Source of the DNA: a virus
Virus record (IMG/VR): IMGVR_UViG_3300037095_000059
Direction: 5' to 3' (one strand)
Length of the DNA: 64,000 nt
Part shown: in pieces, positions 1 to 64,000 of the stretch
Layout of the letters: each line of letters begins with the position of its first letter
How positions within the stretch are numbered: the stretch's first letter is position 1
Program-made: the position numbers and the translations under genes
Notes under the pieces: generated by a model
Databases searched by the model: none
What the model was told of the DNA's origin: nothing
What the model saw: the letters and a program-made list of their open reading frames with translations, nothing else

Positions 1-1377
1 GGAGAGCAGGGAGCCGACATCGCCGACCAAGGCTGGTTGGCCTTCCCTTGCATAGAGGGCAACCAGATCGTCTCTGTCAAATACCGCAGCCTGCAAAGGA
101 AAAAGCCTGGTGGGTTTGCCCGGCAGCCAGGAATGGCGACTGCTCTGTGGAACACGGAAGCCATCGACTGTTTTGAACCTGTCTACCTCGTAGAAGGAGA
201 ATTTGATTGTGCTATCTTAGCGCAGGCCGGGTACAACGCTGTTTCTGTTCCAAGCGCCGGGACAAAACTAACCCCAGCCCAGAAAGACCAACTGATGCAA
301 GCCTCGATGGTTATCCTATCCGGGGACACCGACCAGACGGGCTCTTCTTATATGTCGAAACTTTGGCAAGAGCTTGGGACGAAATGCTATCTGCTTTCCT
401 GGCCTTCGCCAATGAAAGACGCGAACCAGACGTTTCTTGAGCACTGCGGACGAGACTTAGACAAGTTCCGGGCCCTGGTCGAGGAACTGACGAGCAAGGC
501 TAAGTCACAGCCGATGCCCGACATCTATTCCATTCAGGAAGTCATGCAACACGGAGAAGACACTAGCCTCGTGGACCGAGCCGACCGGCTGCGATTTCCT
601 TGGAAAGCGGTGGACGAAATGGCGGTGCTGCTTCCGGGCTCCGTACTGGGTTTGATGAGCACCAGCACCGGCCAAGGCAAGACTTGCTATTCTTTGCAAT
701 TTAGTTTATTTGGGTCTAGGAAATACAACGAAGTTGTGATAAATTGGCAATGCGAATTGTCCCCGTCTGAACTCGCCGTAATGGTAGCGGCTCAGGTTCT
801 ACATAAGAACAGGAATTTCCTATCCAAAGCAGATTTGAAACAGGCGGCGGATCAACTCAGTGACGCTCAATACTACGTGGGCAATAATTCAACCATCAAC
901 AACATCATGGACGTTCTGGATTTGATGGAGGCTGCTGTTCGGCGCACCGGGGCTACAGTTTGTGTACTGGATAACTTGACCTTTTACACAACGGGAGTGG
1001 ATGACGAGGTTCGAGTTCAAGCAGCAGCAATGAAGCGCATCAAGCAAATGGCCATTCAATATGGATTGAAATTTATTGTCGTAAGTCAGCCAAGGAAGGC
1101 TTCGGCTCAGTCCAAAGGAAAGAAAACACATATCTCTGACGCAAAAGGATCAGCCAGTCTTGGAGACACGTGCGACAGCTTCATGGCCCTTCATCGGGAA
1201 TTGTCCAAGGATACGGACGGGACTGGTGTCAATGATCCGTATGAAGAGAAAACGCTAATCGAGATGCTGAAGACGAGGTCTAAAGGTTTGGGAAAGTCCA
1301 GCACGACTCTCCAGTTCTTCGGAGAGTTCGCAGAATTTCAAGCCATCGAGAATAATTACGAAGGAGCACCAGAATGA
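1..1377 (+). CDS. DNA primase/helicase (T7 gp4-like; TOPRIM plus DnaB/RecA-type ATPase); 5' end runs off the window
   Basis: Frame is open from base 1. TOPRIM strings EGEFD and GDTDQTG; Walker A STGQGKT; Walker B-like VCVLDN. Confidence 0.75.
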   Translation, partial: GEQGADIADQGWLAFPCIEGNQIVSVKYRSLQRKKPGGFARQPGMATALWNTEAIDCFEPVYLVEGEFDCAILAQAGYNAVSVPSAGTKLTPAQKDQLMQASMVILSGDTDQTGSSYMSKLWQELGTKCYLLSWPSPMKDANQTFLEHCGRDLDKFRALVEELTSKAKSQPMPDIYSIQEVMQHGEDTSLVDRADRLRFPWKAVDEMAVLLPGSVLGLMSTSTGQGKTCYSLQFSLFGSRKYNEVVINWQCELSPSELAVMVAAQVLHKNRNFLSKADLKQAADQLSDAQYYVGNNSTINNIMDVLDLMEAAVRRTGATVCVLDNLTFYTTGVDDEVRVQAAAMKRIKQMAIQYGLKFIVVSQPRKASAQSKGKKTHISDAKGSASLGDTCDSFMALHRELSKDTDGTGVNDPYEEKTLIEMLKTRSKGLGKSSTTLQFFGEFAEFQAIENNYEGAPE

Positions 1378-1384
1378 GTGACAC

Positions 1385-1888
1385 TTGGTGAAACCCGGGG
1401 AGTTGCCCGCCAATTGGGGTTTGTACGTCGCGCAGAAGACCAAACTGAAGTGCGTAGCTCCCTGCCCGAAGATGGAACCCTTACCGATGGACCGAGGAAT
1501 GCTGACAGCCCTGCTTTACGCCGTGCAGACGAAGCACTTAAAATTGGACGCTTCTGTCCTCACCAAAGCTCGGAACGACGGCTACGCAGAAGGAGTTGCT
1601 CGGACTCAAGAGGGAACCTACGAGAAAGCATATCGAGAACTTCAGGAGAGAGTCGAAGCCTTTGATAAAGCGTCGGGGATTGATGTTCAATATGGTTGGA
1701 AAGTAGAAAAAATAGGAGAGGCTGTTCGTGTTATAATGAGTGGAGACTCGGAGATAAAGAGACTTTTATCCCAAGCCAAGTACGGGGTGCAGTCGGCGGA
1801 GAGACTAAAGACGGAACTACAGAACCACGCCGACATTTTGGAATCTGTGCTCTCTAAGCTACCCCAAGAAAAGGATGAAGAAGAATGA
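1385..1888 (+). CDS. hypothetical protein
   Basis: 167-aa ORF directly after the primase-helicase. Start is uncertain (GTG 1385 or ATG 1472). No recognisable motif. Confidence 0.45.
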   Translation: MVKPGELPANWGLYVAQKTKLKCVAPCPKMEPLPMDRGMLTALLYAVQTKHLKLDASVLTKARNDGYAEGVARTQEGTYEKAYRELQERVEAFDKASGIDVQYGWKVEKIGEAVRVIMSGDSEIKRLLSQAKYGVQSAERLKTELQNHADILESVLSKLPQEKDEEE

Positions 1889-2955
1889 ACATCGCCGCCA
1901 CCGACCTCAAACATGCCCTCAAGCGCCTATCCGGCGTGAAGACGGAGACCTACCAAGTCAGCGAGACCTCGGTCTCCGCACAAGACAGTGATGCCTGGGT
2001 TGTCGTCGATTGTCCATTATCCGGACTTGGTTCGGCCTTCAACATCGCGGGCAAGAAGTTATCGTCCGTGGTCAACAGGATGTCGGGCCAAATCGAGATT
2101 CTACGCGAAGACAAGAAGCTGACACTCCGTTCTGCCAAGGCGAGGATCGAGCTTGAAATCCAACCGGCAAAAACACCGGCAACCCCGAGCCAACCGGACA
2201 AGGTGCTGTCCCTGCCTGCCGCAGAATTCAAACAGGCTCTGGCCCTCGCTTTTGCCTCCGCATCTCCCGCCAAATCAGCGCCGTTCGGGGGCTGTGTCCA
2301 GCTTCAAAGCTTGGGTTTGGGTCTTGAGGAGGAAGGACCGAAGGGCTACCGGATCACCGGCACAGATGGTATCATTCTGACCACGGTCAACGCCAAAGTG
2401 GAACTTCCCTTCGAGTTCCGGATGCTCCTGAACCTGACTGCGGCATCCATTGTCCAACTAATGGATGGGGCCCAAATCGAAGTGGGTGAAACCAATACCC
2501 ACCTGAAGATAACCTCCGGCGGCACAACGGTCTACGCCTCGAAGCCAATCCAGACGTACCCAAATTATGACAGCTTGCTGTCCGCCGTTCCTCACACAAA
2601 ACTGAGCTTTCTCGCGGAAGACCTGCTGTCCGTCCTGCGCACGGTCGAGCCTATGGTTGATGAATCAGTAGACCAAGGGGCTGTCGCTTTACATTTCAAA
2701 GACGGTGTGGTACAATGTCTTAGTGGGGGAGTGGGGAGCGCGGCCCAGGACGAAACGGTTTACGAGCAGATTGACCCCGACCCGATCTTCGAACCCCGAG
2801 AAGTCCGCTTGAAGCTGAACGTCAAGTACCTGTCCAGTTTCCTTTCCAAGACTAAAGGACCGGCGGTTTTGAGCATTACGAACAAGCCCGTCTTTCTGGA
2901 GTCCGGAAACATGCTGGTACTGACCATGCCGATGCTTACCAAGGAGAAGAAATGA
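1885..2955 (+). CDS. DNA polymerase sliding clamp (DnaN/beta-like)
   Basis: 356 aa, the typical clamp length. DnaN-like strings YPNYDSLL and LNVKYLSSFL. ATGA overlap with the upstream ORF. Sits in the replication module. Confidence 0.6.
   Translation: MNIAATDLKHALKRLSGVKTETYQVSETSVSAQDSDAWVVVDCPLSGLGSAFNIAGKKLSSVVNRMSGQIEILREDKKLTLRSAKARIELEIQPAKTPATPSQPDKVLSLPAAEFKQALALAFASASPAKSAPFGGCVQLQSLGLGLEEEGPKGYRITGTDGIILTTVNAKVELPFEFRMLLNLTAASIVQLMDGAQIEVGETNTHLKITSGGTTVYASKPIQTYPNYDSLLSAVPHTKLSFLAEDLLSVLRTVEPMVDESVDQGAVALHFKDGVVQCLSGGVGSAAQDETVYEQIDPDPIFEPREVRLKLNVKYLSSFLSKTKGPAVLSITNKPVFLESGNMLVLTMPMLTKEKK
2012..2026. repeat. 15-bp motif copy, R orientation: gtccattatccggac
   Basis: Inside the clamp gene. 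Read as CPLSGL. Confidence 0.9.
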
Positions 2956-3311
2956 AGCGCATAATCCTGTTTCTCACTTTACTGTTGGCTCCTGCGCTGT
3001 ACGCGCAGACGGTTAAGCCTGCACTACCAACCACGGCGACGGACAATGCTGCTATCAAGCCAGCACTACCGACTATTACAGTACCTCCGGCAAGTTTGCT
3101 GCATTCTGACAACCTCGTCGATTTTTCTACTATTGCGTCGTTTGTTGTTCCGTTGTGCGGGTGGCAGGGTCGCGAGCGAGACGATGGCCAGTGCGAGATT
3201 ACAATAACTGCTCCACCTGATTACGAAAACTTCAAATGCACAGTCCATCAACATAAGCAGGGTGAACTGTACGTCATCACCTGCACATGGAAACCGAAGG
3301 CCAAGCCATGA
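2952..3311 (+). CDS. small secreted or lipoprotein-like protein
   Basis: N-terminal signal peptide MKRIILFLTLLLAPALYAQT. Cys-containing mature part. Confidence 0.5.
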   Translation: MKRIILFLTLLLAPALYAQTVKPALPTTATDNAAIKPALPTITVPPASLLHSDNLVDFSTIASFVVPLCGWQGRERDDGQCEITITAPPDYENFKCTVHQHKQGELYVITCTWKPKAKP

Positions 3312-4015
3312 CCGATCTTGAAATTCTTCCCCCGGTCAACTCAGAAGCGGCGCAGCAGAAACAGACAGAGATCGACGGGCTTCTCGAACAAATCTCTGCC
3401 CACGAGCTACGCCTGGCCAAACACTTCGCTCGCCTCTCCCGCTTGGTCCGGGAAGTGAAGGTCGAGCAGTATTGGATTCCCTTGGGGTATGACCGCTTCA
3501 CCTCCTACTTGGAAGTAATCCGAAAGAAGATAGGGAGGGAACGCAGCCAGATGTACGCCGTGCTCTCCGTGTCAGAAGTTTTACACCCTTTTCTGACAGA
3601 CGAGGAGCTTGAGACCGTCGGAATCACAAAGGCGCACGAACTCAAGCGCCTGGTCAAACAAGGAGGCAGGGTAGACGCGGAGGTTCCCGGGCTTTTGAGC
3701 CCCGTCCGGATAATGGACTTTGCTGCTGATCCAAAGACAACAGCTTTAATGCTCCGCGCCAAAGTCAGCGAGTTGCTACACGTCCACGAAGCTCCGAAGG
3801 GGTTGTGGTACGAGTTTGACCCTCCCGGGTTCTACGCCACCGCAGACGAACGGAAAGAGATCGCGGAGTTTTGGGAACTCGGAAAACTGATTTTGCAGGA
3901 TACGTTCGAGTCCGAGCACGAAGAAAAGAAGCAGGTGTTCTTGGCCGCAGCCCGGGAATCCACATCAACTTGGAGAGGGGAGTTGGCGAATGCCGAGCAA
4001 ACTCGTCCGCGTTGA
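3308..4015 (+). CDS. hypothetical protein
   Basis: ATG 3308 overlaps the upstream stop (ATGA). Motif copy 3704 is read in frame as VRIMD. Confidence 0.5.
   Translation: MTDLEILPPVNSEAAQQKQTEIDGLLEQISAHELRLAKHFARLSRLVREVKVEQYWIPLGYDRFTSYLEVIRKKIGRERSQMYAVLSVSEVLHPFLTDEELETVGITKAHELKRLVKQGGRVDAEVPGLLSPVRIMDFAADPKTTALMLRAKVSELLHVHEAPKGLWYEFDPPGFYATADERKEIAEFWELGKLILQDTFESEHEEKKQVFLAAARESTSTWRGELANAEQTRPR
3704..3718. repeat. 15-bp motif copy, F orientation: gtccggataatggac
   Basis: Inside ORF 3308..4015. Read as VRIMD. Confidence 0.9.
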
Positions 4016-4400
4016 ACTCGGGGATGAAGGACGCCCAATCCGAATTTTCAGGGACAAGTCCTGGCTGACGTGCGAGAACCCCGTCCAGTTAATGGACAGA
4101 GCTAGGGCTGTTCTCTCGATTAGAGAGCAGGTGTTTTGGCGGGCGAGAGACTTCAAGAATATGCGCCCCGTATTTTGTATCGAAGCCTACGCCTGTGAAC
4201 GCTGCGGACGACGAATAACCTGGGAGACCTTTGAAATGAACGAAATCCGGCCCAAGGGGGCCGGGGGAGGTAAGACCGGCGGAGAAGTTTCCCTCGAAAA
4301 TTGTGAGGCATTGTGCCACCAATGCCACCAGGGTAGTCCAGATTCCGCTCACGGGAATCGGCGGTGGCAAACAGCAAAACTCGATCCCGAAGGATCATAA
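3990..4400 (+). CDS. HNH endonuclease
   Basis: CERCG...NEIRPKG...CEALCHQCHQG gives a CxxC...N...CxxCH HNH zinc signature. Motif copy 4083 is read as VQLMD. Confidence 0.75.
   Translation: MPSKLVRVELGDEGRPIRIFRDKSWLTCENPVQLMDRARAVLSIREQVFWRARDFKNMRPVFCIEAYACERCGRRITWETFEMNEIRPKGAGGGKTGGEVSLENCEALCHQCHQGSPDSAHGNRRWQTAKLDPEGS
4083..4097. repeat. 15-bp motif copy, F: gtccagttaatggac
   Basis: Inside the HNH gene. Read as VQLMD. Confidence 0.9.
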
Positions 4401-4919
4401 ATGGACGCTCTCAAATACCAACCCGTAATCAAAGATGTCATGGCCAAACTGAAGGTGCGTAAAAACCAGCAGGAGGATATGACACAAGAATGCTACTTGG
4501 CTCTGCTTGCCGGAGAAGATAAGCTGAAAGCAGCAGACGACGACATGGGGTACGCAGCTACAATCTGCCGGAACAGAATTCGACAGTGTTGGTCGAAGGA
4601 GCGATTCGGGATTCCAAATTTCAACCAGATAAAAGACGACCCGCCCCAGATCAGATTCGATTCCTTGTCTGAGCCTAAGATACAGAGGAAGGCGGCCAAG
4701 GTTGCTTCTCTTTCTCCGGCCCCGGACGCTGGGCTTTTATTCATGGACCTGCGGGCGGCTGTTTCCAAGCTCTCGGAGGAGGAACAAGACGTGGTTCAAA
4801 GGATTCTTGGGGGCGAGTCCCGGGAGCAGATAGCAGCCGCTTTGGGGCTTAGTCGGAGAGCAGTGGGCAGGCGGTACAAAGCCGCTGTCGAGAAACTGAA
4901 GAAAGTGCTGGGGGTTTGA
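4401..4919 (+). CDS. RNA polymerase sigma factor (sigma-70/ECF-like, regions 2 and 4)
   Basis: Region-2-like QECYLALLAGE. C-terminal HTH SREQIAAALGLSRRAVGRRYKAAVEKLKK. Confidence 0.7.
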   Translation: MDALKYQPVIKDVMAKLKVRKNQQEDMTQECYLALLAGEDKLKAADDDMGYAATICRNRIRQCWSKERFGIPNFNQIKDDPPQIRFDSLSEPKIQRKAAKVASLSPAPDAGLLFMDLRAAVSKLSEEEQDVVQRILGGESREQIAAALGLSRRAVGRRYKAAVEKLKKVLGV

Positions 4920-4920
4920 A

Positions 4921-5319
4921 ATGGGCGTATCGAAAACAGTAACGGTTATTTGCGATTATTCCAAATGTTTGGGCAACAAAACCGGCCCGGCTGTGGTACA
5001 ATGGAATGAGACGGATGTCTCGTCTGGAAAAGCCGAACTTCCGGAAGAAGCAAAGTACCTGGTCCTCATCACGCACAACAACATTCAAAAAGCCTTTTGC
5101 TGTCAACTACACGCGGCGGAATACTTCCTTCCCCCCGGGTACGAAGCGAAGCAGAAACAAGTGATTGAGTTTCCAACCCCGAAGGAAGAGCCGGGACCTT
5201 GCCCGCCGATGCGTGCTTGGGTGGATGAACCGCTTCGGTCAGAAGAAAGTCCGGATAATGGACAATCCGGTTTTGTCTACGGCGAGAAGAACAACGGACC
5301 GGGAGGAATCAACGAATGA
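4921..5319 (+). CDS. hypothetical protein
   Basis: 132-aa ORF tightly packed between neighbours. Motif copy 5249 is read as SPDNGQ. Confidence 0.45.
   Translation: MGVSKTVTVICDYSKCLGNKTGPAVVQWNETDVSSGKAELPEEAKYLVLITHNNIQKAFCCQLHAAEYFLPPGYEAKQKQVIEFPTPKEEPGPCPPMRAWVDEPLRSEESPDNGQSGFVYGEKNNGPGGINE
5249..5263. repeat. 15-bp motif copy, F: gtccggataatggac
   Basis: Inside ORF 4921..5319. Read as SPDNGQ. Confidence 0.9.
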
Positions 5320-5681
5320 TTACTACTTCCGACTACTCCAATGCCACCATAGCCACCGCTTGCTGGCGGGCGGCCCGGGGGGAGCTACACTCGGTCATGC
5401 TGTCTGTCTGCATGGTCTTCAAGAACCGGGCGGACGCTGGGTGGTTCGAACACGACCTTTATCAGAACTGCGTTCAGTGGCTGATCGAAAACCCCGGGGA
5501 GTTTCCGGACACACGCGACCCAGAGTTCCGACAAATGCTGGCCAGGCTTGACTCCGTAACCTCGGGGTTGGTGCCTGACCGAACAGGTGGGGCTATGTAC
5601 TTCTGCCCCAAGTCTCAACTGCCCGAAAAGATCGAGGGGCAAATAACCACAACGATTGGTGGTGTTGTGTTCATCCGGTGA
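5316..5681 (+). CDS. possible SleB-like cell-wall hydrolase family protein
   Basis: ARGE...VCMVFKNR...YFC loosely resembles the SleB/Hydrolase_2 pattern (ARGE..V..V..NR). Weak call. Confidence 0.35.
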   Translation: MITTSDYSNATIATACWRAARGELHSVMLSVCMVFKNRADAGWFEHDLYQNCVQWLIENPGEFPDTRDPEFRQMLARLDSVTSGLVPDRTGGAMYFCPKSQLPEKIEGQITTTIGGVVFIR

Positions 5682-5686
5682 GGGAT

Positions 5687-5785
5687 ATGGACGAGAAATT
5701 TCAGTGGTGGGAGTTCCTGGCCGGGGTCTGCATTGGGGCCTGCCTCATGTTCCTTGGCCTGTTCCTCGCTGCCTTTTTCGAATAG
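5687..5785 (+). CDS. small membrane protein (32 aa)
   Basis: ATG 5687. Hydrophobic stretch FLAGVCIGACLMFLGLFLAAFF. Below the ORF-track cutoff. Confidence 0.3.
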   Translation: MDEKFQWWEFLAGVCIGACLMFLGLFLAAFFE

Positions 5786-5791
5786 GAGATT

Positions 5792-5956
5792 ATGCCGATT
5801 CAAACGTTTACTTGTACGAACTGCGGGCACAAGTTCGAGGAAATCGTCAGGCAGGGTGCGCCGCCTCTTCCCTGCCCGAAGTGCGGAGAGCCCACTGTTC
5901 AGGTGTGGAGTGTACCAGCCGTCGCTTTTTGGAAATGTTCGAGAGGGAGCTTGTGA
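5792..5956 (+). CDS. FmdB-type CxxC zinc-ribbon protein (54 aa)
   Basis: MPIQTFTCTNCGHKFE...CPKCGE. AGGAG lies 6 nt upstream of the ATG. Confidence 0.55.
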   Translation: MPIQTFTCTNCGHKFEEIVRQGAPPLPCPKCGEPTVQVWSVPAVAFWKCSRGSL

Positions 5957-6459
5957 TGGGAATATCAAAGCACGGCGGAAACCCGAACTATAAACCGCCA
6001 ACGAAGAAAGCCAAGACGCAAGCGCAACTCGACCGCGCCACAGACCTTCGGCTGCAAAAAGCGTACAACATCACCTTAGCCGACTATGAAAAAATGGAGA
6101 AGACCCACGGGGGCAAGTGTTGGATAAGCGGAAGACCTCCAGGTTCAAGGCGGTTGCACGTCGATCACGACCATAGCTGGAAGAAGGTAAAAATCACCAC
6201 CAGCAAACTTTCCGAAACGGGCAATTGGGTGGCAACAGCGAATTACCTTCACACGGACTACACGGGGTACGGAGCCAAGAAGTCTTTGGCTGTTCGAGAA
6301 GTCAAACGTAAACTGCTTCGTGCTTCGGTTCGGGGGCTGCTCACATACTCCATCAATGCGGGGTTGCAGAAATTTTCAGACGACCCAAAACTTCTTAGAG
6401 TGGCGGCGGACTACCTTGAGAAACACCAAGGTCCATTAACTGGACAGGAGACAACATGA
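5956..6459 (+). CDS. recombination endonuclease VII-like resolvase
   Basis: GGKCWISG...LHVDHDH...VRGLLTYSINAGL follows the Endo VII pattern. ATG 5956 overlaps the upstream TGA. Motif copy 6431 is read as GPLTGQ. Confidence 0.65.
   Translation: MGISKHGGNPNYKPPTKKAKTQAQLDRATDLRLQKAYNITLADYEKMEKTHGGKCWISGRPPGSRRLHVDHDHSWKKVKITTSKLSETGNWVATANYLHTDYTGYGAKKSLAVREVKRKLLRASVRGLLTYSINAGLQKFSDDPKLLRVAADYLEKHQGPLTGQETT
6431..6445. repeat. 15-bp motif copy, R: gtccattaactggac
   Basis: At the end of the Endo VII gene. Read as GPLTGQ. Confidence 0.9.
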
Positions 6460-6665
6460 CCGAACCCATTCCAGATTTCGCAACACCTCGCAAGTGTGGT
6501 ATCTGCCAAGAGCCCGCTAACTGCTGGCACTTCCGTCCAAACAGATCGCGGCGGAATCTCCCGTCGCATCCGTCCGCGAAGAAGCTCGCCGTTTGGTGCG
6601 GGTTACGGGTGAGCGCGTGGAGTTTGTCGATCACATGGTCGCCTGCCCACGGTGCGACGGAATGA
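6456..6665 (+). CDS. hypothetical Cys-containing protein; only the first ~26 aa look protein-like
   Basis: MTEPIPDFATPRKCGICQEPANCWHF, then a low-quality tail. May continue into the 6593 frame (see findings). Confidence 0.3.
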   Translation: MTEPIPDFATPRKCGICQEPANCWHFRPNRSRRNLPSHPSAKKLAVWCGLRVSAWSLSITWSPAHGATE

Positions 6666-6940
6666 ATCTCTCTTGCGAGTTCTGTGATGGAAGAGGACAT
6701 GTATTATCCTCGCAGGCGCGGGAGTACCGGCGGCAGTTCAACGTTGACGAGCTGATCCGCCACGATGAATCACGCACTGACGAAAAGCTCTTACATGCAA
6801 TTGCAGCGGCGGACGCGGAGGCGGACCGTGATGACGGCAGAGAGCCTGGCGACACTAGAGACGAGGAATCTCTGGAAGATCACAACATTCAAGGACTCGG
6901 AGCCTTTCGGGACGTGTTCGATGCGGGCGGTGAGCAATGA
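6593..6940 (+). CDS. hypothetical protein with a DnaJ-type CxxCxGxG zinc-finger pair
   Basis: CPRCDG and CEFCDGRG. Acidic C-terminus. The upstream part of this frame is open back to 6522 with no good start. Confidence 0.4.
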   Translation: MVRVTGERVEFVDHMVACPRCDGMNLSCEFCDGRGHVLSSQAREYRRQFNVDELIRHDESRTDEKLLHAIAAADAEADRDDGREPGDTRDEESLEDHNIQGLGAFRDVFDAGGEQ

Positions 6941-7245
6941 GCGATGACGAAATGGTTGTCAAGTCGGTTTGGAAGAGCGCCCATGCTGTGCGGGATTGGC
7001 CGGGAATGGTAACGATCCGCCGCTTTAGCCCGTTCAAGAATGAACAAGTTGAGGGCCAAGGCGCAACGGAAGCGGATGCTTGGAAGAACGTGGCCGACAA
7101 AATTCGCGCTATTGGGAAGCCTGAGTGGACTGTCGATGTTATTACGTCAGAGCAACAGGCGATTGCCGATGAAGCCGACTGGCAGGCAATGGTTGACGAA
7201 AAGGAAAAAGAAAGACGACGTGCGAATCGAAAGGCGGACCGATAA
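6937..7245 (+). CDS. hypothetical protein
   Basis: 102-aa ORF. ATGA overlap with the upstream gene. Confidence 0.45.
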   Translation: MSDDEMVVKSVWKSAHAVRDWPGMVTIRRFSPFKNEQVEGQGATEADAWKNVADKIRAIGKPEWTVDVITSEQQAIADEADWQAMVDEKEKERRRANRKADR

Positions 7246-7628
7246 TGAAGCCCATCGACAGAATGTGCCCAGCTTGCAAGGTTCCTCCTGGCGTTGGTTG
7301 CCTACCGTTTGGCGTTAAACCTGGCTGTGGGTATCCGATGAAAGGGTTCCACTGGGAACGGCGCACGCGGACGGAAAGCATTAGCGCCGGTCCTATTGAG
7401 GGCCCAGGGCGGTGCGACATCGAGATTCGCTGGAATGCGCAGGCTAGAGCGTTCTTTGTGGACTATGGCAATGTGCACTTTTCGGTGACGCGGTTAGGCG
7501 CGATTCTCCTCGGAGACGCTTTGCGCGAAGCTGTAAGGACTCTAACGGTTGCTCAGTATACCGGACATGACGACGACGATCTTATGACGAAACGGTGGTA
7601 CGCGGCAGGTTGCCGCAAGGAGGATTGA
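7245..7628 (+). CDS. hypothetical protein (N-terminal CxxC)
   Basis: 127-aa ORF starting at the TAATG junction. MCPACKVPPGVGC. Confidence 0.45.
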   Translation: MKPIDRMCPACKVPPGVGCLPFGVKPGCGYPMKGFHWERRTRTESISAGPIEGPGRCDIEIRWNAQARAFFVDYGNVHFSVTRLGAILLGDALREAVRTLTVAQYTGHDDDDLMTKRWYAAGCRKED

Positions 7629-7689
7629 CAATCGCACCAAACCACAGTACAAATCAACACAGCGGTAATCAACCGCACAAGGAGCAGCA

Positions 7690-7863
7690 ATGAAACTGCC
7701 TGACTCAGTGGTTGAAGGTTTGAGAAAGATAGCGGGCCGCCCCCTGTTGGACTACACCTTCGCCTTCGGGGAAGACCGCGACATCTACGAAGCGGGAGTC
7801 CTGGACGGGGGAGCAAGCTTGGCGCAGTATGTTCTGGACGGTCTTGAAAAGGAGTCCGAATAA
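7690..7863 (+). CDS. hypothetical protein (57 aa)
   Basis: ATG 7690 preceded by AAGGAG. Its TAA stop lies inside motif copy 7854. Confidence 0.4.
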   Translation: MKLPDSVVEGLRKIAGRPLLDYTFAFGEDRDIYEAGVLDGGASLAQYVLDGLEKESE

Positions 7864-7868
7864 TGGAC
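7854..7868. repeat. 15-bp motif copy, F: gtccgaataatggac
   Basis: Gene junction. Its TAA is the stop of 7690..7863 and its ATG is the start of 7863..8048. Confidence 0.9.
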
Positions 7869-8048
7869 AAAACTGATGAAGAATTGGTGGAGTTGACCCT
7901 GGCGGGGATGACTCCCGAGGAAGCAAAAGAAGTAGTCAAGGAGATAAGCTATCGGGCGGCCCTCCTTCTCGGTTTGCCTGTTCAATACCCTTGGTTAACA
8001 GATATGTTTAAGAAAACTCTCAAGAAAGAGGAGGTCTCGAATGCCTAA
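7863..8048 (+). CDS. hypothetical protein (61 aa)
   Basis: The start ATG is the ATG of motif copy 7854 (TAATGGAC junction). Confidence 0.4.
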   Translation: MDKTDEELVELTLAGMTPEEAKEVVKEISYRAALLLGLPVQYPWLTDMFKKTLKKEEVSNA

Positions 8049-9519
8049 GACAACCCCCGTACCCGAATACCTGAAGAAGTCAGTCCACCAGATTCATTCC
8101 TTGCATCCCGAAACATCGGCGCGGACGATTGCCAAGCAAATAGGTCTTCATCACAAGACCGTTTCGAGAATACTCAAACAGCAGGAAGTGGACGAGATTG
8201 TGCAGGGGATTCAAGCGGACGATCAGGAGCCCGTCCAGTTACTGGACGAGACAGCGAATGAAGTTCCCAACGGACAGTGGGTGGAGGGGAAGTCCTACGT
8301 CTACAACGGAACAAGTGACAGCTATGTTACAGTCCTCAAGTGCCGCCCGAAACCCCTGGTAATGACGGGAACCAAATTCCGAGCCATGAAAAAGGCGTAC
8401 AGCAACTGGGACGGAAACCCGGCGACGATCAACGAAATATGCCGTAGATTTGCTGTTCCCCGGGATCAGTTCATCGAACTAAAAGCCATTCATGGTTGGA
8501 CCCACGAGCAGGAGCCATATACCCGGGAAGAGGTGATGTCTCGTGAAGTTGACGACCTCGCCGACGACGCTTTCCAGCAACGCAGGCAGTCTATCTGGGA
8601 AGGGTTTGAGAAGAAAAAGTGGCACCAGACCAAGGAGGACGCTCAGAAGTGGAACAACTTGGAGCAGAACTTCATGCTCCCCTTGCAAGATCAACTGTCC
8701 ACTTTGATTCCTTCTTATGAGCCTCCTCGCTTGAACTTAAAGACTTCTCGTAATCCTTTTGCGGTTGTGACCAGCGCGGGAGAACTTCACTACGGGGGGA
8801 GCGGCTGGGTTCTGGAAACTGGGGAAGAGTTTAACCGAGCAGATGCGGAAGAGCGTCTGATTTATGCCCGAACCAGGATGCTAGAAGAAGTGGCGGACAA
8901 GGGGAGGCCCGAGAAGTTCTTCTATTGTGTGGGCCATGACTTCTTAACAGTTGACACCGATTTCGGAACCACGACCAAGGGAACTCCGCAGGAAATGGAC
9001 GGAACCGCCGCTCAGATTCTGGCGGAAGGCTTCGATCTGGCTGTTCGAGACATTGACGCTCTCCGAAGCGTATCTCGAATTCAGATTCTGTCAATTCCCG
9101 GGAACCACGACAGACTTTTGACTGTGGCCTTGCTCAAATTCCTCCAAGCCTGGTACAGAAACCAGGACGACGTGGAAATCGAATTCAGCGCCAAGTCTCG
9201 GTCGTATGCTGCCTATGGAGACACGCTGCTTGGGTTTGCACACGGGGATGGGGCCTTAAAACCCAAGGACTACATGGCGACAATGGCCAAGGAGGCTCCT
9301 GGGTTGTGGGCAAACACGATCTATCGGGCCTTCTTTACAGGGCACCTGCATTCGGAAGTTGTCCGCGAGTTGGTGGGGGGCACCCACTATCAGATGCCGT
9401 CTCTCAGAGGACGCGACCGATTCCACGAACGTCAAGCCTACCTGTCTGAAGCAGCTTTGGCGAGTTATGTAGTAGACCGAGCAAAAGGGATCACTAGCAC
9501 GATCTACACGCGAGTCTGA
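8041..9519 (+). CDS. HTH domain plus calcineurin-like metallophosphoesterase (Mre11/SbcD-like nuclease candidate)
   Basis: N-terminal HTH ARTIAKQIGLHHKTVSRILKQ. Phosphoesterase motifs IPGNHD, GFAHGDG, FTGHLH. Confidence 0.6.
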   Translation: MPKTTPVPEYLKKSVHQIHSLHPETSARTIAKQIGLHHKTVSRILKQQEVDEIVQGIQADDQEPVQLLDETANEVPNGQWVEGKSYVYNGTSDSYVTVLKCRPKPLVMTGTKFRAMKKAYSNWDGNPATINEICRRFAVPRDQFIELKAIHGWTHEQEPYTREEVMSREVDDLADDAFQQRRQSIWEGFEKKKWHQTKEDAQKWNNLEQNFMLPLQDQLSTLIPSYEPPRLNLKTSRNPFAVVTSAGELHYGGSGWVLETGEEFNRADAEERLIYARTRMLEEVADKGRPEKFFYCVGHDFLTVDTDFGTTTKGTPQEMDGTAAQILAEGFDLAVRDIDALRSVSRIQILSIPGNHDRLLTVALLKFLQAWYRNQDDVEIEFSAKSRSYAAYGDTLLGFAHGDGALKPKDYMATMAKEAPGLWANTIYRAFFTGHLHSEVVRELVGGTHYQMPSLRGRDRFHERQAYLSEAALASYVVDRAKGITSTIYTRV

Positions 9520-9521
9520 CA

Positions 9522-10178
9522 ATGATCGAGTCCATAAAAACTAAGATTTGTGCGGGTTGTCGATCTTTACTGGAGGCCGACAACTTTCACAAAAACCAAA
9601 ACTCTCCAGACGGGCTTTGCCGACTGTGTAAGGGCTGCACGAGAGAGTATCAAAAAAGATGGAGAGCAGACAACAAGGAGTCTATAAAAACTCGTTTTCA
9701 AAACAGACCGAAGGCTCGGAAAGAGAGGGACAACGCCCGAACAAGGGCCTGGACGGCGGAGCATCCCGAAGAAAAGAAAGCAATGGATGCCCAATATCGA
9801 AGTCTCCACAAGGACGAGAAGAAGAAACGACACGACCTCCGGATGGGAAATGATGTTCAGTACAAGTTAGCGTGCGACTTGCGTTGGAGAATGAATCGGG
9901 CTATTCGTCTCTGTTCTAAGTCTGGATCGGCTGTCAAGGATTTGGGGTGCTCAATTGAAGAACTCAAGAAGCACCTCGAATCAAAATTTCAACCGGGAAT
10001 GACTTGGGACAATTGGGGGTTTGGGGAAGGTTGTTGGCATATCGACCATGTTCGTCCTCTAATATCCTTCAACTTGGAAGATCGAACGCAGTTTCTAATC
10101 GCTTGTAACTTTCGTAATCTTCAACCCTTATGGGCGAAAGAAAACATTTCAAAGGGCGGAAAATTTACGCGAGTTTAG
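9522..10178 (+). CDS. HNH homing-endonuclease-like protein (paralog of 34501..35256)
   Basis: N-terminal CxxC...CxxC finger and a K/R-rich middle. C-terminal WHIDHVRP...NLQPLWAKENISKG. Confidence 0.7.
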   Translation: MIESIKTKICAGCRSLLEADNFHKNQNSPDGLCRLCKGCTREYQKRWRADNKESIKTRFQNRPKARKERDNARTRAWTAEHPEEKKAMDAQYRSLHKDEKKKRHDLRMGNDVQYKLACDLRWRMNRAIRLCSKSGSAVKDLGCSIEELKKHLESKFQPGMTWDNWGFGEGCWHIDHVRPLISFNLEDRTQFLIACNFRNLQPLWAKENISKGGKFTRV

Positions 10179-10192
10179 TCCGGATAATGGAC
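10178..10192. repeat. 15-bp motif copy, F: gtccggataatggac
   Basis: Begins at the last base of the HNH gene's TAG stop. Intergenic. Confidence 0.9.
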
Positions 10193-10202
10193 AGGAGGAA
10201 TC

Positions 10203-10415
10203 ATGTCAGACGGTTTGAAGATGAAGTATTTCGTGCTGAAACCCGAGGGGACGGACGACTACGCTCGGGCTTCGAGAGCCGCGATGATGACGTATGCGGA
10301 TTTTATCGTCACAAAGAACCCGGAGCTTACAGAAGAACTTCGGGCCTGGGCTGGCCGAGAATTCATCAATGCTCTTGAAACTGGGGAGAAGGAACGAGAG
10401 GCGGCAAGACAGTAA
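10203..10415 (+). CDS. hypothetical protein
   Basis: 70-aa ORF. GGAGGA lies 5 nt upstream of the ATG. Confidence 0.45.
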   Translation: MSDGLKMKYFVLKPEGTDDYARASRAAMMTYADFIVTKNPELTEELRAWAGREFINALETGEKEREAARQ

Positions 10416-10801
10416 TGGCCTACCAGAAAACCATTTGTGTCGATTTCGATGGCACCATAGTAGACCACGAGTTCCCAAAGATCGGTGCGCTCAAACCCGG
10501 GGCCCGGTCTGCGCTCCAGGCTTTCCGTCGGATGGGATTCCGCATCATTGTTTGGTCCTGCCGAACTTGTAAGTGGCAGGAAGACACCTTCGGGAGTTGG
10601 GACTGCCCGACTTTGGAACGGCCTCTAGTCCGGGAGATGATTGAGTTCTTGGACAAAGAAGGTGTTCCCTACGACGAGATTGACGACGGGGAAAAGGGTA
10701 AACCCTTGGCTGATCTTTACCTCGACGACAAAGCTCTCCGGGTCGAGGATAACTGGGGAGACGTAGCGCAATGGGTGCGTGAGAACGGGGGGCGGCTTTG
10801 A
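10415..10801 (+). CDS. HAD-superfamily phosphatase
   Basis: HAD motif I VDFDGTIV near the N-terminus. Small single-domain size. YLDDK near the C-terminus. Confidence 0.6.
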   Translation: MAYQKTICVDFDGTIVDHEFPKIGALKPGARSALQAFRRMGFRIIVWSCRTCKWQEDTFGSWDCPTLERPLVREMIEFLDKEGVPYDEIDDGEKGKPLADLYLDDKALRVEDNWGDVAQWVRENGGRL

Positions 10802-11118
10802 GCTTACTGCCGAGCGGAGCAAAAAAGCGGAAGGAAACCCCAATAGCCACAGGAGTCCTCGACTACTTCCCCAAGTCTATGGCCGAGATTTCACGTGTGT
10901 CTCTGGCGGGCAACAGGCAGCATTTTCCTCCTGGGACTCCTTTGCACTGGGACCGGGATAAGTCCGTGGACGACGCGGATGCCCTTATTCGACATTTCAT
11001 CGAGAGAGGGACAGTAGACGAGAACGGAATCAGGGCCACCGCCCGCATGGCTTGGAGAGCTTTGGCTGTTTTGGAGCGGGAACTGGACGCCGTCGAAGTT
11101 ACCGTTCAGGAATCTTAA
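10798..11118 (+). CDS. dATP/dGTP diphosphohydrolase N-terminal-like (DUF5664-like) protein
   Basis: LDYFPKSMAEISRVSLAGN...DADALIRHF...AWRALAVLE resembles that family's pattern. Called from memory only. Confidence 0.4.
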   Translation: MSLLPSGAKKRKETPIATGVLDYFPKSMAEISRVSLAGNRQHFPPGTPLHWDRDKSVDDADALIRHFIERGTVDENGIRATARMAWRALAVLERELDAVEVTVQES

Positions 11119-11161
11119 CGCAATACCGGCTTAGGACCAGAATAATGTTCCCGAGCGGGAA

Positions 11162-11176
11162 GTCCATTAACCGGAC
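11162..11176. repeat. 15-bp motif copy, R: gtccattaaccggac
   Basis: Intergenic, 6 nt upstream of the DUF1643 start. Confidence 0.9.
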
Positions 11177-11181
11177 AGACT

Positions 11182-11688
11182 ATGTACAAAGAAGCAGTTA
11201 TTAGCGACGACGAGGTTTATCGCTATTCTCTTTACCGAGAGTGGTCGGAGGACCTGTTTGATGTTCGGATTCTAAACTTCGTTATGTTGAACCCCAGTAC
11301 CGCCGACGCCGACAAGGACGATCCGACTATACGAAAATGCGTGGGGTTAGCAAAACTTGGGAACTTTAATGCAATCCGGGTAGTCAATTTATTTGCCTTC
11401 AGAGCAACTAAGCCCGGAGACATGCAGTGGTCACATATCAATGGTGGGGACATAGTAGGGCCAAACAACGATTCCTATGTCCAGGAAATTCCTCCCAAAG
11501 AGACTGTAGTAGCTGCCTGGGGAGCAACCTTCAAGAACGAATACTTCTGGAAAAGACGAGTTAGTAAAACCATAGAACTTCTTAATCGGAGTTTGTGGTG
11601 CCTGAAGAAAACCAAAGATGGAAATCCGTGGCATCCTTTGTATGTGCCCTACGGACCGCTGATTGAGTTTCAAAACGTCAACACTTAA
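11182..11688 (+). CDS. DUF1643 family protein
   Basis: YRYSLYREW...LNFVMLNPSTADADKDDPTIRKC...VNLFAFRAT...AAWG...HPLY matches the DUF1643 signature. Confidence 0.7.
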   Translation: MYKEAVISDDEVYRYSLYREWSEDLFDVRILNFVMLNPSTADADKDDPTIRKCVGLAKLGNFNAIRVVNLFAFRATKPGDMQWSHINGGDIVGPNNDSYVQEIPPKETVVAAWGATFKNEYFWKRRVSKTIELLNRSLWCLKKTKDGNPWHPLYVPYGPLIEFQNVNT

Positions 11689-11709
11689 CCACAAGTAATG
11701 AGGAGAAAC

Positions 11710-12036
11710 ATGGAGCACACTCGGGAATTTATAGCCGGATACCGGCAAGCGGTTGGAGAGGCGACAGAGCCTTTTCCACTGCTTGAAGTTCCGGGGAAGA
11801 CCGTCAACAATTTGATGGAAGACCGGCGAAAGAAACTGCTCACCAAGAAGGTAACCCGGTGGCTGATCGTAATACCGGCTACCGAACAAGGGTGCGTGTC
11901 TGACCCGGCCAGGCAGTATGAATACTACTCGTCGGATCGACTTCTTTACGACTCCAAAGAATCCGCAGAGGCCGCTTCAGTCCGTTATGAAGAAACCTTT
12001 GGCATATTCCCCGTCGAAATCGAAGTACCACTTTAG
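11710..12036 (+). CDS. hypothetical protein
   Basis: ATG 11710 sits 5 nt after GAGGAG (alternative ATG at 11698). Last plus-strand gene; its stop abuts motif copy 12036. Confidence 0.45.
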   Translation: MEHTREFIAGYRQAVGEATEPFPLLEVPGKTVNNLMEDRRKKLLTKKVTRWLIVIPATEQGCVSDPARQYEYYSSDRLLYDSKESAEAASVRYEETFGIFPVEIEVPL

Positions 12037-12050
12037 TCCGGGTAATGGAC
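12036..12050. repeat. 15-bp motif copy, F: gtccgggtaatggac
   Basis: Begins at the last base of the TAG stop of the last plus-strand gene. Confidence 0.9.
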
Positions 12051-12143
12051 AAGGTTCTCGAAGGCCGGTGTCGCATCCGCCATCAGTCGGAGCCGGTCTC
12101 ATAAAGCAAGCCGCCTGTCTTGTGAGAAAAACAGGCACACAAA

Positions 12144-12168
12144 AAGGCCCTCCGTTTTGGAGGGCCTT
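12144..12168. terminator. bidirectional intrinsic terminator at the convergence of the plus and minus gene blocks
   Basis: AAGGCCCTCC-gtttt-GGAGGGCCTT 10-bp GC-rich stem. A-run on one side and a T-rich tract on the other. Confidence 0.7.
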
Positions 12169-12190
12169 AGTGTTTGTAGCGGGTTGTTAG

Positions 12191-12832
12191 TTATTCTTCT
12201 AGTCTGAGCTTCTTCATTTCTTTCGGGTCCTTGTCTGGCATGTTTCCCTCCCCCTTGTATGAGGGAGTATACACCCTGTCCGGTGTTCCGGTATTGGTCC
12301 AGGCGTGTGTTTGTCCCGCGTATTTATCTGCCGCATCTCCGCTAGAAAAGACTCCAAGATGTTCTTTGGTTTTGACGTAGTGTTTCTTGGCCTCCTCGTA
12401 CAAAGCGTCGTTAGCCTCCTTGTCTTTTTCGTCCGGTTTCTTTCCGGAGGAGGTCAAGAACTTACCGTCGGCTATCTGCGGGATCAGGGCGTACCTCGGG
12501 GCGTGGTCGTAATCTTCTTCCGGCCACAGTTCTCCCTTTTCATCGAGGGGGATGGTTGCTGAATAAATACTGCTATAGGAGCCATCCTCGTTCCGAATTC
12601 CAGGACGGTGGTTGACATCAATATTTCCGGACTGAACCATGCCGGGAACAGGCGTTCCTTGAAGCGGCCCCACGTCGTAAACAGGAGGGGGAACCGGCTG
12701 CGGGTTTGGTTTGGTTGTTCCGGGGGTCGGGACTCCGGAGTCCATCACATACCCAGCCGGAAGAGCCGCGTCTAATACATACCCCGGGGGAGGGGTTGGT
12801 TGTCCGGATAATGGACTTGCTGGGCTACCCAT
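12191..12832 (-). CDS. hypothetical protein (Pro-rich N-terminus)
   Basis: 213-aa ORF, the last minus-strand gene. Its start overlaps the stop of the giant ORF. Motif copy 12802 is read as SPLSGQ. Confidence 0.5.
   Translation of the reverse strand: MGSPASPLSGQPTPPPGYVLDAALPAGYVMDSGVPTPGTTKPNPQPVPPPVYDVGPLQGTPVPGMVQSGNIDVNHRPGIRNEDGSYSSIYSATIPLDEKGELWPEEDYDHAPRYALIPQIADGKFLTSSGKKPDEKDKEANDALYEEAKKHYVKTKEHLGVFSSGDAADKYAGQTHAWTNTGTPDRVYTPSYKGEGNMPDKDPKEMKKLRLEE
12802..12816. repeat. 15-bp motif copy, F: gtccggataatggac
   Basis: Inside ORF 12191..12832. Read as SPLSGQ. Confidence 0.9.
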
Positions 12833-15800
12833 TTATAGGTTCTCCCGTTTGGCGATCAACCCAATTGTGCCCGTCATTCGAAGCGACCTGGTGTCCTGTT
12901 ATCGGATGAGTTGCCGTGTGAAGATACTGTTGGACGCCCGCGTTAAGATGTGCTGCTTCTTGCTGAACCGCAGGAGGAATAACAGGAGCGGGTGCCGCCG
13001 ATGCTTGCGGGATTCCCCCTGGGTGCATCATGTTCAGAATCCTCTGGAGCACCGGGTCCTTGGCTCTTTCAGAGGGAGTCATGTCCTTCATGGCCTTGGC
13101 TGTGTACCGTTTCATCACCGACTGAGTTAAGGGGATGAGCGCGGTTTTCTCGCTGTTGTTCATTGTATCGAACAGCTTGAAAAACTCAGCAGCGGGCAGC
13201 CTAGATGCTCTCGTGTACAACGAGGCCATCGTGGAGTCCATGCCTTTTGTCTTGGTCAGGTTGAGTTGGATTTTCTTCAGTTCGGACTCTTTGAGTTGGT
13301 CTGTGTTATAAGCCAACTTGACCAACTCCGGCCACGAAGTTTCCCCGGACCTTACCTGATCTTCCAGGTCCATGATTCTCCGGTGCCTGTCCATTTGAGC
13401 CTTGTCTATCGGGCCGTCTTCGTTGTGATTTGCGGCAAGCTCGGCTGCCATCTTCTGTGCAGGAGTAGCGTACACTTGGGCGGTTCCGCCCCCCGCTTTC
13501 CAAACCTGGCCCACGGTTCCAACTTGGGGCCCGGTTCCGGTGACAGCCTGTCCGATAGCCTGTCCAGGGATAGGCATCATGTTGTGGAACACGTCAGCCC
13601 ACAGGTCTTCCGGACCTAGCTTACGCCCGAAGGAGTCGCGCTGCGTCAGTAGTTCTTGTCCGGCATGAATTGTGGGCGACAACCGGCCCTTGATGAAGCC
13701 CACAGGGTCTGTAGCAGCGTGAAGAAGGTCAGTCGGCAACGTCCTCATCCCGAAGATGATTTCCTTGCCTTCCTTGTTCTTGACAGCCAAGCCGAAGGGG
13801 GCTTCCAAGTGCGGACTTCCCGTGGACAAGGTGTTGAGGACTCTTGCGATTCCCCACATTCCCAGGGTCATCATCACGACCTGTTTGCGGCCTATGTTAC
13901 CTTCTTCTCGGTTGAAGAGTCGGGCCCCACTTCTCATTTCCGATTCTAACCAGTCCGGGGCCAGAAGCATTAAGCGGCCCCAGTCCTGCGTAGTTGTGGA
14001 GCGCCCCATCGCTCTCCAATTGATACCGCCAAAACTTTCGTTTGCGTGCAGAGCCGCAGCTTTGGCCACGCGGTCATTGGACCACTCTGGGTGAGACGCT
14101 CGGTACTGGTCAAACAAGTGCTCGCCCGCCGTCGCTTTCATGGCAGGAATGTAACGTTTGAACAAGAAGTCCTGATACCAGTTCATGGAGTTGGCAATTG
14201 TGTTTCCAATTCCTGGAATCCTGCGCAAGGCATCACCCCCCGTGGACAAGCCTTCGGACATCTGTTGTTGGCCCCGGAAGTCCGTTCCAGTGGTGTAGCC
14301 CTGGCGAACCATTGCCAGGAGCTTCGTTTCTGAATGTGGATTAGATGGGTCGATCTTAGCCCCATCCAAAAGGTCAGGTCCGTGGAGAGTAAACGGGTTG
14401 ATCCCAGTCATCACACCACGGAGCCCAATCTGGACCATGTGGAATGGAGACAGAGACAGCAGGACATGCTTAGCCGCAGACCCCGCGCCCAACAACGCTT
14501 TGCCTATGGGGTTTTTGGCGATTCCAGACTCTTCCAAGCCCAGCCTGTTCTTCAGGTACTGAGCAAATTCGGGGTGGGCCTTGATGTCGGCATCAACTAG
14601 GATACCGTGCCCGGCGGAGTCGTTGGTCACAAAGTTCCAGCCGCGCATAGCGTTGTGATCCAGCGTGACGTAGTCCTGCGGGTCCCAGGCATAGACGGGC
14701 TTCTGTGCGCCGTTGAACTCGCGCAGGCCCGAGTAGTCTTTGTTCGCCAGCATGGACTTCAGGTACATGAGGTCGGTCCGAAGTTTATTGTTTCCCATTT
14801 CGTCGTACTGTGCGTTCTTACTCAGAGCCTGCTTTTCCAGACGATCAATTGCCATCCCGATGTTGTCCGGATGAACGTGGGGCGTTATGTCCTTGATGGT
14901 GCCGTCGGCCAGGAAGCGGTCGAAGTACCCCGTCTTCTTCATTTCGTCAATGTTGCTCTGCGCGATGTTGATTTTCTGCACGCGGTCCGGGGAGATGAAT
15001 GTCTTGGGGTCTTCCCCGTCTTGACCAGTTACAACTCTGCCCGATCCCGCGAGAACCACCGCCGGTCGGCCATCGCTTCCCCGGGAGAAATCGTCTCTCA
15101 GGCTACGAATGAACTGCCGGTTGGCTGCGGCCTTGATGATTTCGGCTCTGCCCCTGGCCATGTTGTTCACTATGTCGAACTTCAACTGCTTGGGGGATTT
15201 CAACAGCCCGGTCAAGGTTGAGTCATATACGCGGCGGCGTGCCATCGTTACGTTGGTGGCAAACTTTCCGTTCTTGGCATCAGAGGATATAACTCGACCT
15301 TCCGGGTTGGAGTTATCCCATGTCCGCTGGAAGTAGTCGTCGATGTAGTGTTGCAATATGTCGTTTGTCGAGCCTATTTCGAAGCTGCGGTCGTGCTCGT
15401 TCCTGATGAAGTCCATTGCGGATTTCATCTGGGGGTCAGGCGCGGTGGTTGCCGCTTTCCTATGCACACTCATCACCAAGTCCCGGTATTCCTTGGGCTT
15501 GTCTTTGAAGACGTTATTCTGGATCATGTCGTCGATGTTCGGCGGGAGATGTCCATTATCCGGACTTTCTCTTGAGAACAGCGGCTGACCTTGATGCAGG
15601 ACAGACTCACGCATGGAATCTGTGATGGGGAAGTAGGGAACAGCAGAAGTTTTGACTTCCTTTTGGATATTTAACTTTCCGCCGATTTTTTCTGCGTAGG
15701 CTTCCGATCCAAAATCCCGTACAGCTTCTGCAAAAGGAATCCGGCTATAACGCACTTCATAAGCAACAGCCCGGGCTTGCCCCTCAAGTTGAGTTCCTTC

Positions 15801-18800
15801 TGCTTCCGAAGCTATTTTGTCTAGGTCCGCTGTCGATAGGGTCGGTCCCTCATATATTCTTGTTTTAGACCCGTCAGATACCTTGATCTTCGTCTCCCCA
15901 ACCTTAGCCCCAAACTGTTTTCCAAGTTTGTTGGCAACCTGCGGGGTGATCTGATCGTAGTAGCTTTCGAATCCTTCCTTCCGGGGCATGCTCGCTCCGG
16001 TTGGCTCTGTCTGCATCCGATCCCAGAGTTTCTTGGTGACAGCGTCTACCTTCTCACGACCAGCAATATGCAGGACCCGGTGTACAATTGCTCTCAGGTC
16101 GGCTTGGGACTTTACTTGTCCTCCACTTTTGTTGAGCAATCCCCGGCGCGTAGCTTCGCCTTCTAGATCAACCCCTCCGGCATTTCCGCCGTGCTGATAT
16201 GTTCCAGCAACCGTCCATTTTCCGTCTTCGGTCTTTTCCCAATCGAAGCGTTCCGACCCCCACCGGTTGAAGTGTTCAACTCCCGGGGTCCACGAGATTC
16301 CATCATATCCGTTTTCGGCGGCGTATCGGATCATTCTCTTGAAGAATAATCCGGTCCATTCGTCTGTCTTCTTGAAGGGGGCGTCGGGGACTCCAGAATG
16401 GACAGTCTCTTTGCTGATTTCGTTCAGACGAGCCTGTAGCTCCGGATGAACGTCTCCGGCGTCCGGTCTTGTTGAGTGGGTCCGGTCGTATTCTCGGGGG
16501 TCTAGTTCTCCCGTTTCCGGGTCTATCGCATGAACCTTGACACTCCAAACACGATCCCATCCCTTTCCGTTGGGGTCTGCGGGATGGAAAGAGATTACCT
16601 TGTCTTTTCCTCCGTAGCTGTTTACAATATTTCCTGGCTTGAAGTAGTTCGCAAGTTCTTCGTCGGTTACCGGGTCCTTCAGTCTTTCGCGGAGATCGGA
16701 CGCTTCCTTACGGAGACTCTCAATTCTTGCTGGGTCGAGATTGTACCCCTGTGTCCTTCCTTTCTGGTGCCAATCAGATTGCAGTTCTTCCAGGTGCAGC
16801 AGCTTCTCGCCGTTGGGGCCTGTGCGGTCGTTGAAGCGGACATGGCCTACTACGTTGGGTTCGTCCCAGTGAGCGGAGCGGAAGTCCTCGTTATAATCGA
16901 ATACATTCTTCGATTGCCCGTAGTTTGGAAGCGTCATCAACAACTCTCGGTACGAACCTGGTTCTGCTCCGGGGAGGGTGTATGTGCCGAATTTGGCGGG
17001 GTCAAATTTTTCTCCGGCATCCCACCTGTTTACCGCACTATCAACGACCTCTCTTTGGTCTTCAGAAAGACCACCATAATCTCTTCCATAAAGCTGTCTG
17101 GAAATCCTATCCGGCGGGGGAGTGTTTTCCTGTTTCGTAACCTCTTGTACCTGCAAGTTATTCGCCGCCAGGTAGTCCTTGACTTCTTCCGGACGCACGG
17201 GGGCGCTTCCCTTCTCGCGGAGGAAGTCAGAGAGACCTGTGTATTTTAGCTCGTCCGGTTTTACGCCGTTGTTCTCCAGCATTTTGAGAACGGTGTCGGC
17301 GGGCATGGGTCCTTGCATCCGGCTATCAACTAGCTGGTTGGACTTCAAGTACCAGACGGGAGCGCGGTTATCCTTCTCTTTGGAAAACAGTCCATTATCC
17401 GGACCGAATTCTGTGTCAAATAATGAAGCTCCTGATTTCCGAGCAAGGTGTGAGGCTATCCGCGAGTCTCTGCGGGCGGCTTCGAGTCTACCAGCCGCGT
17501 TAAGAAGTTCAGGACTAGAGCCCGCAGCTTCTCCGGTGGAAGGTTTTCTTGGGACGTAGGTTTCGAGTTTTGTGTCGAGGGCATTGAGGTCTCCTCCAAG
17601 TTTCTTGATTACGCCCCTGATTTCGGGGTTGGTTTTGAGCATGTCCGCAAAGTCAGCAGAGTGTTGGGCCACAAGTTCGGGTGTTAGCAGTCCTTGCTTG
17701 ATAATTTCTTGCGGGGGTATCCAGCGGTCGTTCCCCCAACCAGACAGTTCGGCCAGAGATTTGATGAAGCACCAGATTGCGGCCTGCGCCTGGCGAGGCT
17801 CGACGCCCTCCGCCTTGGCCGCTTCGCGGACCTTGGCAGACATGGCGTCATAAACTGCTGGTTTGTTAATCCGATTCGGGTCGTGATCTCCGAAGACCGC
17901 CATCCAGGTGTCGTTTGTGACCCGGCTTGAATCCTTGCCCAGGTTCTTTGTGAAAGAAGATACCTTGGGGCCGGATAGAGGCTCTCCCTGTAAGGCGTGA
18001 ATAGCGTTGCCCATTCTTGCAGGCAGGTCTACGCCTTGTGTTTCTCCACGACCGGCGAGAACTCTGTAGAGAGAAGCGTTCTTGCTGGCGACCTTCCCGT
18101 CTTTCCAGGTTACGTCCTGGGGGCGGCCCGCCTTGTCCCACTTGGCCCAGAGGTTGAGGGCCATGCGCAGGTTGGCTTGAACCGGCTGAACCGGGGATAG
18201 AGCGGCGGTAAAGTTCAGGAACTTGTCTTTGTCCGCTTTCCCCAGCCACGGAATTCCAGAGTCGATCAGAGCGTCGAAGGCCCGGGTCGATCTTTCATAC
18301 CACAACTGTCCGGCTTTGCCCGCACGAATAGCAGCCGTCCACTCTTCGTGGTCGGGCATGGAGTTGAAGGCGGCGGTGAGCAGGTTCTGCTTTTCGGGTG
18401 TGTCGTGCTTCTGAACTTCCTCTGGGGTAAGGTGGGACTTGATGTCTTCCCACTCTGCGGGTTTTTCTCGGGAAGCCAGTCCGGATAATGGACTGATTGG
18501 TTCTCCGCGAAGAGCAGCTTTTTGAACGGCTTCCCCGCCTTGGTATGAGTCTACCCGTACCCCTTGTCCGGGTTCGTAAGGTCCTTTGTACGTTGGGTCA
18601 TACGCCATGAACACAACGTCGGGATGGCCACCGTTGTACTGCTTCATTTTGTCGTAGTTCCAACCTTCGGGGGCATATGCGTCATTCCACGGAAGACGAG
18701 CCACGACCTTCATTCCCTCCCGAGCGTTTATTGCCGGAAGGTAGGTATCGAATCCGTCGGACCGACGCCCTCCATTTTCAATAGCAACGCGCATCAAATT

Positions 18801-21800
18801 GGCATTAGCTCTTGGGGTATCAGTAGGATGAGAGAACTTCGACACAATAAGGTCTCCATCCAGAGCGATTCCGGTCTTTCCGTCCGGGCTCATAAAGGTT
18901 TTCATTCCTTTATACTCTTCTGGAGAGTAGACAGAAAGCTGCTGATCCGCTCCGGAGGACTCGTGCGCTTTCTTGACTTGGGAAATAGCAGAGTGGAACT
19001 TCTCCGCCGACGTTGGCACTATGCCATAGTCACGGAAAACTTTGACAGGTTCGAAGGATTTGACTACGTTTTGGGCTCTGTACCCGGAGAAGCCTTTTTG
19101 CTGAAGCAGCTTTTCGAGGTTATATTCAATCGGATCGCCATTTTTGCGAGTTAATTTGCGGGCCTGGTCTACAAGACTGAGCGGGTCTTTCGCCCTGTCG
19201 TAGATTTTGTTGTAGTCAAGGTTCGCAAAATACTTCTTGGAGTTTCCCTGGACAGCGGGTTCTCTGTAGGATTCTTCTCCGAAGTACGTTCCTGGAACCT
19301 GTAAACGATCCCGTTCGGCCCCGCGCACACCTGTTCCTGCCAACTCCGGGTTGGTTTCCGTGAAGTCTGGTTTTCTGCTCCAATGGTAGACGCGGCGAAG
19401 GTCCTTGTTTTCGTCCAGTTCCCGGACGCGGGAAGCTAGACCTTGCTGTTTTCCTTTAGTAGGCTCAAATCGAACTTCAGCCTGAGTGCCCTCAGATTCT
19501 GCTGCTTTGGTAGCTTCTTCGTGGGTTGGGAAAGAATCTAGGAGATGGCCTTCCCCGTCGTAGACGTACCATTCTCCTTCAGCACCTTGGCCAGCCCCGC
19601 CTTCCCCTCCTTCTTCCAGGCGTCGTACACTTCCAGCGCCCGTTCCTTGCTCGGCCAACCCACTTGCTCTTGCTTCTGCTGCTTGTCTTTCGGCATAAAT
19701 GTCCTCCACGTGTTGTCTTGCAATTTCGTTGATGCGGGCAAATTTCTCCCGCGCTTGGGGTCCGTGCTTGGCTTCAAGTTCCTTGAAATACTCATCTAGG
19801 AAATTGATTCTCTCTGTTTTTGATGCGCCCGTGTCCACGCCCGCCTGATATTTAGCAGCGGTCTCGGCCACACGAACAACCGGGTTTTGGTCATAATCCA
19901 GCGAATCAAAATATGAATGAGTCACTGTTGGTATTATACCATGTAAACGGTCCCAGGGGGAACCCGGTTCCACTTTAATTTCTCCGCTTGGAAGCCTTGT
20001 GGCCCCGTCTAGGAGGTTGTATACCTCCCCGTTTTGGGAGAGCCATCTTTGCTCGGCGTGTTGAGCTTCTTCTTGTGCAACTAGAATTGAAAACTCAGGA
20101 TTCTCCCCCGGGGTTTTGAGGACAGATGTAGGTCCGGCGAGTTGACGGGCCTTGGAAATCAACTGTCCGATTGAACTCTCTGGATTGAAACGACTTAGGA
20201 GGATGTCCGCTTCCCTCGGAGAGTAGTTTACGCCCGTGCCCGGAGCTTGAGCAATCGTTTGAAAGTCGCCGTAATCTTCTGGACTGAGCCAAACAACAGG
20301 CCGACCATCTGAGCCTACACGCACTTCTCCCGAAGAGGTAGTAGCAACGGACTTGGTTCCTGCTCTCGGCGGGGCTTCGTTGTCGGCTAGAGGGGTTCCC
20401 AGCGGGGCCGGTATGGGCTGGTACTCTCCACCACCTTGGGCTTCAACCAAAACGTTATGTAGTACCCGCGCCTTTTCCGGGTCGGTTTCTGTCGCTATAC
20501 GGGTTTGGCATTCGGCGAGGCGCTCGGTATTGAAGGCTTTATCCTCTTTGGACAAACCGAGAACTGGGTGTGCTTTTCGGAGACCTAGCAGGTCGAAGGC
20601 TGTGTTGTACTTGTTGACAGCGTCCTGCTCAGCGACCGCGTGGGCGGCCTCCCTGTCCTTGTTGACTCTCTCTATTGCCAACCAGCGGTCGGACAGCCTG
20701 GGAACGTCTGTGGAGCCTAGCAGGGGGTTAAACAACTCGCCCGCCGAGCGCAAAGCGTGCGGGGCCCCCAAAGCTCCCATAGCCCCGGAGGCGAACATTT
20801 CTGTTCCATATTCCCAAGCGTGATCGGCGTCCCCTTCTTTCAGGGCGTCGAAGAACCGGGGCGACATCTGAGCCGCTGTTTCCAACTGTTGGTAGGTGAA
20901 TCCCCAGTTCATCACAGTGTTCGCCGTGTCGGCGGCCTTGGTCAGGGCCCCAAAAGACACATCGGGCGCTGCTTTGTGCAGAATCTGGAAGGCTCCTCTT
21001 TGGAGAAGGTTTCCTCCCAGAAGGTCCTTGGTCACGTCCAGTTTTTTATCGGACAGTATGGCAGTTGCTTTTTTCCAATTGTCTACGTTGTACCCGGCGT
21101 CACGAACCGCGTCAGCCAGGGGGAGGAAACCGGACTTGGCTTTGGCTACCGTATCGCCCGTATCCGACAGAGCCTTCAGTTCGTCGGTGGAAAACCCGGG
21201 CATCTTTGTGTTCGCCGTGGCGATAGCAGACCTTTCCGCTTCGGAAAGTGTTCCTTCCTTTAGGGCAGTCCTCTGTGCTTCGCTCAAGCCTACTTCAGAC
21301 AGGTTCTTCTGAAGTTCTTCCGAGGCTAGTTCTGCGTCCCTGTTGATGGGGAAGGTTAGAGCCCGGGCTCGTTCCAACAAACCCAGGTCGTGTCCGCCCG
21401 CTTTCAGGGCACCAGAGATGACCGGCTCAATATCGGGCATACTCTTGGCGGTCTTCAGCGCGATTTTTGACGCACTTATGGCGTCGGCGATCTGAGCGGC
21501 GGTAAATTCCCCAGACTCTTTGAGCGCAGTTTCGCCCGCTCCGGCGATAAATCCTCCGGAGCCGAAAGTTGCGGCAGCTAGAGCCAGCGAAAGTGGACTC
21601 GTGAGACCCGCCGCGATGTGCTCCACACCGCGCCCAAACCCGCCCATTCCCAAATCTTCGGGAAGACCAAAGACAGAGGAGTCGAGCAGGGGGGTGTTCG
21701 CCCAATCCCAAGCGCGAGAGTACCAGCTTTGACTTGGGTCTTGGTACAAGTGCTGAGGAGGAGTGGCGGGGCCAACAGATTGTTGTCCATTACCCGGACT

Positions 21801-21956
21801 AGAAGCGGAAGAACCCCCAAATAATAGGCCAAACGCAGAAGACCCAGAACCCCCAACAGCCGGGGCCGCTGCGCCAACGGCGGCCTCTCCTGTCGAAGGA
21901 GTCTGGGTTTCTTTGTTTTCCGAAGAGAAAAGCAGGGAGTAAGCTGAATCGGGCAT
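12825..21956 (-). CDS. giant 3043-aa multidomain virion or ejection ('polyvalent'-type) protein candidate
   Basis: One uninterrupted 9132-nt ORF at the distal end of the structural block. Strings LLHLEELQSDWHQKGR and RMIRYAAENGYDGISWTPG. Hydrophobic segments near the C-terminus. Four motif copies in frame, plus copy 12802 in the 8-nt overlap with the next ORF. Confidence 0.6.
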   Translation of the reverse strand: MPDSAYSLLFSSENKETQTPSTGEAAVGAAAPAVGGSGSSAFGLLFGGSSASSPGNGQQSVGPATPPQHLYQDPSQSWYSRAWDWANTPLLDSSVFGLPEDLGMGGFGRGVEHIAAGLTSPLSLALAAATFGSGGFIAGAGETALKESGEFTAAQIADAISASKIALKTAKSMPDIEPVISGALKAGGHDLGLLERARALTFPINRDAELASEELQKNLSEVGLSEAQRTALKEGTLSEAERSAIATANTKMPGFSTDELKALSDTGDTVAKAKSGFLPLADAVRDAGYNVDNWKKATAILSDKKLDVTKDLLGGNLLQRGAFQILHKAAPDVSFGALTKAADTANTVMNWGFTYQQLETAAQMSPRFFDALKEGDADHAWEYGTEMFASGAMGALGAPHALRSAGELFNPLLGSTDVPRLSDRWLAIERVNKDREAAHAVAEQDAVNKYNTAFDLLGLRKAHPVLGLSKEDKAFNTERLAECQTRIATETDPEKARVLHNVLVEAQGGGEYQPIPAPLGTPLADNEAPPRAGTKSVATTSSGEVRVGSDGRPVVWLSPEDYGDFQTIAQAPGTGVNYSPREADILLSRFNPESSIGQLISKARQLAGPTSVLKTPGENPEFSILVAQEEAQHAEQRWLSQNGEVYNLLDGATRLPSGEIKVEPGSPWDRLHGIIPTVTHSYFDSLDYDQNPVVRVAETAAKYQAGVDTGASKTERINFLDEYFKELEAKHGPQAREKFARINEIARQHVEDIYAERQAAEARASGLAEQGTGAGSVRRLEEGGEGGAGQGAEGEWYVYDGEGHLLDSFPTHEEATKAAESEGTQAEVRFEPTKGKQQGLASRVRELDENKDLRRVYHWSRKPDFTETNPELAGTGVRGAERDRLQVPGTYFGEESYREPAVQGNSKKYFANLDYNKIYDRAKDPLSLVDQARKLTRKNGDPIEYNLEKLLQQKGFSGYRAQNVVKSFEPVKVFRDYGIVPTSAEKFHSAISQVKKAHESSGADQQLSVYSPEEYKGMKTFMSPDGKTGIALDGDLIVSKFSHPTDTPRANANLMRVAIENGGRRSDGFDTYLPAINAREGMKVVARLPWNDAYAPEGWNYDKMKQYNGGHPDVVFMAYDPTYKGPYEPGQGVRVDSYQGGEAVQKAALRGEPISPLSGLASREKPAEWEDIKSHLTPEEVQKHDTPEKQNLLTAAFNSMPDHEEWTAAIRAGKAGQLWYERSTRAFDALIDSGIPWLGKADKDKFLNFTAALSPVQPVQANLRMALNLWAKWDKAGRPQDVTWKDGKVASKNASLYRVLAGRGETQGVDLPARMGNAIHALQGEPLSGPKVSSFTKNLGKDSSRVTNDTWMAVFGDHDPNRINKPAVYDAMSAKVREAAKAEGVEPRQAQAAIWCFIKSLAELSGWGNDRWIPPQEIIKQGLLTPELVAQHSADFADMLKTNPEIRGVIKKLGGDLNALDTKLETYVPRKPSTGEAAGSSPELLNAAGRLEAARRDSRIASHLARKSGASLFDTEFGPDNGLFSKEKDNRAPVWYLKSNQLVDSRMQGPMPADTVLKMLENNGVKPDELKYTGLSDFLREKGSAPVRPEEVKDYLAANNLQVQEVTKQENTPPPDRISRQLYGRDYGGLSEDQREVVDSAVNRWDAGEKFDPAKFGTYTLPGAEPGSYRELLMTLPNYGQSKNVFDYNEDFRSAHWDEPNVVGHVRFNDRTGPNGEKLLHLEELQSDWHQKGRTQGYNLDPARIESLRKEASDLRERLKDPVTDEELANYFKPGNIVNSYGGKDKVISFHPADPNGKGWDRVWSVKVHAIDPETGELDPREYDRTHSTRPDAGDVHPELQARLNEISKETVHSGVPDAPFKKTDEWTGLFFKRMIRYAAENGYDGISWTPGVEHFNRWGSERFDWEKTEDGKWTVAGTYQHGGNAGGVDLEGEATRRGLLNKSGGQVKSQADLRAIVHRVLHIAGREKVDAVTKKLWDRMQTEPTGASMPRKEGFESYYDQITPQVANKLGKQFGAKVGETKIKVSDGSKTRIYEGPTLSTADLDKIASEAEGTQLEGQARAVAYEVRYSRIPFAEAVRDFGSEAYAEKIGGKLNIQKEVKTSAVPYFPITDSMRESVLHQGQPLFSRESPDNGHLPPNIDDMIQNNVFKDKPKEYRDLVMSVHRKAATTAPDPQMKSAMDFIRNEHDRSFEIGSTNDILQHYIDDYFQRTWDNSNPEGRVISSDAKNGKFATNVTMARRRVYDSTLTGLLKSPKQLKFDIVNNMARGRAEIIKAAANRQFIRSLRDDFSRGSDGRPAVVLAGSGRVVTGQDGEDPKTFISPDRVQKINIAQSNIDEMKKTGYFDRFLADGTIKDITPHVHPDNIGMAIDRLEKQALSKNAQYDEMGNNKLRTDLMYLKSMLANKDYSGLREFNGAQKPVYAWDPQDYVTLDHNAMRGWNFVTNDSAGHGILVDADIKAHPEFAQYLKNRLGLEESGIAKNPIGKALLGAGSAAKHVLLSLSPFHMVQIGLRGVMTGINPFTLHGPDLLDGAKIDPSNPHSETKLLAMVRQGYTTGTDFRGQQQMSEGLSTGGDALRRIPGIGNTIANSMNWYQDFLFKRYIPAMKATAGEHLFDQYRASHPEWSNDRVAKAAALHANESFGGINWRAMGRSTTTQDWGRLMLLAPDWLESEMRSGARLFNREEGNIGRKQVVMMTLGMWGIARVLNTLSTGSPHLEAPFGLAVKNKEGKEIIFGMRTLPTDLLHAATDPVGFIKGRLSPTIHAGQELLTQRDSFGRKLGPEDLWADVFHNMMPIPGQAIGQAVTGTGPQVGTVGQVWKAGGGTAQVYATPAQKMAAELAANHNEDGPIDKAQMDRHRRIMDLEDQVRSGETSWPELVKLAYNTDQLKESELKKIQLNLTKTKGMDSTMASLYTRASRLPAAEFFKLFDTMNNSEKTALIPLTQSVMKRYTAKAMKDMTPSERAKDPVLQRILNMMHPGGIPQASAAPAPVIPPAVQQEAAHLNAGVQQYLHTATHPITGHQVASNDGHNWVDRQTGEPING
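15551..15565. repeat. 15-bp motif copy, R: gtccattatccggac
   Basis: Inside the giant ORF. Read as SPDNGH. Confidence 0.9.
17390..17404. repeat. 15-bp motif copy, R: gtccattatccggac
   Basis: Inside the giant ORF. Read as GPDNGL. Confidence 0.9.
18479..18493. repeat. 15-bp motif copy, F: gtccggataatggac
   Basis: Inside the giant ORF. Read as SPLSGL. Confidence 0.9.
21783..21797. repeat. 15-bp motif copy, R: gtccattacccggac
   Basis: Inside the giant ORF. Read as SPGNGQ. Confidence 0.9.
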
Positions 21957-21968
21957 GTTGTCCTATAT

Positions 21969-23789
21969 TTACCGAGAGGCGCTGGTTGTTACGTTCGAAG
22001 AATTCAAATTGGGATAGGGAGACATTACGCGGCCATCGGTTGGGCGGGGGGCAACAGTGATCCCCTTCTCCTGCGCCTGTTGAATTACTTTCCGAAGAGC
22101 AGCTTCTCGGGACATGGGGGTCTTAGCTATCAATTGATCGGCGGCTTCCGTGGCTCTTATCCAAGGCATCGGAGTTTTGGAATCCCGCAGCGCGGCTTGT
22201 TGGTCCTCTGGTTTGAGATTAGAAGACGTGATATACCTGTAAGCGTCCGGGGTTCCTGGCTGAATTTTATCATCCTGTTGCATCTTACCCAAGAGCAGGG
22301 ATGAAGGCGCATCGGGCGGAGGTGGCGGGTTAACTATGTCTTCTTTCTTCTTCTTGGTTCCGGGATGTAGCTCGTGGTACTTGTCCACGACAGCTTTCCA
22401 ACCGTCGTCCATTTGCGTCTGAAGAGCTTTGTAATTTGGGTCTGTTGGTTGCAATTCTTTCTGTTGCTTCAAAAGCTCGTCGTTCTGTGCCTTAGTTAGG
22501 TCGAACAAGTCCTTGTATTCCCTCTCCCCCTGCTCTCTGCTTGCGTTAGTATTCGCACGGTTCATATTTTGTTGCGCTCTAAATTGATTTCCCAACCCAA
22601 TAACTCGGTCAAGAGACATGTTGACAGTGCCTTCGGGATTCGGGAACACCGTTTCTCCCGCGAGTTTGTTTACCTGCGCCTTGTCCATAGGGAACAACTT
22701 AGTCATAGAATCTACCGGAACGTCGTAAATTCGAACGTTGGTATTCGCGGTCTTGTCCATTGGCTTGCCCGTGGTTTGATCCGTCCAAGCGTTTTGGTCT
22801 GGGTCCCATTTCTCTTGGTCCCCAGTAATCGTGTCCACGAAAATGCGATGTGAGTTTTGTTCTGTCGGATCATTATCCGGGTGTAGCGCAGCCCCTTTAG
22901 TCTCCACGACTTTGTCTCGAAGAGCATAGAAATTCATAATCGGGGGCAAGTCTTTAGGGTCTTGGGCCCCCCGCGCCTCTAGCGTGTCCATTATGACTCT
23001 TGTCGAATCATTGATCTTGTCAATACGACCCTGATCCTCAAAGTCCATTGTGTGCTGGGACTCTATGATGTTGTGCTGATACATTTTTATTTGGGCTTGT
23101 GACACCAGCTTTTGTTGGTAAGCAGTATCAGCCTTCTGTGCATCTTCAGTCGCCTGCCGCTGGTTCTGCCATTGTTCTTGTGCTTGGTCGTGGGCCCGCG
23201 CTCTTGCTTTGTCTTGCATTTCGGTTGCGGCGTTCCAGCCCATACCAGCACCAGCAACACCGTGCCCCGCTCCGGAGGCGGCCCCGGCCAAAACCCCGGC
23301 CAGGAGATTGCGGAAGAAGAAGCCAGGAGAGTTTTGTTTTGGCTGATTGACCGGAGCCCCTGTAGGATTTCCATCCGCGTCTACCGGCTGAACATATTGG
23401 TCGCTCTTGCCTTCGATGGCTTGCATGATCTTTGAATGAAGAAAACCGTGCTGCACGACGGGGTCCGATAGAGTGGTATGAAACGGCTTTCCAACATCGG
23501 ACATCGGCACAAACCCGACGGTCTTCCGAACAGCAGGAGCCGCCCCCTCAGCAGGGGTTCCGCCTGCCCTCGAAGCGGGGGCCGTCGTGGTTTGAGCCGG
23601 AGCTTGAGTAGGCGCAGGAGTTCCCGGGGTCGTGTTCGCCGCCGCAGCGGGGGGAACAGAAGACACGGTAGGCGGCACCTGGGCTGCTGCGGCGTCCCCG
23701 TTAGGCGACGGGGAAAAGCCCGACATATTGGAAGTTGCTGCGGGGGAGGGGGTTGCCATTGCGTTTGGGGAGTCGGTTGGTCCTGGCAT
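21969..23789 (-). CDS. internal or virion protein candidate (606 aa, low-complexity P/A/T-rich N-terminus)
   Basis: Long ORF immediately upstream of the giant ORF. No catalytic motif recognised. Confidence 0.5.
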   Translation of the reverse strand: MPGPTDSPNAMATPSPAATSNMSGFSPSPNGDAAAAQVPPTVSSVPPAAAANTTPGTPAPTQAPAQTTTAPASRAGGTPAEGAAPAVRKTVGFVPMSDVGKPFHTTLSDPVVQHGFLHSKIMQAIEGKSDQYVQPVDADGNPTGAPVNQPKQNSPGFFFRNLLAGVLAGAASGAGHGVAGAGMGWNAATEMQDKARARAHDQAQEQWQNQRQATEDAQKADTAYQQKLVSQAQIKMYQHNIIESQHTMDFEDQGRIDKINDSTRVIMDTLEARGAQDPKDLPPIMNFYALRDKVVETKGAALHPDNDPTEQNSHRIFVDTITGDQEKWDPDQNAWTDQTTGKPMDKTANTNVRIYDVPVDSMTKLFPMDKAQVNKLAGETVFPNPEGTVNMSLDRVIGLGNQFRAQQNMNRANTNASREQGEREYKDLFDLTKAQNDELLKQQKELQPTDPNYKALQTQMDDGWKAVVDKYHELHPGTKKKKEDIVNPPPPPDAPSSLLLGKMQQDDKIQPGTPDAYRYITSSNLKPEDQQAALRDSKTPMPWIRATEAADQLIAKTPMSREAALRKVIQQAQEKGITVAPRPTDGRVMSPYPNLNSSNVTTSASR

Positions 23790-24184
23790 TATTTGTTCTC
23801 CAAGAAGTAGCTAAGTGGTGTGGTCCGGGAAATGGACGTGTCTTTCAGGGCCCTCTTCAGGAACTTCAAAATCTGATCTTGTCCAAGTTTTTCATTGAAT
23901 CCCAAGACCCTCATAAGGTTTTCGAGTTTGTCGTCCTTTTTAATACCGGCGCGAGACTCCCCTTTGATCTTGATCTCCAGGTCAAAGCAAGAAGCACGAT
24001 ACCCGGCGAGCCACGACGTAAACAACCTCATGCCTTTTTCATCTATCGAGTTTTTGCCCGGGCGACTGAAGTTCAAGACTCCAATTGGATTACGAGCCTG
24101 GTAGAGGTCTCCATCGGGGTTTGTGGTTGCCCCTTTGAGGTGCGCCAAAGCATCAACTAGGGCTTCTACGCGATTAACGGACAT
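23789..24184 (-). CDS. hypothetical protein
   Basis: 131-aa ORF. Motif copy 23823 is read as TSISRT. Confidence 0.45.
   Translation of the reverse strand: MSVNRVEALVDALAHLKGATTNPDGDLYQARNPIGVLNFSRPGKNSIDEKGMRLFTSWLAGYRASCFDLEIKIKGESRAGIKKDDKLENLMRVLGFNEKLGQDQILKFLKRALKDTSISRTTPLSYFLENK
23823..23837. repeat. 15-bp motif copy, F: gtccgggaaatggac
   Basis: Inside ORF 23789..24184. Read as TSISRT. Confidence 0.85.
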
Positions 24185-24238
24185 GGCGTACCTTCTCTCT
24201 GTGCTTTTGCTTTTGCGAGTAAGTATTCAAACATCAGG

Positions 24239-24952
24239 CTATCCTCCCGACATCACTTTAGCGGCCCCGCCCATAGCTCCGGTAGCCAGACCCATGATGT
24301 TGTTCATCTCTTCTTGGTTGGCAGCCTGAACGGCGTTGGCCTCGGAGTTGGCGGAGTTGCTCATGCCCGTGGCGGCGTTGGCCATACCCGTAGCGTTTTG
24401 CTGACCGGCCACACTTAGTTCTCCGGATAAGGCGTTGTTGTAGTTCTGATAGCCTTGGTTGTAGCTGGCTTGCAGGTTTTGGGTCAGGCCGGATTGGGTT
24501 TCGTTTGCGGCGGCGGTTGCGAGGGTGGCCGCTTGCTGCGAAGCTACGCCGGAGGGCAGCATGGAGTTTCCTCCACCTTGGGCGGCTTGGTTTTCTTGCA
24601 GAGTCTTTTTCGCCGAGGCGTACTGCTGTCCAGTATTCTGAATCACCGAGGAGTTCAGGGTGTTCATTTCCTGCGTGTTGTAGCCCTGCTGGTTCGAACC
24701 CGCAGCGATTACAGAAGCGAACGTCGTGTTCAAAGACCCCAGGATGCTTTGGTTCGCCGCAAACTGTGTGTTTACGTCGTCAAGATAAGTCTTTTGCGCG
24801 GCAAGCTCGGCGTCCTGAGCTTGTGTTTGGGCTGCCGAAGCACCTTTCAGGAGAGCAAAGGGGCCCGTCCGGGTAATGGACTTTTCATAGAGCAGGATAT
24901 AGCGGGATTGGCGCTCGCTCCAAACATAGACTGCTTTTGTAGTGACCTTCAT
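24239..24952 (-). CDS. Q/N/A-rich structural or internal protein candidate
   Basis: 237-aa ORF with low-complexity Q/N/A/G composition. Motif copy 24867 is read as KSITRT. Confidence 0.5.
   Translation of the reverse strand: MKVTTKAVYVWSERQSRYILLYEKSITRTGPFALLKGASAAQTQAQDAELAAQKTYLDDVNTQFAANQSILGSLNTTFASVIAAGSNQQGYNTQEMNTLNSSVIQNTGQQYASAKKTLQENQAAQGGGNSMLPSGVASQQAATLATAAANETQSGLTQNLQASYNQGYQNYNNALSGELSVAGQQNATGMANAATGMSNSANSEANAVQAANQEEMNNIMGLATGAMGGAAKVMSGG
24867..24881. repeat. 15-bp motif copy, F: gtccgggtaatggac
   Basis: Inside ORF 24239..24952. Read as KSITRT. Confidence 0.9.
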
Positions 24953-25363
24953 TTAGCCCTCTAATTCTCTGATCTTAACGCGGTAAACGGACCAAGGCAG
25001 CTTCTCAAAGACTTCCTGGTTCGTTGTCATGTGGTTCGTTCCGTCCTGTGTCCCCAGGAAATAAATCTCACCCACGCCCTTGAGGTGGGCTTGCGTAACC
25101 GTCTCCTGAAATAATTCTTTCATCGCGGTTGCAATTTGAAGCTTGGTGGCTCCCGGGCGGGCGGCGAAGCTGTCCATTATGAACGCTTGCTGAATCGGTT
25201 GGTAGGCCAAGGCCCCGTCTTTGTCGTAGGCGCAGAGCACGAACGTAGACGGGTATTTGACAACCTCCGGGTCGAACTCGTTGTCCGGGGTCTCCAGGGA
25301 CCAGTCTACAAATTTCTTCGTATCGTCAGGTTTTGCAGGCCGCACGAAAACAAGATTGTGCAT
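24953..25363 (-). CDS. hypothetical protein (136 aa)
   Basis: ATG 25363 chosen. The ORF-track N-terminal extension overlaps the upstream gene. Confidence 0.4.
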   Translation of the reverse strand: MHNLVFVRPAKPDDTKKFVDWSLETPDNEFDPEVVKYPSTFVLCAYDKDGALAYQPIQQAFIMDSFAARPGATKLQIATAMKELFQETVTQAHLKGVGEIYFLGTQDGTNHMTTNQEVFEKLPWSVYRVKIRELEG

Positions 25364-25377
25364 TGTTTCTCCTTTAA

Positions 25378-25764
25378 CTATTTCCAAAAATGCCCTACGG
25401 CGTACATTATGGCGGCTAAGAACAAGGGCCAAAACTTTTCCAGCAAGCTCTTCTCACCGGACGAAGAGTCACGACTTGCCCGCAGGTCGTCTATCTCCTC
25501 GCAAAGCCGCTGATGCTCCCGGTCGTACACCTCTCGCTTGACAAAGTCCGCCCGGTCTTCGGCGAGTTGTTCCTTTGTCCTGTTTAGGTGTACCAAGTGA
25601 ATATCAGTTGCTGCCTTCGCCAAATCAAGAGCTTTGGCTTCCAGCCGATGGGTCTCCGGGTGCTGATCCTGCCACTTCTCAACCACCGCCAGGCGAACAA
25701 AGATCGACGGAAGAGCGGCGTGAACCTTCTCGAATTCTTTTGAAAGGTGATCTATGTCGGTCAT
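25378..25764 (-). CDS. coiled-coil protein with a C-terminal TM segment
   Basis: Heptad-like charged region, then FWPLFLAAIMYAVGHFW. Confidence 0.45.
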   Translation of the reverse strand: MTDIDHLSKEFEKVHAALPSIFVRLAVVEKWQDQHPETHRLEAKALDLAKAATDIHLVHLNRTKEQLAEDRADFVKREVYDREHQRLCEEIDDLRASRDSSSGEKSLLEKFWPLFLAAIMYAVGHFWK

Positions 25765-26133
25765 CTACGGCATCCTTGAGAGTAAGATGTTGATGCTGTC
25801 GCTTAAACGAGAAAACCCGTCTCGTAGGTCTTCTCGCAAGCCGTATAAAGCGTCGTTGGTCTTGTCCAGCTTATCGTTGGTCTTTTCCTGCTCGGCTTGA
25901 ATGTGCGCTAAATGGTTGTCTTTGATTTGGACAAGGTCGCCGCTGGCGGTATCAAGCTTATCCCCGTATTTTTCAAACTTACGGGCGACAGAATACAGCC
26001 GCTGAAGAAATAGCAGGAGCGCAGCCCAGCCCGCAACATACTGCCAGTTTTGAGAGAGCCACACACCGGGGTTCCAAGGAGAATTAAACATTTGTCGGCC
26101 TAAAGCAAGGGATGAGTCTCTAACGTAGTCCAT
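25765..26133 (-). CDS. membrane-anchored coiled-coil protein
   Basis: TM segment YVAGWAALLLFL followed by a coiled coil. The start ATG is the ATG of motif copy 26128. Confidence 0.45.
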   Translation of the reverse strand: MDYVRDSSLALGRQMFNSPWNPGVWLSQNWQYVAGWAALLLFLQRLYSVARKFEKYGDKLDTASGDLVQIKDNHLAHIQAEQEKTNDKLDKTNDALYGLREDLRDGFSRLSDSINILLSRMP

Positions 26134-26142
26134 TATCCGGAC
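26128..26142. repeat. 15-bp motif copy, R: gtccattatccggac
   Basis: Gene junction. Supplies the ATG of 25765..26133 and touches the stop of 26142..26645. Confidence 0.9.
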
Positions 26143-26645
26143 TAATTTACTGCAATAATGCTGAAAGTCCCCCCGGCGGTTGCGGGGTGTGTCACGGTAA
26201 TCTGCCCGTTGTTGGACTTCCCCGAAATATATACACCCGTCATGGCAGCGGCTGTCGCGTTGGTCGGGGTGAGCGTTACCGAACTGTTGGAAGTCACCCC
26301 CACGATTGTGACTATGTCCGAAGTTGAAGCTGTAGTAGTTAGCGTGCCAGTTAAAGACTTAGCCGGAGCGAGTGCCGGGGCTAACGTCGGAACAACAGCA
26401 GCGGGACTAGCAGTTAAAGCAGCGGCGGGGGTAAGCCTGTACTGCGGAATTTGCCCTCCGGTCTGATATTGACGAAGGCCATCAGGCGTTGAAGCCGTGG
26501 GCATGATCGGCAAGGGGCAGCGCAGAATCGGGCTCACTCCCGAGGTGGGCAAAGGAGGATGTGGTAGACTCCGGGGGGGAATTGGTCCTGCCCCCACAGC
26601 ACCGGAGCGTGGTTCGGAATCGAGTCTGGAGGCTATGCTTGGCAT
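26142..26645 (-). CDS. fibre-associated protein with the shared C-terminal module
   Basis: C-terminal TLTPTNATAAAMTGVYISGKS..VTHPATAGGTFSIIAV is shared with 33986..34501. Confidence 0.5.
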   Translation of the reverse strand: MPSIASRLDSEPRSGAVGAGPIPPRSLPHPPLPTSGVSPILRCPLPIMPTASTPDGLRQYQTGGQIPQYRLTPAAALTASPAAVVPTLAPALAPAKSLTGTLTTTASTSDIVTIVGVTSNSSVTLTPTNATAAAMTGVYISGKSNNGQITVTHPATAGGTFSIIAVN

Positions 26646-29600
26646 TACAATTCCTGTTCCCAGTCCCCGAACAAGGACAAGCTAAGTAGCTCATTCTTAA
26701 CCACATCAGACCCAAAATTGACTTGTACCTGAAGGTGACGGCAGAGCGCGGGTTCTTCAGTTTGAGACAGCCAGAATCTTTGTGCTTCTACCGAGAGACT
26801 GGGAGACAACTGCGGGGGGTCTGTTGTGTAGACCGTCAGGGGTTCGAAATACCCGGAGGACACAGGAGCTATCTCGTCCAACTGTACAGCCAGAGTAAGG
26901 GGGGTTCCGACCTTGACCGAGTCCGTGGTGAAAAATGCGGTGTGTGCAGTTTGGCCGGGCTGTGCCAAAACCAAACTGCCCAATATGGCCCAGGCCGGGT
27001 AAGGAGCCCCGTCGTCCTCGTAAACAGCGGAATCCCGCTTCAGAATGGGTCCGCCTGCGGCTGGGGGGCCTATCAGAAGGGCATGAACCCCAGAAGAAGT
27101 CTCGACGGACTGCACCGCCGAAAAACCGGAAACGATTTGAGCTTTAGGGCTCCACACAGTTCCGGTCTCGGGCGAGGGGGTGGGACACATCCTCCACCAC
27201 GTATCGGCATAATCGGAGACGTACAGACCTTTGTCCGCCGACCCCGAAACGTGCCAAGTCAACTGAGTTTGCAGAGCGGTAAAGGTTGAGGTCGGGAACT
27301 GATCTCCAATTGGAAAGCCGATTTCGGACAGACCCGAACTGGGGTCCAGGGTTAAAATCTGATTGTCCGAGGAATACAGGAACACGATGCTTCCGTTGAC
27401 GGCAAAAGCGTCGTAGGAAGACAGCCCGATCCCGGTCATAAATGGAGTAGAGAAAAAGGAGCTAGACGAAGTCCCAAGCCCCTGAATGAGGTAGATGTCT
27501 GCTGTTGTGAAGACATACAAACCACTCGTGGTGGGGAACATCCGAATTACTGTGTCGGGGAAGACAAAGACATTGGCCGGAGGCCAAGCTTCATTTCCGC
27601 TCCCAACCAAAGCATCAGGACCGGCGGAGAAATAAACAGAGGTATTGACCGCGCCCCAGATTCTTCCCAAGTGATAAACCAAGGCGGATATTCCAACAGG
27701 CGGAGGGTCGTTCGAGTTGTCTACCGGAGCTTCAATAAGTTCGTCTAGGTTCGTGTCCGCTGTTGTGTCCGTGTAAATCCAGGTTTTTCCCCCGCCGGGG
27801 TTTGGAATTTCATCCAAGTAAAAGAGAGTGGAACCCCCTTGAACTGTGCGCCAAATGTAGATTTCATTAACCTGCGGGTCGGCTGATCCTAAACCCTGCA
27901 CCACGGCGAGGTTTCCAGCAGATACAACTATCGGAGCACTTTGAGGATCAGAAGTGCTGACTGTGTCCGTCAAAGTGTTGACGTAGCTGAAGGCATATAT
28001 CCACGCGCCCGTGTTGGCGGCTGTATACGGTCCGGTGTTTAGCCAAGTTTGCGTGTTATCATAAGTATAAGCTCCTGTGGTTGTGCTCCATCCTCCGGTA
28101 GGAACTGCCCCCGCTCCAGTTTCTCCGAACGCTTGTACTTGCTGTAAATTTCCGTTGGAGTCAAGAATCTGTGTAGCCAAACTTAGATTTTGACTAGCTC
28201 CCGGCCAGGTGGAAGAGGAAGCTCCCCGGTTAGTCCAGGACACCCCCGTGGTCTCGGTTACGGTTGTGCCGAGCCCATTAGTCCACTGCGGAGCCGAAGT
28301 CCCAGTTGTTCCCGCAACAGTGCATTGGAAAACACCCTCGGCGCTAACAAGCTGTTGGACATTGACTGTGGTGTAGGAGTAGTGGCCCGGGATCGACCCA
28401 TTAGCCGGAATCCATGTTGTTACAGTTTGCGGGACAGTGATGTAATAAAAGATGAGAGCTTCTATTACGTCCCCAACTGTGTAGGGAGTTGCGGCGACCC
28501 AAGCGGGGGTGCCAAGGCAAGTCCATTGTGCTGGGGTGGCTGGGGACCCGTGGTTGTCAATAGTAACGTGTCCTGTGTGTGTGTCCCAAGTAGGAGCCGA
28601 AGTCCCAGTTGTTCCGGCAGAAGTTAGCTGAAACAGATAGAGATTGCTCCCGACCGTGACTTCAATAACGAACGACGGAGCGTACCATGTGTTCTGTGCC
28701 CAGGATGAAGACAACGGAGCGGGAGCCTGTGTTACGAGAGGCGCGGAAACCGGAGTTGCTATTCCCCAATTCTCGGTCTGAAGCCCCGCGTTTTCCCACT
28801 GAGCCCCGCCATCTTGTGTTATTGCTCCAAACGTAGTGGCCCAGGTGGGTTGAGATGGTCCGGCTCCGCTCACTCCTGTTCCTGTGGTGGCGGTTCCGGT
28901 TTCTGCACGAGTACTTTGCGTCAGGGCGGAAGCGAATTGGACCTGTTGTCCGTTCACAACAGAAGTAACAGTTTGAGTAGTGCCGTTGAGAGCGGGAACC
29001 GAGGTTAGCCCGGTCAAATATAGCTTTGTACCAACAGGAATGGACAACTGAGTCGAAGGATCGAAAAACAGCGTGGCCGTGCCCGACCCAATCGAAATGT
29101 TGGTGATGGTCGCTGTCTGGCTGCCAATAACAACTTGTAGGTATCCGTTCGAGTCTACAATGAAGTTGCCTTGGTCATAGGAAGTCGAAGCCGTCCAGGA
29201 CAGCAGGCTTCCGACAATCTTTTGCACATCCACGCCGTCCGAAAAATACAGCGTGTTGCCCACACTCAGGAACGAGGATTTTCCAGCCCCCGCAGATTTA
29301 GTAAAGACCGGAGTTGGGCTCGCGTTTCCCGAGCCTGCGGGCGGAACATCGTAGACAGCATTCGCCGTATCCGCCAGAACTTTTATCTTCTCGGTATTGG
29401 AATTGAATAAGTGCCAGGAGTACCAGCGGTCAACGGCGGGGAAGGTGTCGGGAGTTCCTGTCTGATAGGGAGACGATCCTGGGCGACGGACAAGAGTTAG
29501 CTTGGTGCTGATCTCGGTGTTTAGGCCGTCGATCAGACATTCGGTTCTCTCGCCATAGAACTCAGCCTCAATATGCGCGGCGTTAGAACGAAGTGGGTTT

Positions 29601-29701
29601 CTTTGAGTTACGATACCGTCATAGAAGGAGTTGTTCCAGAGAACTCCGAACTTCGGCGGGCGGCTAGGCTGTGATCCCTTTTTCGCTAACTCGTTTGGCA
29701 C
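26645..29701 (-). CDS. large tail or baseplate structural protein (1018 aa)
   Basis: Repeated GTTGTSAP(T/Q)W...G..V..(D)G..W units of the kind seen in phage tail proteins. GTG start with GGAGA upstream. Confidence 0.55.
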   Translation of the reverse strand: MPNELAKKGSQPSRPPKFGVLWNNSFYDGIVTQRNPLRSNAAHIEAEFYGERTECLIDGLNTEISTKLTLVRRPGSSPYQTGTPDTFPAVDRWYSWHLFNSNTEKIKVLADTANAVYDVPPAGSGNASPTPVFTKSAGAGKSSFLSVGNTLYFSDGVDVQKIVGSLLSWTASTSYDQGNFIVDSNGYLQVVIGSQTATITNISIGSGTATLFFDPSTQLSIPVGTKLYLTGLTSVPALNGTTQTVTSVVNGQQVQFASALTQSTRAETGTATTGTGVSGAGPSQPTWATTFGAITQDGGAQWENAGLQTENWGIATPVSAPLVTQAPAPLSSSWAQNTWYAPSFVIEVTVGSNLYLFQLTSAGTTGTSAPTWDTHTGHVTIDNHGSPATPAQWTCLGTPAWVAATPYTVGDVIEALIFYYITVPQTVTTWIPANGSIPGHYSYTTVNVQQLVSAEGVFQCTVAGTTGTSAPQWTNGLGTTVTETTGVSWTNRGASSSTWPGASQNLSLATQILDSNGNLQQVQAFGETGAGAVPTGGWSTTTGAYTYDNTQTWLNTGPYTAANTGAWIYAFSYVNTLTDTVSTSDPQSAPIVVSAGNLAVVQGLGSADPQVNEIYIWRTVQGGSTLFYLDEIPNPGGGKTWIYTDTTADTNLDELIEAPVDNSNDPPPVGISALVYHLGRIWGAVNTSVYFSAGPDALVGSGNEAWPPANVFVFPDTVIRMFPTTSGLYVFTTADIYLIQGLGTSSSSFFSTPFMTGIGLSSYDAFAVNGSIVFLYSSDNQILTLDPSSGLSEIGFPIGDQFPTSTFTALQTQLTWHVSGSADKGLYVSDYADTWWRMCPTPSPETGTVWSPKAQIVSGFSAVQSVETSSGVHALLIGPPAAGGPILKRDSAVYEDDGAPYPAWAILGSLVLAQPGQTAHTAFFTTDSVKVGTPLTLAVQLDEIAPVSSGYFEPLTVYTTDPPQLSPSLSVEAQRFWLSQTEEPALCRHLQVQVNFGSDVVKNELLSLSLFGDWEQEL

Positions 29702-29717
29702 TAGAAGTCTCCGAAAA

Positions 29718-29732
29718 GTCCATTATCTGGAC
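29718..29732. repeat. 15-bp motif copy, R: gtccattatctggac
   Basis: Intergenic, 17 nt upstream of the GTG start of the 1018-aa gene. Confidence 0.9.
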
Positions 29733-29799
29733 AGAAAAGTGTTGACAAAACTTGGGCGGGTGTGGTACAGTAATCTTGGAGGACTTATCTTGAGAAGTA

Positions 29800-30894
29800 T
29801 CAGAAACCTACGCCCGGACAAGGTCCATAAGGCCAAGCCGCCCCAATGTTTTGAGGAGCGTTCATCGCCCCATAGCCGCCGCCCATCAGGCTCTGCTCCG
29901 GTGTGAATCTGAAATCTTCTTGTTGACGATCTGCGGCGCGGAGGGCTTTTTGAAGAGTTTCGAGCCATTCGCCGTACATCTGCATTCCTTGTTGTAGATT
30001 GTTTTCTCTATAGAGGGCCGCCCGAACTCCAGCACGAAACAAATAAGACAGCTCAGCGGGAAGCGGCCAGATTGTCTGCTGCAAGGTATATAGTACGGGA
30101 GGCCGTACCTGGTATTGTACAACTGCCCACCACTCCAGCCCATTCAACGCGGGAACGGGGCTCATTCTCAAGCACATCCCCAACGGATCGGCGACGGTCC
30201 ACACAACCGTCCCATCCTGAATCATGGTCCCGGGCGTTGCGTTTGGGGGAGCGAAGGGTTGTGTGCTTCCCGAAATTCCATAGGGATAAAATCCGGGTGG
30301 GGTTAGGGTAGTTCCTGTGTAGCCGGGGGACTCGATGTTCAGCCCCAGATTGGTGGAGTCGATGTACAGGATGTTCCCGTTTATGTCCATGAATTGCTGA
30401 ATGGGCGACCGGGGAAGTTGAGCCTGGCCATACCCGCAGCTATACGCAGTATTAGCCTGCCACAAGCCGAGAGAAGCAAGAGAATTGGGAATGAAGGAGA
30501 TATTGAAGGGAACCGTCTGCGCGGCTGTCCAAGTCAAATCCCGGACAGTCTCCATCTCACGAATTGGCTTCGGCGCTCCGTTGTTGTTGGATGTGGAGTT
30601 GTTGATGTCCACGACCCAAGCGTTTTCCAGCCAGCCTATGTCGGTAACTTGCGTGCAATAGTCCTGCTGTAAGCTCACGGTCAGAAATGGGGGAATGATT
30701 TTCCGGTTCCACTTCCAAGGCATGTTTTCTGCCAGAATCCGCGAAAGCACTTCATTGCAAATGGAAAGGAAAGGTTCTGTGGTGTAACCAGGAGCGCCGC
30801 CCAAGACGCTATAGAAATCCGGATTCGCCTTCATCTGCATAACGATGGTTTGCAACGTCGGGCTTGTGCTCTGGCTTCCTGACAATACTGTCAT
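29800..30894 (-). CDS. tail-associated structural protein candidate
   Basis: 364-aa ORF lying between fibre and tail genes. Confidence 0.45.
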   Translation of the reverse strand: MTVLSGSQSTSPTLQTIVMQMKANPDFYSVLGGAPGYTTEPFLSICNEVLSRILAENMPWKWNRKIIPPFLTVSLQQDYCTQVTDIGWLENAWVVDINNSTSNNNGAPKPIREMETVRDLTWTAAQTVPFNISFIPNSLASLGLWQANTAYSCGYGQAQLPRSPIQQFMDINGNILYIDSTNLGLNIESPGYTGTTLTPPGFYPYGISGSTQPFAPPNATPGTMIQDGTVVWTVADPLGMCLRMSPVPALNGLEWWAVVQYQVRPPVLYTLQQTIWPLPAELSYLFRAGVRAALYRENNLQQGMQMYGEWLETLQKALRAADRQQEDFRFTPEQSLMGGGYGAMNAPQNIGAAWPYGPCPGVGF

Positions 30895-30903
30895 ACTATC
30901 TCC

Positions 30904-30918
30904 GTCCGGTTAATGGAC
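30904..30918. repeat. 15-bp motif copy, F: gtccggttaatggac
   Basis: Intergenic, 10 nt upstream of the start of 29800..30894. Confidence 0.9.
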
Positions 30919-30944
30919 TTTTTGTGTCTGTGTTCGGATCGTTT

Positions 30945-31012
30945 CCGATTACTGGATATGCAGCGCGTCCGTGTTCTGATTTCATGCCCTAGTTTCCGTC
31001 GCAGTGATAGAA
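30945..31012. repeat. 68-bp exact repeat (copy 1) spanning the 3' end and downstream flank of a fibre gene
   Basis: Identical to 54404..54471. Covers the last 7 codons (YHCDGN plus stop) and 44 nt downstream. Confidence 0.9.
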
Positions 31013-33973
31013 CAGGTTGCCGGTCAGTGCCGGAAAAGTGAATGTCACCGCTGTCTTGCTTTGGGTGCTGTTATAGACGTTGGTTGCCAGCGTTGTACTG
31101 GAATTGGCCGTGCAGAACGCTGCGTTCGTCCAGCCTGAGTTGGCAAAGGTGATGGTGACACTCGTTGCCGCGCTCAGGCCGGTGATCTTGCCACCTGCAT
31201 TGGTGGAGTAGGCTGCGATAGTTCCCGCTGAGGTTATGGGCGCTGTTGCTGTGATGTGCTGAGTGCCATTCAGCCATGTTCCCAGCGTTGTTGTGTTGCC
31301 CAGCGTTGTTGTGTTGCTGCCCTCCCCAACTGCTCCGTTGCCAATCACATTTTCATTCGTGTCGCCGCTGGCATTTGCCTCCGTGTTAACGCCCAAATAG
31401 ACGCTGTTTGAAGAGGTTGTGTTGGCTGTCGAACCGTCGCTGATAAATTGACCAGCGCTGTACCCCTGCGCGGTGTTGTTGTTGCCGGTGGTGTTGGAGA
31501 TGAGGGCCAGATACCCATTCGCGGTGTTGTCGGCGCCGGTGCCAGTCAGGTTTCCCGCTCCCCCAGAGTAGTAGTTATTGAGTGATGTCTGCGCCTGTAG
31601 GGCCGGAACCCCATTTAACAAAACACCGTTTGATCCTATGGTCGTAGGTGTTATAGTGCCAGCCGCGACGGTGCCTGGAAATGTGCTGACCTGCGAACTT
31701 GTGCCAAGCGTGCCAGTCTGTGTTACGCCGGTGATGTTCAGGTTTGCCCCCGCTGCTGTGGTTGCGCCTGTGCCGCCCGACGCCGGAAGCAATGGCGATC
31801 CAAGCGTCTCACTGCCAGCGGCCAAATTTCTGGAGACTAGCACGTCGCCTGTGGTATTAAGGGCTGGAGGTGTAAAAGACACCACAGATTGTCCAATATC
31901 GCTGGATGATGGTAGTGCGTTAGAGTTTGGACATACACTCGCTCCACTAGCCGAATTCTGCGGAAGCTGGTGTGCCGTATCAGTTTTAAGGACATCCCAA
32001 CAAACAACACCATCAATCGAAGGGGGTACGATAGTTATATAGTGCGTAGAATCCAATGTGGCAGGCCCGCTCACAGTCGCAAAAGCAGATGGCATTGTAA
32101 TTCCGCCGTTAGCGTCATAGCCTATCACTGCATAAGTGTAAGTTGTTCCGGTACCTCCAGTGGCTGTGAGTGTCGGCGTCGCCGGATTTGCAATGGCGCT
32201 TACTGTCACCTTTCCTGTACTAGCGATCCCCGATGTTGGAATGAGTTCGCCTGCATAAAATGGAGCACCCCCATAACGACCGTAAATCGAAGTTTGTAGC
32301 CCTTGATAGGATAAGCTCAAACCGCCATTGTTCAATTGCAGTAGATTGCTAACATCGTACCCATTGCTGTACATGAACTTTGAACCAAAATAGATGCCTG
32401 TCCTTAAGCCGATGGTCGGTGTGGTAGCATCAGGCCCCCAAACGAAGTTAGTGCCGTATCCTCCGCAAGGTGCCCACGCACCACCGCCGTAGGACATCGG
32501 GCCTAGTATAAGATTGTCGGTCCCGCCAAGAACGTCACACCCGTTAGCCTCTTCATAAGGACTGATGATTGAGTCGCCATAATCGTTAAGGTTAATTCCG
32601 TGCAGACTAGCACCTTCGATATCTGGATGAATGAAGGTATTTTTCGCTCCACCAGAGAGATACAGTCCCGTAGCTCCCCACCACGTACCACCGTAAAAGC
32701 TGTTTGAGTTGACTCCTGAAGGGTAACCACTGCTGTTTTTTGTGTACAGTCCGTAGGTAGCTCCATTGGAATCAACATCATGAAAACTGTTGTAGCAGGT
32801 GCACCCTCCGGGGCCGTCCATATAAGTTCCAGTATCAAACGCATTGATGGTCAACCTCTCAATGCGAGTGCCTAGTACATTGCTTCCATTACCACCTACC
32901 ATAAGCCCGATAGAACCACTCGCAGGAGTGACCCCAAATACAGACTGAATACTAAAATCGGCAAGCTGTGCCCCCTGTAAACCAGCGAAGGTACTTCCAC
33001 TCTCGTTATAGTTTTGCACACACACGCTAGTTGTTGATGTAGCGCAATAGATGATCGAACCACTACCAGCAGGCTGTCCGTAGTAGTTATAAGTTCCGAA
33101 CATGCCCACGCCTAAGATTTGAGCGTGAGAGCGGTAAACCATATTCGTCCCTGCGGCAAACGATACTGACGCGGCAGGAAGCAGGAGCGTTACGGAGAGT
33201 GCTCCATTACCTACTGTTACCGTGCTAGACGAGGACTGGAGGCCAACGAAGTTCCGTGCATCACAAGTGCCTCCCCCTGCCACCACTACGGCTGCGAGAC
33301 AAGCGTTTACTTTCGCGCCCCAGTCCGCCCCCGGAAACTGATCCGCCTGAAAGGGTGCACCGATCTGCTTTCCAGTTACCGAAGTGGCCGCCGCAACGGT
33401 GCCTGGGAAAGTGGCCGTACCACTAGCCCCGATGGCCCCTGTCTGCGTTGCGCCAAGGTTGACTTGAGCGCCGATACTCGCTGGCACTTCCACGCTGATG
33501 TTGCTGCCGCTGTGCTTCCACGTTCCGAGCGTGTAGCCCGCGTCTGCCGTTGGCGTTGTGCTGTCCAGGTTGGGGCTGGATACTACCGTGCCGTCCACGC
33601 TGAGAGTGCCGCCTCCGCCCGAGCCTCCAGAACAAATATTGGGCATATTTTGAATCCCTTGGCCCGGGAACGAAACGGACTCCGTGACGCAGTAGCTTAG
33701 CGGTATGTAGTAGCTATAGTTGCCCGAGGCGTCTGCATGTACAACGGGGGGAGAAATCAGAGCAGTCAAAAGAGGATCAGAATAGATAGTTGCCGCTAGG
33801 CCGGTGGTGGTGCTAGTTACCGAAACCGTTGCATAGGGAACCACGTTCGCCGCAACCCCTTGGGGGGCGCGGGCGATAACCTGAGACAAACGATGGTAGC
33901 CCGTAGTGGACTGTCCGGATAATGGACAAATCGACAGGGCGGCGAGCACGACGGCGAGCAGAAACTTTTTCAT
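30989..33973 (-). CDS. tailspike/depolymerase-like beta-helix protein with an N-terminal signal peptide
   Basis: MKKFLLAVVLAALSICPLSGQ signal-like N-terminus. ADWGAKVNACLAAV..GGGTCDARNF plus a long G/S/T/N-rich repeat body. Shares identical cassettes with 54448..56058. Confidence 0.6.
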   Translation of the reverse strand: MKKFLLAVVLAALSICPLSGQSTTGYHRLSQVIARAPQGVAANVVPYATVSVTSTTTGLAATIYSDPLLTALISPPVVHADASGNYSYYIPLSYCVTESVSFPGQGIQNMPNICSGGSGGGGTLSVDGTVVSSPNLDSTTPTADAGYTLGTWKHSGSNISVEVPASIGAQVNLGATQTGAIGASGTATFPGTVAAATSVTGKQIGAPFQADQFPGADWGAKVNACLAAVVVAGGGTCDARNFVGLQSSSSTVTVGNGALSVTLLLPAASVSFAAGTNMVYRSHAQILGVGMFGTYNYYGQPAGSGSIIYCATSTTSVCVQNYNESGSTFAGLQGAQLADFSIQSVFGVTPASGSIGLMVGGNGSNVLGTRIERLTINAFDTGTYMDGPGGCTCYNSFHDVDSNGATYGLYTKNSSGYPSGVNSNSFYGGTWWGATGLYLSGGAKNTFIHPDIEGASLHGINLNDYGDSIISPYEEANGCDVLGGTDNLILGPMSYGGGAWAPCGGYGTNFVWGPDATTPTIGLRTGIYFGSKFMYSNGYDVSNLLQLNNGGLSLSYQGLQTSIYGRYGGAPFYAGELIPTSGIASTGKVTVSAIANPATPTLTATGGTGTTYTYAVIGYDANGGITMPSAFATVSGPATLDSTHYITIVPPSIDGVVCWDVLKTDTAHQLPQNSASGASVCPNSNALPSSSDIGQSVVSFTPPALNTTGDVLVSRNLAAGSETLGSPLLPASGGTGATTAAGANLNITGVTQTGTLGTSSQVSTFPGTVAAGTITPTTIGSNGVLLNGVPALQAQTSLNNYYSGGAGNLTGTGADNTANGYLALISNTTGNNNTAQGYSAGQFISDGSTANTTSSNSVYLGVNTEANASGDTNENVIGNGAVGEGSNTTTLGNTTTLGTWLNGTQHITATAPITSAGTIAAYSTNAGGKITGLSAATSVTITFANSGWTNAAFCTANSSTTLATNVYNSTQSKTAVTFTFPALTGNLFYHCDGN
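31767..31819. repeat. 53-bp exact repeat (copy 1) inside a fibre gene
   Basis: Identical to 55622..55674. Encodes SETLGSPLLPASGGTGAT. Confidence 0.9.
33402..33485. repeat. 84-bp exact repeat (copy 1) inside a fibre gene
   Basis: Identical to 55685..55768. Encodes ...AQVNLGATQTGAIGASGTATFPG... Confidence 0.9.
33913..33927. repeat. 15-bp motif copy, F: gtccggataatggac
   Basis: Inside the signal-peptide coding region of 30989..33973. Read as CPLSGQ. Confidence 0.9.
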
Positions 33974-33985
33974 CTTTCCTCTTGA

Positions 33986-34501
33986 TTAGTAGGGGGTAAC
34001 GATTATGTCGAAGGTTGCTGCCGCTGTTGCGGGGTGCGTTACCACAAAACTTCCAGCAGACTTGGACGAAATATAGGTGGAGGTGAGCATTGTTGCAGCC
34101 GCCGCGTTGGTGGGTTGTACAGAAAAATGGCTAGTGCTTAAAGCTCCTGCGAGGATGACCGTGTCCGTTGTGTTTGCGGTTGTAGTCAGAGAAGCAACTA
34201 GAGGGCCATTCTGCACAACATTCACAAGCGTCAGCAAAGCTCCGCTCGGGGAGGAAATGGTTTCGGTAACTGAGTAGTTCAGGGGGATATAGTAGTCATA
34301 AGCTCCTGTTACATCGGCTACCACCAAGGACCCAATGATAGAAATGGACAGCCCTGGGTCGGAATAAATGATTGCCGCATCCCCGGTAGAAGTCAAGGTA
34401 ACATAGATCGAAGCACCAGGGACAACCTGTTGCTCTATTCCTGCCTGTGCCCGGGCCGTAACAGAGCCAAAGCGGTGGTATCCGGTTGTGACAACTCCCA
34501 T
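33986..34501 (-). CDS. fibre-module protein
   Basis: N-terminal TTGYHRFGSVTARA..IYSDP..YYIPLNYSVTE parallels residues 23-100 of 30989..33973. C-terminal VTHPATAAATFDIIV module. Confidence 0.45.
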   Translation of the reverse strand: MGVVTTGYHRFGSVTARAQAGIEQQVVPGASIYVTLTSTGDAAIIYSDPGLSISIIGSLVVADVTGAYDYYIPLNYSVTETISSPSGALLTLVNVVQNGPLVASLTTTANTTDTVILAGALSTSHFSVQPTNAAAATMLTSTYISSKSAGSFVVTHPATAAATFDIIVTPY

Positions 34502-35256
34502 TATGAATCTCCTGTGATTAAAATCTTAGCGCCTTTTGAGAAGTTTTCTTTCTGCCAGAGAGGCTGGAGGTTTGTATAGTGGCAGACGTGAAGAACGTCT
34601 TCTCTCTTAGTGAGGTCATGCACCGCGAAAGGAATAATGTGGTCTATGTTCCATTTGTCATCGCCCGCACCATAGTTGTCCCAGGACATCCCCGATTGAA
34701 ATTTAGATTCTAGGTATACTTTTAGTTCCGCAGCGGTACACCCCAAATCTCGTACAGCGTGGCCCGTTTTATACCCTTGTTTAAGGAGCTTTTTTAGGCG
34801 AACGCGAAGGTTAGTGGCAATTCTTACCTGAGGGTTGTTAGTCCTTCTTTGCCTCACATAAAGGTTTCGCTCTTCTTGATATTCCGGACCCTGTGCTTTT
34901 ACCCACGCCCTTTGACTAATTCTTTTTCGCTCTCGCTGCTCTTCGGTGGGTTCCTCAAATTTTCTTATCGTTGCCCAATAGATAGCGTTTCTTACGGACT
35001 GCTCTTTCGCATGAGTTTTTCTGTACTCAGCCAATTCTTCCGCATGTTCTTTGCGATAAATCGTATGATAGGATTTTATTTCTTCTTCGTGTTGTTTGGC
35101 GTGTTTGGCGGAGTATGCTGCTCTTTCTGGTTTATGTTCTTCATAATACTTTTTGCTGTCTTCGGACCTACAGGGCTTACATCGAACCTTTCCGGGAGAA
35201 AAGCACGAAATATCTTTTTCAACCCCACACTTAGCGCAAACCTTAGTCATCGTCAA
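34501..35256 (-). CDS. HNH homing-endonuclease-like protein (paralog of 9522..10178)
   Basis: CAKCG..CKPC finger and a K/E-rich repeat region. WNIDHIIP...NLQPLWQKENFSKG. Confidence 0.7.
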   Translation of the reverse strand: MTMTKVCAKCGVEKDISCFSPGKVRCKPCRSEDSKKYYEEHKPERAAYSAKHAKQHEEEIKSYHTIYRKEHAEELAEYRKTHAKEQSVRNAIYWATIRKFEEPTEEQRERKRISQRAWVKAQGPEYQEERNLYVRQRRTNNPQVRIATNLRVRLKKLLKQGYKTGHAVRDLGCTAAELKVYLESKFQSGMSWDNYGAGDDKWNIDHIIPFAVHDLTKREDVLHVCHYTNLQPLWQKENFSKGAKILITGDS

Positions 35257-36191
35257 CCGCGCCCTTGCTGAACTTGCATCGTTTGGCGCATAGAGGCTAA
35301 CTTACTGTCCAGCCACAGGTTACGTTGTGTAATGTTTAATCCTTCGGACACTCCTACTAAATCTGTGAGGAAAAGCTGCAAGGCTCCCTGAGAGCGGGGG
35401 TCACCGCAATACTCGGCGCACTTCGCCAACATTCCCTCGTTGTAGATATACGATAGGTAGTCTGGTACGGGGGACCACGTTTGCGTGAGCGCGGAGAATT
35501 GAGGAGCAGATTTCTGGTACTCGACAACAATGTTGTAAATCTTGTCCGGGGCCGGGGTAAGGCGGAAGGTTATGTTGTCGGATGTGTCTCTGTATTGCGC
35601 CGCAATCCTGGTCATTTGGTTGGGCAGCGTCTCCGCCCCCATAACCAATTCGTTCTGCAACTCGAAAGCGTAGTATCCGCTGCTCGGGTCGTAGGCCACA
35701 GCTTTTTCGATCCATCCGAAAGAGGGTAGATTGACTTTGTAGTCTGTATTCCCGATTATAGTGGGAAAAGTTGGAACAGAAGGCGAGGCCCCCGCTCGGT
35801 TCCAAGACCAGGCGAAGGGGGGAGCAAGAATAGTCTGCATCACCCAGTCTGCGTTCGAGAAGGCGGGGTCAGAAGACGTGGAGGTGTTGACCTTCAAGCC
35901 GGACCCGGTCCCCCCTGTAGTGACAACTCCGGTGGCTCCGTTGATGTACCCAGCCCCGCCGGTAAGAACGTTTAGTCCGGTTACTGGACCTGTTGCTCCA
36001 CCCCCACTGATATTGGTTACTTGCGCGGTTCCGCCCGAGCCCCCAGCCACCGTAACAACATCCCCAACGGTGTACGCAGTTCCACCCGCGCTGACCGTCA
36101 GGCTAAATAGCGCGGAGAAAGTCAGCGGGCGGTTGTACAGGTATTGCTGGGCCAATCCAATGGTCCTAGACAGTTGTATGGTGCTTGCCAT
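35253..36191 (-). CDS. structural protein candidate (312 aa)
   Basis: G/T-rich N-terminal half. Sits in the tail module. Confidence 0.45.
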   Translation of the reverse strand: MASTIQLSRTIGLAQQYLYNRPLTFSALFSLTVSAGGTAYTVGDVVTVAGGSGGTAQVTNISGGGATGPVTGLNVLTGGAGYINGATGVVTTGGTGSGLKVNTSTSSDPAFSNADWVMQTILAPPFAWSWNRAGASPSVPTFPTIIGNTDYKVNLPSFGWIEKAVAYDPSSGYYAFELQNELVMGAETLPNQMTRIAAQYRDTSDNITFRLTPAPDKIYNIVVEYQKSAPQFSALTQTWSPVPDYLSYIYNEGMLAKCAEYCGDPRSQGALQLFLTDLVGVSEGLNITQRNLWLDSKLASMRQTMQVQQGRG

Positions 36192-36597
36192 TCTTTGGCC
36201 TCGGGGGAATGAGTTTCTTGGGGAGGGTTTTGCGGATGACCATCGTTATCTTTTGCGTTTGGTTTTCGAGGGTTCCCATGAACAACGGGGTCGTTGTCAG
36301 GGACAGATGCGGGTGCATCCAATCCTGAAACGGGTCAACAAAGATATGGACCATCTCATGCACGACTGCCGTGATTAAATGGTCCATTTCTCCCGCTTCA
36401 AAATCTAACCGGGACTGCCTATAAAACGTCAGGGTGGAGTACATATACAAGGAGTTGATGTCGTTCTCCGCATACGTGCCTATTTTGTCTTCCGCCTCGG
36501 AAAACTCGACAAGGATCGTCCACCCGGACAGATTAAAGTAGTCCGAGAGATTCTCTACGAAACCAACAACCCAGCTTTCGTAAGCTGATCTCTTCAT
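36166..36597 (-). CDS. putative zinc metallopeptidase (HExxH)
   Basis: AVVHEMVHIF motif followed by DPFQDWMHP. Confidence 0.45.
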   Translation of the reverse strand: MKRSAYESWVVGFVENLSDYFNLSGWTILVEFSEAEDKIGTYAENDINSLYMYSTLTFYRQSRLDFEAGEMDHLITAVVHEMVHIFVDPFQDWMHPHLSLTTTPLFMGTLENQTQKITMVIRKTLPKKLIPPRPKNGKHHTTV

Positions 36598-36612
36598 GTT
36601 TACCCTTCGGAA

Positions 36613-37263
36613 CTAGCTATCGCGCAGAACTGATTTATCCAGAGCGTCCGCGTAGTTCAACACAGTGCGCTGGCCCGCAGAAGACATCTTGCCAAACTGC
36701 GGCTTTCTCCGCCACTCCATGTACCTCGGATTGTCGGGCAGAAGGATGTCCTGGCAGATGCTGCAAACGCCGACTTCTACGCCGACATCGTTGCGGTGCC
36801 ACTGGTAGGACGTTCGTCCTTGAAGGTCCTTGAAACCCTCGCCGATCTTGTTACTGCCCGCGATGTGCTCGCAGATACCGTGGAGATACTCGTCGTTGCG
36901 TTTCTTCGTGCGCTCCAAAGCAATCTGACGGTCCTGGAACAGCTTCTCGTTTTCTTCGTCAGCGACCTGCTTGCGGGACTTGAGCGGAGCTTTGGGTGTC
37001 GCCAGGTCCTTGATGGCTCCGGCCAGTTCGGCGGTGGCAGATTGGGACGCCAGCAACTGCTTCTGCATCGAAGCAATAATGGTGAGCAAATCAGTTTGCG
37101 TCAAGGCAGGTAAAGTTTCGGGTTCGGCCTGGGTTTCCACAACTTCGTTTTCAACGGCTGTTGAATCAACGGATTCGGGTGAAACTGGGTTCTTGCGGGG
37201 TCTTCCTGCGGGCATAGCGGTCTCCTCGGGCAAATCCGGCCCGGCGGGTTGGGTTGTGTCCAT
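36613..37263 (-). CDS. hypothetical protein
   Basis: 216-aa ORF. The start ATG is the ATG of motif copy 37258. HGICEH...CSICQD Cys/His cluster. Confidence 0.45.
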   Translation of the reverse strand: MDTTQPAGPDLPEETAMPAGRPRKNPVSPESVDSTAVENEVVETQAEPETLPALTQTDLLTIIASMQKQLLASQSATAELAGAIKDLATPKAPLKSRKQVADEENEKLFQDRQIALERTKKRNDEYLHGICEHIAGSNKIGEGFKDLQGRTSYQWHRNDVGVEVGVCSICQDILLPDNPRYMEWRRKPQFGKMSSAGQRTVLNYADALDKSVLRDS

Positions 37264-37272
37264 TAGCTGGAC
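37258..37272. repeat. 15-bp motif copy, R: gtccattagctggac
   Basis: Gene junction. Supplies the ATG of 36613..37263. Confidence 0.85.
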
Positions 37273-37275
37273 TGA

Positions 37276-37947
37276 TTAGTTTTGATTGCGGTACTGACGG
37301 AGTTTCTTGTACCAAATGGAGTTCTCTCCGCCGGACGGGGGTCCGAATTCGGCGAGAACCTGGGCTTCGGTCAAAATCTTCTTCTCGATGAAACGCAGAA
37401 GAATAGACCGCCAGCCTATATGAGAAGCTCTAAGCATAATATCGCGGGCCCGGTCGAACTCGTACTTCGAGAATTCGGGCATGACACCGAGAGTAGCATA
37501 CCCGGCGTAAGCGAAAGTGTTGCCGCCCCATTCGGGTTTGGCTGTGCCGGACGTGGCGTAGAGGGCTATGTCCCCAAGGATTCCGCCTTGCGTAATATAG
37601 AGGGCTGTGTACAGGTGATGGAGCTTCTGGAGGAATAACGAGCAGTCCATCGGGCGGCCTGTGCGGTCTTGGTGGAAGAACTCTTGATCTTCGTGTCTTT
37701 GGCGACGAGTTCCGGCAGAGTTATAGTTCATCTCCTGGAGACGGGCCGTGTGTTCTTTGAGGCTGAGCCGGGGTTGGGCGAGGCACCAAGAGCACTGGTA
37801 CTTGCGTCCGCCCTCGCAAGAGGAGTCTCGGTCGAAGAAATTCCAGGTCAGGAGACGGAAGCAAGAACTACACTCGCGGCCCCGGACCTCGTTATCTACC
37901 CCGGCTTCGTAGTTTATAACGTCGTAGTCGGATTGAATTAGTCCCAT
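37276..37947 (-). CDS. hypothetical protein
   Basis: ATG 37947 overlaps the GroES stop (TAATG). CSSCF...CSWC cysteine pairs. Confidence 0.45.
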   Translation of the reverse strand: MGLIQSDYDVINYEAGVDNEVRGRECSSCFRLLTWNFFDRDSSCEGGRKYQCSWCLAQPRLSLKEHTARLQEMNYNSAGTRRQRHEDQEFFHQDRTGRPMDCSLFLQKLHHLYTALYITQGGILGDIALYATSGTAKPEWGGNTFAYAGYATLGVMPEFSKYEFDRARDIMLRASHIGWRSILLRFIEKKILTEAQVLAEFGPPSGGENSIWYKKLRQYRNQN

Positions 37948-38228
37948 TAGAGAACCCCGAGTATTTCTTCCTCGCGGAGAATAAGCAAGTCCTCTCCGTC
38001 GATCTTGACCTCGGTTCCAGAATACTTTCCAAACAGAACCCGGTCCTTGACAGAAACATCGACGGGCCACAACTTTCCATCACTTCTCCAAACGCCTTTT
38101 CCTATTGCAAGAACTTCCCCTTCTAAAGGCTTTTCTTTGGCTACGTCTGGTATATAAAGTCCGCTCTGAGTCTTCTCTTCGACTTCGACGACTTTAACTA
38201 CTACTCGGTCGCGCAAGGGCTTAAACAT
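37947..38228 (-). CDS. groES: co-chaperonin GroES (Cpn10)
   Basis: [28 protein letters not shown]...[10 protein letters not shown]...[29 protein letters not shown] is a full-length Cpn10 pattern. GAGGAG RBS. Confidence 0.85.
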
Positions 38229-38257
38229 ACAAACTCCTCTGTCCATTTCTCGGGCGG

Positions 38258-38518
38258 TTAGTTGGGGAGCCAGAGCTTTGGCTCAGGTTCTTTGTTCGGG
38301 TCGGGGAAAGCCTCGTTCAGCTTGGCCTCAATTTCCTTGACCGTTGCTTCTGCGAGTTGGTTGTCCTCCGCAGAGTCGGCGTTGACAGCAATGTCTCGCT
38401 CAAGAGTAATCGAGCCGTCTTCACCTTTTACAACAAGGGCAAGGACGTGGCCTATGACCCCATCATAGTATTTGGTGTGGTCTATATCCGACGTTTCTAC
38501 ACCTATCGTGATTGCCAT
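38258..38518 (-). CDS. hypothetical protein
   Basis: 86-aa acidic ORF. Motif copy 38532 lies 13 nt upstream of the start. Confidence 0.45.
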
Positions 38519-38531
38519 TTTACCTCACTTA

Positions 38532-38546
38532 GTCCATTAACCGGAC
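38532..38546. repeat. 15-bp motif copy, R: gtccattaaccggac
   Basis: Intergenic, upstream of 38258..38518. Confidence 0.9.
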
Positions 38547-38634
38547 AAACTTCTTGTCTTGGAAATACTAATGATTCCCAGATACGGAGGCCCAGCCGTT
38601 TGCCAGCGGGCTTCCGTATCGTGGGCGTGTGCCA

Positions 38635-39372
38635 TTAGATAGTCGAAAGCGTGAACTCCAGAGGAGTCACCTTGACCACAGCACCTGCAACGGTTGTGTA
38701 CGTCAGCGTTGCGAAGAAGTTCAACGCTGTGTAGGCAACTACCGAGGCTCCCGCTGTGTAAGCACGGGTGGCGTAGGTGGGTGTGGAGCCGTAAGCTGGG
38801 CCGTAGTGTACCCCGAAGTATTCACCACCCAGAATCTGCGTGGTAGAATCCCAGAAGAACGAAGCGCCTGCCAAGAAGTTGTAGGTTCCAGTCGCCGCTG
38901 TTGTGGTTCCGGCTACCGAGAAGAGAGCAGCCGAAGCGGAAACGAGGGCGGCGTTTCCACCTGTACCAGCAGCCAGCGCGGTTGCCATAGTAGCCGCAGA
39001 ACACTGATATACGTTGATAGTTGGGGCCACAGAGCAAGCACCAACCGACACCACATACCGGCCTTGAATCTCTAACGCGAGGGGGTGACCGTCGAAGCTG
39101 GACGAACTAAAGAATGGAGACGCCCCGCGATCCTCGCCGGTACGACCAAAGTTGTTCTTCAGCGCCGCCGCGTTCCGGTTAATGTCAAGCGGAGTTTTGG
39201 TTCCGATTACCGAAGTCTGAAGAGGGACGCTGGCAAAGTACGGAAGGTTAGTTCCGGAGTCGGTCTGAACCTGGAACAGACCAGTAGAGGCCGAACCTGA
39301 AGTTGCTGTCACGGTTGCGAAAGTGTTGCGTGTTGTGCCGAATCCGGCAGAAGAGAAGGAATCAGAGTTCAT
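38635..39372 (-). CDS. structural protein, paralog of 56960..57592
   Basis: Shared strings FDGHPLALEI/FDGHLFEVV, FFWDSTTQIL/FLWDSLTKIL and LNFF/LNFI. T/A/G-rich. Confidence 0.5.
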   Translation of the reverse strand: MNSDSFSSAGFGTTRNTFATVTATSGSASTGLFQVQTDSGTNLPYFASVPLQTSVIGTKTPLDINRNAAALKNNFGRTGEDRGASPFFSSSSFDGHPLALEIQGRYVVSVGACSVAPTINVYQCSAATMATALAAGTGGNAALVSASAALFSVAGTTTAATGTYNFLAGASFFWDSTTQILGGEYFGVHYGPAYGSTPTYATRAYTAGASVVAYTALNFFATLTYTTVAGAVVKVTPLEFTLSTI

Positions 39373-39438
39373 TTTGTGTCCTTTGTTGGTTGGTTGCCTT
39401 GTTCGGCTGTTGAGGTCATTTCGGCCATAAGCCCGAAA

Positions 39439-40074
39439 TTATGTTATTGTCTCCGCGTGGGAACCCGGAGCCTTCAGGGGTTTGAAGATAGCCTCGGCGT
39501 CGAGCTTGGACCCGTTGAAGAAAATTGCAACCGCTCCGCCAGGCTCCACTAGAAGGGCGGTATGCTTCCCTTTTAGTAGCGTTCCTATTTCATGGATGAT
39601 TGACGAGTGCGCAACAATTAACGGGGGAACCCCGCACTTAGAAAACAACTCTACTGCTTCTTGCAGGCACGGGCCAATTCTTTGCTTGAAATCGTTCAGA
39701 GATTCTCCGCCCGGAATAGGGGTATCGGGGTCATCCAAGTATGTTTGAAGGTTGGCTTCGGACTCGGGAGTGCGCTTCTGACCCGAAAATTCTCCTACGT
39801 CGAGGGCCTGCAAAGCCGCAGATGTGTGTACTTGGGCGTGCTCGACTTCGGCTATGATGTCGGCTGTCTGAGTTGCTCTTTGTTTATCGGAGCAAAAGAT
39901 GTGGGAGATTTCTATTGGCGCAAAAAGCTCGGCCAGTTCCCGCGCCTCTTTTACGCCCACCGAATCGAGGGGAGGGTTTGCTTGCCCTCGGAACGAATTT
40001 GAGGCGTTCAAGGCTGTTCTGCCATGTCTGGCAACGAAGCAGACCGCAGTTCCTTTAGGGATTTTCAGTGGCAT
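39439..40074 (-). CDS. histidine phosphatase (phosphoglycerate-mutase-like) family protein
   Basis: Catalytic RHGRTALN motif near the N-terminus. ...SDKQRATQTA... and IVAHSSIIH. Confidence 0.7.
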   Translation of the reverse strand: MPLKIPKGTAVCFVARHGRTALNASNSFRGQANPPLDSVGVKEARELAELFAPIEISHIFCSDKQRATQTADIIAEVEHAQVHTSAALQALDVGEFSGQKRTPESEANLQTYLDDPDTPIPGGESLNDFKQRIGPCLQEAVELFSKCGVPPLIVAHSSIIHEIGTLLKGKHTALLVEPGGAVAIFFNGSKLDAEAIFKPLKAPGSHAETIT

Positions 40075-40365
40075 TCGGTTCTCCGAATAAGTTTTTGGTG
40101 GTAAACCCGGCCACCATCGGCCCGGGGCCCGGCTCGGGCGCAGGATAATCAAACTGAAGTTCTCCCATTTCGGCTTCTAGTTCCCGGACAAACTCTCTCA
40201 GGTCTTCGTGTTCGGCGTAGGGGGATTTTCTTGCGAGAAGCAGTTCGACCGCGAACTTCCGGTAGTCGTGGGGGGCACTGTCGTTACGGGCCACATCCCG
40301 GAGGATCGAATCAGTAAGATGTTGCAGGTGGGAGTAGTGGTCGTCGAGCGGGTCTGCTAGGATCA
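40055..40365 (-). CDS. hypothetical protein
   Basis: ATG 40365 (MILADPLDD...). The longer ORF-track version lacks support. Confidence 0.4.
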
Positions 40366-40593
40366 TAGGTTTCCTTGGTCTTGGGTAACGGACGAGAAAT
40401 AATGTAAAAAGTGCGGGCCGATGAACTCTCGGTTTTGGACCGACGTTGCCCGGTTCGGCTTCTGAGCGGACAAGCAGGGAGATCGTCCGTTGCTTAACCA
40501 ACTCGTCGTCCTTACCTGCCGGAACAATCTTGCCTCCGCTCTAGGGCTAGTAGAGAAGCGGTTTGACCCCTGCTGAACAAAGGCCCGCTGGAA

Positions 40594-40608
40594 GTCCATT
40601 AACTGGAC
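40594..40608. repeat. 15-bp motif copy, R: gtccattaactggac
   Basis: In the 336-nt intergenic region, next to the GC hairpin. Confidence 0.9.
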
Positions 40609-40623
40609 TAAACTTGAAGGAGC

Positions 40624-40655
40624 GGGGGTCGGAGAAAGGAGAGAAGCCGACCCCC
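40624..40655 (-). terminator. strong GC hairpin in the 336-nt intergenic region (terminator candidate)
   Basis: GGGGGTCGG...CCGACCCCC 9-bp stem downstream of the KTSC gene. The trailing tract is only weakly U-rich. Confidence 0.4.
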
Positions 40656-40701
40656 GGGACCGCCGCGAAAAGGAGGAGTATGCGCGACGGTCGATCTTGA
40701 T

Positions 40702-40923
40702 TTAACTTACTCTAGTAATTTCGTGCCCACCCTTTACAAAGACCTGGTGGAAGAATTTTCCGTGGCTGTCCGCTTCTCCAAACGCTATGGCCTTGTCTTG
40801 ATCGACATTCTGGACAGCGAAGGTTCCGTCGTTGAGCTTGACGGTCAAGCGTTGGGCTCTCGGGTCGTACCGGGCCTCATGTACGTTCGTGCTCGGCTTC
40901 AAGCGCATGGGGATGTCGGCCAT
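40702..40923 (-). CDS. KTSC-domain protein
   Basis: STNVHEARYDPRAQRLTVKLNDGTFAVQNVDQDKAIAFGEADSHGKFF follows the KTSC pattern (Y-d..L.v.f..G..y.y..v....f..a.S.G.yf). Confidence 0.55.
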   Translation of the reverse strand: MADIPMRLKPSTNVHEARYDPRAQRLTVKLNDGTFAVQNVDQDKAIAFGEADSHGKFFHQVFVKGGHEITRVS

Positions 40924-41048
40924 TACTTCTCTGCCTTCTTGTCCACTTTTCGGGCAACGAGTCGTCCATCAGGAAGTCGTAAAGCAATACCCACGTGTTT
41001 GGGAAGGGGCCGGAAATCGGGAAGAAATAGAACGTAGTGCTCGTCCAT
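40923..41048 (-). CDS. small hypothetical protein (41 aa)
   Basis: ATGGAC start at a TAATGGAC junction. Weak call. Confidence 0.25.
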   Translation of the reverse strand: MDEHYVLFLPDFRPLPKHVGIALRLPDGRLVARKVDKKAEK

Positions 41049-41140
41049 TAGTTGGGCTCCTTTATGTTGGCCCCAAAGGCCAGGTAGGTCAGAAACCCGA
41101 AGCAAGCCGCCAACCCGAGTATGGTTAGGAAGAGGAGCAT
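41048..41140 (-). CDS. small membrane protein (30 aa)
   Basis: MLLFLTILGLAACFGFLTYLAFG. Weak call. Confidence 0.25.
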   Translation of the reverse strand: MLLFLTILGLAACFGFLTYLAFGANIKEPN

Positions 41141-41225
41141 TACTTTTTCTTCGGCTTCTTCTTGGTCTTCGGTCTGGGTTTGGTTCCGTAGTAGACAGCG
41201 GTCGTGCTGGGAAGTGCGGCGGACG

Positions 41226-41393
41226 TTACTGCTGAGGCGGGGCTGGCGGGCATGTGGGCTCCAAAAGTTTTTCTGCTTCTTCGAGATATTCTTCGCACTG
41301 AGAACAAGTACAACCGCAATCTTCGTCGAGCCAAAGGTGGACAAGGAACCGAAATCTCTCGCAGGCTGACTTGTATTTTTCTAGGTCGGTCAT
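41226..41393 (-). CDS. small Cys-rich protein (55 aa)
   Basis: ATG 41393 overlaps the GIY-YIG stop (ATGA). DEDCGCTCSQCEE. Confidence 0.35.
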   Translation of the reverse strand: MTDLEKYKSACERFRFLVHLWLDEDCGCTCSQCEEYLEEAEKLLEPTCPPAPPQQ

Positions 41394-42196
41394 GGGGTCT
41401 CCACGTTCTTGACTCGAATTTCTTGTTCGGGGCCGAAGCCTACGCGGTTTGATAGCTGGTAGCCCAAAGCGACCGGGGGTTGCTGGAAGGAATCGAGAGG
41501 GAAAGTTGCTCTTCGGCGATCCCAAGCTCTCTCCATACTGGCTTTAATCTTAGCCTTGGTCTCTTCCGTCTGTTTTGTTCCCAGTTTGTGGTTTCCGGTG
41601 TGGTTCTTGGCGATGTTCGCTCGTCCTTCGGGAGTATGATGCTTTCCCGTATTAGCGGCGGACATGCGGGCCGCGTACTCGGGGTCTTTCCATCTTTCTT
41701 TGCATTTGTCCCCGATTAACTTCTTAATTTCATCCGTGTGGGGTTGACCCAGGTCGTGGCGACCAAACATCGGGTTGCGCTCCCCGACTAAAAGACCTTT
41801 ACGGGATTCTGAAGCTCGCTTCTTGTTCTCGGGGTTCTGCCACCACTCTTTGCTCTTCTTTGAAATCTTAACTTTGTTCTCTGGGAGGTGTCTACCAGCC
41901 CGACCACCCAACATTCTGTTATATCCAACAGAGGGGTCGGTGGCATTAAAATGAGCGATGTAGAAGGTTTCGAGTTCGTTGCCCTCTTCTCGACTGGGCG
42001 CCTCGTCTATTTTCTCAATAACGAAGGAGTCTTTTCCGTGGTCTCGAATTGCTTGGTGAAAATCTTGTGGGGCCTTCTTAACGAGGGCGTCGTACAAATG
42101 ACGACTCCAACGCCTCCGCAGAATCTGTACCGTCTGCCCGACGTAGATAATACCGTTAGTCGAGTCTGTGACTTTGTAAATGCTTACTGTTTCCAT
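41390..42196 (-). CDS. free-standing GIY-YIG homing endonuclease with NUMOD3-like repeats
   Basis: SIYKVTD..GIIYVGQT...RRWSRH...FYIAHFN GIY-YIG core. Repeated G(K/R)H.PE..(K/A).I.K motifs. Own promoter-like element. Confidence 0.8.
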   Translation of the reverse strand: METVSIYKVTDSTNGIIYVGQTVQILRRRWSRHLYDALVKKAPQDFHQAIRDHGKDSFVIEKIDEAPSREEGNELETFYIAHFNATDPSVGYNRMLGGRAGRHLPENKVKISKKSKEWWQNPENKKRASESRKGLLVGERNPMFGRHDLGQPHTDEIKKLIGDKCKERWKDPEYAARMSAANTGKHHTPEGRANIAKNHTGNHKLGTKQTEETKAKIKASMERAWDRRRATFPLDSFQQPPVALGYQLSNRVGFGPEQEIRVKNVETP

Positions 42197-42273
42197 TTTG
42201 TCCTCATCTTGCCATGAGGGTTTGGGGCCGAGGGCAAGCTCGACCCCTTACCGTCTGATTCGAATCTACTTGT

Positions 42274-42301
42274 ATTATACCACACTTTCATGCTTCTGCA
42301 A
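42274..42301 (-). promoter_or_regulatory. sigma70-like promoter candidate for the GIY-YIG gene
   Basis: Minus-sense TTGCAG-16 nt-TATAAT with an extended -10 TG (GTGTGGTATAAT). Confidence 0.4.
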
Positions 42302-42359
42302 CAAGTATTTTCGAACTATTTTCGTCCTAGCTGGACGATGTCTGCGCCTGAATACGCTG

Positions 42360-42581
42360 TCTGTTACCCGTTTAGAATCAACGGACTGACTCATTTCTGG
42401 TCAGTTCATACGGTTTTCTTTCCCGTATGGTCGGACTATTGCATGTCCTTTCGGACCCACTTCGCTTAGTCTCTCAGCCTGCTTTCGCTTGGCCCTCCTT
42501 GGCATTTCAGCGTCGGAGTCAATCAGAAGGGGTTTATCCTGCGCCGTTGTGTTAACGCAGTGTCATTGTAGAACCCGGCGG
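42360..42581 (-). ncRNA. group-I-intron-like ribozyme core A (ORF-less); boundaries approximate
   Basis: Homologous to core B. Elements: CUGCG..CGCAG hairpin, GCUGAAAUGC, GAGAGACUAAGCGA (P7/J7-3-like), GUCC-GAAA-GGAC P8, CAUACGG..CCGUAUG P9, terminal GUAACAGAC. Confidence 0.55.
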
Positions 42582-42836
42582 CTCTGTTACCTCGTCCAGG
42601 TAATGGACGCGGGCAAGTCGTTTCTGTTCCGCTTGCCTCATACGGTTCGTTTCCCGTATGCCCAGACTGTTGCATACCCTTTCGGGTCTTCTTCGCTCAG
42701 TCGTTCACGGTCTCTTTCGAGTTCCGCCTCGTTGGCATTTCAGCGTTCGAGTCAATCAGAAGAAGTTTTACCTGCGCCGATGTTTTAACGCAGTGTGTTG
42801 GTGTAGCGAACGTTGTAGCTCACCCACGGAGACTAC
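42582..42836 (-). ncRNA. group-I-intron-like ribozyme core B (ORF-less); boundaries approximate
   Basis: Starts right at the capsid exon-3 stop. Elements: CUUCUUCUG/CGAAGAAG P3, CUC-GAAA-GAG, ACCC-GAAA-GGGU P8, CAUACGG..CCGUAUG P9, motif hairpin 42594, terminal GUAACAGAG. Confidence 0.55.
42594..42608. repeat. 15-bp motif copy, F: gtccaggtaatggac
   Basis: Hairpin near the 3' end of group-I-like core B. Confidence 0.9.
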
Positions 42837-43021
42837 TTACATCAACTTTGTTGTCGGAGGCTGGGTTTGGTCACCACCGATTTGCCGAGCGGGGTCAGAA
42901 CTGGAACCCTGCTCAGGTGCGCTCTGGATAAACAGCTTGTAGTTCTTGCTGTTATCATTCGGGTTTTTGCCCAGGAAAACGCTGAAGATCGCGTCTTCAC
43001 CGAAAATATAAGTGTTATAAA
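42837..43021 (-). CDS. major capsid protein, exon 3 (to the first in-frame stop)
   Basis: (F)YNTYIFGEDAIFSVFLGKNPNDNSKNYKLFIQSAPEQGSSSDPARQIGG... is in frame with exon 2 once the 225-nt intron is removed. Confidence 0.6.
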
Positions 43022-43246
43022 CTCTCTGTTAACTGCTGTGTTATCAGCAAGATACGTCATTTCTGCGTATCTCTCATACTTCATTTCGTATGAGAACGGA
43101 CTATCGCATCGTCCATTACCTGGACGCCCCATCGTTTAGTCTCTCACGGTCCCTTTCGGGTTCCGCCTTGTTGGCTTCTCAGCTTCCAAGTCGATTAGAC
43201 GGGGTTCTCATTCGAGGGTTTCACCTCGATGACGCCTACATTATTG
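43022..43246 (-). mobile_element. group I intron 2 in the capsid gene (225 nt, ORF-less)
   Basis: P1 ACGU|C pairs with GGCGU (U.G at the splice site). P2 CAUCGAGG/CCUCGAAUG. P3 CCCCGUC/GAUGGGG. GCU-GAGA-AGC, CCC-GAAA-GGG, GAGAGACUAAA. P8 is motif copy 43111. P9 CUCAUAC/GUAUGAG. Ends in G. Confidence 0.7.
43111..43125. repeat. 15-bp motif copy, R: gtccattacctggac
   Basis: Forms the P8 hairpin of capsid intron 2. Confidence 0.9.
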
Positions 43247-43825
43247 ACGTGTTGCCACTTATAGTCACGGTCGGAGCAGTTGTGGTTTGTTTGAACGTTA
43301 CGCCAGCGAACGAGATAACATCCTCGTTCTTCGGCAGTTCAAACAGCATGGAACGCATGGAGTCGTCGCGCTTGATGATGTCGGACAATCCGTTGAAGGA
43401 CGTGTCGTTCAGGATGTCGCGGACCACTGACGGGTGAATGATTCCGCCAAATTTGTTGTCCACGAGCGGACGTGCGTTCACGGCTACCAGGGACTGAGCG
43501 GCGGAACGAACGTTGTTGGCCGTCAGGTAGGAACCGTTTGCGAGTTGAATGTTGACCAGGTTGTCAATCGCAACAGCCGAGTCAGCGGTAAGCTGGACAA
43601 GGGTGTTGAGGGTGAGGGCCAAGCGGTAGTTCAACTCATTTGCGAGATTCTGGAGTAGACCGGGGTCGTCGATTGCGACATCAAGTGCGAGGTCGCTAGA
43701 ATTTATAAAATCGGCGTATTGCCCAATTGTGGCCAAAATCTTGTTGCTGGATTCAGAGATCGGACTTCCGACAGTGCCTTCTGCGGACTGGTTCAGGTTA
43801 GCGGAAAGCAGTGCGTAGGTGTAGA
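43247..43825 (-). CDS. major capsid protein, exon 2
   Basis: (F)YTYALLSANLNQSAEGTVGSP...ATIGQYADFINSSDLALD...GGIIHPSVVRDIL... is an HK97-fold capsid-like pattern. Open upstream of the ORF-track start. Confidence 0.7.
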
Positions 43826-43835
43826 CTTTATGTGT

Positions 43836-44723
43836 TTAGGCCGTCAGCATCTCTGCTGGGGCGCTCTCGTCGTCGCCGACGAGAACAGGCTGTGTCTTCG
43901 GATTATTGAGAAAACGAATTGCATCGCACAACTTCTTACGAAGCTCCCTATTTGGAGTTCTTGGAAGACGGACAAGCTCTAGAGCTATCTTGGCTTGCGG
44001 CCTCTTTGTTCTCAGGTAGGGTAGCACTTGGAGTAGAAAACTTTTGCGGTTCTCTTTTCCGGTGAGTTCCCAAGTGTAGAACTCTCTGGTGTTTCCTTTG
44101 GCTTCTTGCGTGTGAAACCACCCGCCGTACAACCGCAGAAACAACTGGATAAGAGGGGCATAATTGTTGCCCATTCTAATTCGTAGCATCGGTTTACCGT
44201 CAGGAGTAAAAGCTGCTGATATGCAACCTTCGCCGTCCATGATTCCGGCCACGTATGCGTGCGTTAGTTTGTCTTCAACAAACCCGTCTAGCGTGTCAGT
44301 CGTTACGCATTCCCTGTTTTTCATCCCCCGGATTTTGTCCATCAACTCTTTGCGTTTCGATGGGTTCTGCTGATCGCCGAGGTCGTAGAACTCCTGAAGT
44401 ACCAGAGCCTCTTCCTTTTTGATTCGCAGATACGGAAGGATATAAGAGAGAAATTGTGGGGCGGCATTCCTGCCGTTGATGTTCCACTGATACCAAACTT
44501 GGCCGCGTGCTGGCGTGTGCTTGGTGTAGAAGCCCCCAAAAGTTTCGACTAGCCCCTTTACCAGGGACAGTTCAACGCTGCTCATAACGATTCTAGGTTG
44601 GTAAGGAGTTGCTTTTCCGCCTTCTTTTACAGTCGGCTTGTATATCGAAAAGCACCCTTCCGCGTCCATCAAACCAGCGGCGTAGGCTTTTGTTCTTTCT
44701 CTCATAGGGTCTTTGCTCGGCAT
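43836..44723 (-). CDS. double-motif LAGLIDADG homing endonuclease (intron-encoded)
   Basis: Two LAGLIDADG motifs, YAAGLMDAEGCFSI and YVAGIMDGEGCISA. GGAG RBS before ATG 44723. Confidence 0.85.
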   Translation of the reverse strand: MPSKDPMRERTKAYAAGLMDAEGCFSIYKPTVKEGGKATPYQPRIVMSSVELSLVKGLVETFGGFYTKHTPARGQVWYQWNINGRNAAPQFLSYILPYLRIKKEEALVLQEFYDLGDQQNPSKRKELMDKIRGMKNRECVTTDTLDGFVEDKLTHAYVAGIMDGEGCISAAFTPDGKPMLRIRMGNNYAPLIQLFLRLYGGWFHTQEAKGNTREFYTWELTGKENRKSFLLQVLPYLRTKRPQAKIALELVRLPRTPNRELRKKLCDAIRFLNNPKTQPVLVGDDESAPAEMLTA

Positions 44724-44737
44724 TGTCTGCTCCAATT

Positions 44738-44769
44738 ATTATACTACCACACCGATAGTATTTTGTCAA
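44738..44769 (-). promoter_or_regulatory. sigma70-like promoter candidate inside intron 1, upstream of the LAGLIDADG ORF
   Basis: Minus-sense TTGACA-17 nt-TAGTAT (or 20 nt to TATAAT). Shares GTGTGGTA..TATAAT with the GIY-YIG promoter candidate. Confidence 0.4.
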
Positions 44770-44815
44770 GCAGATTTTCACCGATTTAGCTAGATTTTAA
44801 TTCAGCACCATAGAT

Positions 44816-44978
44816 ACTGAATCTGGTTGCCTTGGCGCAACGGCAGCGGACGCTGCTTGGTCATGCTAAGGAATGGAGTGTTTGCCTTCAGGTTAGGAAT
44901 TGCTTCCCGCTCGTAGTGAATTGCTACCAAGTTGGGGAGAGCGCCCGAGGTGACTATACTGGCTGGTGAATAACTCAT
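44816..44978 (-). CDS. major capsid protein, exon 1
   Basis: AAAGGAG RBS, then MSYSPASIVTSGALPNLVAIHYEREAIPNLKANTPFLSMTKQRPLPLRQGNQIQ. The unspliced frame stops 4 codons later. Confidence 0.7.
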
Positions 44979-44996
44979 TTGAGTTACTCCTTTGTG

Positions 44997-46136
44997 TTAG
45001 ATAGAGCGCCGACTTTTTGCAATGTGCATCTGAGTTGCCCGCCACAATGCTTGGTGGGCTTCGTCTGACATATTGTTTAAGTCCTCGGCTGAGGGCGCTG
45101 TGAGGGTCTCGGGCGGCGCGACGGGTGTTACGTCGTTTCTCCCAATTCCCAAAGCCGCTCTCGGGCGCGTCACCACTTGAACAATCCGTTCGTTGGGGCG
45201 CGGCGCAGGCAGTGCCGGTCCGTTTGACGGAACCGCTACCGGCGGAGTGGGTTCGGCCTGTGGTTCAGGCGGAATTTGTCTTGACCTCGGGGCCGTGAGT
45301 AGCAATCCATCGCTGCTCAGGTCCGCAAAAGCCTCTTCAATGTTTGAAACTGTCCATTGTCCGGCGGAGTGAAGATCGAACATATTCGCGTCGGGTTTGC
45401 CGAGCTTGAACTTGCTCAGCCAGCGGACAATGAGGTTGAAATTCTTTCCCTCTCTGTCCGGGTAATAGTCGGGGTTCCTTCGAACAAACTCCTCGCCCAC
45501 GGCCCCGGTTTCGAGGTTGGCGTCCGCGTTCGCTCCCTTTTGCGCCAAGGAGAACACTTCGTCCATTGTTACTCCCCGTGTCTTTTGCATCAGAGCATCG
45601 AAGGCAGCAGAGGGATCGGATTCCCACATGGTCTTGATCTCGAAGACTTCGTCCGCCGTCAGCTTCCGGGTAGTGGTCGCCATCTTTGGCGTGGCGGGCT
45701 GCGCGGGGGCGGGCGTTCCGAACTTCAGCTTCCCACTCAACTCCCGGATTTTCTTCGTGGCGTTCAGCTTGCCGGTCAGAACGTTAATCAGAAGCTCGTC
45801 TTTGTTCTTGCCCCAGAAGACCTCCGGTTTAGCGCCAGTGCCTGGGTCGAGCACAGCCTTCCACTGCCCTTTTTCCTTCGTGCGGGTAACGTAGGCCCCG
45901 TCTTCCAACTGAAAGACTTCCGGGCCTTCGGGCTCGGGCTCCACTACGGGAACAACGATCTCTGGTTCCGGCTGAGGATAGTTTGTAACTATCTCCGGAG
46001 TGATTAAGGGGTGCTCGTCCAAAAGGTCGGGGTTGATCTCGTCCAAGTGGGTTGCGCTAAAATCAACGTTGTTGAAAGGGTCGGGGGTGCCGTCTGAATT
46101 GAGGGCCCAGGGATCAATTACTGGTTGGTTTGCCAT
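44997..46136 (-). CDS. scaffolding protein candidate (379 aa)
   Basis: Lies between the portal-proximal genes and the capsid gene. Acidic and Pro-rich with predicted helical stretches. Called on position only. Confidence 0.4.
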   Translation of the reverse strand: MANQPVIDPWALNSDGTPDPFNNVDFSATHLDEINPDLLDEHPLITPEIVTNYPQPEPEIVVPVVEPEPEGPEVFQLEDGAYVTRTKEKGQWKAVLDPGTGAKPEVFWGKNKDELLINVLTGKLNATKKIRELSGKLKFGTPAPAQPATPKMATTTRKLTADEVFEIKTMWESDPSAAFDALMQKTRGVTMDEVFSLAQKGANADANLETGAVGEEFVRRNPDYYPDREGKNFNLIVRWLSKFKLGKPDANMFDLHSAGQWTVSNIEEAFADLSSDGLLLTAPRSRQIPPEPQAEPTPPVAVPSNGPALPAPRPNERIVQVVTRPRAALGIGRNDVTPVAPPETLTAPSAEDLNNMSDEAHQALWRATQMHIAKSRRSI

Positions 46137-46177
46137 GTCTTTCCTTCTTCCTGGAATCCCCAGGAACGCTTAGGTTT

Positions 46178-46192
46178 GTCCATTATCCGGAC
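46178..46192. repeat. 15-bp motif copy, R: gtccattatccggac
   Basis: Intergenic, between 46196..46429 and the scaffold candidate. Confidence 0.9.
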
Positions 46193-46195
46193 GGG

Positions 46196-46429
46196 TTAGT
46201 TGTAAGATTGAACTTGAGGGCCTTCGAACGTATTACAGCCGCCCGTCGTGTAAACAGGATTATAAGGCACCCAAAAAGGAATAGGATCATACGGCGAAGG
46301 ACAACCCGGCCACGGAGGGTAAGAAGGAACCGGCACCGCGTTTTTGCGTCCACAACAGGGGCAATAGCCGCAAGCAGGACATACGTGCTGTTGGCCGCTC
46401 TGATAGTTTCCCAAAGGTTCTAAAGTCAT
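46196..46429 (-). CDS. small Cys/Pro-rich protein (77 aa)
   Basis: ATG 46429 at a TAATG junction. CPACGYCPCCG. Confidence 0.4.
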   Translation of the reverse strand: MTLEPLGNYQSGQQHVCPACGYCPCCGRKNAVPVPSYPPWPGCPSPYDPIPFWVPYNPVYTTGGCNTFEGPQVQSYN

Positions 46430-46788
46430 TATGCCCCCCTCTCTTTCATTAACTGAGCTACATCCGCTGCTTTGTACGCGCCGGACAACCAAGCGGCCAC
46501 TTCTTCTGACGGGTGGTTGGCCGCCTCAATAGCCGAGTTGATGTCTTGTTGAAACTTCACAAACTGATCGTCCAAGGCAGAGGCCGCAGCGTGTACGGTC
46601 GGGACTGTGGGGTCGCCTGGGGGGAGATCGACTAAAGCTTGTACTGCCTTGTCCCTATAGTCCCGCAAAACCTGAATGACGGTTTCCCACCCGGGGTGTG
46701 TGGTGACTATGCGAAGGGCCCGGCCTTTCTCGTACAAGCCGAGTTGGGCTTCTATCTCGGAAGGTTCGTATCTCTCATCTTCCAACAT
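46429..46788 (-). CDS. hypothetical protein
   Basis: 119-aa ORF in the head module. Confidence 0.45.
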   Translation of the reverse strand: MLEDERYEPSEIEAQLGLYEKGRALRIVTTHPGWETVIQVLRDYRDKAVQALVDLPPGDPTVPTVHAAASALDDQFVKFQQDINSAIEAANHPSEEVAAWLSGAYKAADVAQLMKERGA

Positions 46789-47006
46789 TACAGTCCCCCG
46801 AGGATGTGTTCCAGGTTAACTACTCGTTTAGCGACCGGGGGCGGGGCGGAAGACAAGTTTCCTGGTCTTCCTGTCTTGACTTGGTGGGCCGCGTTGATGA
46901 GTCGCTGCAAATCGGCTTCCGACATGTTATCGAATTCGGTGCCCAGAATTCTGGCATCGGTGCTAGTATTTACTTGAAAATTGGGTTGGTACGTTGTACT
47001 AGACAT
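46788..47006 (-). CDS. hypothetical protein (72 aa)
   Basis: ATG 47006 chosen to limit overlap with 46999..47364. Confidence 0.4.
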   Translation of the reverse strand: MSSTTYQPNFQVNTSTDARILGTEFDNMSEADLQRLINAAHQVKTGRPGNLSSAPPPVAKRVVNLEHILGGL

Positions 47007-47364
47007 TCTCGGCCCCCCGTTTCCAGGGCTTATAGGCGTCCTGACCGGAGCATCCATCCCAACTAAACCCGCAAGGCGCTCCGCTGCCGTCTCTGTCGGA
47101 GACCACTAGATCATACAGCCAGCTATCTTTTGACTTGCTTGGTCGTATCTTAGCCGCGAAGTATTTATCCACGAAAGCCGCTGGGTTCTTCTTGGCTTCC
47201 CCGTAGGCTGTTCCCGCAAGCAGCAAGGCTGTGATCTGAGAGTCCGAGTATTCTTCTAAAGAACTCGGCCTAATCTTTACACCCCGAAATTCAAGCCAGC
47301 GGTATTTGAGGCGTAACTTGGCAAGTCTAAGGCGCTTCCAAAGGTCTTCAAACCAATTCTTCAT
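46999..47364 (-). CDS. hypothetical protein
   Basis: 121-aa ORF. GAGAGGAAA RBS. Motif copy 47406 lies in its upstream spacer. Confidence 0.45.
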   Translation of the reverse strand: MKNWFEDLWKRLRLAKLRLKYRWLEFRGVKIRPSSLEEYSDSQITALLLAGTAYGEAKKNPAAFVDKYFAAKIRPSKSKDSWLYDLVVSDRDGSGAPCGFSWDGCSGQDAYKPWKRGAENV

Positions 47365-47405
47365 TCAATTTCCTCTCGGCAATCCGCCGAAACGGGTAGG
47401 TTGTT

Positions 47406-47420
47406 GTCCGGGAAATGGAC
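47406..47420. repeat. 15-bp motif copy, F: gtccgggaaatggac
   Basis: Intergenic, 3 nt after the portal stop. Confidence 0.85.
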
Positions 47421-47423
47421 GGC

Positions 47424-49508
47424 TTACGCCTGACTCCCAAACCCGGTCGTCTGAGTGTCCGGAGAGCCGGAAAGTTCTTCCGGTTCCACTGCTTTCTTGA
47501 AGGTCTCGCGGAGTACGTCACGCGCGGCGCGAGCCGTGTTGTCGGCATCCGCTTGCTGTTGCTGAGCCGCTGATTTCTGAGCGAGCAGAGCTTGCTGCGC
47601 CTGGAACTTTTGTTGCAGAACCCCGCCCTGGCTTTGCTGTTGCTGTCTCTGCAAGTCCTTGGGCGTCATCGGAACAACAACATCGTTCTGATTTTTCCAG
47701 TCGCTGGCTTCAAACCACATGCGAACTATCTCGTTTACGTCAATCTTCTTGCCTTCGACCGCAAGCTGTTCTACGATGGCGGGGTTGGACAGGAACTGTG
47801 ATAGCATGGGCAAGCCCTGGGCCATGTTTCGGCGGGTCTGCATTTTGCTTCCAGCCAGTATCGCAAACTTGACTTTGGCATTCAGGATGTCGATCAAGTC
47901 GCCGCCCTGCGTCACATAGTCGTGCTTCAACTCCTCGCTCATAATCCAATCAAGCTGAGAAAGCGGAAGCATCATCTGGTTCATTTCCTGCATATCATAT
48001 AGAAACGGAACGATAACCTGGTTGGCAATTTTGTCCACGAATTCGGAGACGGGGGTGCTTGCGCCTTGCAGCAAGCCTTGGGCTCCGGCAGAGGATCGAG
48101 CGAGATTTGAGTGTCCGCTTGCTCCCGATACCCCTTGCCCGCTCATTGAGCTATTTCCCGATACCGAGTCTACTCGGCTTTGGGACATGCCCAAGATTTG
48201 TCCAGCCTCGGGGACTGGGTCTCCAAATTTGAGGACCTCTAAATCTCCCTTGGTATCCACTTCTATCATCTTGGCGGGTCCGATGCGCACGCTCTGCGTC
48301 GGGATGCTCTTGCCTCGCACGCGGACAAACGGGGCTTGCAACTTCAAACTTACTGTATCAAGCAGCAGGTTTGTGGTTCCGGTTTGCAGGCGTTGTTCCG
48401 TGCCCACGGTCCGGCCCAAACCCATGCCCCAGAAACTTCCGGGGCTGTCCCACCAGCCAATGCTGAGGAACGGAATCTTGCCGTAGACGTTCTTGTCGTT
48501 GTAGATGACAAGTTTCTTTTGCAGGACGATGATGTAGGTTTTATTGTCCCACCGCTCCAAAACCTCTAGGGGTTTTTGGAAAGGATCGGCAGTCGTCTCT
48601 TCCCACCGGGATTCAGCCCTTGCGTCATACAAGGGATTTCTTCCTTCTTCCTCTTGGATGTTGGACTCAACAGGCTCCTGTGGGGGGAAGAACAATTCGA
48701 GGAGTTTTTCCCTTGAAGGAATATCATAGCCTTCCCGGTCGCGCAGCTTGTCCAGGTCATCCCACGTCATGTAGCGGCGGCGGATAACATACTTCGCTTT
48801 GCGAATGTCCGGCACGTTTAGTCCGGGGTCCACCAAGACTTCTTTCAGGTTGACGATGTGCTCGAAGGTGGGTCGGTCTATGACCTCTTCTATGATGTCT
48901 TCTTCTAACTCATCGTCCCCAATCGTAGTATCGGGGGCTCCGGGGATCGCGCTCTTGATTGTTACCGAAGGTGTTTTGCGCTTGACTATTTTGCGCTCAC
49001 GTGTGAACTTTTCCCATCCTTCCTGGAATATGGCCGTGCCAAACAACAGGCAGTTTGCCATTCCCAAGCGCAGTTCTTCCCTGAAGTTGATGTCTTCCAG
49101 TTGGAAACCGAGCAACGCTTTTACTGCTCGGGCACATTGCGAACTTGTTCCCGGTCTTTCCTGAGCGAGGAATGGTGGGTTCTCGTAGAACAACCCGGCC
49201 AGGGCTTGGGGATTTATGCCGTTGACAGCGAGCGCGACCGTGAAGAAATTGACGGAGGCGGCTTCGAGTTGAGTGCCAGGCCAGTATCGAGCAACGAACT
49301 GCGAGTTATACAGATCGCGGGCCGTCGCAAATTGAAGAATCCATTGGCGACGATTTTCTTCCTGCTCCGCTCTTTCAGTATCCTGAATAACCAGTTTCAA
49401 ACTGGCATTCTCTTCGGAGGCCCAGGACCCGACAGAAAGGAAGGACTTCGCTTCTTTGAGCGTTATGTCTTGGTGCGGATTAGGTACGGGCTCTGGAAGA
49501 ATGCTCAT
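47424..49508 (-). CDS. portal protein candidate
   Basis: 694-aa ORF just downstream of the large terminase. Size and position are typical. Q-rich C-terminus. No search was run. Confidence 0.55.
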   Translation of the reverse strand: MSILPEPVPNPHQDITLKEAKSFLSVGSWASEENASLKLVIQDTERAEQEENRRQWILQFATARDLYNSQFVARYWPGTQLEAASVNFFTVALAVNGINPQALAGLFYENPPFLAQERPGTSSQCARAVKALLGFQLEDINFREELRLGMANCLLFGTAIFQEGWEKFTRERKIVKRKTPSVTIKSAIPGAPDTTIGDDELEEDIIEEVIDRPTFEHIVNLKEVLVDPGLNVPDIRKAKYVIRRRYMTWDDLDKLRDREGYDIPSREKLLELFFPPQEPVESNIQEEEGRNPLYDARAESRWEETTADPFQKPLEVLERWDNKTYIIVLQKKLVIYNDKNVYGKIPFLSIGWWDSPGSFWGMGLGRTVGTEQRLQTGTTNLLLDTVSLKLQAPFVRVRGKSIPTQSVRIGPAKMIEVDTKGDLEVLKFGDPVPEAGQILGMSQSRVDSVSGNSSMSGQGVSGASGHSNLARSSAGAQGLLQGASTPVSEFVDKIANQVIVPFLYDMQEMNQMMLPLSQLDWIMSEELKHDYVTQGGDLIDILNAKVKFAILAGSKMQTRRNMAQGLPMLSQFLSNPAIVEQLAVEGKKIDVNEIVRMWFEASDWKNQNDVVVPMTPKDLQRQQQQSQGGVLQQKFQAQQALLAQKSAAQQQQADADNTARAARDVLRETFKKAVEPEELSGSPDTQTTGFGSQA

Positions 49509-49546
49509 CTTTCCCCTTGTCGTTCAATATTCAAGAATATAGAATA

Positions 49547-49561
49547 GTCCATTAACCGGAC
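49547..49561. repeat. 15-bp motif copy, R: gtccattaaccggac
   Basis: Intergenic, upstream of the portal. Overlaps the stop of 49561..49830. Confidence 0.9.
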
Positions 49562-49830
49562 TACTCGCAGTCGTGGCTTCCGGAAGTTAGGTTCACGGAA
49601 CAAGCGACTTTCACCGCTGTTCCGGCATCCGCCGAACTTGAGCCAACCTTGAAGTCGGAAGCGGTCACGTCGTTATTGACGTTCTGTGTCGGGGATTGTT
49701 TGACCAACTGGCCTTCGCCAGATGAAGAACCTTCGGCTCCGGTAGGGCCTACGGCAGGATAGTCAGACGGCTTGGAATCACGAGGATTTTCGAGATTGCC
49801 GCCACTTTTTACTAGAGTTCCAACAGCCAT
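49561..49830 (-). CDS. hypothetical protein (89 aa)
   Basis: ATG 49830 sits 3 nt after the stop of the upstream gene. Confidence 0.4.
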   Translation of the reverse strand: MAVGTLVKSGGNLENPRDSKPSDYPAVGPTGAEGSSSGEGQLVKQSPTQNVNNDVTASDFKVGSSSADAGTAVKVACSVNLTSGSHDCE

Positions 49831-49832
49831 TT

Positions 49833-50225
49833 TTAACCTCTTGATGTAGGCGCGAAGCCCAGGGTTGAGTTGTTCGTTAATTGTGGTGTCGGGGCAGACG
49901 CGCCCCACATGCTTATGGGCTTAGCCCCTTGTTGTTTAGGGAGAAGCCCGGGAGGAAAGTTCGGAGGAAGCGCCGGTCCATTATTCGGACCAGGGGGCGG
50001 GGTCGTCCACCCGTTGGGGCGGTCTACTTTGAGATGCGGCTGAAACGTAATTCCGAAGATTTCATACGTTCCGTTGTTTTCCACGTCCGAGGCGTTGCGC
50101 GGCATTTTGCTTATGAGCCGCTGTCCGATAGGTATGTTCCACCGGCTAGGAGTAGACAGGTGGTCCGCGTCGTGTGTGTAGAGGACCGTTCCGTCATCAT
50201 CTTGGATTTCTACGTGGAGTTTCAT
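49833..50225 (-). CDS. hypothetical protein
   Basis: 130-aa ORF with an ATGA-type junction to the terminase. Motif copy 49976 is read as PGPNNGP. Confidence 0.4.
   Translation of the reverse strand: MKLHVEIQDDDGTVLYTHDADHLSTPSRWNIPIGQRLISKMPRNASDVENNGTYEIFGITFQPHLKVDRPNGWTTPPPGPNNGPALPPNFPPGLLPKQQGAKPISMWGASAPTPQLTNNSTLGFAPTSRG
49976..49990. repeat. 15-bp motif copy, R: gtccattattcggac
   Basis: Inside ORF 49833..50225. Read as GPNNGP. Confidence 0.85.
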
Positions 50226-52261
50226 TAACCAAATATACCAGCGCCCAAAATGTTAGGCATTCCGTGGGGGGTTCCCGACCAAACTTCTGGTTCGGGGGAG
50301 AACATATCAGAAACAACAGGTTCCGGCTGAGCACTCACGATGTTCCCGTTTTCGTCCAGGTACGAGCCTTTCCTTGCCATGTACTCTTCGTCAAACAATT
50401 GACCCCAGCCCTGTCGGTCGATATTGAAGAACATCTCCGTGCTGTTTTCGACTATGGCTTGAGTCGCCCTCGGCGCGTAGCGAGGTTGGTATCCGAGGTT
50501 GTCTGGAATATCATCGTGGTGGTGACTGGACATGCAGGCTTGGAATTCTTTGTAAAGAGCGTCCAGGGTTGGATACTTCGGCTGCATCGCAAAATTAGCG
50601 AACTTCAGTCTGCCTTCTTGAATCCAGGGGAGCAAACTGCCCATGCGAATTTTCTTGGCGTCCTTCTCGTTGCTGGGGGTTACCCAATCTATGTGCGTGC
50701 AAACCGCAATAACATAAGGATCGCCTGTCTTTTGCGCCTCGGCGTGGATGGCGGGCTCTAAGTTCTTGGAGCCGCCCGCGTCTTCTATCCCAAGGATGAA
50801 AGGTCGTTCTTCCACGACAAGTTGGACAATGGCTTGGGCCGCCGAGAAAGGGTTGAATCGGTCCCGAATGACTTTTCGAACATAGCCTACGGTTTTGCGT
50901 GCTCCGGTTCTCTTCTCAACAGAGTCAAGTACGTCTTCTTCCCCCCACATTACAGAGCTTCCAACGCAGTAGTCGGTGCCTTTCTTTTCGCTGAAGGACA
51001 AGTCCCAAAACTGGGATACTGGGCCCTGGCGCGGCAGCATGTGATAAGGAACCGTAGCGCGTAGAAGGGAAGGCAGGTCGAAGACCACCGAGCTTGCGGT
51101 CCTGGGGTTCTGATTTAGCTGCCCCTCGAAGACCCTCTCGTTGTTCGCGTACTCGCCCATCAACCAGGGATAGGGTTGCTTTTTGGGAAGCAGGAGTATG
51201 CAGCCGTCTTCTCCGGCCTCGATGTAATTTACCGGCTTACCTTCGCGTCGGAGCCGTTCTTCAACTTCTGGATTGATCTGACAGGCTTTGCCAATCAGTA
51301 TTTTAATGGCGTAGGTTTTGTTGTAAGTGAGCGTCCAACCAACTCCGGTCGTGGTTTCGATCTCGCCGTTGGTTAGGTACTTGTCGAGCAAAATCCCATA
51401 ATGATCTTCTTCCGCATAGCGGGTTCCCACGTAGTCTTTGTAAAAACCGCCAGGCATCAGCAGCTTTTCGGAAAGAAACAGCTTCTCCGACACGGTGGAA
51501 CACTGTTCCGAGGTTTCAGTATTCTTGTCCGAAACGGCGTCGTCTGACTTGATGACTTCGTAGTGCCACCCGGATTTAGTCTTTCCCACAGAGGAAGCAA
51601 CAACCGTCGGCTCTTTGCGGCCCGTCTTTTTGGCCTTGTATACCGGGGTTGTAAAAAGGGTTCCAGCCCCCATATCTTTGGGCAAGCAGCAATGTTCGGG
51701 AAAGAATAGATTGAAGAGAGTCGGAGCGTCTTCTCTCAGAGTAAAATACCCTTTCAATTCTCCGGTAAAGCCCTTGGACAGCGTGGCTTCGGCAGTTTGG
51801 TACAGGATTCTAAGTACGGGAAAAGCTATAATCCATTGAAGGGCGTCGATATGGTCATACGACGATTTTGCGCCGCCACGCGGCCAGAGCAAAACTCGGG
51901 TCTTAACCGGGTCCTGATCCTGAATGGATTTGGTTGGGTCCTTCTTAACGAACAACTCAGCGAAAATGTCGTACTGCGGGTCGAGGAAGATGTTCTCTGA
52001 AATCGGGACTTCGCCCCCGTTGCTCACGGACATGGAGTCCCACAAGAAATACTTTGCCAGCCACTTCAGGTCTGCGATGCTGCGCCTGCGAACTTCCTTG
52101 CCCAGGTTGGAATTGGGGATGTGGTCCGAGCCCAGCTTGGACATGTTGACCAGGTCCTGCTTGCCGCCCTGAAGGAGGTCATAGAGCGCGTCATCGGGGA
52201 TTAGCTCGTACCCACCGTATTGGTCATAGAGCGCGTCTATTTGGTCAGAGAAACTAAGCAT
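50225..52261 (-). CDS. terL: terminase large subunit
   Basis: 678 aa. Walker-A-like WPRGGAKSS, acidic Walker-B-like IKSDDAV, C-terminal nuclease-like ILGIEDAGG. Sits upstream of the portal. Confidence 0.65.
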   Translation of the reverse strand: MLSFSDQIDALYDQYGGYELIPDDALYDLLQGGKQDLVNMSKLGSDHIPNSNLGKEVRRRSIADLKWLAKYFLWDSMSVSNGGEVPISENIFLDPQYDIFAELFVKKDPTKSIQDQDPVKTRVLLWPRGGAKSSYDHIDALQWIIAFPVLRILYQTAEATLSKGFTGELKGYFTLREDAPTLFNLFFPEHCCLPKDMGAGTLFTTPVYKAKKTGRKEPTVVASSVGKTKSGWHYEVIKSDDAVSDKNTETSEQCSTVSEKLFLSEKLLMPGGFYKDYVGTRYAEEDHYGILLDKYLTNGEIETTTGVGWTLTYNKTYAIKILIGKACQINPEVEERLRREGKPVNYIEAGEDGCILLLPKKQPYPWLMGEYANNERVFEGQLNQNPRTASSVVFDLPSLLRATVPYHMLPRQGPVSQFWDLSFSEKKGTDYCVGSSVMWGEEDVLDSVEKRTGARKTVGYVRKVIRDRFNPFSAAQAIVQLVVEERPFILGIEDAGGSKNLEPAIHAEAQKTGDPYVIAVCTHIDWVTPSNEKDAKKIRMGSLLPWIQEGRLKFANFAMQPKYPTLDALYKEFQACMSSHHHDDIPDNLGYQPRYAPRATQAIVENSTEMFFNIDRQGWGQLFDEEYMARKGSYLDENGNIVSAQPEPVVSDMFSPEPEVWSGTPHGMPNILGAGIFG

Positions 52262-52265
52262 AGTT

Positions 52266-52280
52266 GTCCGGGTAATGGAC
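52266..52280. repeat. 15-bp motif copy, F: gtccgggtaatggac
   Basis: Intergenic, 4 nt upstream of the terminase ATG. Confidence 0.9.
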
Positions 52281-52444
52281 TATTTCTTCTTGGCTTTCTT
52301 GGGGAGCGGGATTTTAGCCCCCTCTTTCCGGGCGTATGAAATTTCAATTGCCCGGGCTTGGGCCGCGTTTTTGACGATGGGGCCGCCTTTTCCCGAGTGC
52401 AGTTTTCCGGCTCTAAAATCCGTCATTATTTCTTTGGCTGGCAT
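52280..52444 (-). CDS. small basic protein (54 aa, DUF6496-like)
   Basis: MPAKEIMTDFRAGKLHSGKGGPIVKNAAQARAIEISYARKEG. Its TAG stop abuts motif copy 52266. Confidence 0.4.
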   Translation of the reverse strand: MPAKEIMTDFRAGKLHSGKGGPIVKNAAQARAIEISYARKEGAKIPLPKKAKKK

Positions 52445-52611
52445 TCGTTCTCCAAGTCTTTGAGAATAAGATCGGCAAAAGCCGCCTCGTTCTCGTGCTC
52501 CAGGGCGACAGCTTTGTATCCGTTTTCTCGGGCGTACACGGCGGCTACTAAAGATTTGTGCCGATGTCCAAGAACAAATAGTCTGATTCTTTCCAAAGAC
52601 TCAGATGTCAT
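52426..52611 (-). CDS. hypothetical protein (61 aa)
   Basis: ORF-track ORF. 19-nt overlap with the next gene. Confidence 0.35.
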   Translation of the reverse strand: MTSESLERIRLFVLGHRHKSLVAAVYARENGYKAVALEHENEAAFADLILKDLENECQPKK

Positions 52612-52620
52612 ACGCCTCTT

Positions 52621-52640
52621 GTTAGAGCTTGTTAGAGCTT
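52621..52640. repeat. tandem 10-bp duplication gttagagctt x2
   Basis: Direct read. The second copy carries the stop codon of 52632..52787. Confidence 0.8.
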
Positions 52641-52787
52641 CTTTGCAACCGCAGTTTCGATGCCCTTCAAGCGGGCTTCAATGGTGGTTTCCAAACTTGC
52701 GACAGCGGCGGCCAACTGCTTCGAAAAGTAGTGACCCCCGACGAATCCGACGATAGCCGACAATACTGCTGTGTAAACGTAGTCCAT
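52632..52787 (-). CDS. small membrane protein (51 aa)
   Basis: MDYVYTAVLSAIVGFVGGHYF TM segment followed by a helical tail. Possible lysis-cassette member. Confidence 0.35.
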   Translation of the reverse strand: MDYVYTAVLSAIVGFVGGHYFSKQLAAAVASLETTIEARLKGIETAVAKKL

Positions 52788-52806
52788 TTGTTCTCCTATG
52801 GTGCTG

Positions 52807-53132
52807 TTATGGTGCTGGTGTGGTGGGTGGTTGAACTTGCTGGGTTGCGTTCGGTGCCCGGTTGTTCACGGCGTCCGCGCTGTATTTCAAACCGGCAAGC
52901 ACTCCGCAAAGCATAGTGGCGAACGTTCCGACCGACCCGACAAAAGTAACGATGTCAGTGACCGAGATGGCCCCGTGGAGTTTGTAAATCAGGCAGCTAA
53001 TCCAGGACAGGGCCGCTGTCACCACCATCAAGATACAAACCTTAGTGTTGCTAACCGTCCCGTCTTTGTCAGACAACTGCGACCGCAGGAACCCCGCCGC
53101 CCAGTTGCCGCCTAATGTTGAAGTTCCGTTCA
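52807..53132 (-). CDS. holin-like protein with two TM segments
   Basis: ATG 53132 abuts the upstream stop. TM segments VCILMVVTAALSWISCLIY and IVTFVGSVGTFATMLCGVLAGL. Confidence 0.4.
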
Positions 53133-53765
53133 TTACTTTTTCCCAAGGGCATAGGCCGTGCCACCCGCGACAACAGCCGTAATCCCGATGATTTTTGCGT
53201 CGTGCCGGAACCTCTGCCAAAACGTACCGCCTTTAAGCGCGGTCTTATAGGCATCCCGTTGGGTAGTAGTTTCTTTCAGTTCGTCCACAGTCGTTGCTTG
53301 AGTAAGAGTACACGCTGAGAGTTTCGCGCTGTTTTCTTCGCAGTTAATGGCGTAGTCCTGAAGGGTCTTCAAATCCACGGCAGGAATCTGAACTACAGGA
53401 GCAGACGGAACTTCCGTTGGTTTTCCGTTCACGACTTGTTGCGTCGGAGGAGGAGTAACCACTTGCAAGGGCTGAGCCAGATTGGGAAACAACTTGGAGG
53501 CCGAAATGACAATCTGCTGCGGAGTCGCTGGGAGGCTTCTTGCTGATTCCAAATCGGACAGTCTTGCCGCCAAGTCTGTTTGAACTTTGGCTGCGTTAGC
53601 TTTGTCCGCCTGAATCTGCGTCTGGGCAGTAGCCACCGTTGCCTCGGCCTTGATGCGGGCGTCGTGCTCTTGTAACCATTCGTAGGCACCAAAGATCAGA
53701 ACCGCAGCGACGACAGCGGTAACGATCCAGCCCAGCTTCGAACTTGGAACGACGGTGGTTGTCAT
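53133..53765 (-). CDS. N-terminally anchored coiled-coil protein (Rz/i-spanin-like candidate)
   Basis: TM segment WIVTAVVAAVLIFGAY, then a long A/Q/K-rich helix. Confidence 0.35.
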   Translation of the reverse strand: MTTTVVPSSKLGWIVTAVVAAVLIFGAYEWLQEHDARIKAEATVATAQTQIQADKANAAKVQTDLAARLSDLESARSLPATPQQIVISASKLFPNLAQPLQVVTPPPTQQVVNGKPTEVPSAPVVQIPAVDLKTLQDYAINCEENSAKLSACTLTQATTVDELKETTTQRDAYKTALKGGTFWQRFRHDAKIIGITAVVAGGTAYALGKK

Positions 53766-54140
53766 TTACATTCCTTGCTGCGGCGCGGGAGCCGGGGGTC
53801 CGCCCGGTCCGGGGGCTGCCGCTCCTGCGGCTGCGGGTCCTGCTTGAGACATATCCGGAGAAGGAGCGGCCTGCGGAACGGGGGCCTGATCTCCCATGTT
53901 GGCATCCATGTGCGAATGCAAGGCTTCGAGGTCTGGGAGGACATGCTCTTCATCCGGCTCGGGAGCCGTGTCGGGAGAGTTGGGGTCTGCGTCGTGAATA
54001 TGCTTGGCGATAAAGCCGCCAGACTTACCGCGCCGGATATGAATTTCCTTTGGGTGCTTCTTGGTCTTCGACTTCTTGGAGGACTTCTTGCTGCCCCCGC
54101 TCATTGCGGAATGAGCCCGGGATGTTTTTTCTTCTGCCAT
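53766..54140 (-). CDS. hypothetical low-complexity protein
   Basis: 124 aa. K/S-rich N-terminus and P/A-rich C-terminus. Motif copy 54159 lies 19 nt upstream of the ATG. Confidence 0.4.
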   Translation of the reverse strand: MAEEKTSRAHSAMSGGSKKSSKKSKTKKHPKEIHIRRGKSGGFIAKHIHDADPNSPDTAPEPDEEHVLPDLEALHSHMDANMGDQAPVPQAAPSPDMSQAGPAAAGAAAPGPGGPPAPAPQQGM

Positions 54141-54158
54141 ATTGGTTTCCTTTGTGCT

Positions 54159-54173
54159 GTCCGGGTAATGGAC
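54159..54173. repeat. 15-bp motif copy, F: gtccgggtaatggac
   Basis: Intergenic, upstream of 53766..54140. Confidence 0.9.
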
Positions 54174-54191
54174 GGGGTTAGAAAAAGTCGG

Positions 54192-54305
54192 TTACTTTTT
54201 CTTTGCGATAGCTTTCAAACCTGTGGCTACCTGTTGGGGCGAGCCCTTCAGCTTGATTTTGATCTTGGCCTCTGGGGCCTTGACTGACGGTTTCTTCGTG
54301 GTCAT
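54192..54305 (-). CDS. small Lys-rich protein (37 aa)
   Basis: MTTKKPSVKAPEAKIKIKLKG... Weak call. Confidence 0.25.
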   Translation of the reverse strand: MTTKKPSVKAPEAKIKIKLKGSPQQVATGLKAIAKKK

Positions 54306-54403
54306 GTGTTTCTCCTGTTGTACCTCTGGTCTATTGTCGCGTGAAATCTCCTCGGCCAGCATCATCTCTCCTGGCCGCTTCCCTGGCCCGTTGTTGCGCC
54401 GCC

Positions 54404-54471
54404 CCGATTACTGGATATGCAGCGCGTCCGTGTTCTGATTTCATGCCCTAGTTTCCGTCGCAGTGATAGAA
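54404..54471. repeat. 68-bp exact repeat (copy 2)
   Basis: Identical to 30945..31012. Confidence 0.9.
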
Positions 54472-56058
54472 AACTACGCCTGTTTCCGCTGCCGTGAATG
54501 TGATCGTGAACCCCGTCTTGCTGATGGCGCTGATGTAGGGAATGGCCGTCGCATTATCCGGTGTCACCACACAGAATGCCGCGTTCGTCCAGCCGGAGTT
54601 GGCAAAGGTGATATTCACACTTGTAGCTGCGCTCAGGCCAGTGATCTCTCCGCCCATGTTGCTGCTGTAAGCGGCTACGCTTCCTGCTGAGGCTGTTGGG
54701 GCTGTGGCTGTGAGCGATATTGTGCCCCCACCTTTGATCCTAAAAGCCTCTCCCAGTGTGCCATTCAATACAGTTCGGAAAACTAAATCCGCACTCAGAG
54801 TTGCTTGACGGTAATCAGTAGTTGTGGCAGAGACTTCTCCTTGTACGGTAGAATTCTGTGTGGAAGTTGGAAGCATGAAACTAAACCCAGCCTTACTTCC
54901 GTTTGCGTTTGCGTCCGCTCCTGCATATGCTTCAACTGGAATCATCAACGAGCTGTTGAAGCCGCCCGTGGTAGACTGAAAGGTTATGCCATTACCATTA
55001 CTCTGTATAAGAATGCCAGAGCTACCATTTATCTCAAAACGATTATCGCCGCCCCCAGCTATACTTATACTTCCACTATGGGTACTATTATCGGTAACTG
55101 AGAATGCTGGTATACCCATATTCAGTGGTACAGTGGAGGCAAAAGTTGTTGCGTTGACATACCCCGTTGTATTCGCGGTAGGATACGCCCCACCTGCCGG
55201 GTAGCTTGCCGCTGCTGTGTAGGTAGTAGCCGCCGCGTTCTGCTGGAAGCTCGTTCCGGTCGCTACTGAGTAGTAAGCGAACGATCCGGTATTCTTCATC
55301 CAAATGTAGCCCGTCGTGCAGCCACTCGGCAGCGTATAGCTCCAGACGATGTAGCTTGAGCCGCCGGTTGTAGTGACGTTGGCGGATGCAACGCCGAGCG
55401 TTGTGTTTGCTCCGCTAGAATCAATGCACGTTACCGCAGCTTCGTTCGTGGTGCTTGCGCCTACAGACTGGCCGGAGTTTGTCGCTACGCCTGTTGGCGC
55501 TGCTGCGTTGGCAACTGTGCTCAGCGTCAGGCCGGTCATGGACTGATTCTCTGTAAACGTGTTGGCAATCCCCGTTCCTGCCGCGCCTAGACTTGTCAAT
55601 GCCGCCGCAGCCGTAGTTGCACCTGTGCCGCCCGACGCCGGAAGCAATGGCGATCCAAGCGTCTCACTGCCAGCCGCGATGGTACCTGGGAAAGTGGCCG
55701 TACCACTAGCCCCGATGGCCCCTGTCTGCGTTGCGCCAAGGTTGACTTGAGCGCCGATACTCGCTGGCGTCGCCGAGATCACGCCTGCTGTATTGAGTAT
55801 CGTAGTCCCATCCGGCATCACGCCGCCCAGTACACTGCTGGTTGCCGTGGGCAGTGAGTAACTTGTTGCTGCCCAGGTGCCGTTATTGCAAGTATACACA
55901 ACCCCTGTAGAGATCACAACTTCAATAGGGGGAGAAGCGGGGCACGCTCCCGAGGGGGCGACTGGGACATAGATAACTTGGTTGTTCACCGGCAGTTGTG
56001 CCGAGGCTGTCCAGGTAATGGACAACATGAGCGCGGCGAGAAAAAGGAGTTTCTTCAT
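54448..56058 (-). CDS. fibre-like protein with an N-terminal signal peptide (536 aa)
   Basis: MKKLLFLAALMLSITWTASAQ. Shares 84-, 53- and 68-bp identical cassettes and the ...FYHCDGN C-terminus with 30989..33973. Confidence 0.55.
   Translation of the reverse strand: MKKLLFLAALMLSITWTASAQLPVNNQVIYVPVAPSGACPASPPIEVVISTGVVYTCNNGTWAATSYSLPTATSSVLGGVMPDGTTILNTAGVISATPASIGAQVNLGATQTGAIGASGTATFPGTIAAGSETLGSPLLPASGGTGATTAAAALTSLGAAGTGIANTFTENQSMTGLTLSTVANAAAPTGVATNSGQSVGASTTNEAAVTCIDSSGANTTLGVASANVTTTGGSSYIVWSYTLPSGCTTGYIWMKNTGSFAYYSVATGTSFQQNAAATTYTAAASYPAGGAYPTANTTGYVNATTFASTVPLNMGIPAFSVTDNSTHSGSISIAGGGDNRFEINGSSGILIQSNGNGITFQSTTGGFNSSLMIPVEAYAGADANANGSKAGFSFMLPTSTQNSTVQGEVSATTTDYRQATLSADLVFRTVLNGTLGEAFRIKGGGTISLTATAPTASAGSVAAYSSNMGGEITGLSAATSVNITFANSGWTNAAFCVVTPDNATAIPYISAISKTGFTITFTAAETGVVFYHCDGN
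55622..55674. repeat. 53-bp exact repeat (copy 2)
   Basis: Identical to 31767..31819. Confidence 0.9.
55685..55768. repeat. 84-bp exact repeat (copy 2)
   Basis: Identical to 33402..33485. Confidence 0.9.
56009..56023. repeat. 15-bp motif copy, F: gtccaggtaatggac
   Basis: Inside the signal-peptide coding region of 54448..56058. Read as LSITWT. Confidence 0.9.
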
Positions 56059-56062
56059 TTAA

Positions 56063-56383
56063 TTAGACCGTCCACCAAATCCAGAGTTTTGTTCCCGTTG
56101 CCGTCAGTCCCGTTACAGCAAAGTCGCGCCAAGTCAAAGCACCTGTTGTATCAGTCGGGCTGTCGAGAAACAATTCCGTATTGGCGGCTGTTGAAGCTGC
56201 AACTGACATTACGGGATATAGCGGAGCACTATCAGAGGGTGCGGTAATCGCTACCGTTCCTACACTGGCCGCGCTCGCCCCGACAATGAGTAGAAGTTTT
56301 TGGACCCGGATTCCCGTGGTGTAGCCAGCACCGGAAACAACTGCGCTGTTTCGCCAGGTTGTAATGTCAGAATCCAAAATCAT
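56063..56383 (-). CDS. fibre-associated small protein (106 aa)
   Basis: ATG 56383. T/A/S-rich, in the same style as 26142 and 33986. Confidence 0.4.
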   Translation of the reverse strand: MILDSDITTWRNSAVVSGAGYTTGIRVQKLLLIVGASAASVGTVAITAPSDSAPLYPVMSVAASTAANTELFLDSPTDTTGALTWRDFAVTGLTATGTKLWIWWTV

Positions 56384-56403
56384 TGGTTGTGTTGTAAGTG
56401 AGT

Positions 56404-56685
56404 TCAAAGAATTACTCCTTGTACGGAAGAAGCAAGTTTCGCGCCCCGCCCGTTGCTTCCATATTTCTCGCGCCGTTTTACCCAAGACGCAGTAACAGCT
56501 TCGCTGACGTTGGCTCTATGATTTTCAGACAAAGGCTTGCCCAATTTAGCGATCCGTTGCTTTTCTTTGGTTTCGGAAGATCGAAACTTGCCTTTGCCTA
56601 CGTAATACGGAGAACCCTCTTCGCCGTACTCCGAAGATTTAGAACGTAAATAAGCATAGACATAGTAGCCGGTCTTCTTGCTCAT
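56404..56685 (-). CDS. short GIY-YIG-like protein (possibly truncated homing endonuclease)
   Basis: YYVYAYLR...GSPYYVGKGK GIY-YIG start plus one NUMOD3-like GKPLSENHRANVSEA. Only 93 aa. Confidence 0.5.
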   Translation of the reverse strand: MSKKTGYYVYAYLRSKSSEYGEEGSPYYVGKGKFRSSETKEKQRIAKLGKPLSENHRANVSEAVTASWVKRREKYGSNGRGAKLASSVQGVIL

Positions 56686-56694
56686 TAGGTTCCT

Positions 56695-56913
56695 TTACAA
56701 CTTGAAGTGTTTTCTGATTAGAACTTTGATAGCAGCAACCTGCGCCTGGTAGTAAACCTTTATTGATTTTTCTGCGGCGTCTCGGGCAACCAATGAATCG
56801 CCCAAGAATTCTTTCAGGTCCTTTTCGATTTCCTTGATCCACAACTGCCGATCAGCAGCGAAAATCACCGTCAAGACGAAAACCACAACGAGTACCCAAA
56901 GCATGGCTTCCAT
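56695..56913 (-). CDS. small membrane protein
   Basis: N-terminal TM segment MLWVLVVVFVLTVIFAA. Confidence 0.4.
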   Translation of the reverse strand: MEAMLWVLVVVFVLTVIFAADRQLWIKEIEKDLKEFLGDSLVARDAAEKSIKVYYQAQVAAIKVLIRKHFKL

Positions 56914-56959
56914 ATTGATCTCCTTGTAGGGGCCCGAAGGCCCCCATAAGTTGTTGATT

Positions 56960-57592
56960 TTATATCCGGTTAATGCAAAACTCCTTGAAGTTGATTGTCG
57001 TCGTAGCTGCGGACGCCAACGTGAAGGACGGAATGAAGTTCAGGTCGGTAACGGCAACGGAAGTGGCGTTGGCATTTGCCGCGTTGGAAATCAACACACC
57101 GTTCTGATACTGAGAAGTTCCAGCCCAAGACAGAATCTTGGTAAGACTGTCCCACAGGAACTGGGTCTTCATCACGTAGTTGACAGTAACGCTCGAAGTC
57201 AGGTTCGCGGTCGCCGTGCCCGTAACAACCTTGGTACAGCCCGTGCTGAGAGTACCCAGGGTGTATCCCGTGGCTGCTGGGCCGCCCGCGAATGTCGATG
57301 CCTTGGCATTGTACAGGTTAACCAACAGGTTGGTTGTCGCCGTGCTTGACGCGGTGAAAGCCAGAACAACCTCGAACAGATGACCGTCGAAAGCGCCGCC
57401 CGCGATGTCAGACGAAACACCAACATATACGCCGGACGGGTAGGTCGAAGTCGAAAGCGGAAATTCGGGGGAAGGGAAGTAGGGAGATACTCCAGCGGCG
57501 GTGGGGGCGAGAAGCGGAGTTTCGGAGGTTACCGCGATCACCTGCGAGTAGTTAAAATTGGGGAAGCCTGCAACTGTGTCTTGACGAGCCAT
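56960..57592 (-). CDS. structural protein, paralog of 38635..39372
   Basis: ATG 57592 (MARQDTVAGFPNF...). The ORF-track N-terminal extension is not supported. Confidence 0.5.
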   Translation of the reverse strand: MARQDTVAGFPNFNYSQVIAVTSETPLLAPTAAGVSPYFPSPEFPLSTSTYPSGVYVGVSSDIAGGAFDGHLFEVVLAFTASSTATTNLLVNLYNAKASTFAGGPAATGYTLGTLSTGCTKVVTGTATANLTSSVTVNYVMKTQFLWDSLTKILSWAGTSQYQNGVLISNAANANATSVAVTDLNFIPSFTLASAATTTINFKEFCINRI

Positions 57593-57611
57593 GATGTTTG
57601 TCCTTTGGAGG

Positions 57612-57860
57612 CTAAAGAGCCTCGATTGTGATCTTGAGTTTTCCGATGGAAGGAAGAACGGGATGTCCGGGAGGAGTGGTAAAGTGGAGGGAAATAGGAT
57701 ACGGAATTTCTGATTTCCAAATCCCTTCGGCTTTGATCTCCCAAACCTCTTCAGTTTTCTCGTTCCAATAAGGCAATGCCTTTTTGGGGGGCTTGGGGAA
57801 TCGGCCAACCACACAACTCTTCACGCGCAGTTCCGCGACGATTTTGGATTCATCTGTCAT
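57612..57860 (-). CDS. hypothetical protein
   Basis: 82-aa ORF lying between the HNH gene and the structural paralog. Confidence 0.4.
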   Translation of the reverse strand: MTDESKIVAELRVKSCVVGRFPKPPKKALPYWNEKTEEVWEIKAEGIWKSEIPYPISLHFTTPPGHPVLPSIGKLKITIEAL

Positions 57861-57903
57861 TTTTGGCTCTCTGGGATTCCGGCGCTCTGGCTCGGATCGG
57901 CGA

Positions 57904-58554
57904 TTAGTCCATTACCCGGACTAAAACTTTTTGTTTCTTCTTTGGTCTCCTCGAAGGAGCTTTCTTTCTGCAATCAATACATTGACCTTGCAGCCCGTTC
58001 CAACGAGAAGCATTTCTTTCGAAACTAGAAAGGGAGATAAAACTTTTGTGTGTGCTACACCAGGAGGTTCCTTCTGGACCCACTTTTCTAATGTTTCTGG
58101 GGGCTCTTTTTGGCTTCTCCGGAAGAGGAGGAAGCTCGGCACCTACCATTTGGAAAAGCTCTTGCCAGACTTCTCTGTCGTACCATTTCTTTCGGGCGGA
58201 GAAAATATCCCAGAGTTCGGATAGGGTCAGCGTCGGCTCGTCTTTTTCCAAACGAGAAATGGTTCTTATTCTGTGGCAATTGGCACAAACTAATTCGCAC
58301 TTTTTAAGCTCAGAAACCAGAGCCGCAGGAGTGCAGCGCCTGACTATTGAGGCTATATTCATAACTTTGTCCCCGTCGATGTGGTCAAAATCCATAGCAC
58401 AAGAGGGGAATTTTCCCCCACAATCCAGGCAGGGTCTGTTTTTCAAAAGGACCAAAAGGGCTTCAAAAACCCTTTTATACTGTTTATTCTTTTGTAAATA
58501 GTCCTCTTTGTTTTCCTCGTAGTGGGCGCGATGATAGGCGGGGTCAGAGGGCAT
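57904..58554 (-). CDS. HNH endonuclease
   Basis: CLDCGG...DFDHIDGDK...CANCHRIRT. ATG 58554 chosen because the longer ORF runs through two tRNA genes. Ends VRVMD inside motif copy 57907. Confidence 0.7.
   Translation of the reverse strand: MPSDPAYHRAHYEENKEDYLQKNKQYKRVFEALLVLLKNRPCLDCGGKFPSCAMDFDHIDGDKVMNIASIVRRCTPAALVSELKKCELVCANCHRIRTISRLEKDEPTLTLSELWDIFSARKKWYDREVWQELFQMVGAELPPLPEKPKRAPRNIRKVGPEGTSWCSTHKSFISLSSFERNASRWNGLQGQCIDCRKKAPSRRPKKKQKVLVRVMD
57907..57921. repeat. 15-bp motif copy, R: gtccattacccggac
   Basis: Last five codons (VRVMD) of the HNH gene 57904..58554. Confidence 0.9.
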
Positions 58555-58566
58555 ACTTCTCCAGAA

Positions 58567-58648
58567 TGGAGCGGAAGACGGGATTCGAACCCGCATGTCA
58601 AAGACAGTTGCTTGGAAGGCAACGGCTCTACCACTGAGCGACTTCCGC
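58567..58648 (-). tRNA. tRNA-Gly(UCC) with an extra variable-region hairpin
   Basis: Anticodon arm GUUGC-CUUCCAA-GCAAC. T-loop UUCGAAU. CCA encoded. 12-nt variable region UGUC-UUU-GACA. Confidence 0.75.
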
Positions 58649-58656
58649 ATGAAACT

Positions 58657-58730
58657 TGGTAGGCGACTGTGGAATCTAACCACAATGACACCCCTATCGA
58701 GGGTGCGTCCTAACATTGGACGAGTCGCCC
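58657..58730 (-). tRNA. tRNA-Ile(GAU)
   Basis: CACCC-UCGAUAG-GGGUG (C at position 33). CCA encoded. Confidence 0.7.
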
Positions 58731-58735
58731 GTAAA

Positions 58736-58811
58736 TGGTGTGGTCGGCAGGACTCGAACCTGCGGTGAACTGGGTGTAGGCCAGCCGATTTAGCCGCTAA
58801 TCTACGACCAC
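58736..58811 (-). tRNA. tRNA-Val(UAC)
   Basis: GCUGG-CCUACAC-CCAGU (C33). T-loop UUCGAGU. CCA encoded. Confidence 0.7.
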
Positions 58812-58816
58812 AGAAA

Positions 58817-58891
58817 TGGGGCGCGTAGCCGGAATCGAGCCGACATTCTGACCTTCGGAGGGTCGAGTTCTGTCCGTTGAACTATACGCGC
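58817..58891 (-). tRNA. tRNA-Arg(CCG)
   Basis: Anticodon loop CUCCGAA. Acceptor GCGCGUA/UACGCGC. CCA encoded. Confidence 0.75.
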
Positions 58892-58895
58892 AAAC

Positions 58896-58971
58896 TGGAA
58901 CCGACCACGGGACTTCAACCCGCATCAACTTCGTTAGGACCGAAGGGCTCTGTGCATTGAGCTAAGTCGGC
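58896..58971 (-). tRNA. tRNA-Arg(CCU)
   Basis: CUUCG-GUCCUAA-CGAAG. CCA encoded. Confidence 0.75.
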
Positions 58972-58975
58972 GAAA

Positions 58976-59050
58976 TGGAAACCCCATCCGGAGTCAAACC
59001 GGAATCTAACGAATAGAAGCCGTTGCTCTCTTCCCTTGAGCTATGGGGTC
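58976..59050 (-). tRNA. tRNA-Arg(UCU)
   Basis: AACGG-CUUCUAU-UCGUU. CCA encoded. Confidence 0.7.
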
Positions 59051-59056
59051 AAAATT

Positions 59057-59132
59057 TGGTGCCTCGCCAGGGAATTGAACCCTGTCCAATCGGCTTAAAA
59101 GGCCGTTATGCCAGCCATCACACTCACGAGGC
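59057..59132 (-). tRNA. tRNA-Lys(UUU)
   Basis: CGGC-CUUUUAA-GCCG. T-loop UUCAAUU. CCA encoded. Confidence 0.7.
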
Positions 59133-59180
59133 AACGTTTGTCGTCCTCGGATTTTCGACTTGTCATAACGTCCTCCAAAA

Positions 59181-59257
59181 TGGTGGGTCGCCAGGAACTC
59201 GAATCCTGCTCTGTCGGGTAAGAACCGACTGCTTCAAACCATCAAAGCTTGCAACCC
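59181..59257 (-). tRNA. tRNA-Lys(CUU)
   Basis: GUCGG-UUCUUAC-CCGAC. T-loop UUCGAGU. CCA encoded. Confidence 0.8.
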
Positions 59258-59258
59258 G

Positions 59259-59352
59259 TGGTAGGCGACCAGGGGGTCGAACCCTGCCGTTGCGCTATTC
59301 GAGGCGCTCTCCCGGGGATATAAAGCCCAGCCGCACACCGATGCTATCGCCC
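59259..59352 (-). tRNA. class II (long variable arm) tRNA-like gene with an enlarged anticodon loop; identity unresolved
   Basis: Good acceptor, T arm (CAGGG-UUCGACC-CCCUG) and variable arm (GCGC..GCGC). The anticodon stem closes an 8-9 nt loop CUUUAUAU(C). Confidence 0.5.
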
Positions 59353-59718
59353 AAAACTTTTGTCCATTAACCGGACAATATCCTTCTTCAACTGTGCAAC
59401 CTTCGCGGGCGGCATGTACAACTCGCCCTTCTTGACCAAGGCTATTCCTCCCTTTTTCACCGTGCCGCCTTTGTGAAAAGTAGCGGGAGACGCTTTGCTA
59501 AAATTGGGAGTCGGCAGGCTCGGGGTGTAGCTGGGGCCCGGGGCTTGCCTTGTATTCGCTTGTAGATCGTCTGTTGTTGCTGCGCGAGCAGCGGCGTTCT
59601 TGGCTTCAGCGGCCTGCATAGCAGAGCCCACGGCCCCGACGGCGGACCCTACTTTCTGCTTAGTGGTCTGCGGTGTTTTGGAGTCCGGTTTGTCGGTGCC
59701 TACCATTGCGTTTGCCAC
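59344..59718 (-). CDS. hypothetical protein embedded in the tRNA array
   Basis: 124-aa ORF with an A/T/K-rich N-terminus. C-terminus VRLMDKSFGR is read through motif copy 59362. The stop lies inside the adjacent tRNA-like gene. Confidence 0.4.
   Translation of the reverse strand: MANAMVGTDKPDSKTPQTTKQKVGSAVGAVGSAMQAAEAKNAAARAATTDDLQANTRQAPGPSYTPSLPTPNFSKASPATFHKGGTVKKGGIALVKKGELYMPPAKVAQLKKDIVRLMDKSFGR
59362..59376. repeat. 15-bp motif copy, R: gtccattaaccggac
   Basis: Near the C-terminus of 59344..59718 (VRLMD), 10 nt from a tRNA-like gene. Confidence 0.9.
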
Positions 59719-59738
59719 GTATTCTCCTTGTGTTGTCT

Positions 59739-59812
59739 TGGTGCCGCACGAGCTAATCGAAAGCTAACTCCGAAGTCCTTATGAGAGACTCGTCCAACCT
59801 TTGGTGCGCGGC
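59739..59812 (-). tRNA. tRNA-Met(CAU)-type (Met, fMet or Ile2 not distinguished); reduced D arm
   Basis: AGUCU-CUCAUAA-GGACU. D arm CCAA-AGG-UUGG. CCA encoded. Confidence 0.6.
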
Positions 59813-59858
59813 TTACGCAAACTGCGTACATTTGTACTCAAAACGAGTACATTCAAAA

Positions 59859-59933
59859 TGGCAGGAGATGTAGGATTTTAACCTACAAGTTCCGTTTTGG
59901 AGACGGACAGTTTGACATTGAGCTTAATCTCCC
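59859..59933 (-). tRNA. tRNA-Trp(CCA)
   Basis: UCCGU-CUCCAAA-ACGGA. CCA encoded. Confidence 0.75.
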
Positions 59934-59940
59934 GTAAAAC

Positions 59941-60015
59941 TGGTGCCCGGTAGAGGAGTCTAACCTCTGTCTCGAAGTTCGTAGCTTCGTGTCTTATACG
60001 TTATACGAACCGGAC
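59941..60015 (-). tRNA. tRNA-Arg(ACG)
   Basis: CGAAG-CUACGAA-CUUCG. CCA encoded. Confidence 0.75.
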
Positions 60016-60086
60016 TCAGCGCGAATCGAATCGAACGATTTCCACGAGCATCCGAGGCTCGGAGGCGACCACTACCCCACGCACTG
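60016..60086 (-). tRNA. tRNA-Pro(CGG)
   Basis: C1-G72 acceptor pair. CGAGC-CUCGGAU-GCUCG. T-loop UUCGAUU. No CCA encoded. Confidence 0.7.
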
Positions 60087-60093
60087 CTTAATA

Positions 60094-60169
60094 TGGTCAG
60101 CGGGCCGGGCTCCGCTTCCGGGACACGTGCTTCCGGAGCACGGAGGTTACTAGGCTACACTACCCACTG
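60094..60169 (-). tRNA. tRNA-Pro(CGG)-like, atypical T-loop
   Basis: C1-G72. CGUGC-UCCGGAA-GCACG (C33). T-loop AGCGGAG. CCA encoded. Confidence 0.5.
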
Positions 60170-60175
60170 ATAAAT

Positions 60176-60249
60176 TGGTCTGGGAGGGGAATTATGCTAT
60201 CCCGACACAAGCTTCCAGAGCTTGGATGTTTCTTCTACACTACTCCCAG
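60176..60249 (-). tRNA. tRNA-Pro(UGG), atypical T-loop
   Basis: C1-G72. CAAGC-UCUGGAA-GCUUG (C33). T-loop AGCAUAA. CCA encoded. Confidence 0.55.
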
Positions 60250-60250
60250 G

Positions 60251-60327
60251 TGGTCAGGGCGGTGGGAAATCGAACCCACTCCACAAGTCTCCCAGACTTG
60301 GATGCACAACCTCTACACTACACCCTG
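60251..60327 (-). tRNA. tRNA-Pro(GGG)
   Basis: C1-G72. CAAGU-CUGGGAG-ACUUG. CCA encoded. Confidence 0.7.
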
Positions 60328-60335
60328 ATAAAACA

Positions 60336-60413
60336 TGGTGCGGATTCAGCGAATCGAACGCTGTTCTTTCGCTCTTCAGGCGAACGCTAAATCACCAGAC
60401 TAGCTCAATCCGC
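60336..60413 (-). tRNA. tRNA-Phe(GAA)
   Basis: UUCGC-CUGAAGA-GCGAA. T arm CAGCG-UUCGAUU-CGCUG. CCA encoded. Confidence 0.8.
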
Positions 60414-60505
60414 AAAACTGTGCGTGGTCTCTCCCCGCCGTCACTCCACTCAGCCCCAGGCGATCAACGGGAGACTGCTGCCGCAGGTGTCGCGGTTCTC
60501 AGCTT

Positions 60506-60569
60506 TGGTGGACCAGGAGGGGCTTGATTCCTCGCGCAGACGCTTGCATCCATCTGAAAGTACTGGCCC
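60506..60569 (-). ncRNA. 64-nt tRNA-like element lacking a D arm (CCA-ended)
   Basis: Acceptor GGGCCAG/CUGGUCC, T-arm-like GAGGA-AUCAAGC-CCCUC, central CAGAUG-GAUGCAAG-CGUCUG hairpin, ACCA end. Confidence 0.35.
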
Positions 60570-60581
60570 ATTGTTAAACCA

Positions 60582-60806
60582 CTACCAAATATCCCATGCC
60601 ACAGTCTTTTTCACAGCAGGCATTTCTTTCTCCTGCGCGACTGCTGCCGTTGCAGCACGTCGATACTTGCGATTCCTGATCTTTGCCCAGGATTTACGCC
60701 CCGGCCATGCTCCACCATAAGCGCCAGGATAACCACAGAGTTTGCGCCACGCCTCACGAGTCGCTTCCTGTATCTTCCAAGGCATCGTGTTAATCGTTCG
60801 GGACAC
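60582..60806 (-). CDS. small basic W/R-rich protein embedded in the tRNA array
   Basis: 74-aa ORF. GTG start 7 nt after GAGGAG. Confidence 0.4.
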   Translation of the reverse strand: MSRTINTMPWKIQEATREAWRKLCGYPGAYGGAWPGRKSWAKIRNRKYRRAATAAVAQEKEMPAVKKTVAWDIW

Positions 60807-60823
60807 AACTTACTCCTCAAACT

Positions 60824-60879
60824 TGGTGGAGCCTGTTGTCAGCCACCGGATCGCGCCCGGCCCCATGATGGTTTACATT
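60824..60879 (-). ncRNA. CCA-ended hairpin or minihelix (tRNA remnant?)
   Basis: GGGGCC...GGCUCC-ACCA acceptor-like pairing enclosing CCGG-GCGCGAU-CCGG. No full cloverleaf. Confidence 0.3.
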
Positions 60880-60954
60880 TGGTGGAAAAGAGGAGAATCG
60901 AACTCCTACCTACTGGGTGCAGACCAGTCGTGCTCCCATTACCACTACTTCCCC
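60880..60954 (-). tRNA. tRNA-Ala(UGC)
   Basis: G3.U70 wobble present. ACUGG-UCUGCAC-CCAGU (C33). T-loop UUCGAUU. CCA encoded. Confidence 0.75.
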
Positions 60955-60991
60955 ACATTTCAAACTTACGCCGAGGTCCTACCTTAGATGA

Positions 60992-61129
60992 TGGTGCGGA
61001 ACTCACCGCATATTCCAGGGAGAGTCGAACTCCCGTTTCTCGGCGCTTCTCGCCAGACGCTTTACCCAAAGCTACTAGGTGGTTTTACCCGGGCCTAGTC
61101 CGGACTCGAACCGGATTCTTCTGGCTGCT
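60992..61129 (-). ncRNA. composite of tRNA-like fragments (two T arms, one D arm, CCA-ended hairpin); no intact cloverleaf found
   Basis: UCCGG-UUCGAGU-CCGGA and GGGAG-UUCGACU-CUCCC T arms, GCUU-UGGGUA-AAGC D arm, 3' GCGG-UGAGUU-CCGC-ACCA. Confidence 0.35.
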
Positions 61130-61205
61130 TGGAGGGAAGGGGACGAGTTGAACGTCCTAGAGAGTGGATTCACAGACCACCGCCGCACCGTTTGGCTTCC
61201 GACCC
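61130..61205 (-). tRNA. tRNA-His(GUG)-like (two acceptor-stem mismatches)
   Basis: GUGGU-CUGUGAA-UCCAC. T arm GGACG-UUCAACU-CGUCC. CCA encoded. Confidence 0.55.
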
Positions 61206-61313
61206 AAAATTTTCCGAGCTTTAGGCTGATCTGCTGGCCAGCTAAAGGGCTAGGCCCACGATCAACTTTTCACTGCACCCTATTTCTAGGGGGTACCCGG
61301 TGTAGGACTTGTT

Positions 61314-61328
61314 GTCCATTACCTGGAC
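61314..61328. repeat. 15-bp motif copy, R: gtccattacctggac
   Basis: Spacer in the tRNA array, between the His and Thr blocks. Confidence 0.9.
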
Positions 61329-61384
61329 GAATCTTGAAGCAAGGTTTACTCTGAAACCCGGCAGAAAAGTCAGACCACTTCGTT

Positions 61385-61412
61385 TGGTAGAACCAGGCAG
61401 GTGTCGCCTGTG
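61385..61412 (-). ncRNA. T-arm/acceptor-like minihelix ending in CCA, immediately 3' of tRNA-Thr(UGU)
   Basis: CAGGC-GACACCU-GCCUG followed by GUUCUA-CCA. There is no room for a 5' half. Confidence 0.3.
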
Positions 61413-61487
61413 TGGAGCGCCCGGACAGATTCAAACTGCCTTCTCCCGGGTACAGGCCGGGCGAATCTTCTGGTATTCTTCAGGCGC
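61413..61487 (-). tRNA. tRNA-Thr(UGU)
   Basis: CCCGG-CCUGUAC-CCGGG (C33). D arm GAAU/AUUC. CCA encoded. Confidence 0.75.
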
Positions 61488-61556
61488 AAATCTCAACTAA
61501 AGACATTGTACCACAGCAGTCTTCAGCTTGTCAACAACTATTTCAGAAAAACTTTG

Positions 61557-61630
61557 TGGAGCCGACGAGGGGAGTTCAACCCCTATTTCTGACGTACCAG
61601 GTCAGCGTTGTAGCGTTGAACCACATCGGC
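61557..61630 (-). tRNA. tRNA-Thr(GGU)
   Basis: CUGAC-CUGGUAC-GUCAG. CCA encoded. Confidence 0.8.
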
Positions 61631-61631
61631 T

Positions 61632-61705
61632 TGGAGCCCGGTCGGGGAATTCAACCCCGGTCTTCGCGGTACGAAGGCGAAAGTCTAGCACTGACCTAAC
61701 CAGGC
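61632..61705 (-). tRNA. tRNA-Thr(CGU)
   Basis: UCGCC-UUCGUAC-CGCGA (one stem mismatch). T arm CGGGG-UUGAAUU-CCCCG. CCA encoded. Confidence 0.7.
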
Positions 61706-61708
61706 GTT

Positions 61709-61723
61709 GTCCATTATCTGGAC
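61709..61723. repeat. 15-bp motif copy, R: gtccattatctggac
   Basis: 3 nt upstream (5') of tRNA-Thr(CGU). Confidence 0.9.
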
Positions 61724-61907
61724 GAAACATTGCCGCTTGAGGGCCGGATGCTTCCCCGGCTTTTACGAACCGCGTGGTAGGGCGGCCAACCTCGGAGTGC
61801 GCATCTCCTGCGGCAAACTAATCGCGCCGTTCCGACCTGCTTAGACCTTCCATAGAAGGCGAGGTTTGCAACCCTCGACAGGCACCTTTCTGGATACTGC
61901 GCGAACT
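61724..61907 (-). ncRNA. unassigned structured spacer S1 (~185 nt)
   Basis: Multiple hairpins: GAGG-GUUGCAAA-CCUC, CCUUC-UAUG-GAAGG, GCCGG-GGAAGCAU-CCGGC. Internal ...CCGCCCUACCA. No cloverleaf found. Confidence 0.35.
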
Positions 61908-61982
61908 TGGAGCGAAGGACCAGACTCGAACTGGCGTCTACGGACTGGCAATCCGAGGTACTAGCCGCTGTACGACCTTCGC
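61908..61982 (-). tRNA. tRNA-Gly(GCC)
   Basis: CGGA-UUGCCAG-UCCG. T arm GCCAG-UUCGAGU-CUGGU. CCA encoded. Confidence 0.8.
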
Positions 61983-61987
61983 AAAAA

Positions 61988-62062
61988 TGGCAGGGGGTAC
62001 TGGAATTGAACCAGTCTTCAGGGCTTCAAAGACCCTTACCTAAACCAATCGGTCAACCCCCT
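61988..62062 (-). tRNA. tRNA-Gln(UUG)
   Basis: AGGGU-CUUUGAA-GCCCU. CCA encoded. Confidence 0.75.
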
Positions 62063-62067
62063 AAACT

Positions 62068-62141
62068 TGGCTCGGGCAGATGGAATCCAACCACCGCCAT
62101 TCGGGTCAGAGCCGAATGTCCTAGCACTAAACGATGCCCGA
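62068..62141 (-). tRNA. tRNA-Gln(CUG)
   Basis: U1-A72. UUCGG-CUCUGAC-CCGAA. CCA encoded. Confidence 0.75.
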
Positions 62142-62149
62142 TTAAATTT

Positions 62150-62225
62150 TGGCTCACCCGGAGGGCCACGATCCCCCAACCTCTCGGTTAACAGCCGAGC
62201 GTTCTGCCAATTGAACTACAGGTGA
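62150..62225 (-). tRNA. tRNA-Asn(GUU)
   Basis: CUCGG-CUGUUAA-CCGAG. D arm GUUC/GAAC. CCA encoded. Confidence 0.8.
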
Positions 62226-62235
62226 ACATTAAACT

Positions 62236-62312
62236 TGGTAGGGTTGATGGAGCTTGCATCCATTAGGGCCTGCGTGAAGGGCAGGGTGCTCGACTACTTT
62301 GCATTCAACCCC
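62236..62312 (-). tRNA. tRNA-Glu(UUC)
   Basis: CCUGC-CCUUCAC-GCAGG (C33). T arm AUGGA-UGCAAGC-UCCAU. CCA encoded. Confidence 0.7.
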
Positions 62313-62404
62313 AAAACTAAAACGGATGGTGGCCCTACACTTCTTACGCCACTGTCGATGAGGCTTAACTTCCCCTCGTTGCCGAGTGTTGCATCCGTTT
62401 AACT
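62313..62404 (-). ncRNA. unassigned ~90-nt structured element S4 closed by an 8-bp helix
   Basis: AACGGAUG...CAUCCGUU closing stem. Internal CUCG-GCAA-CGAG hairpin and an internal GGGCCACCA. Confidence 0.35.
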
Positions 62405-62478
62405 TGGCGGCCTACCAGGGAGTCAAACCCTGATCGTGAGGATGAGGACCTCACATCCTGTCGTTAGAAGAGTAGGCC
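62405..62478 (-). tRNA. tRNA-Glu(CUC)
   Basis: UGAGG-UCCUCAU-CCUCA (C33). T arm CAGGG-UUUGACU-CCCUG. CCA encoded. Confidence 0.75.
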
Positions 62479-62752
62479 AAAACATGGCCGACTTACATCC
62501 CGAAGGAAAGCGGCAAAACTTTGCCGGTCTTTCCCGGCGGTCAGGAGTAGCACTAATCGAGCCTTCTTAACCACGCTCGGGTGGAACCATCAAGGTGAGG
62601 GGTTGCCCACGGTTTCCAAACCGTCTCGTTACTGGACTTCGCTGTGCTCACCACAGCCGCCCTATCCGAGTAGCGCGGAAGAAGGGTGCTCAATTAGCTC
62701 CTTGAGACGGAGGGGAGCCTGTACAAGCCTACCGGCGGGTACAACATCAAAA
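62479..62752 (-). ncRNA. unassigned structured spacer S2 (~270 nt)
   Basis: Dense hairpins: GCUGUG-GUGAG-CACAGC, ACGGUU-UGGA-AACCGU, CCGG-GAAAGA-CCGG, UCC-UUCG-GGA. Long-range CCCGCC/GGGCGG pairing. No ORF and no cloverleaf. Confidence 0.4.
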
Positions 62753-62831
62753 TGGCGCGAGCGAGGGGACTCGAACCCCCGAATAAATCCTCATGGACAG
62801 TGAGGTGCAGTTGCCGCTGTGCTACGCCCGC
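62753..62831 (-). tRNA. tRNA-Asp(GUC)
   Basis: CCUCA-CUGUCCA-UGAGG. T arm GGGGG-UUCGAGU-CCCCU. CCA encoded. Confidence 0.75.
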
Positions 62832-62992
62832 GTAAGATTGTACTCCAGATTATAAGAGATGAATTTTATCACATCTCCCGCTGCCGGGGTATTAAGTCCA
62901 TTGTCTGGATGAAGTTCGCAGTATTTGTCCCACGCAGTCTTGTGCGGACATGGTCTGCTGTAATAATTAGAAATACATTCTTCCAGATTCAT
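62822..62992 (-). CDS. small Cys-containing protein (56 aa) embedded in the tRNA array
   Basis: GAGGAAG RBS. MNLEECISNYYSRPCPHKTAWDKYCELHPDNGL... The degenerate motif 62896 is read as HPDNGL. The stop lies inside tRNA-Asp. Confidence 0.35.
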   Translation of the reverse strand: MNLEECISNYYSRPCPHKTAWDKYCELHPDNGLNTPAAGDVIKFISYNLEYNLTRA

Positions 62993-63004
62993 GCTTCCTC
63001 AAAT

Positions 63005-63081
63005 TGGTTCAGGGAGGGCGATTCGAACGCCGCTATTCATTCGAGCTTATGAGGCTGAATGCCACACCAACGGGCCCCTGT
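63005..63081 (-). tRNA. tRNA-Met(CAU)-type, atypical (A1.A72 mismatch, long anticodon stem)
   Basis: Anticodon loop CUCAUAA. T-loop UUCGAAU. CCA encoded. Confidence 0.55.
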
Positions 63082-63102
63082 ATAAACATTATACCACAAA
63101 AC

Positions 63103-63193
63103 TGGTGCAAGCAGAGGGATTCGAACCCCCAATGTCATCAAAGATAATCCAGATTTACAGTCTGGCGCACCCAACCGTATGTGCCTTACTTGC
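63103..63193 (-). tRNA. tRNA-Tyr(GUA), class II
   Basis: CCAGA-CUGUAAA-UCUGG. D arm GCAC/GUGC. Long variable arm. CCA encoded. Confidence 0.8.
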
Positions 63194-63194
63194 G

Positions 63195-63279
63195 TGGAGG
63201 AGAGCAGCCGAATCGAACGGCCATCCTTGCGGAGCCCCGGTTTTCAAGACCGGCTGTATCACCATCAACAGTGCTCTCC
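63195..63279 (-). tRNA. tRNA-Ser(UGA)
   Basis: CCGGU-CUUGAAA-ACCGG. Long variable arm. CCA encoded. Confidence 0.8.
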
Positions 63280-63525
63280 AAAACTTACCGCAATCCCTGC
63301 GGCCTCACTTTCTGAGCGGTTCAGAGGAAGTGTGTTCAGTAACCCCGAATCCAGGGTGAGCCTTACAGACCGCTAGCGGTACAACGTCAAAACTTAACTC
63401 CCCGACTTCTACGCGACACCTTGCTGAGCTTGTCAGGGCCAGCCGGGCTCGGGGAACCGGGTCATATTCCAACCCTTTGACAAGGGAATAAGGAACAGGG
63501 GACGACCGGCGGCACACGTCAAACA
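63280..63525 (-). ncRNA. unassigned structured spacer S3 (~245 nt)
   Basis: GC-rich helices (CCGG..CCGG, GAGCCCGGCU, ACCGCUAGCGGU palindrome, CUCAC../..GUGAG). No ORF and no cloverleaf. Confidence 0.35.
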
Positions 63526-63612
63526 TGGCGGAAGATGAAGTATCGAAACCTTGTCCATTATCTGGACAGCACCGGGTTCGAGCCGGTTTGGGCACCTTGC
63601 CCGCCATCTTCC
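63526..63612 (-). tRNA. tRNA-Ser(CGA) whose variable arm is a copy of the 15-bp motif
   Basis: ACCGG-CUCGAAC-CCGGU. Variable arm GUCC-AGAUAAU-GGAC (motif copy 63553). Weak T stem. CCA encoded. Confidence 0.65.
63553..63567. repeat. 15-bp motif copy, R: gtccattatctggac
   Basis: Forms the variable arm of tRNA-Ser(CGA). Confidence 0.9.
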
Positions 63613-63617
63613 TAAAA

Positions 63618-63703
63618 TGGCGGAAAGTACAGAACTCGAATCTGAATCCTTGCGGATCGCACCGCTTTCCAAGCGGGCCCAGGCCCTGCCCGGTCTACTT
63701 TCC
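63618..63703 (-). tRNA. tRNA-Ser(GGA)
   Basis: CCGC-UUGGAAA-GCGG. Variable arm GAUCC-GCAA-GGAUU. CCA encoded. Confidence 0.75.
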
Positions 63704-63749
63704 ATTAAGGAAAAACTACCTACTTTTTCTTGCACAAAACTTGACAAAA

Positions 63750-63837
63750 TGGCGGAAGAGGGGAGACTCGAACTCCCAATACCCGAAGGTATCGCTGCCT
63801 TAGCAGAGCAGTGCAGTACCAATTGTGCCACTCTTCC
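63750..63837 (-). tRNA. tRNA-Ser(GCU)
   Basis: CUGCU-CUGCUAA-GGCAG. Variable arm AUACC-UUCG-GGUAU. T arm GGGAG-UUCGAGU-CUCCC. CCA encoded. Confidence 0.8.
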
Positions 63838-63842
63838 AAACT

Positions 63843-63925
63843 TGGTGCCGATGAGGGGGATCGAACCCCTACCCCGAAGGACTAGGTTTTGAATCTAGCG
63901 TGGCTCCCAATTACACCACATCGGC
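63843..63925 (-). tRNA. tRNA-Leu(CAA)
   Basis: CUAG-(A)UUCAAAA(C)-CUAG. Variable arm with a UUCG loop. CCA encoded. Confidence 0.7.
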
Positions 63926-63929
63926 AAAG

Positions 63930-64000
63930 CTACTCTTCGTCACACCCGACGTACTCAGACAAAGCGTCGGCAGCCTCGACGTAAGCCCGGCGAAGTTTGT
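63930..64000 (-). CDS. C-terminal end of a gene that continues beyond the window
   Basis: Frame reads ...KLRRAYVEAADALSEYVGCDEE, stop at 63930. Open to the window edge. Confidence 0.3.
   Translation of the reverse strand, partial: KLRRAYVEAADALSEYVGCDEE

Follow-up and report, generated by a model that had tools for sequence, protein, structure and literature searches.

A six-exon major capsid gene of a soil phage, interrupted by four inserts of the group I intron type and by a 46-nt insert that lacks a catalytic core

The window analysed here, a stretch of 64,000 nucleotides from a virus (IMG/VR record IMGVR_UViG_3300037095_000059), carries on its minus strand a capsid-like reading frame that stops soon after it has begun and resumes farther downstream. 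This raises the question of whether the major capsid protein is encoded by one interrupted gene or by separate or dead fragments and, if by one gene, of how the interruptions would be removed. The open reading frame that follows an AGGAG (44978..44802) reads ...RQGNQIQ, then YLWC and a stop codon. The original prediction had invoked two group I introns; its sequence statements hold on the minus strand at every coordinate, and both junctions are borne out: without the first insert, which ends in G, the frame continues as GNQIQ-F-YTYALLSANL, and removal of the second, a 225-nt insert without an ORF that follows ...ACGU and also ends in G, gives TISGNT-F-YNTYIFGEDA. However, the gene does not end at 43022 but runs on through three more interruptions, and two introns were an undercount, there being four together with a 46-nt core-less insert (hereafter the mini-insert). 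In this soil phage, the major capsid protein is encoded by one gene of six exons, 44978..42327 (Table 1).

Table 1. Features of the capsid locus; all lie on the minus strand, and positions are those of the window
Feature	Position	Length	Description and basis
Exon 1	44816..44978	163 nt	M1 to first base of F55; ORF with RBS, homologue colinearity
Intron 1	43826..44815	990 nt	Group I, family T; LAGLIDADG ORF through core
5' core block	44708..44822		nhmmer E = 1.8e-12
P1	44822-44816 with 44806-44800		AUUCAGU with GCUGAAU
P3 5' strand	44794-44789		UCUAGC
P4	44784-44779 with 44722-44717		
P5	44774-44769 with 44731-44726		
Promoter-like motif	44741..44769		TTGACA-17-TAGTAT with upstream TG; 10/12 matches
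P5a	44760-44754 with 44748-44742		
LAGLIDADG ORF	43836..44723	295 aa	ATG at 44723
P6 5' strand	near 44711		
Middle core block	44279..44318		nhmmer E = 0.039; within ORF; P6 3' strand, J6/7, P7 5' strand (GACUG), P3 3' strand, P8 5' strand
P3 3' strand	44292-44287		GCUAGA
3' core block	43826..43904		nhmmer E = 2.4e-10; P8 3' strand, J8/7, P7 3' strand, P9 (43883-43866), P9.1 (43858-43845), terminal G 43826
Exon 2	43247..43825	579 nt	Homologue colinearity, exon join
Intron 2	43022..43246	225 nt	Group I, family S1; no ORF
Exon 3	42873..43021	149 nt	Ends in ...QIGG; homologue colinearity, exon join
Mini-insert	42827..42872	46 nt	No catalytic core; ends in G; removal needed for QIGG/WVSYNV
Mini-insert guide	42866-42854		ACCCA/GCCUCCGA; contiguous P10 and P1
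Exon 4	42788..42826	39 nt	WVSYNVRYTNTLR; homologue colinearity, exon join
Intron 3	42579..42787	209 nt	Group I, family S1; P1 CUGCGU with GCGCAG
Exon 5	42555..42578	24 nt	Micro-exon, PGSTMTLR; homologue colinearity, exon join
Intron 4	42357..42554	198 nt	Group I, family S1; P1 identical to that of intron 3
Exon 6	42327..42356	30 nt	RIQAQTSSS and stop; homologue colinearity, exon join
GIY-YIG/NUMOD3 gene	41390..42196		Free-standing endonuclease gene, directly following the capsid gene

Once joined, the exons amount to 984 nt and encode 327 amino acids followed by a stop codon. This product aligns colinearly with 268 homologues, the best of them 91% identical; the majority are uninterrupted and measure 326-330 amino acids. 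It shows no gaps against the uninterrupted homologues at the junctions of introns 1 and 2, for which reason these two junctions cannot be put down to chance. The product matches the N4-gp56 family major capsid protein model TIGR04387 with 41.7 bits (E = 8.5e-11), below the cut-off of 60, and is, as judged from this match, related to the family but under the equivalog level. Many of its homologues carry an N4-gp56-type name at JGI. The exact spliced protein was not found in a collection of 15 billion proteins, its cluster mates being at most 91% identical. Megablast against GenBank phages gave no close DNA relatives, and no uninterrupted contig exceeds 96% identity to a locus with introns.

A gene that is truly split into separate polypeptides, dead, or truncated at the mini-insert would also be compatible with the truncated ORFs of this kind that gene callers yield (P0072, P0106, P0015), as well as with the silence of Rfam on the window discussed below. 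This reading seems scarcely tenable, since exons 2-6 lack a start codon with a ribosome-binding site at their 5' ends and all six exons, the 24-nt and 39-nt ones included, fit the family consensus, with differences that are mainly synonymous. Moreover, no second capsid copy was found within the 6 kb searched (40001..46000), and the same architecture recurs in independent samples. A single interrupted gene is thus the preferred reading. Its actual splicing is inferred, there being no transcript or protein evidence. The ligated junctions are predicted to read CAGATTCAGT/TCTACACC, GGCAACACGT/TTTATAAC, ATCGGTGGT/TGGGTGAGC, ACACTGCGT/CCGGGTTC and ACACTGCGT/CGTATTCAG; the tryptic peptide predicted across junction 1 is IQFYTYALLSANLNQSAEGTVGSPISESSNK, and further predicted peptides are one containing GNTFYNTY, QIGGWVSYNVR and YTNTLRPGSTMTLR.

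With regard to the nature of the inserts, the scan with Rfam model RF00028 that had been proposed as a check gave a divided answer. No group I match was obtained in the window at the gathering threshold or at E <= 10 (6 kb and 1 kb), whereas the gathering threshold of 50 bits is passed by eight homologous inserts from relatives (50.9-61 bits). Among these are S2-type introns, at 50.9-61 bits, an intron of family T at site 21, at 55.7 bits, and an ORF-less homologue at the insertion site of intron 1 (site 55, relative L052), at 53.0 bits; the threshold is hence met by homologues of introns 1-4 and not by these introns themselves. Intron 1 is missed because the ORF cuts its core into three blocks, and introns 2-4 are missed because the S1 subfamily has diverged, its members in relatives scoring only 21-26 bits. 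The silence of RF00028 on the window is not counted against the introns, all four of which are connected to the threshold-passing homologues by profiles made from relatives only.

Support for the fold comes from nhmmer profiles built without window sequences and from pair counts. In the alignment of family S, which holds 35 introns, 79.8% of the cells are paired, as compared with 55.8% in shuffles, none of the 500 of which attains as much, and 36-40% when the partners are slid. Pairing in P7 is complete (100%), with both sides changed in four of six pairs, and the P3 pseudoknot is 89% paired, with both sides changed in all seven; a G-C pair at columns 144/186 is invariant in the 35 sequences. 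The covariation backs a P1-P9.2 fold with a P3/P7 pseudoknot, with weaker support for P4-P6 (44-66% paired), where the two subfamilies align poorly. Introns 1-4 meet the criterion of a conserved core, namely P4-P6, P3-P8, the P3/P7 pseudoknot and a P7 bulge by a G-C pair. They also meet that of an intervening sequence, as their removal restores the frame and empty-site alleles exist for intron 1 (relative L004, CAGATTCAGTTCTATACC) and intron 2 (relative L003, GGCAACACATTCTACAAC). An exon-final U.G pair in P1 and an intron-final G are found in all four, the P1 column of family S being UG in 27 of 33 sequences. Among the cleanly resolved junctions of relatives' inserts, 83 of 98 can be placed such that the exon ends in T and the insert in G, with on average 1.8 equally good placements to choose from, the other 15 being mostly compound gaps. 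Judged by homology and fold, the inserts at 44815..43826, 43246..43022, 42787..42579 and 42554..42357 are group I introns, as had been claimed for the first two. Their self-splicing activity, guanosine dependence included, is inferred.

Intron 1 is preceded by an exon-final U, and the end of exon 1 pairs with a guide that lies nine nucleotides into the insert, by six Watson-Crick pairs and the terminal U.G, as had been proposed. The profile of its ORF-less relatives matches it in the three blocks listed in Table 1. The two strands of P3 are exact complements, and the long-range pairs of P3, P6 and P8 covary among the window and relatives L066 and L059. The predicted two-motif LAGLIDADG enzyme is recovered in this intron: its ATG is preceded by GGAG, the chain matches Pfam LAGLIDADG_1 (PF00961) with E = 3.5e-8 and 34.7 bits against a cut-off of 23.1, with domain 1 only being matched, and the motifs AAGLMDAEGCF and VAGIMDGEGCI lie at about residues 18-28 and 160-170. 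A Pfam match together with two motifs in one chain satisfies the criteria for a LAGLIDADG homing endonuclease. The profile blocks and the covariation assign domain 1 to loop L6 and domain 2 to loop L8, such that the frame traverses the ribozyme and the linker between the domains is encoded by the P6'-P7-P3' core. With regard to the promoter proposed for this gene, the TTGACA stands, but the TATAAT lies 3 nt beyond a TAGTAT and would need a 20-nt spacer, compared with 17 for TAGTAT; the resulting promoter-like motif sits inside the P5 extension of intron 1 and is kept in the ORF-bearing introns of relatives.

Introns 2-4 are matched over their full length by the relatives-only profiles (E = 5e-35, 2.7e-29 and 1.5e-25, respectively), and intron 2 is also matched, at E = 1.1e-7, by a profile from the S2 subfamily alone, the type that reaches the Rfam threshold. 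P2 of intron 2 shows compensatory changes in L004, and the P7 pair GACUG/CAGUC of intron 3 is compensatory relative to intron 2. Intron 4 is also present in L003, and its P3 has a C.U mismatch where L003 has an A-U pair. Relatives without introns 3 and 4 were observed. The product of the endonuclease gene just downstream matches Pfam GIY-YIG (E = 1.9e-9) and TIGR01453, 'group I intron endonuclease' (66.2 bits, cut-off 56).

The remaining interruption, the mini-insert, appears to consist only of a P1 hairpin, a guide and a tail (the fold is predicted), and its counterparts in relatives measure 38-59 nt. It meets the criteria of a P1 U.G at the 5' splice site, a P10 contiguous with the guide and a terminal G, and it fails that of a catalytic core (P3-P9), for which reason it is not classed with the group I introns proper. 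Seventeen distinct sequences in about 12 lineages are available; all 17 obey the T...G rule, and the downstream exons are intact in all lineages. In about 12 lineages, the guide shows covariation with the two exons, and it tracks synonymous exon changes. On the 5' side, the exon ends GGUGGU, GGUGGAU, GGAGGCU, GGCGGGU, GGUGGGU and GGAGGGU go with the guides GCCUCCGA, GUCCACC, GGCCUC, GCUCGCCU, GCCCACC and GCCCUCC, respectively; on the 3' side, exons starting with UGGGU, GGGUAA, GGGUCA and GGUGC go with ACCCA, UUACCC, UGACCC and GCACU. In the mini-insert alignment (A3), 85% of the cells are paired, against 30-45% with slid partners, and P10 is 93.6% paired with both sides changed in four of six pairs. 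Shuffle tests of the guide sequence by sequence give modest support for the window type (p = 0.02-0.07). Type B mini-inserts, in which the splice site divides an invariant Trp codon (T/GG), share two stretches with full S1 introns, namely UCUAA(A)CCUU, which follows the guide, and the 3'-terminal GUAACAUAG. A third helix, between the tail and SY(N) codons in the exon that follows, occurs in minimum free energy folds and covaries in some versions; being significant in only a few, it is kept as a mere possibility.

Such an insert might be tolerated at translation, with the ribosome skipping it and the RNA left intact, as in T4 gene 60. Like the mini-insert, that essential phage gene has a frame-breaking, stop-containing gap, of about 50 nt, and yields a full-length product; besides the similar size, a stem-loop takes in the Gly codons directly before the mini-insert, and in L067 and L048 a UAA codon comes right after GGA. 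The gene 60 gap, however, has matched take-off and landing codons, and that test of membership is not met here, where the take-off codon is GGU and CCG, UCG or UUG precedes UGG (type A). In type B, no hop can rebuild the Trp codon, since it is split. The conservation is also that of an RNA: the guide covaries with both exons, lies in different reading frames among versions, and in L072 is preceded by a 4-nt indel. Ribosome hopping was rejected on account of the unmatched codons, the split Trp codon and the varying frame of the guide, and we consider it highly improbable. A simple frameshift over the 46 nt was also discarded, as frame 0 runs into TAA and the +1 frame meets a TAG two codons ahead of TGG.

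If the mini-insert is removed from the RNA instead, proteins could do so, with an endonuclease and a ligase recognising two hairpins, cutting the segment out and rejoining the exons. The splice sites do fall in hairpin loops or at hairpin ends in the predicted fold, and RNA ligases are encoded by phages. Conversely, the elements are arranged exactly as in a group I guide, with contiguous P10 and P1, a U.G at the 5' site and a terminal G, and the ends of the mini-insert are homologous to those of full introns, which makes protein-based removal very unlikely. Its 5' splice site might otherwise be joined to the 3' site of intron 3, skipping exon 4 and shortening the product by 13 residues. In the window this join would stay in frame, but the frame would shift in combinations of type B with the intron at site 303. 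The skipped stretch, WVSYNV(R/K)YTNTLR, is among the best conserved of the family, with codons that vary synonymously, and the P10 guide of the mini-insert matches the start of exon 4, so that we give little credence to the skip.

We prefer removal by group I chemistry. In introns 1-4, the last bases of the 5' exon would pair with the internal guide, ending in the U.G; guanosine would attack after the exon-final U, and the freed exon would then attack after the intron-terminal G. The mini-insert would be a deletion derivative of a group I intron that has kept the P1 hairpin, the P10 and P1 guide, the 3' tail and the terminal G, and it would be removed by the same chemistry with the catalytic core of another intron, the likeliest donor being intron 3, tethered 39 nt downstream. 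It is hence inferred to be a core-less, non-autonomous group I intron; its splicing and the source of its core are inferences as well, and untested. It may be objected to this model that a P1 helix without a covalent link to the core docks only weakly, and that the mini-insert would have to contend for the active site with the P1 of the neighbouring ribozyme itself. A strand swap, in which the mini-insert would replace the 5' strand of P3 in the downstream core, was considered and dropped, at most 4 bp being possible in type B and none in the window.

The position of the full introns speaks for a neighbouring donor. A full intron lies 16-39 nt downstream in all 17 mini-insert-bearing sequences, and one is present in 12 of the 63 sequences that have no mini-insert (Fisher p = 5e-10; 1e-7 when counted as 12 lineages), an association that is uncorrected for phylogeny or for intron-rich lineages. 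Alternatively, any free excised intron RNA could act in trans. Four ribozymes are present on the transcript, capsid mRNA is abundant late in infection, and the variable distance of 16-39 nt implies no fixed geometry. Such removal would leave the 17 of 17 downstream introns without an obvious reason, and P1 helix docking is weak when the helix is not covalently continuous with the core, as ribozyme enzymology has established; we regard it as unlikely, though not to be dismissed. In vitro, cores have been shown to act on a guide-substrate duplex provided from outside (PMC2709566) and to excise an internal segment in trans (PMC2532722). As proposed for the mini-insert, the core in these engineered bimolecular systems processes a P1 (and P10) substrate that is not its own; those are laboratory constructs, whereas the mini-insert would be a natural, heritable substrate conserved in about 12 lineages.

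Taken as a whole, a six-exon gene with four group I introns and a core-less 46-nt insert spliced by the core of another intron is the explanation that we hold to be probable. The more specific claim, that the 46-nt insert and its 38-59-nt counterparts are natural non-autonomous introns sustained by the core of a neighbouring intron in the same transcript, seems to us evenly poised. No naturally occurring group I intron without a core is known to us.

These results bear on annotation, as gene callers fragment this capsid gene and public truncated "capsid proteins" (P0072, P0106, P0015) run into introns. The spread of introns among the relatives also constitutes a natural dataset for guide-directed, reverse-splicing-like spread. 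Furthermore, if the mini-insert is spliced by the core of its neighbour, it would be a natural intron whose catalysis has passed to a different RNA, and thereby a step, postulated and not observed, between self-splicing introns and introns that depend on a common machinery.

In the relatives, the capsid gene is interrupted at about 20 sites and up to eight times, and one and the same intron lineage occupies different sites whose sole common sequence is a hexamer complementary to the guide of that lineage. The exons are as short as 24 nt here and 16 nt in relatives. The S2 and T introns are those scored best by RF00028. As no more than a lead, we take them to resemble bacterial tRNA introns of subgroup IC3 (Azoarcus tRNA-Ile type), with which they presumably share the motifs AAUUCGGUGGA...CAAUACCGAGCCAAGC...GUGUAGAGACUAGA and their compactness (about 200 nt). 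Unlike that type, the introns here occupy a protein-coding phage gene and have extra P9.1 and P9.2 hairpins, and S1 is too diverged for RF00028.

Group I introns in capsid genes are known from mycobacteriophage LittleE and lactococcal phage Tuc2009 (PMC3706429). These introns and those of T4 td, nrdB and sunY (PMC3706429, PMC3984707) resemble the present ones in being inserts of the self-splicing type in essential phage genes, with an exon-final U, an intron-final G, an optional endonuclease ORF in a peripheral loop, and intron-plus and intron-minus alleles among close relatives. They differ in number, as four introns and a mini-insert occur here and up to eight interruptions at about 20 sites in the relatives, and in the placement of the endonuclease gene, the LAGLIDADG ORF of the LittleE capsid intron being on the opposite strand, while the frame here spans L6 and L8 through the core. 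Several introns in one gene are also known from orf142 of the Staphylococcus phage Twort, with three group I introns and exon skipping, and from the DNA polymerase and terminase genes of Bastillevirinae, with up to three introns (PMC11878797 and its reference 34). As here, several related group I introns share a gene with short exons between them; the capsid gene has more interruptions and exons down to 24 nt, and no core-less member has been described for those genes. Four introns and a mini-insert in one phage gene exceed the phage examples found in the literature, where the maximum is three per gene. A similarly heavy fragmentation of a viral capsid gene is seen in Faustovirus, whose major capsid gene carries many introns over about 17 kb (PMC6247863); Faustovirus is a giant virus of eukaryotes, unlike the phage described here.

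The minus-strand ORF that starts at 44978, with AGGAG upstream, reads MSYSPASIV...RQGNQIQ and meets a stop four codons later. Its conceptual spliced product has 268 homologues, mostly uninterrupted and 326-330 aa long (best 91% identity), many of which bear the JGI name "N4-gp56 family major capsid protein"; TIGR04387 scored 41.7 bits on the spliced protein, under its cut-off of 60. The closest isolate is Tunturiibacter phage Tunturi_3 (39% identity), and two relatives are found in acidobacterial MAGs. The original prediction placed two group I introns in this gene, and its observations are confirmed with every coordinate exact. The exon joins that it proposed are those fixed by homologue alignment, which is gap-free across GNQIQ-F-YTY and ISGNT-F-YNTY, and both inserts have natural empty sites: the related locus L004 lacks intron 1 (exons 1 and 2 contiguous) and has intron 2, while locus L003 lacks intron 2 (exons 2 and 3 contiguous) and has intron 1. 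The group I interpretation is also supported, but the count was too low, as the gene extends past the range considered and the homologue C-terminus ...DPARQIGGWVSYNVRYTNTLRPGSTMTLRRLQSETSSS is split over four more exons, with three more interruptions. The six exons joined give 984 nt, encoding 327 aa and a stop, and all five inserts are preceded by T and terminated by G. Truncated "major capsid proteins" of 236-302 aa in public collections (P0072, P0106, P0015 and P0121-P0132) are exons read into an intron, for instance ...GNT-SIM-stop and ...QIGG-EQTQPPTTKLM-stop.

Features of the capsid gene and its surroundings in the window
Feature	Position	Strand	Details
379-aa ORF	44997-46136	-	directly upstream of capsid gene
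Intron 1	44815..43826	-	990 nt; final G
Intron 1, P1	44822-44816 / 44806-44800	-	AUUCAGU complementary to GCUGAAU; terminal U.G
Intron 1, block 1	44822-44708	-	P1 to P6 5' strand; E = 1.8e-12
Intron 1, block 2	44319-44282	-	weak, E = 0.039; reads GCGUAACGACUGACACGCUAGAC
Intron 1, block 3	43905-43831	-	J8/7, P7 3' strand, P9, P9.1; E = 2.4e-10
Intron 2	43246..43022	-	225 nt; after ...ACGU; final G
Exon 3 end	42873	-	QIGG; homologue alignment
Mini-insert	42872..42827	-	46 nt
Exon 4	42826..42788	-	39 nt; WVSYNVRYTNTLR
Intron 3	42787..42579	-	209 nt
Exon 5	42578..42555	-	24 nt; PGSTMTLR
Intron 4	42554..42357	-	198 nt
Exon 6	42356..42327	-	RIQAQTSSS + stop
GIY-YIG/NUMOD3 gene	41390-42196	-	130 nt past capsid stop codon
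DUF3268 RNA match	40054-40162	+	27.1 bits, E = 0.027
tRNA array	58570-63925	-	21 genes

In 160 loci of relatives, drawn from IMG/VR and JGI metagenomes, the capsid gene is interrupted by more than 100 inserts at about 20 sites. An exon-final T and an insert-final G at a protein-restoring boundary were found in 83 of 98 cleanly resolved junctions, with a mean of 1.8 equally good placements per junction; most of the remaining 15 are compound gaps. Two related families can be distinguished among the inserts, T in the N-terminal half of the gene (intron 1) and S in the C-terminal half, with subtypes S1 (introns 2-4) and S2. Introns 3 and 4 share 75% identity and each follows ACACUGCGU; intron 2 shares 78-80% identity with the introns at R293/Q294 of loci L063 and L073, all of them preceded by CACGU. 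Related introns at different sites thus have only the guide-complementary bases, a hexamer, in common, which on sequence grounds would be the pattern expected of guide-directed, reverse-splicing-like transposition. The capsid gene of locus L082 (IMG/VR 3300032893_000735, about 1559-5182) has eight interruptions, at sites 21, 55, 88, 248, 264, 275, 297 (a mini-insert) and 303. In locus L080 (4476-4485), a 10-nt frame-breaking insert, ttataatttg, occupies R293/Q294, where L063, L071 and L073 each have a full intron. A T precedes this insert, its last base is G and it has no guide; its aatttg and the caaatt that comes next are reverse complements.

The four full-size inserts are very likely group I introns. 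The original prediction was to be considered refuted if the covariance model found no group I fold and, taken literally, this is what happened: Rfam RF00028 gave no match in the window at the gathering threshold (50 bits), nor at E <= 10 when either 6 kb or 1 kb was scanned. This silence is not to be taken as refutation because the comparative data explain it. RF00028 exceeds its threshold on eight relatives' loci, in six S2 introns (50.9-61 bits), a family T intron at site 21 (55.7 bits) and the ORF-less family T intron of L052 at site 55, the insertion site of intron 1 (53.0 bits), while the S1 type, to which introns 2-4 belong, scores no more than 21-26 bits. An nhmmer profile of 31 relatives' family S introns, with the window and L003 rows left out, matches introns 2, 3 and 4 over their full length (E = 5e-35, 2.7e-29 and 1.5e-25) and nothing else in the 64 kb; with S2 rows only, intron 2 is still found (E = 1.1e-7). 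When a hand-drawn P1-P9.2 structure including the P3/P7 pseudoknot was assessed for covariation on 35 family S introns, 79.8% of cells were paired, against 55.8% after shuffling (a value as high as the real one arose in 0 of 500 shuffles) and 36-40% when partners were slid. Pairing is 100% in P7 (GACUA/UAGUC, GACUG/CAGUC, GAGCA/UGCUC and GGCCA/UGGUC), with an invariant G-C pair adjoining the bulged A; P3 is 89% paired, with 7 of 7 pairs changed on both sides, and P2, P9 and P9.1 are about 90% paired. Pairing in P4-P6 is weaker (44-66%), since S1 and S2 align poorly there. Intron 4 has a C.U mismatch in P3 (42532-42544 and about 42456-42475, minus strand) where L003 has an A-U pair, and may be slightly weakened by it.

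Intron 1 is matched in three blocks by a profile of seven ORF-less family T introns, and GCUAGA in the middle block complements the P3 5' strand, UCUAGC, at every base. The LAGLIDADG frame, predicted from the outset and matching Pfam LAGLIDADG_1, therefore starts in P4'/P6 and ends within P9.1; its domain 1 falls in loop L6, its domain 2 in loop L8, and the inter-domain linker is encoded by P6'-J6/7-P7-P3'. Among site-55 relatives, covariation is seen in the long-range pairs. For P8, the window has CGGGUU/AAUCCG, L066 has UGGGGA/UCUCCA and L059 has UGCUCUU/AAGAGCA; for P6, CCC/GGG of the window corresponds to CUGGA/UCCAG of L059, where P3 is likewise replaced, by CCCGAC/GCCGGG. A promoter-like TTGACA-17-TAGTAT with an upstream TG lies in the P5 extension, and similar motifs recur in relatives' ORF-bearing introns.

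Counterparts of the 46-nt mini-insert, 38-59 nt long, occupy the same position in 17 distinct sequences from about 12 lineages; as these come from independent samples, an assembly artefact is excluded. A simple frameshift is also excluded, given the TAA that closes frame 0 and the TAG that stands in the +1 frame two codons before TGG. The splice follows GGUGGU in type A and falls one base later, within the Trp codon (T/GG), in type B. Every version contains a contiguous guide, 5'-[P10][P1]-3', whose P1 part pairs with the 5' exon end, with a terminal U.G, and whose P10 part base-pairs with 4-9 bases (mostly 5-7) at the start of the 3' exon.

Guides of mini-inserts in the window and in related loci
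Source	P10 part	P1 part	3' exon start	5' exon end
Window	ACCCA	GCCUCCGA	UGGGU	UCGGUGGU
L010	UUACCC	GGCCACC	GGGUAA	GGUGGUU
L082	UGACCC	GUCCACCG	GGGUCA	CGGUGGAU
L048	GCACU	GUCCAC	GGUGC	GUGGAU
L141	AACCC	GGCCUC	GGGUU	GAGGCU
L155	ACCU	GCUCGCCU	GGGU	AGGCGGGU
L160	CUGACCU	GCCCACC	(A)GGGUCAG	GGUGGGU

In an alignment of 14 versions, 85% of cells are paired, whereas slid partners give 30-45%; in P10 the figure is 93.6%, 4 of 6 pairs being changed on both sides, and the pair adjoining the splice site occurs as AU, UG, GC and CG. In L048 the protein at the junction reads W-C-S, not W-V-S. Per-sequence shuffling gave p = 0-0.067, and 8 of 10 versions form the P1 hairpin in MFE folds. Several folds also contain a second hairpin, in which the insert tail pairs with the SY(N) codons of the next exon and the loop includes the 3' splice site; this helix is significant in only a few versions. 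The mini-insert thus aligns both exons exactly as a group I guide does, without room for P3-P9. A ribosome hop over type B mini-inserts cannot rebuild the invariant Trp codon, which is split there. The reading frame of the guide motif differs from version to version, and the downstream exons are intact with synonymous variation; the mini-insert is therefore an RNA-level element, and its removal from RNA by means of its guide appears likely. Type B mini-inserts have in common with full S1 introns the UCUAA(A)CCUU after the guide (there J1/3 and the start of P3) and a GUAACAUAG-like 3' end; judged by these shared stretches, the simplest origin would be an internal deletion of a full intron.

With regard to the missing catalytic core, a full S1 intron lies 16-39 nt downstream, at site 303/304 or 310/311, in all 17 distinct mini-bearing sequences and in 12 of 63 without a mini-insert (Fisher p = 5e-10, or 1e-7 counting 12 lineages, with no correction for phylogeny). 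In L106 and L107, residues 4-297 are uninterrupted and the sole downstream intron stands 39 nt after the mini-insert. Docking of P1 in group I ribozymes depends on the U.G wobble and on contacts to its backbone rather than on its sequence. In vitro, cores process externally supplied guide-substrate duplexes and excise internal segments (PMC2709566, PMC2532722). The mini-insert could be a non-autonomous intron removed by the core of its neighbour, which would service it before its own departure from the transcript; this is the best inference, though it stands evenly balanced between right and wrong. The main variant, in which already excised introns act on the mini-insert in trans, seems improbable, and no transcript evidence on how the mini-insert is removed was found, for or against.

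Past the capsid gene lies a free-standing GIY-YIG/NUMOD3 endonuclease gene, which matches TIGR01453 "group I intron endonuclease" at 66 bits, above the cut-off; L003 has the same arrangement. This enzyme could mobilise the nearby ORF-less introns by collaborative homing, a possibility that remains untested. The 379-aa ORF has no Pfam match, has a homologue preceding the capsid gene in L004, and is possibly a scaffold or decoration protein. The tRNA genes are all on the strand of the capsid gene, and the weak Rfam DUF3268 RNA match (gathering score 65.3) is probably due to chance.

Group I introns in phage capsid genes are already known from LittleE and Tuc2009 (PMC3706429), and up to three introns per gene occur in Twort orf142 and in Bastillevirinae polymerase and terminase genes (PMC11878797), so that the two introns first predicted are further cases of something known. 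What goes beyond these systems is the number of interruptions, with exons that go down to 24 nt here and to 16 nt in relatives, the family-wide spread to about 20 sites of related introns that share only the guide-complementary hexamer, and the core-less mini-introns, for which core-sharing is inferred.

Follow-up and report, generated by a model that had tools for sequence, protein, structure and literature searches.

The 64,000-nucleotide stretch of DNA analysed here (the window) carries what is very probably a phage-borne, near-complete module of tRNA genes. The source is a soil-metagenome phage of ~110 kb, identified as a phage by its large terminase (phrog_38) and SU10-type portal. Thirty-six tRNA genes lie tightly packed at 58567-63925, all on the minus strand, with gaps mostly of 0-10 nt between them. 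The preliminary description of the array gave its extent correctly for the window, but the window end cuts it, leaving a further four tRNA genes and a tmRNA outside on the upstream side. These can be seen in L046, a 99.97% identical contig of 110.5 kb that carries the array beyond the window end, where Leu(UAA), a Cys-like gene, a permuted tmRNA, Leu(GAG) and Leu(CAG) are found. The full array in L046 comprises 40 tRNAs and the tmRNA within 6.3 kb. Large phage tRNA arrays are an already known kind of feature, and the notable part of this one is a set of swaps at the tRNA elbow.

Detection of the tRNA genes

All 36 genes described beforehand, with their anticodons, order and strand, are supported by prediction tools, although the strength of support differs from gene to gene. 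At default settings ARAGORN accepts most of the proposed folds (24/36), and Arg(ACG) and Trp(CCA) are added by Rfam tRNA matches at or above the gathering score. Ser(GGA) is additionally found with ARAGORN -ps, and Thr(UGU), Met-type CAU no. 1 and Ser(CGA) with -ps80, a setting that also gives ~9 false positives on the plus strand. A covariance model of type I tRNAs (R1), trained solely on tRNAs from related contigs (79 of them), returns 33 minus-strand matches at E<0.01, every one within 58571-63925, and no other match at E<1 in 40000-58500 or on the plus strand. Among the genes called by the earlier reader alone, R1 scores Pro(UGG) at 34, Pro(CGG) no. 1 at 26, Glu(UUC) at 22.9, the class II gene at 17.4 and Met-type no. 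2 at 15.5 bits. R1 gives only weak scores to Ser(GGA), Ser(CGA) and Met-type no. 1; for each of them, relatives have ARAGORN genes with the same anticodon at the same array position. The features are as follows:

63843-63925, minus: tRNA-Leu(CAA); ARAGORN default, Rfam 48.6 bits, R1 37.4 bits
63750-63837, minus: tRNA-Ser(GCU), class II; ARAGORN default, Rfam 53.9 bits
63618-63703, minus: tRNA-Ser(GGA), class II; ARAGORN -ps, R1 only 10.9 bits; same-anticodon genes there in L026, L038, L040
63526-63612, minus: tRNA-Ser(CGA), class II; ARAGORN -ps80; near-identical orthologues in L039, L040
63195-63279, minus: tRNA-Ser(UGA), drawn by ARAGORN with 8-bp acceptor and 4-bp T stem; ARAGORN default, R1 27 bits, Rfam tRNA-Sec 43.2 bits (under gathering score)
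63103-63193, minus: tRNA-Tyr(GUA), class II; ARAGORN default, Rfam 52.6 bits
63005-63081, minus: Met-type tRNA(CAU) no. 1; ARAGORN -ps80 (63009-63080), R1 detects the T arm alone; orthologues in L024, L036, L034, L038
62753-62831, minus: tRNA-Asp(GUC), variable loop enlarged; ARAGORN default, Rfam 47.7 bits
62405-62478, minus: tRNA-Glu(CUC), A19:U56 elbow; ARAGORN default, R1 56.5 bits
62236-62312, minus: tRNA-Glu(UUC), irregular; cloverleaf scan 45.5, R1 22.9 bits (E 2.6e-5)
62150-62225, minus: tRNA-Asn(GUU), A54:U58 T loop (ATCGTGG); ARAGORN default, Rfam 56.1 bits
62068-62141, minus: tRNA-Gln(CUG), C19:G56 elbow; ARAGORN default, Rfam 51.9 bits
61988-62062, minus: tRNA-Gln(UUG); ARAGORN default, Rfam 53.1 bits
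61908-61982, minus: tRNA-Gly(GCC); ARAGORN default, Rfam 53.4 bits
61632-61705, minus: tRNA-Thr(CGU), C19:G56 elbow; ARAGORN default, Rfam 47.3 bits
61557-61630, minus: tRNA-Thr(GGU), C19:G56 elbow; ARAGORN default, Rfam 55.1 bits
61505-61534, minus: putative intra-array sigma-70-type promoter; TTGACA-18-TACAAT, 11/12 consensus positions, TG 5' of the -10
61413-61487, minus: tRNA-Thr(UGU), U56 T loop (TTTGAAT); ARAGORN -ps80, cloverleaf scan 46.5, R1 54.2 bits
61130-61205, minus: tRNA-His(GUG); Rfam 31.8 bits (E-value mode), ARAGORN -ps80, R1 28.6 bits
61018-61074, minus: tRNA-like remnant; R1 23 bits over model positions 8-64, 92% identity to L024
60880-60954, minus: tRNA-Ala(UGC); ARAGORN default, Rfam 50.7 bits
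60336-60413, minus: tRNA-Phe(GAA); ARAGORN default, Rfam 48.7 bits
60251-60327, minus: tRNA-Pro(GGG); ARAGORN default, Rfam 45.6 bits
60176-60249, minus: tRNA-Pro(UGG), irregular T loop AGCATAA; cloverleaf scan 42.5, R1 34 bits (E 6e-9)
60094-60169, minus: tRNA-Pro(CGG) no. 1, irregular T loop AGCGGAG; cloverleaf scan 37.5, R1 26 bits (E 2.5e-6)
60016-60086, minus: tRNA-Pro(CGG) no. 2, without CCA, adjoining the next gene; ARAGORN default, R1 51.7 bits
59941-60015, minus: tRNA-Arg(ACG), U19:A56 elbow; Rfam 43.4 bits, ARAGORN -ps, R1 53.3 bits
59859-59933, minus: tRNA-Trp(CCA), U19:A56 elbow; Rfam 34.9 bits, ARAGORN -ps, R1 50.8 bits
59739-59812, minus: Met-type tRNA(CAU) no. 2, irregular; R1 15.5 bits (E 0.006); orthologues in L026, L037, L038, L039
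59259-59352, minus: class II tRNA, UAU anticodon; alignment A5 with 9 orthologues
59181-59257, minus: tRNA-Lys(CUU); ARAGORN default, R1 49.7 bits
59057-59132, minus: tRNA-Lys(UUU); ARAGORN default, Rfam 43.1 bits
58976-59050, minus: tRNA-Arg(UCU), U56; ARAGORN default, Rfam 44 bits
58896-58971, minus: tRNA-Arg(CCU), C19:G56 elbow; ARAGORN default, Rfam 43.4 bits
58817-58891, minus: tRNA-Arg(CCG), C54 T loop; ARAGORN default, Rfam 51.8 bits
58736-58811, minus: tRNA-Val(UAC); ARAGORN default, Rfam 60.3 bits
58657-58730, minus: tRNA-Ile(GAU), U19:A56 elbow; ARAGORN default, R1 56.2 bits
58567-58648, minus: tRNA-Gly(UCC), 12-nt hairpin in variable region; ARAGORN default, Rfam 62.1 bits
57904-58551, minus: HNH homing-type endonuclease gene, immediately downstream of the array; phrog_2255, E 7.6e-24

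Irregular genes and the elbow pair

In Glu(UUC), Pro(UGG) and Pro(CGG) no. 1 the D and T loops are non-canonical, and these genes may be decaying copies. Glu(UUC), which occupies the same array position in L024, L026, L033 and L036, has a D loop without GG, the T loop TGCAAGC and also C33. Both Met-type genes have irregular loops: no. 1, read from 63081, has an A1xA72 mismatch and an ACCA end, while no. 2 has a single linker base, a D stem of 4 bp and a D loop of 3 nt, with 9/16 predicted pairs compensatory. Three to five genes may be non-functional, counting the three with non-canonical D and T loops and perhaps both of Met type. A 37th element, the remnant at 61018-61074, retains D, anticodon-like and T arms and is missing its acceptor stem. 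In Ser(CGA) the variable arm is itself one copy of the GTCCAGATAATGGAC motif that recurs across the genome (match at 63551-63567).

The G19:C56 elbow is normally an invariant structural base pair. Its replacement by C:G, U:A or A:U in 31% of the family's tRNAs, nearly a third, is unexpected. The 19:56 tertiary pairing is preserved in 62/62 variant tRNAs, a covariation without exception.

A long-arm tRNA with a UAU anticodon

The class II gene that had been left unresolved in the preliminary description is indeed a class II gene, and can now be identified as a conserved tRNA with a long variable arm and the anticodon UAU. Across the nine orthologues of alignment A5, 224/224 cells are paired (100%) and 16/25 pairs are compensatory, a level of covariation matched by 0/500 shuffles; the TTATA loop core is invariant. 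This tRNA is probably the decoder of AUA and would most likely read it as Ile without lysidine modification. The subtype found in the window has the same acceptor stem and A73 as the Ile(GAU) of the array. The Ile identity is not secure, because in a second subtype (L024, L026, L037, L038) the acceptor stem is unlike that of Ile(GAU) and the discriminator varies between A, U and C.

Acidobacterial allo-tRNA(UAU) is reported to have a long variable arm, a D-stem tetraloop and an extended anticodon stem (PMC5389517), all of which, like the anticodon, recur here. Taken with the inconstant discriminator, this likeness could suggest an allo-tRNA-like missense suppressor that accepts Ser or Leu and reassigns AUA in phage genes. 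Such recoding is highly improbable. The acceptor/T arrangement is 7/5, neither 8/4 nor 9/3, and the pattern was not found in 185,579 species genomes. Moreover, terminase orthologues have I, V or L opposite ATA codons just as they do opposite ATT and ATC, with Ile at 61% for ATA versus 58% for ATT/ATC, and Ser is rare there.

Purpose of the array

With the four upstream genes included, the anticodons provide for 20 amino acids and the set, by wobble rules, should read every sense codon but CUA, which has no cognate gene in the phage. Since Val and Ala have only a single gene each, the set is not strictly self-sufficient. The earlier proposal that the array substantially replaces host decoding capacity agrees with the anticodon set. 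Most likely, the array would serve to free phage translation, for the greater part, from dependence on the tRNAs of the host. In the course of infection, host shut-off or tRNA-targeting defences may deplete or cleave these, and tRNA-cleaving defences can be neutralised by phage tRNAs (PMC10264068; PMC11464382; PMC11555353). Phage genes use all 61 codons with weak bias (GC3 0.58). Such usage, coupled with a complete set, points to supply across all codons, and a role restricted to supplementing a few rare ones is less in keeping with it.

The classical explanation, cited in the Tunturi phage paper (PMC11924767), is codon compensation, whereby the array would mainly supplement codons used more by phage than host and speed translation of late structural genes, rather than act as insurance against the loss of tRNAs. 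With GC3 merely 0.58, A/U-ending codons are frequent, and AUA makes up 21% of phage Ile codons and has its dedicated tRNA(UAU). AUA is usually rare in GC-rich bacteria. Compensation is nevertheless a doubtful, if possible, main role, because the set is essentially complete and includes readers of G/C-ending codons, of which a GC-rich host should have plenty, and because the weak codon bias of the phage leaves no small set of demanding codons.

Origin and inheritance

The gene order is common to at least nine related viral contigs and is shared by Tunturi 5, an unrelated jumbo myovirus, with a longest common subsequence of 17-24 versus 8-9 (maximum 14) for shuffles; no such order match is seen in Vibrio phage Luma or Mycobacterium phage Cane17. 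This recurrence argues for inheritance of the array as a module, and bears out the earlier view that it did not arise by piecemeal capture. The suggested origin by in-situ duplication and anticodon diversification fares less well, as recent duplication finds no support: pairs for the same amino acid, adjacent isoacceptors included, have a mean identity of 0.62 (0.53-0.71), compared with 0.57 (sd 0.05, maximum 0.69) for pairs of different amino acids, and even the two Pro(CGG) copies reach just 0.64. Any duplication must therefore be ancient and saturated, or the likeness reflects shared identity elements alone. Isoacceptor blocks do exist, but adjacency is not strict, as both Gly genes, both genes of Met type and Arg(ACG) stand apart from their isoacceptors.

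Exchange between relatives is also apparent. The anticodon arm has been replaced on a conserved body (L038 Pro(CGG) versus L037 Pro(GGG)), and tRNA cassettes have been swapped between arrays, leaving a mosaic of 75-98% identity to the closest relative. This mosaicism would suit a mobile cassette kept by homing endonucleases and recombination of co-infecting phages, with many of its genes drifting to pseudogenes. An HNH endonuclease gene adjoins the array (with no homologue at the same position in relatives L004, L010 and L012), endonuclease genes also occur within the arrays of relatives and in Tunturi 5, and the array includes irregular tRNAs, the truncated remnant and gaps of 90-470 nt that are kept in the closest relative alone. 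Selfish or decaying cargo is, however, unlikely. Array structure is kept across relatives through compensatory changes that hold stems throughout, the 19:56 pair included; the stem changes in Pro(CGG) no. 2, 89% identical to L012, are likewise compensatory. Divergent relatives retain anticodon identity and order, and 35/36 genes in the window still encode CCA, in line with the earlier statement that nearly all do. Together, these features argue for purifying selection on function in the inherited module.

Transcription and processing

The array would be expressed as a few polycistronic precursors from consensus sigma-70-type sites at 61534-61505 and, beyond the window end, where the array begins. 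L046 shows promoter-like sites beyond the window part of the array. Promoter-like hits in the region do not exceed the shuffle expectation (2 versus 3.1), and the candidate promoter at 61505-61534 is the only such site within the portion of the array that the window contains. The precursors would be expected to be cut at short U-rich spacers by RNase P and 3'-end nucleases of the host, and most genes would need no CCA addition. The sole gene without an encoded CCA is Pro(CGG) no. 2, and in Met-type no. 1 the CCA is present only when the gene is read one base earlier. TTT occurs ≤8 nt after 23/36 3' ends, versus a background of 6%.

Extent and gene content of the array

The array is a phage tRNA gene cluster, an element of a well-known kind, and is distinguished by its density and completeness for a genome of 110 kb, by a gene order common to unrelated phages and by the many tRNAs with non-canonical cores, as well as by a long-arm tRNA(UAU) and, in this particular phage, a permuted tmRNA. 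The window belongs to a tailed phage, with a large terminase (phrog_38, E 1.7e-32), an SU10-type portal protein (PF23899) and a primase-helicase; its relatives are viral contigs of IMG/VR, and the tRNA cluster thus lies on a phage genome. Among cultured phages, the terminase is closest to that of Tunturiibacter phage Tunturi 3, yet the two are only 27% identical.

Main features of the array and its surroundings
57904-58551: HNH endonuclease gene, separating the array from the conserved downstream gene
58567-63925, minus strand: array of 36 tRNA genes
59259-59352, minus strand: long-arm tRNA(UAU)
61018-61074: tRNA-like remnant that lacks an acceptor stem, the 37th element
About 64000-65000 in window numbering (L046 2590-3660): continuation of the array beyond the window end
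L046 3056-3242, about 350 bases past the window end: permuted tmRNA

Across the whole 64-kb window, ARAGORN at its default setting called 24 tRNA genes, all on the minus strand within the array. The Rfam tRNA model gave 21-22 matches at or above its gathering score, including Arg(ACG) and Trp(CCA), which default ARAGORN had missed, and a region search in E-value mode placed His(GUG) at 31.8 bits. Relaxed ARAGORN settings added four genes, namely Ser(GGA), Thr(UGU), one Met-type CAU gene and Ser(CGA); at the loosest setting about nine false positives were also called on the plus strand, so that this setting is weak proof by itself. Every standard tool missed Glu(UUC), Pro(UGG), the first Pro(CGG), the second Met-type gene and the class II gene that is here called tRNA(UAU), although a cloverleaf scanner of our own backed three of these five, and also Thr(UGU).

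As an independent test, a covariance model (R1), trained on 79 type I tRNAs taken exclusively from related contigs, was run with filters off over 24 kb of the window. It returned 33 minus-strand matches at E<0.01, all within the array, whereas neither the plus strand nor the 18.5 kb of phage genes beside the array gave a match at E<1. Pro(UGG) scored 34 bits, Pro(CGG) no. 1 26, Glu(UUC) 22.9, the class II gene 17.4 and Met-type no. 2 15.5, and the weak remainder (Ser(GGA), Ser(CGA) and Met-type no. 1) have ARAGORN-called genes of the same anticodon at the equal array position in relatives. With ARAGORN, Rfam, R1 and the relatives combined, all 36 genes of the preliminary description are present, with the anticodons and the order proposed there, and CCA, said to be carried by nearly all, is encoded in 35. 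As a check on those folds ARAGORN alone was sufficient for part of the set: its default calls cover 24 of the 36, and the other 12 needed relaxed settings, Rfam, R1 or relatives. Since default tRNA finders see 24 of 36 genes here, such arrays are probably undercounted.

The array does not stop at the window end. L046, a 110,535-bp JGI metagenome contig (3300036787, Ga0334798_000076) found via the conserved 210-aa gene directly downstream of the array, matches the window over 8.9 kb at 99.97% identity and runs past its end. Upstream of Leu(CAA) it carries, in order, two promoters of sigma-70-type consensus (TTGACA/TACAAT), Leu(UAA), a Cys-like gene (23 bits with R1), the permuted tmRNA (Rfam RF04321; 94.4 bits, the gathering score being 47), Leu(GAG), Leu(CAG) and, last, a small ORF whose end coincides with the outermost 70 bases of the window on its high-coordinate side. 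ARAGORN gives the tag reading frame of the tmRNA as AVPFELPMAA*; no tmRNA was found in any related array. The complete array comprises 40 tRNA genes and the tmRNA in about 6.3 kb and, by standard wobble rules applied to the list of anticodons, would read all sense codons but CUA. At the other end, the HNH gene is absent from this spot in the related contigs L004, L010 and L012; endonuclease genes also occur within the arrays of relatives and in the tRNA region of the phage Tunturi 5.

Expression and purpose

All genes lie on one strand, 20 of the 35 junctions measure 0-10 nt, and an internal candidate promoter of the sigma-70 type matches 11 of 12 consensus positions. The spacers are U-rich, with TTT no more than 8 nt past the 3' end in 23 of 36 genes against a background of 6%. 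Transcripts of the array would be polycistronic, their 5' ends cut by host RNase P and their 3' ends formed by an RNase E-type cut followed by trimming, and the CCA-adding enzyme would be dispensable except for Pro(CGG) no. 2.

All 61 codons are used with weak bias (GC3 0.58; AUA makes up 21% of Ile codons). A complete set combined with unbiased codon usage fits independence from the host tRNA pool better than a top-up of rare codons, and the purpose of the array may be to let phage translation proceed independently of a pool that is depleted or attacked. tRNA-cleaving defences can be neutralised by phage tRNAs (PMC10264068, PMC11464382, PMC11555353).

Gene order and origin

Seventeen viral contigs were fetched with the downstream 210-aa gene (alignment A4) as anchor; the HNH protein was dropped as an anchor because promiscuous HNH genes brought in unrelated loci. 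At least nine of the 17 carry an array with the same gene order, and in four more remote contigs that share the neighbouring gene the site is free of tRNAs. The common order begins with Leu(UAA), Cys, Leu(GAG/CAG/UAG), Leu(CAA), four Ser, Tyr, Met, Asp, two Glu, Asn, two Gln and Gly(GCC), and continues with three Thr, His, Ala, Phe, three Pro, Arg(ACG), Trp, Met, the class II gene (UAU), two Lys, three Arg, Val, Ile and Gly(UCC).

A significantly similar order is found in Tunturi 5 (L041), a jumbo myovirus of Tunturiibacter with unrelated proteins, in which 41 ARAGORN-called tRNA genes are spread over 25 kb (PP885688 231315-255899). The longest common subsequence with the array is 17-24, compared with 8-9, and at most 14, for shuffled orders; Vibrio phage Luma and Mycobacterium phage Cane17 have no such similarity of order to the array. 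Identity between tRNAs of the same anticodon is no higher for Tunturi 5 (0.64) than for the unrelated Luma and Cane17 (0.63 and 0.61). The order is accordingly old and inherited, or was transferred as a block, with sequences that have diverged to saturation, and its likeness to that of Tunturi 5 suggests an ancestral tRNA module common to phages that may also have Acidobacteriota hosts in common. The phage is one more case of a mid-sized phage with an almost complete decoding set, here inherited as an ordered module common to unrelated soil phages.

Since the order is common to relatives and Tunturi 5 while the sequences are saturated, piecemeal capture is ruled out, and the preliminary description, which had argued against such capture, is borne out by at least nine related contigs and by Tunturi 5. 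The in-situ duplication and anticodon diversification that it proposed instead are not demonstrated, the pairwise identities being low. In the window, pairs of genes for the same amino acid are on average 0.62 identical (0.53-0.71), as against a mean of 0.57 and a maximum of 0.69 for pairs of different amino acids, and on these identities recent in-situ duplication was rejected. The two Pro(CGG) genes are only 0.64 identical to each other, and the second matches a gene of another contig at 89% identity; an exact Pro(CGG) pattern scan matched a single known contig and a 1.2-kb locus, and nothing else. Identity to the closest relative is mosaic, at about 98% for Leu(CAA), Lys(CUU) and Arg(CCG) and about 75% for the other genes, which indicates that cassettes have been recombined between arrays. 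Between relatives, the anticodon arm can also be replaced while the remaining tRNA body is identical. Searched against cultured phages, the array gave no megablast match and, with sensitive blastn, generic single-tRNA similarity only; scans of cellular genome contigs turned up no relative of the neighbouring protein and no match to the tRNA(UAU) pattern.

Comparison with other tRNA clusters

The tRNA clusters of big phages (Tunturi 5, Bixzunavirus such as Cane17, T5-like Vibrio phages and huge phages) likewise lie on one strand of a lytic-type genome, are closely spaced and cover most or all amino acids, with small ORFs and homing endonuclease genes interspersed, as here. For Tunturi 5, 43 tRNAs have been reported (PMC11924767). 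Cane17 has about 30, with a tmRNA within the cluster, like the full array described here. Whereas Tunturi 5 is a jumbo phage, the present genome is of about 110 kb with a podovirus-type portal, and its array is denser, with 40 genes in 6.3 kb as opposed to about 25 kb in Tunturi 5. The tRNA array units of bacteria, found on Mycobacterium plasmids and chromosomes, are dense and mobile, comprise 20-40 genes for most amino acids and have been proposed to act against defence (PMC6515697, PMC12803027). These units lie on cellular replicons and the array on a phage; the two were compared in density, size and coverage.

The long-arm tRNA(UAU)

The gene listed in the preliminary description as an unresolved class II gene lies directly upstream of Lys(CUU) and is kept in nine contigs. 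In their alignment (A5) all 224 cells of the five-arm structure are paired, with compensatory changes in 16 of 25 pairs, which no shuffle reaches. The acceptor has 7 bp and is followed by one linker base; the D stem (4 bp) closes a loop of 3-4 nt, the anticodon and T stems have 5 bp each, and the variable-arm stem has 4 bp, three of its four pairs being compensatory. The anticodon arm has a 5-bp stem and a mismatch layer around YTTATAR, with U33, a purine at 37 and a 7-nt-type loop, and because the TTATA core of this loop is invariant in all nine orthologues the anticodon is UAU.

Allo-tRNAs, known from Acidobacteria and soil metagenomes, have an 8/4 or 9/3 arrangement with a 12-bp acceptor branch, and the anticodon that they carry most often is UAU (Mukai et al., 2017, PMC5389517). 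In soil and peat data they occur in polycistrons with other irregular tRNAs, and their bacterial hosts are Acidobacteria, Clostridia and Proteobacteria (PMC5389517). Compared by description, the gene has in common with allo-tRNA(UAU) the long variable arm, a tetraloop-type D stem and an extended anticodon stem, as well as a non-Ser UAU anticodon. However, the 7-bp acceptor and the 5-bp T stem are fully paired in nine of nine orthologues and columns 8 and 86 are unable to pair, which is a 7/5 arrangement and not the defining 8/4 or 9/3, and membership of the allo-tRNAs was rejected. The setting differs too: tRNA(UAU) lies within a full decoding set, whereas allo-tRNAs lie beside toxin-antitoxin or transposon genes. 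A 46-bit pattern of the gene matches nine viral contigs and none of 185,579 species genomes, the pattern being strict enough for divergent cellular relatives to escape it.

What the tRNA decodes was judged from 77 ATA codons in nine terminase orthologues, 61% of which are aligned with I, followed by V and L; for ATT and ATC together the figure is 58% I. As ATA aligns like ATT and ATC, AUA is still Ile, and recoding of AUA by the long-arm tRNA was rejected on this codon-to-residue alignment; a Ser or Leu suppressor role is unlikely. The Ile identity elements looked for were A73, C4:G69 and an acceptor like that of Ile(GAU). In the subtype of the window, L033 and L036, the acceptor (GGGCGA-/-TCGCCT) and A73 are common with the window's Ile(GAU), whereas the second, GCCGGAA subtype has no acceptor likeness to Ile(GAU) and a varying discriminator base. 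On the sequences compared, tRNA(UAU) is most likely an AUA-decoding, lysidine-independent Ile tRNA with an unusual long arm, an identity made less secure by the second subtype. Ile(UAU) genes are also found in other phage arrays.

Covariation at the tRNA elbow

In many T loops TTC is replaced by TTG, TTA or TTT, and the canonical core (G18-G19, U54-U55-C56) does not hold across the tRNAs of the window and its family. T-loop position 56 was tabulated against the D loop, where position 19 is its normal partner (G19:C56), in 199 distinct tRNAs of the family called by ARAGORN at default threshold (arrays in the window and in L024-L040). C56 is missing in 62 of them (31%), and in 9 of 28 window tRNAs. 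All 62 have a D loop with G followed by the complement of N56, whereas with the D loops permuted among these tRNAs the mean is 28 and the highest count in 10,000 trials 40; the D loop contains GG in 132 of the 137 C56 tRNAs and in only 5 of the 62 others. This covariation shows them to be folded, selected tRNAs and not pseudogenes.

Non-canonical elbow positions 19:56 in the window
C19:G56: Gln(CUG), Thr(CGU), Thr(GGU), Arg(CCU)
U19:A56: Arg(ACG), Trp, Ile
A19:U56: Glu(CUC)
U56, N19 ambiguous: Arg(UCU), the D loop AAGGGAA having both GG and GA
U56, read from the T loop: Thr(UGU)

Among positional orthologues the elbow state varies in 31 of 46 tRNA types, and it must have changed 48 times or more. 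The reverse-Hoogsteen pair T54:A58 is likewise reversed to A54:U58 in 14 family tRNAs with the loop ATCGT.. (the window's Asn, 62150-62225, and 13 in L024, L026, L033, L036 and L038), and eight further family tRNAs have C54; in Tunturi 5 neither A54:U58 nor C54 is found (0 of 40). The canonical elbow is present in 22 of 22 tRNAs of Luma, 28 of 28 of Cane17 and 39 of 41 of Tunturi 5, so that non-G19:C56 elbows amount to 0/22, 0/28 and 2/41 in these phages against 31% in the family. A pattern scan detected C19:G56 at lower frequency in other viral contigs (e.g., 4/22 and 1/20); the trait is thus enriched in the family and not unique to it, and the notion of elbow swaps exclusive to the family was rejected. 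No published description of elbow swaps was found in the literature searched.

Two readings present themselves. One is that the identity of the elbow pair is simply unconstrained in this system. The other, for which we would give rather long odds, is that selection alters the identity yet keeps the pairing of T54:A58 and of G19:C56, elsewhere near-universal, allowing escape from a host factor that reads the elbow or the T loop; examples would be a toxin, a nuclease of a defence system or a surveillance step that depends on modification. Phage tRNAs with anti-defence activity are also changed at otherwise conserved positions, the idea being that they are nuclease-resistant replacements; examples are the T5 tRNA-Lys against PARIS (PMC11464382), tRNA-Tyr against retron/PtuAB (PMC11555353) and variants of the anticodon loop (PMC10264068). 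The known changes, however, lie in the anticodon loop or stem or in the variable loop, whereas those described here affect 19:56 in the elbow and 54:58 in the T loop. We know of no defence system that reads 19:56 or 54:58, and a link to defence is purely hypothetical. Should selection for escape be at work, the tRNA would offer a new front of phage-host conflict beyond the anticodon loop, and any Watson-Crick pair at 19:56 would support translation.

The family forms a natural mutagenesis series of hundreds of related tRNAs, with 19:56 in every Watson-Crick combination, 54:58 sometimes reversed and a long-arm AUA reader. If these tRNAs work, they would define the real elbow needs of the ribosome, RNase P, EF-Tu and the synthetases, supply parts for orthogonal tRNA engineering and raise the question of whether some defence systems or toxins recognise the elbow.

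Other irregular tRNAs

Ser(UGA) (63195-63279) is drawn as 8/4 by ARAGORN and scores 43.2 bits with the Rfam tRNA-Sec model, below the gathering score of 47; a 7/5 form with one G-U pair is also possible. The 8/4 drawing recalls the 8/4 tRNA-Ser reported in phage tRNA clusters (PMC5389517). Gly(UCC) (58567-58648) has a 12-nt hairpin in its variable region, class-II-like for Gly, which is kept in L026 and L033, and the Gly(UCC) genes of L038 and L039 have larger insertions there; the variable loop of Asp(GUC) (62753-62831) is enlarged. Both Met-type genes are irregular. The first (63005-63081) has an initiator-like A1xA72 mismatch, kept in L034 and L036, and the second (59739-59812), with one linker base, a 4-bp D stem and a 3-nt loop, resembles the neighbouring tRNA(UAU).

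Non-tRNA elements in the array and the window

Blocks of tRNA genes are separated by stretches of 90-470 nt, and three small ORFs with ribosome-binding-like sequences lie within the array.

63385-63525, 63280-63384, 62479-62752, 62313-62404, 61706-61907, 61206-61412 and 60955-61129: non-tRNA stretches of 90-274 nt
62822-62992: ORF of 56 aa
60582-60806: ORF of 74 aa
59344-59718: ORF of 124 aa

The ORFs have no Pfam or PHROG match and the stretches no Rfam match. Several of the latter end in a closing stem followed by GTTTT. Checked as structured RNAs, they gave modest folding z-scores (+0.7 to -2.9). Positions 63388-63525 are 98.5% identical to L024 while the flanking tRNAs are about 78% identical, and the stretches are conserved in the closest relative only, apart from a shared 15-bp motif and, in L026, L036, L038 and L039, short partial matches.

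This motif, GTCC[AG]NNTA[AC]TGGAC, is a 5-bp inverted repeat with 37 copies on both strands across the whole window (e.g., at 5249, 10178, 26128, 29718, 46178, 49547, 61709 and 63553), and a 17-mer version with three mismatches gives 31 matches where 0.07 are expected. Copies are mostly co-oriented with genes and often intergenic, have flanks that are not conserved and are also present in related contigs; the motif may act as a promoter, as an operator or as an RNA hairpin. An exact copy of it (GTCCAGATAATGGAC) forms the variable arm of Ser(CGA) (63526-63612), where the Ser(CGA) orthologues of L039 and L040 have a hairpin that differs slightly. Elsewhere in the window, the structural region contains an ORF of 3043 aa (12825-21956) whose sole match is DUF7178 / phrog_3842.
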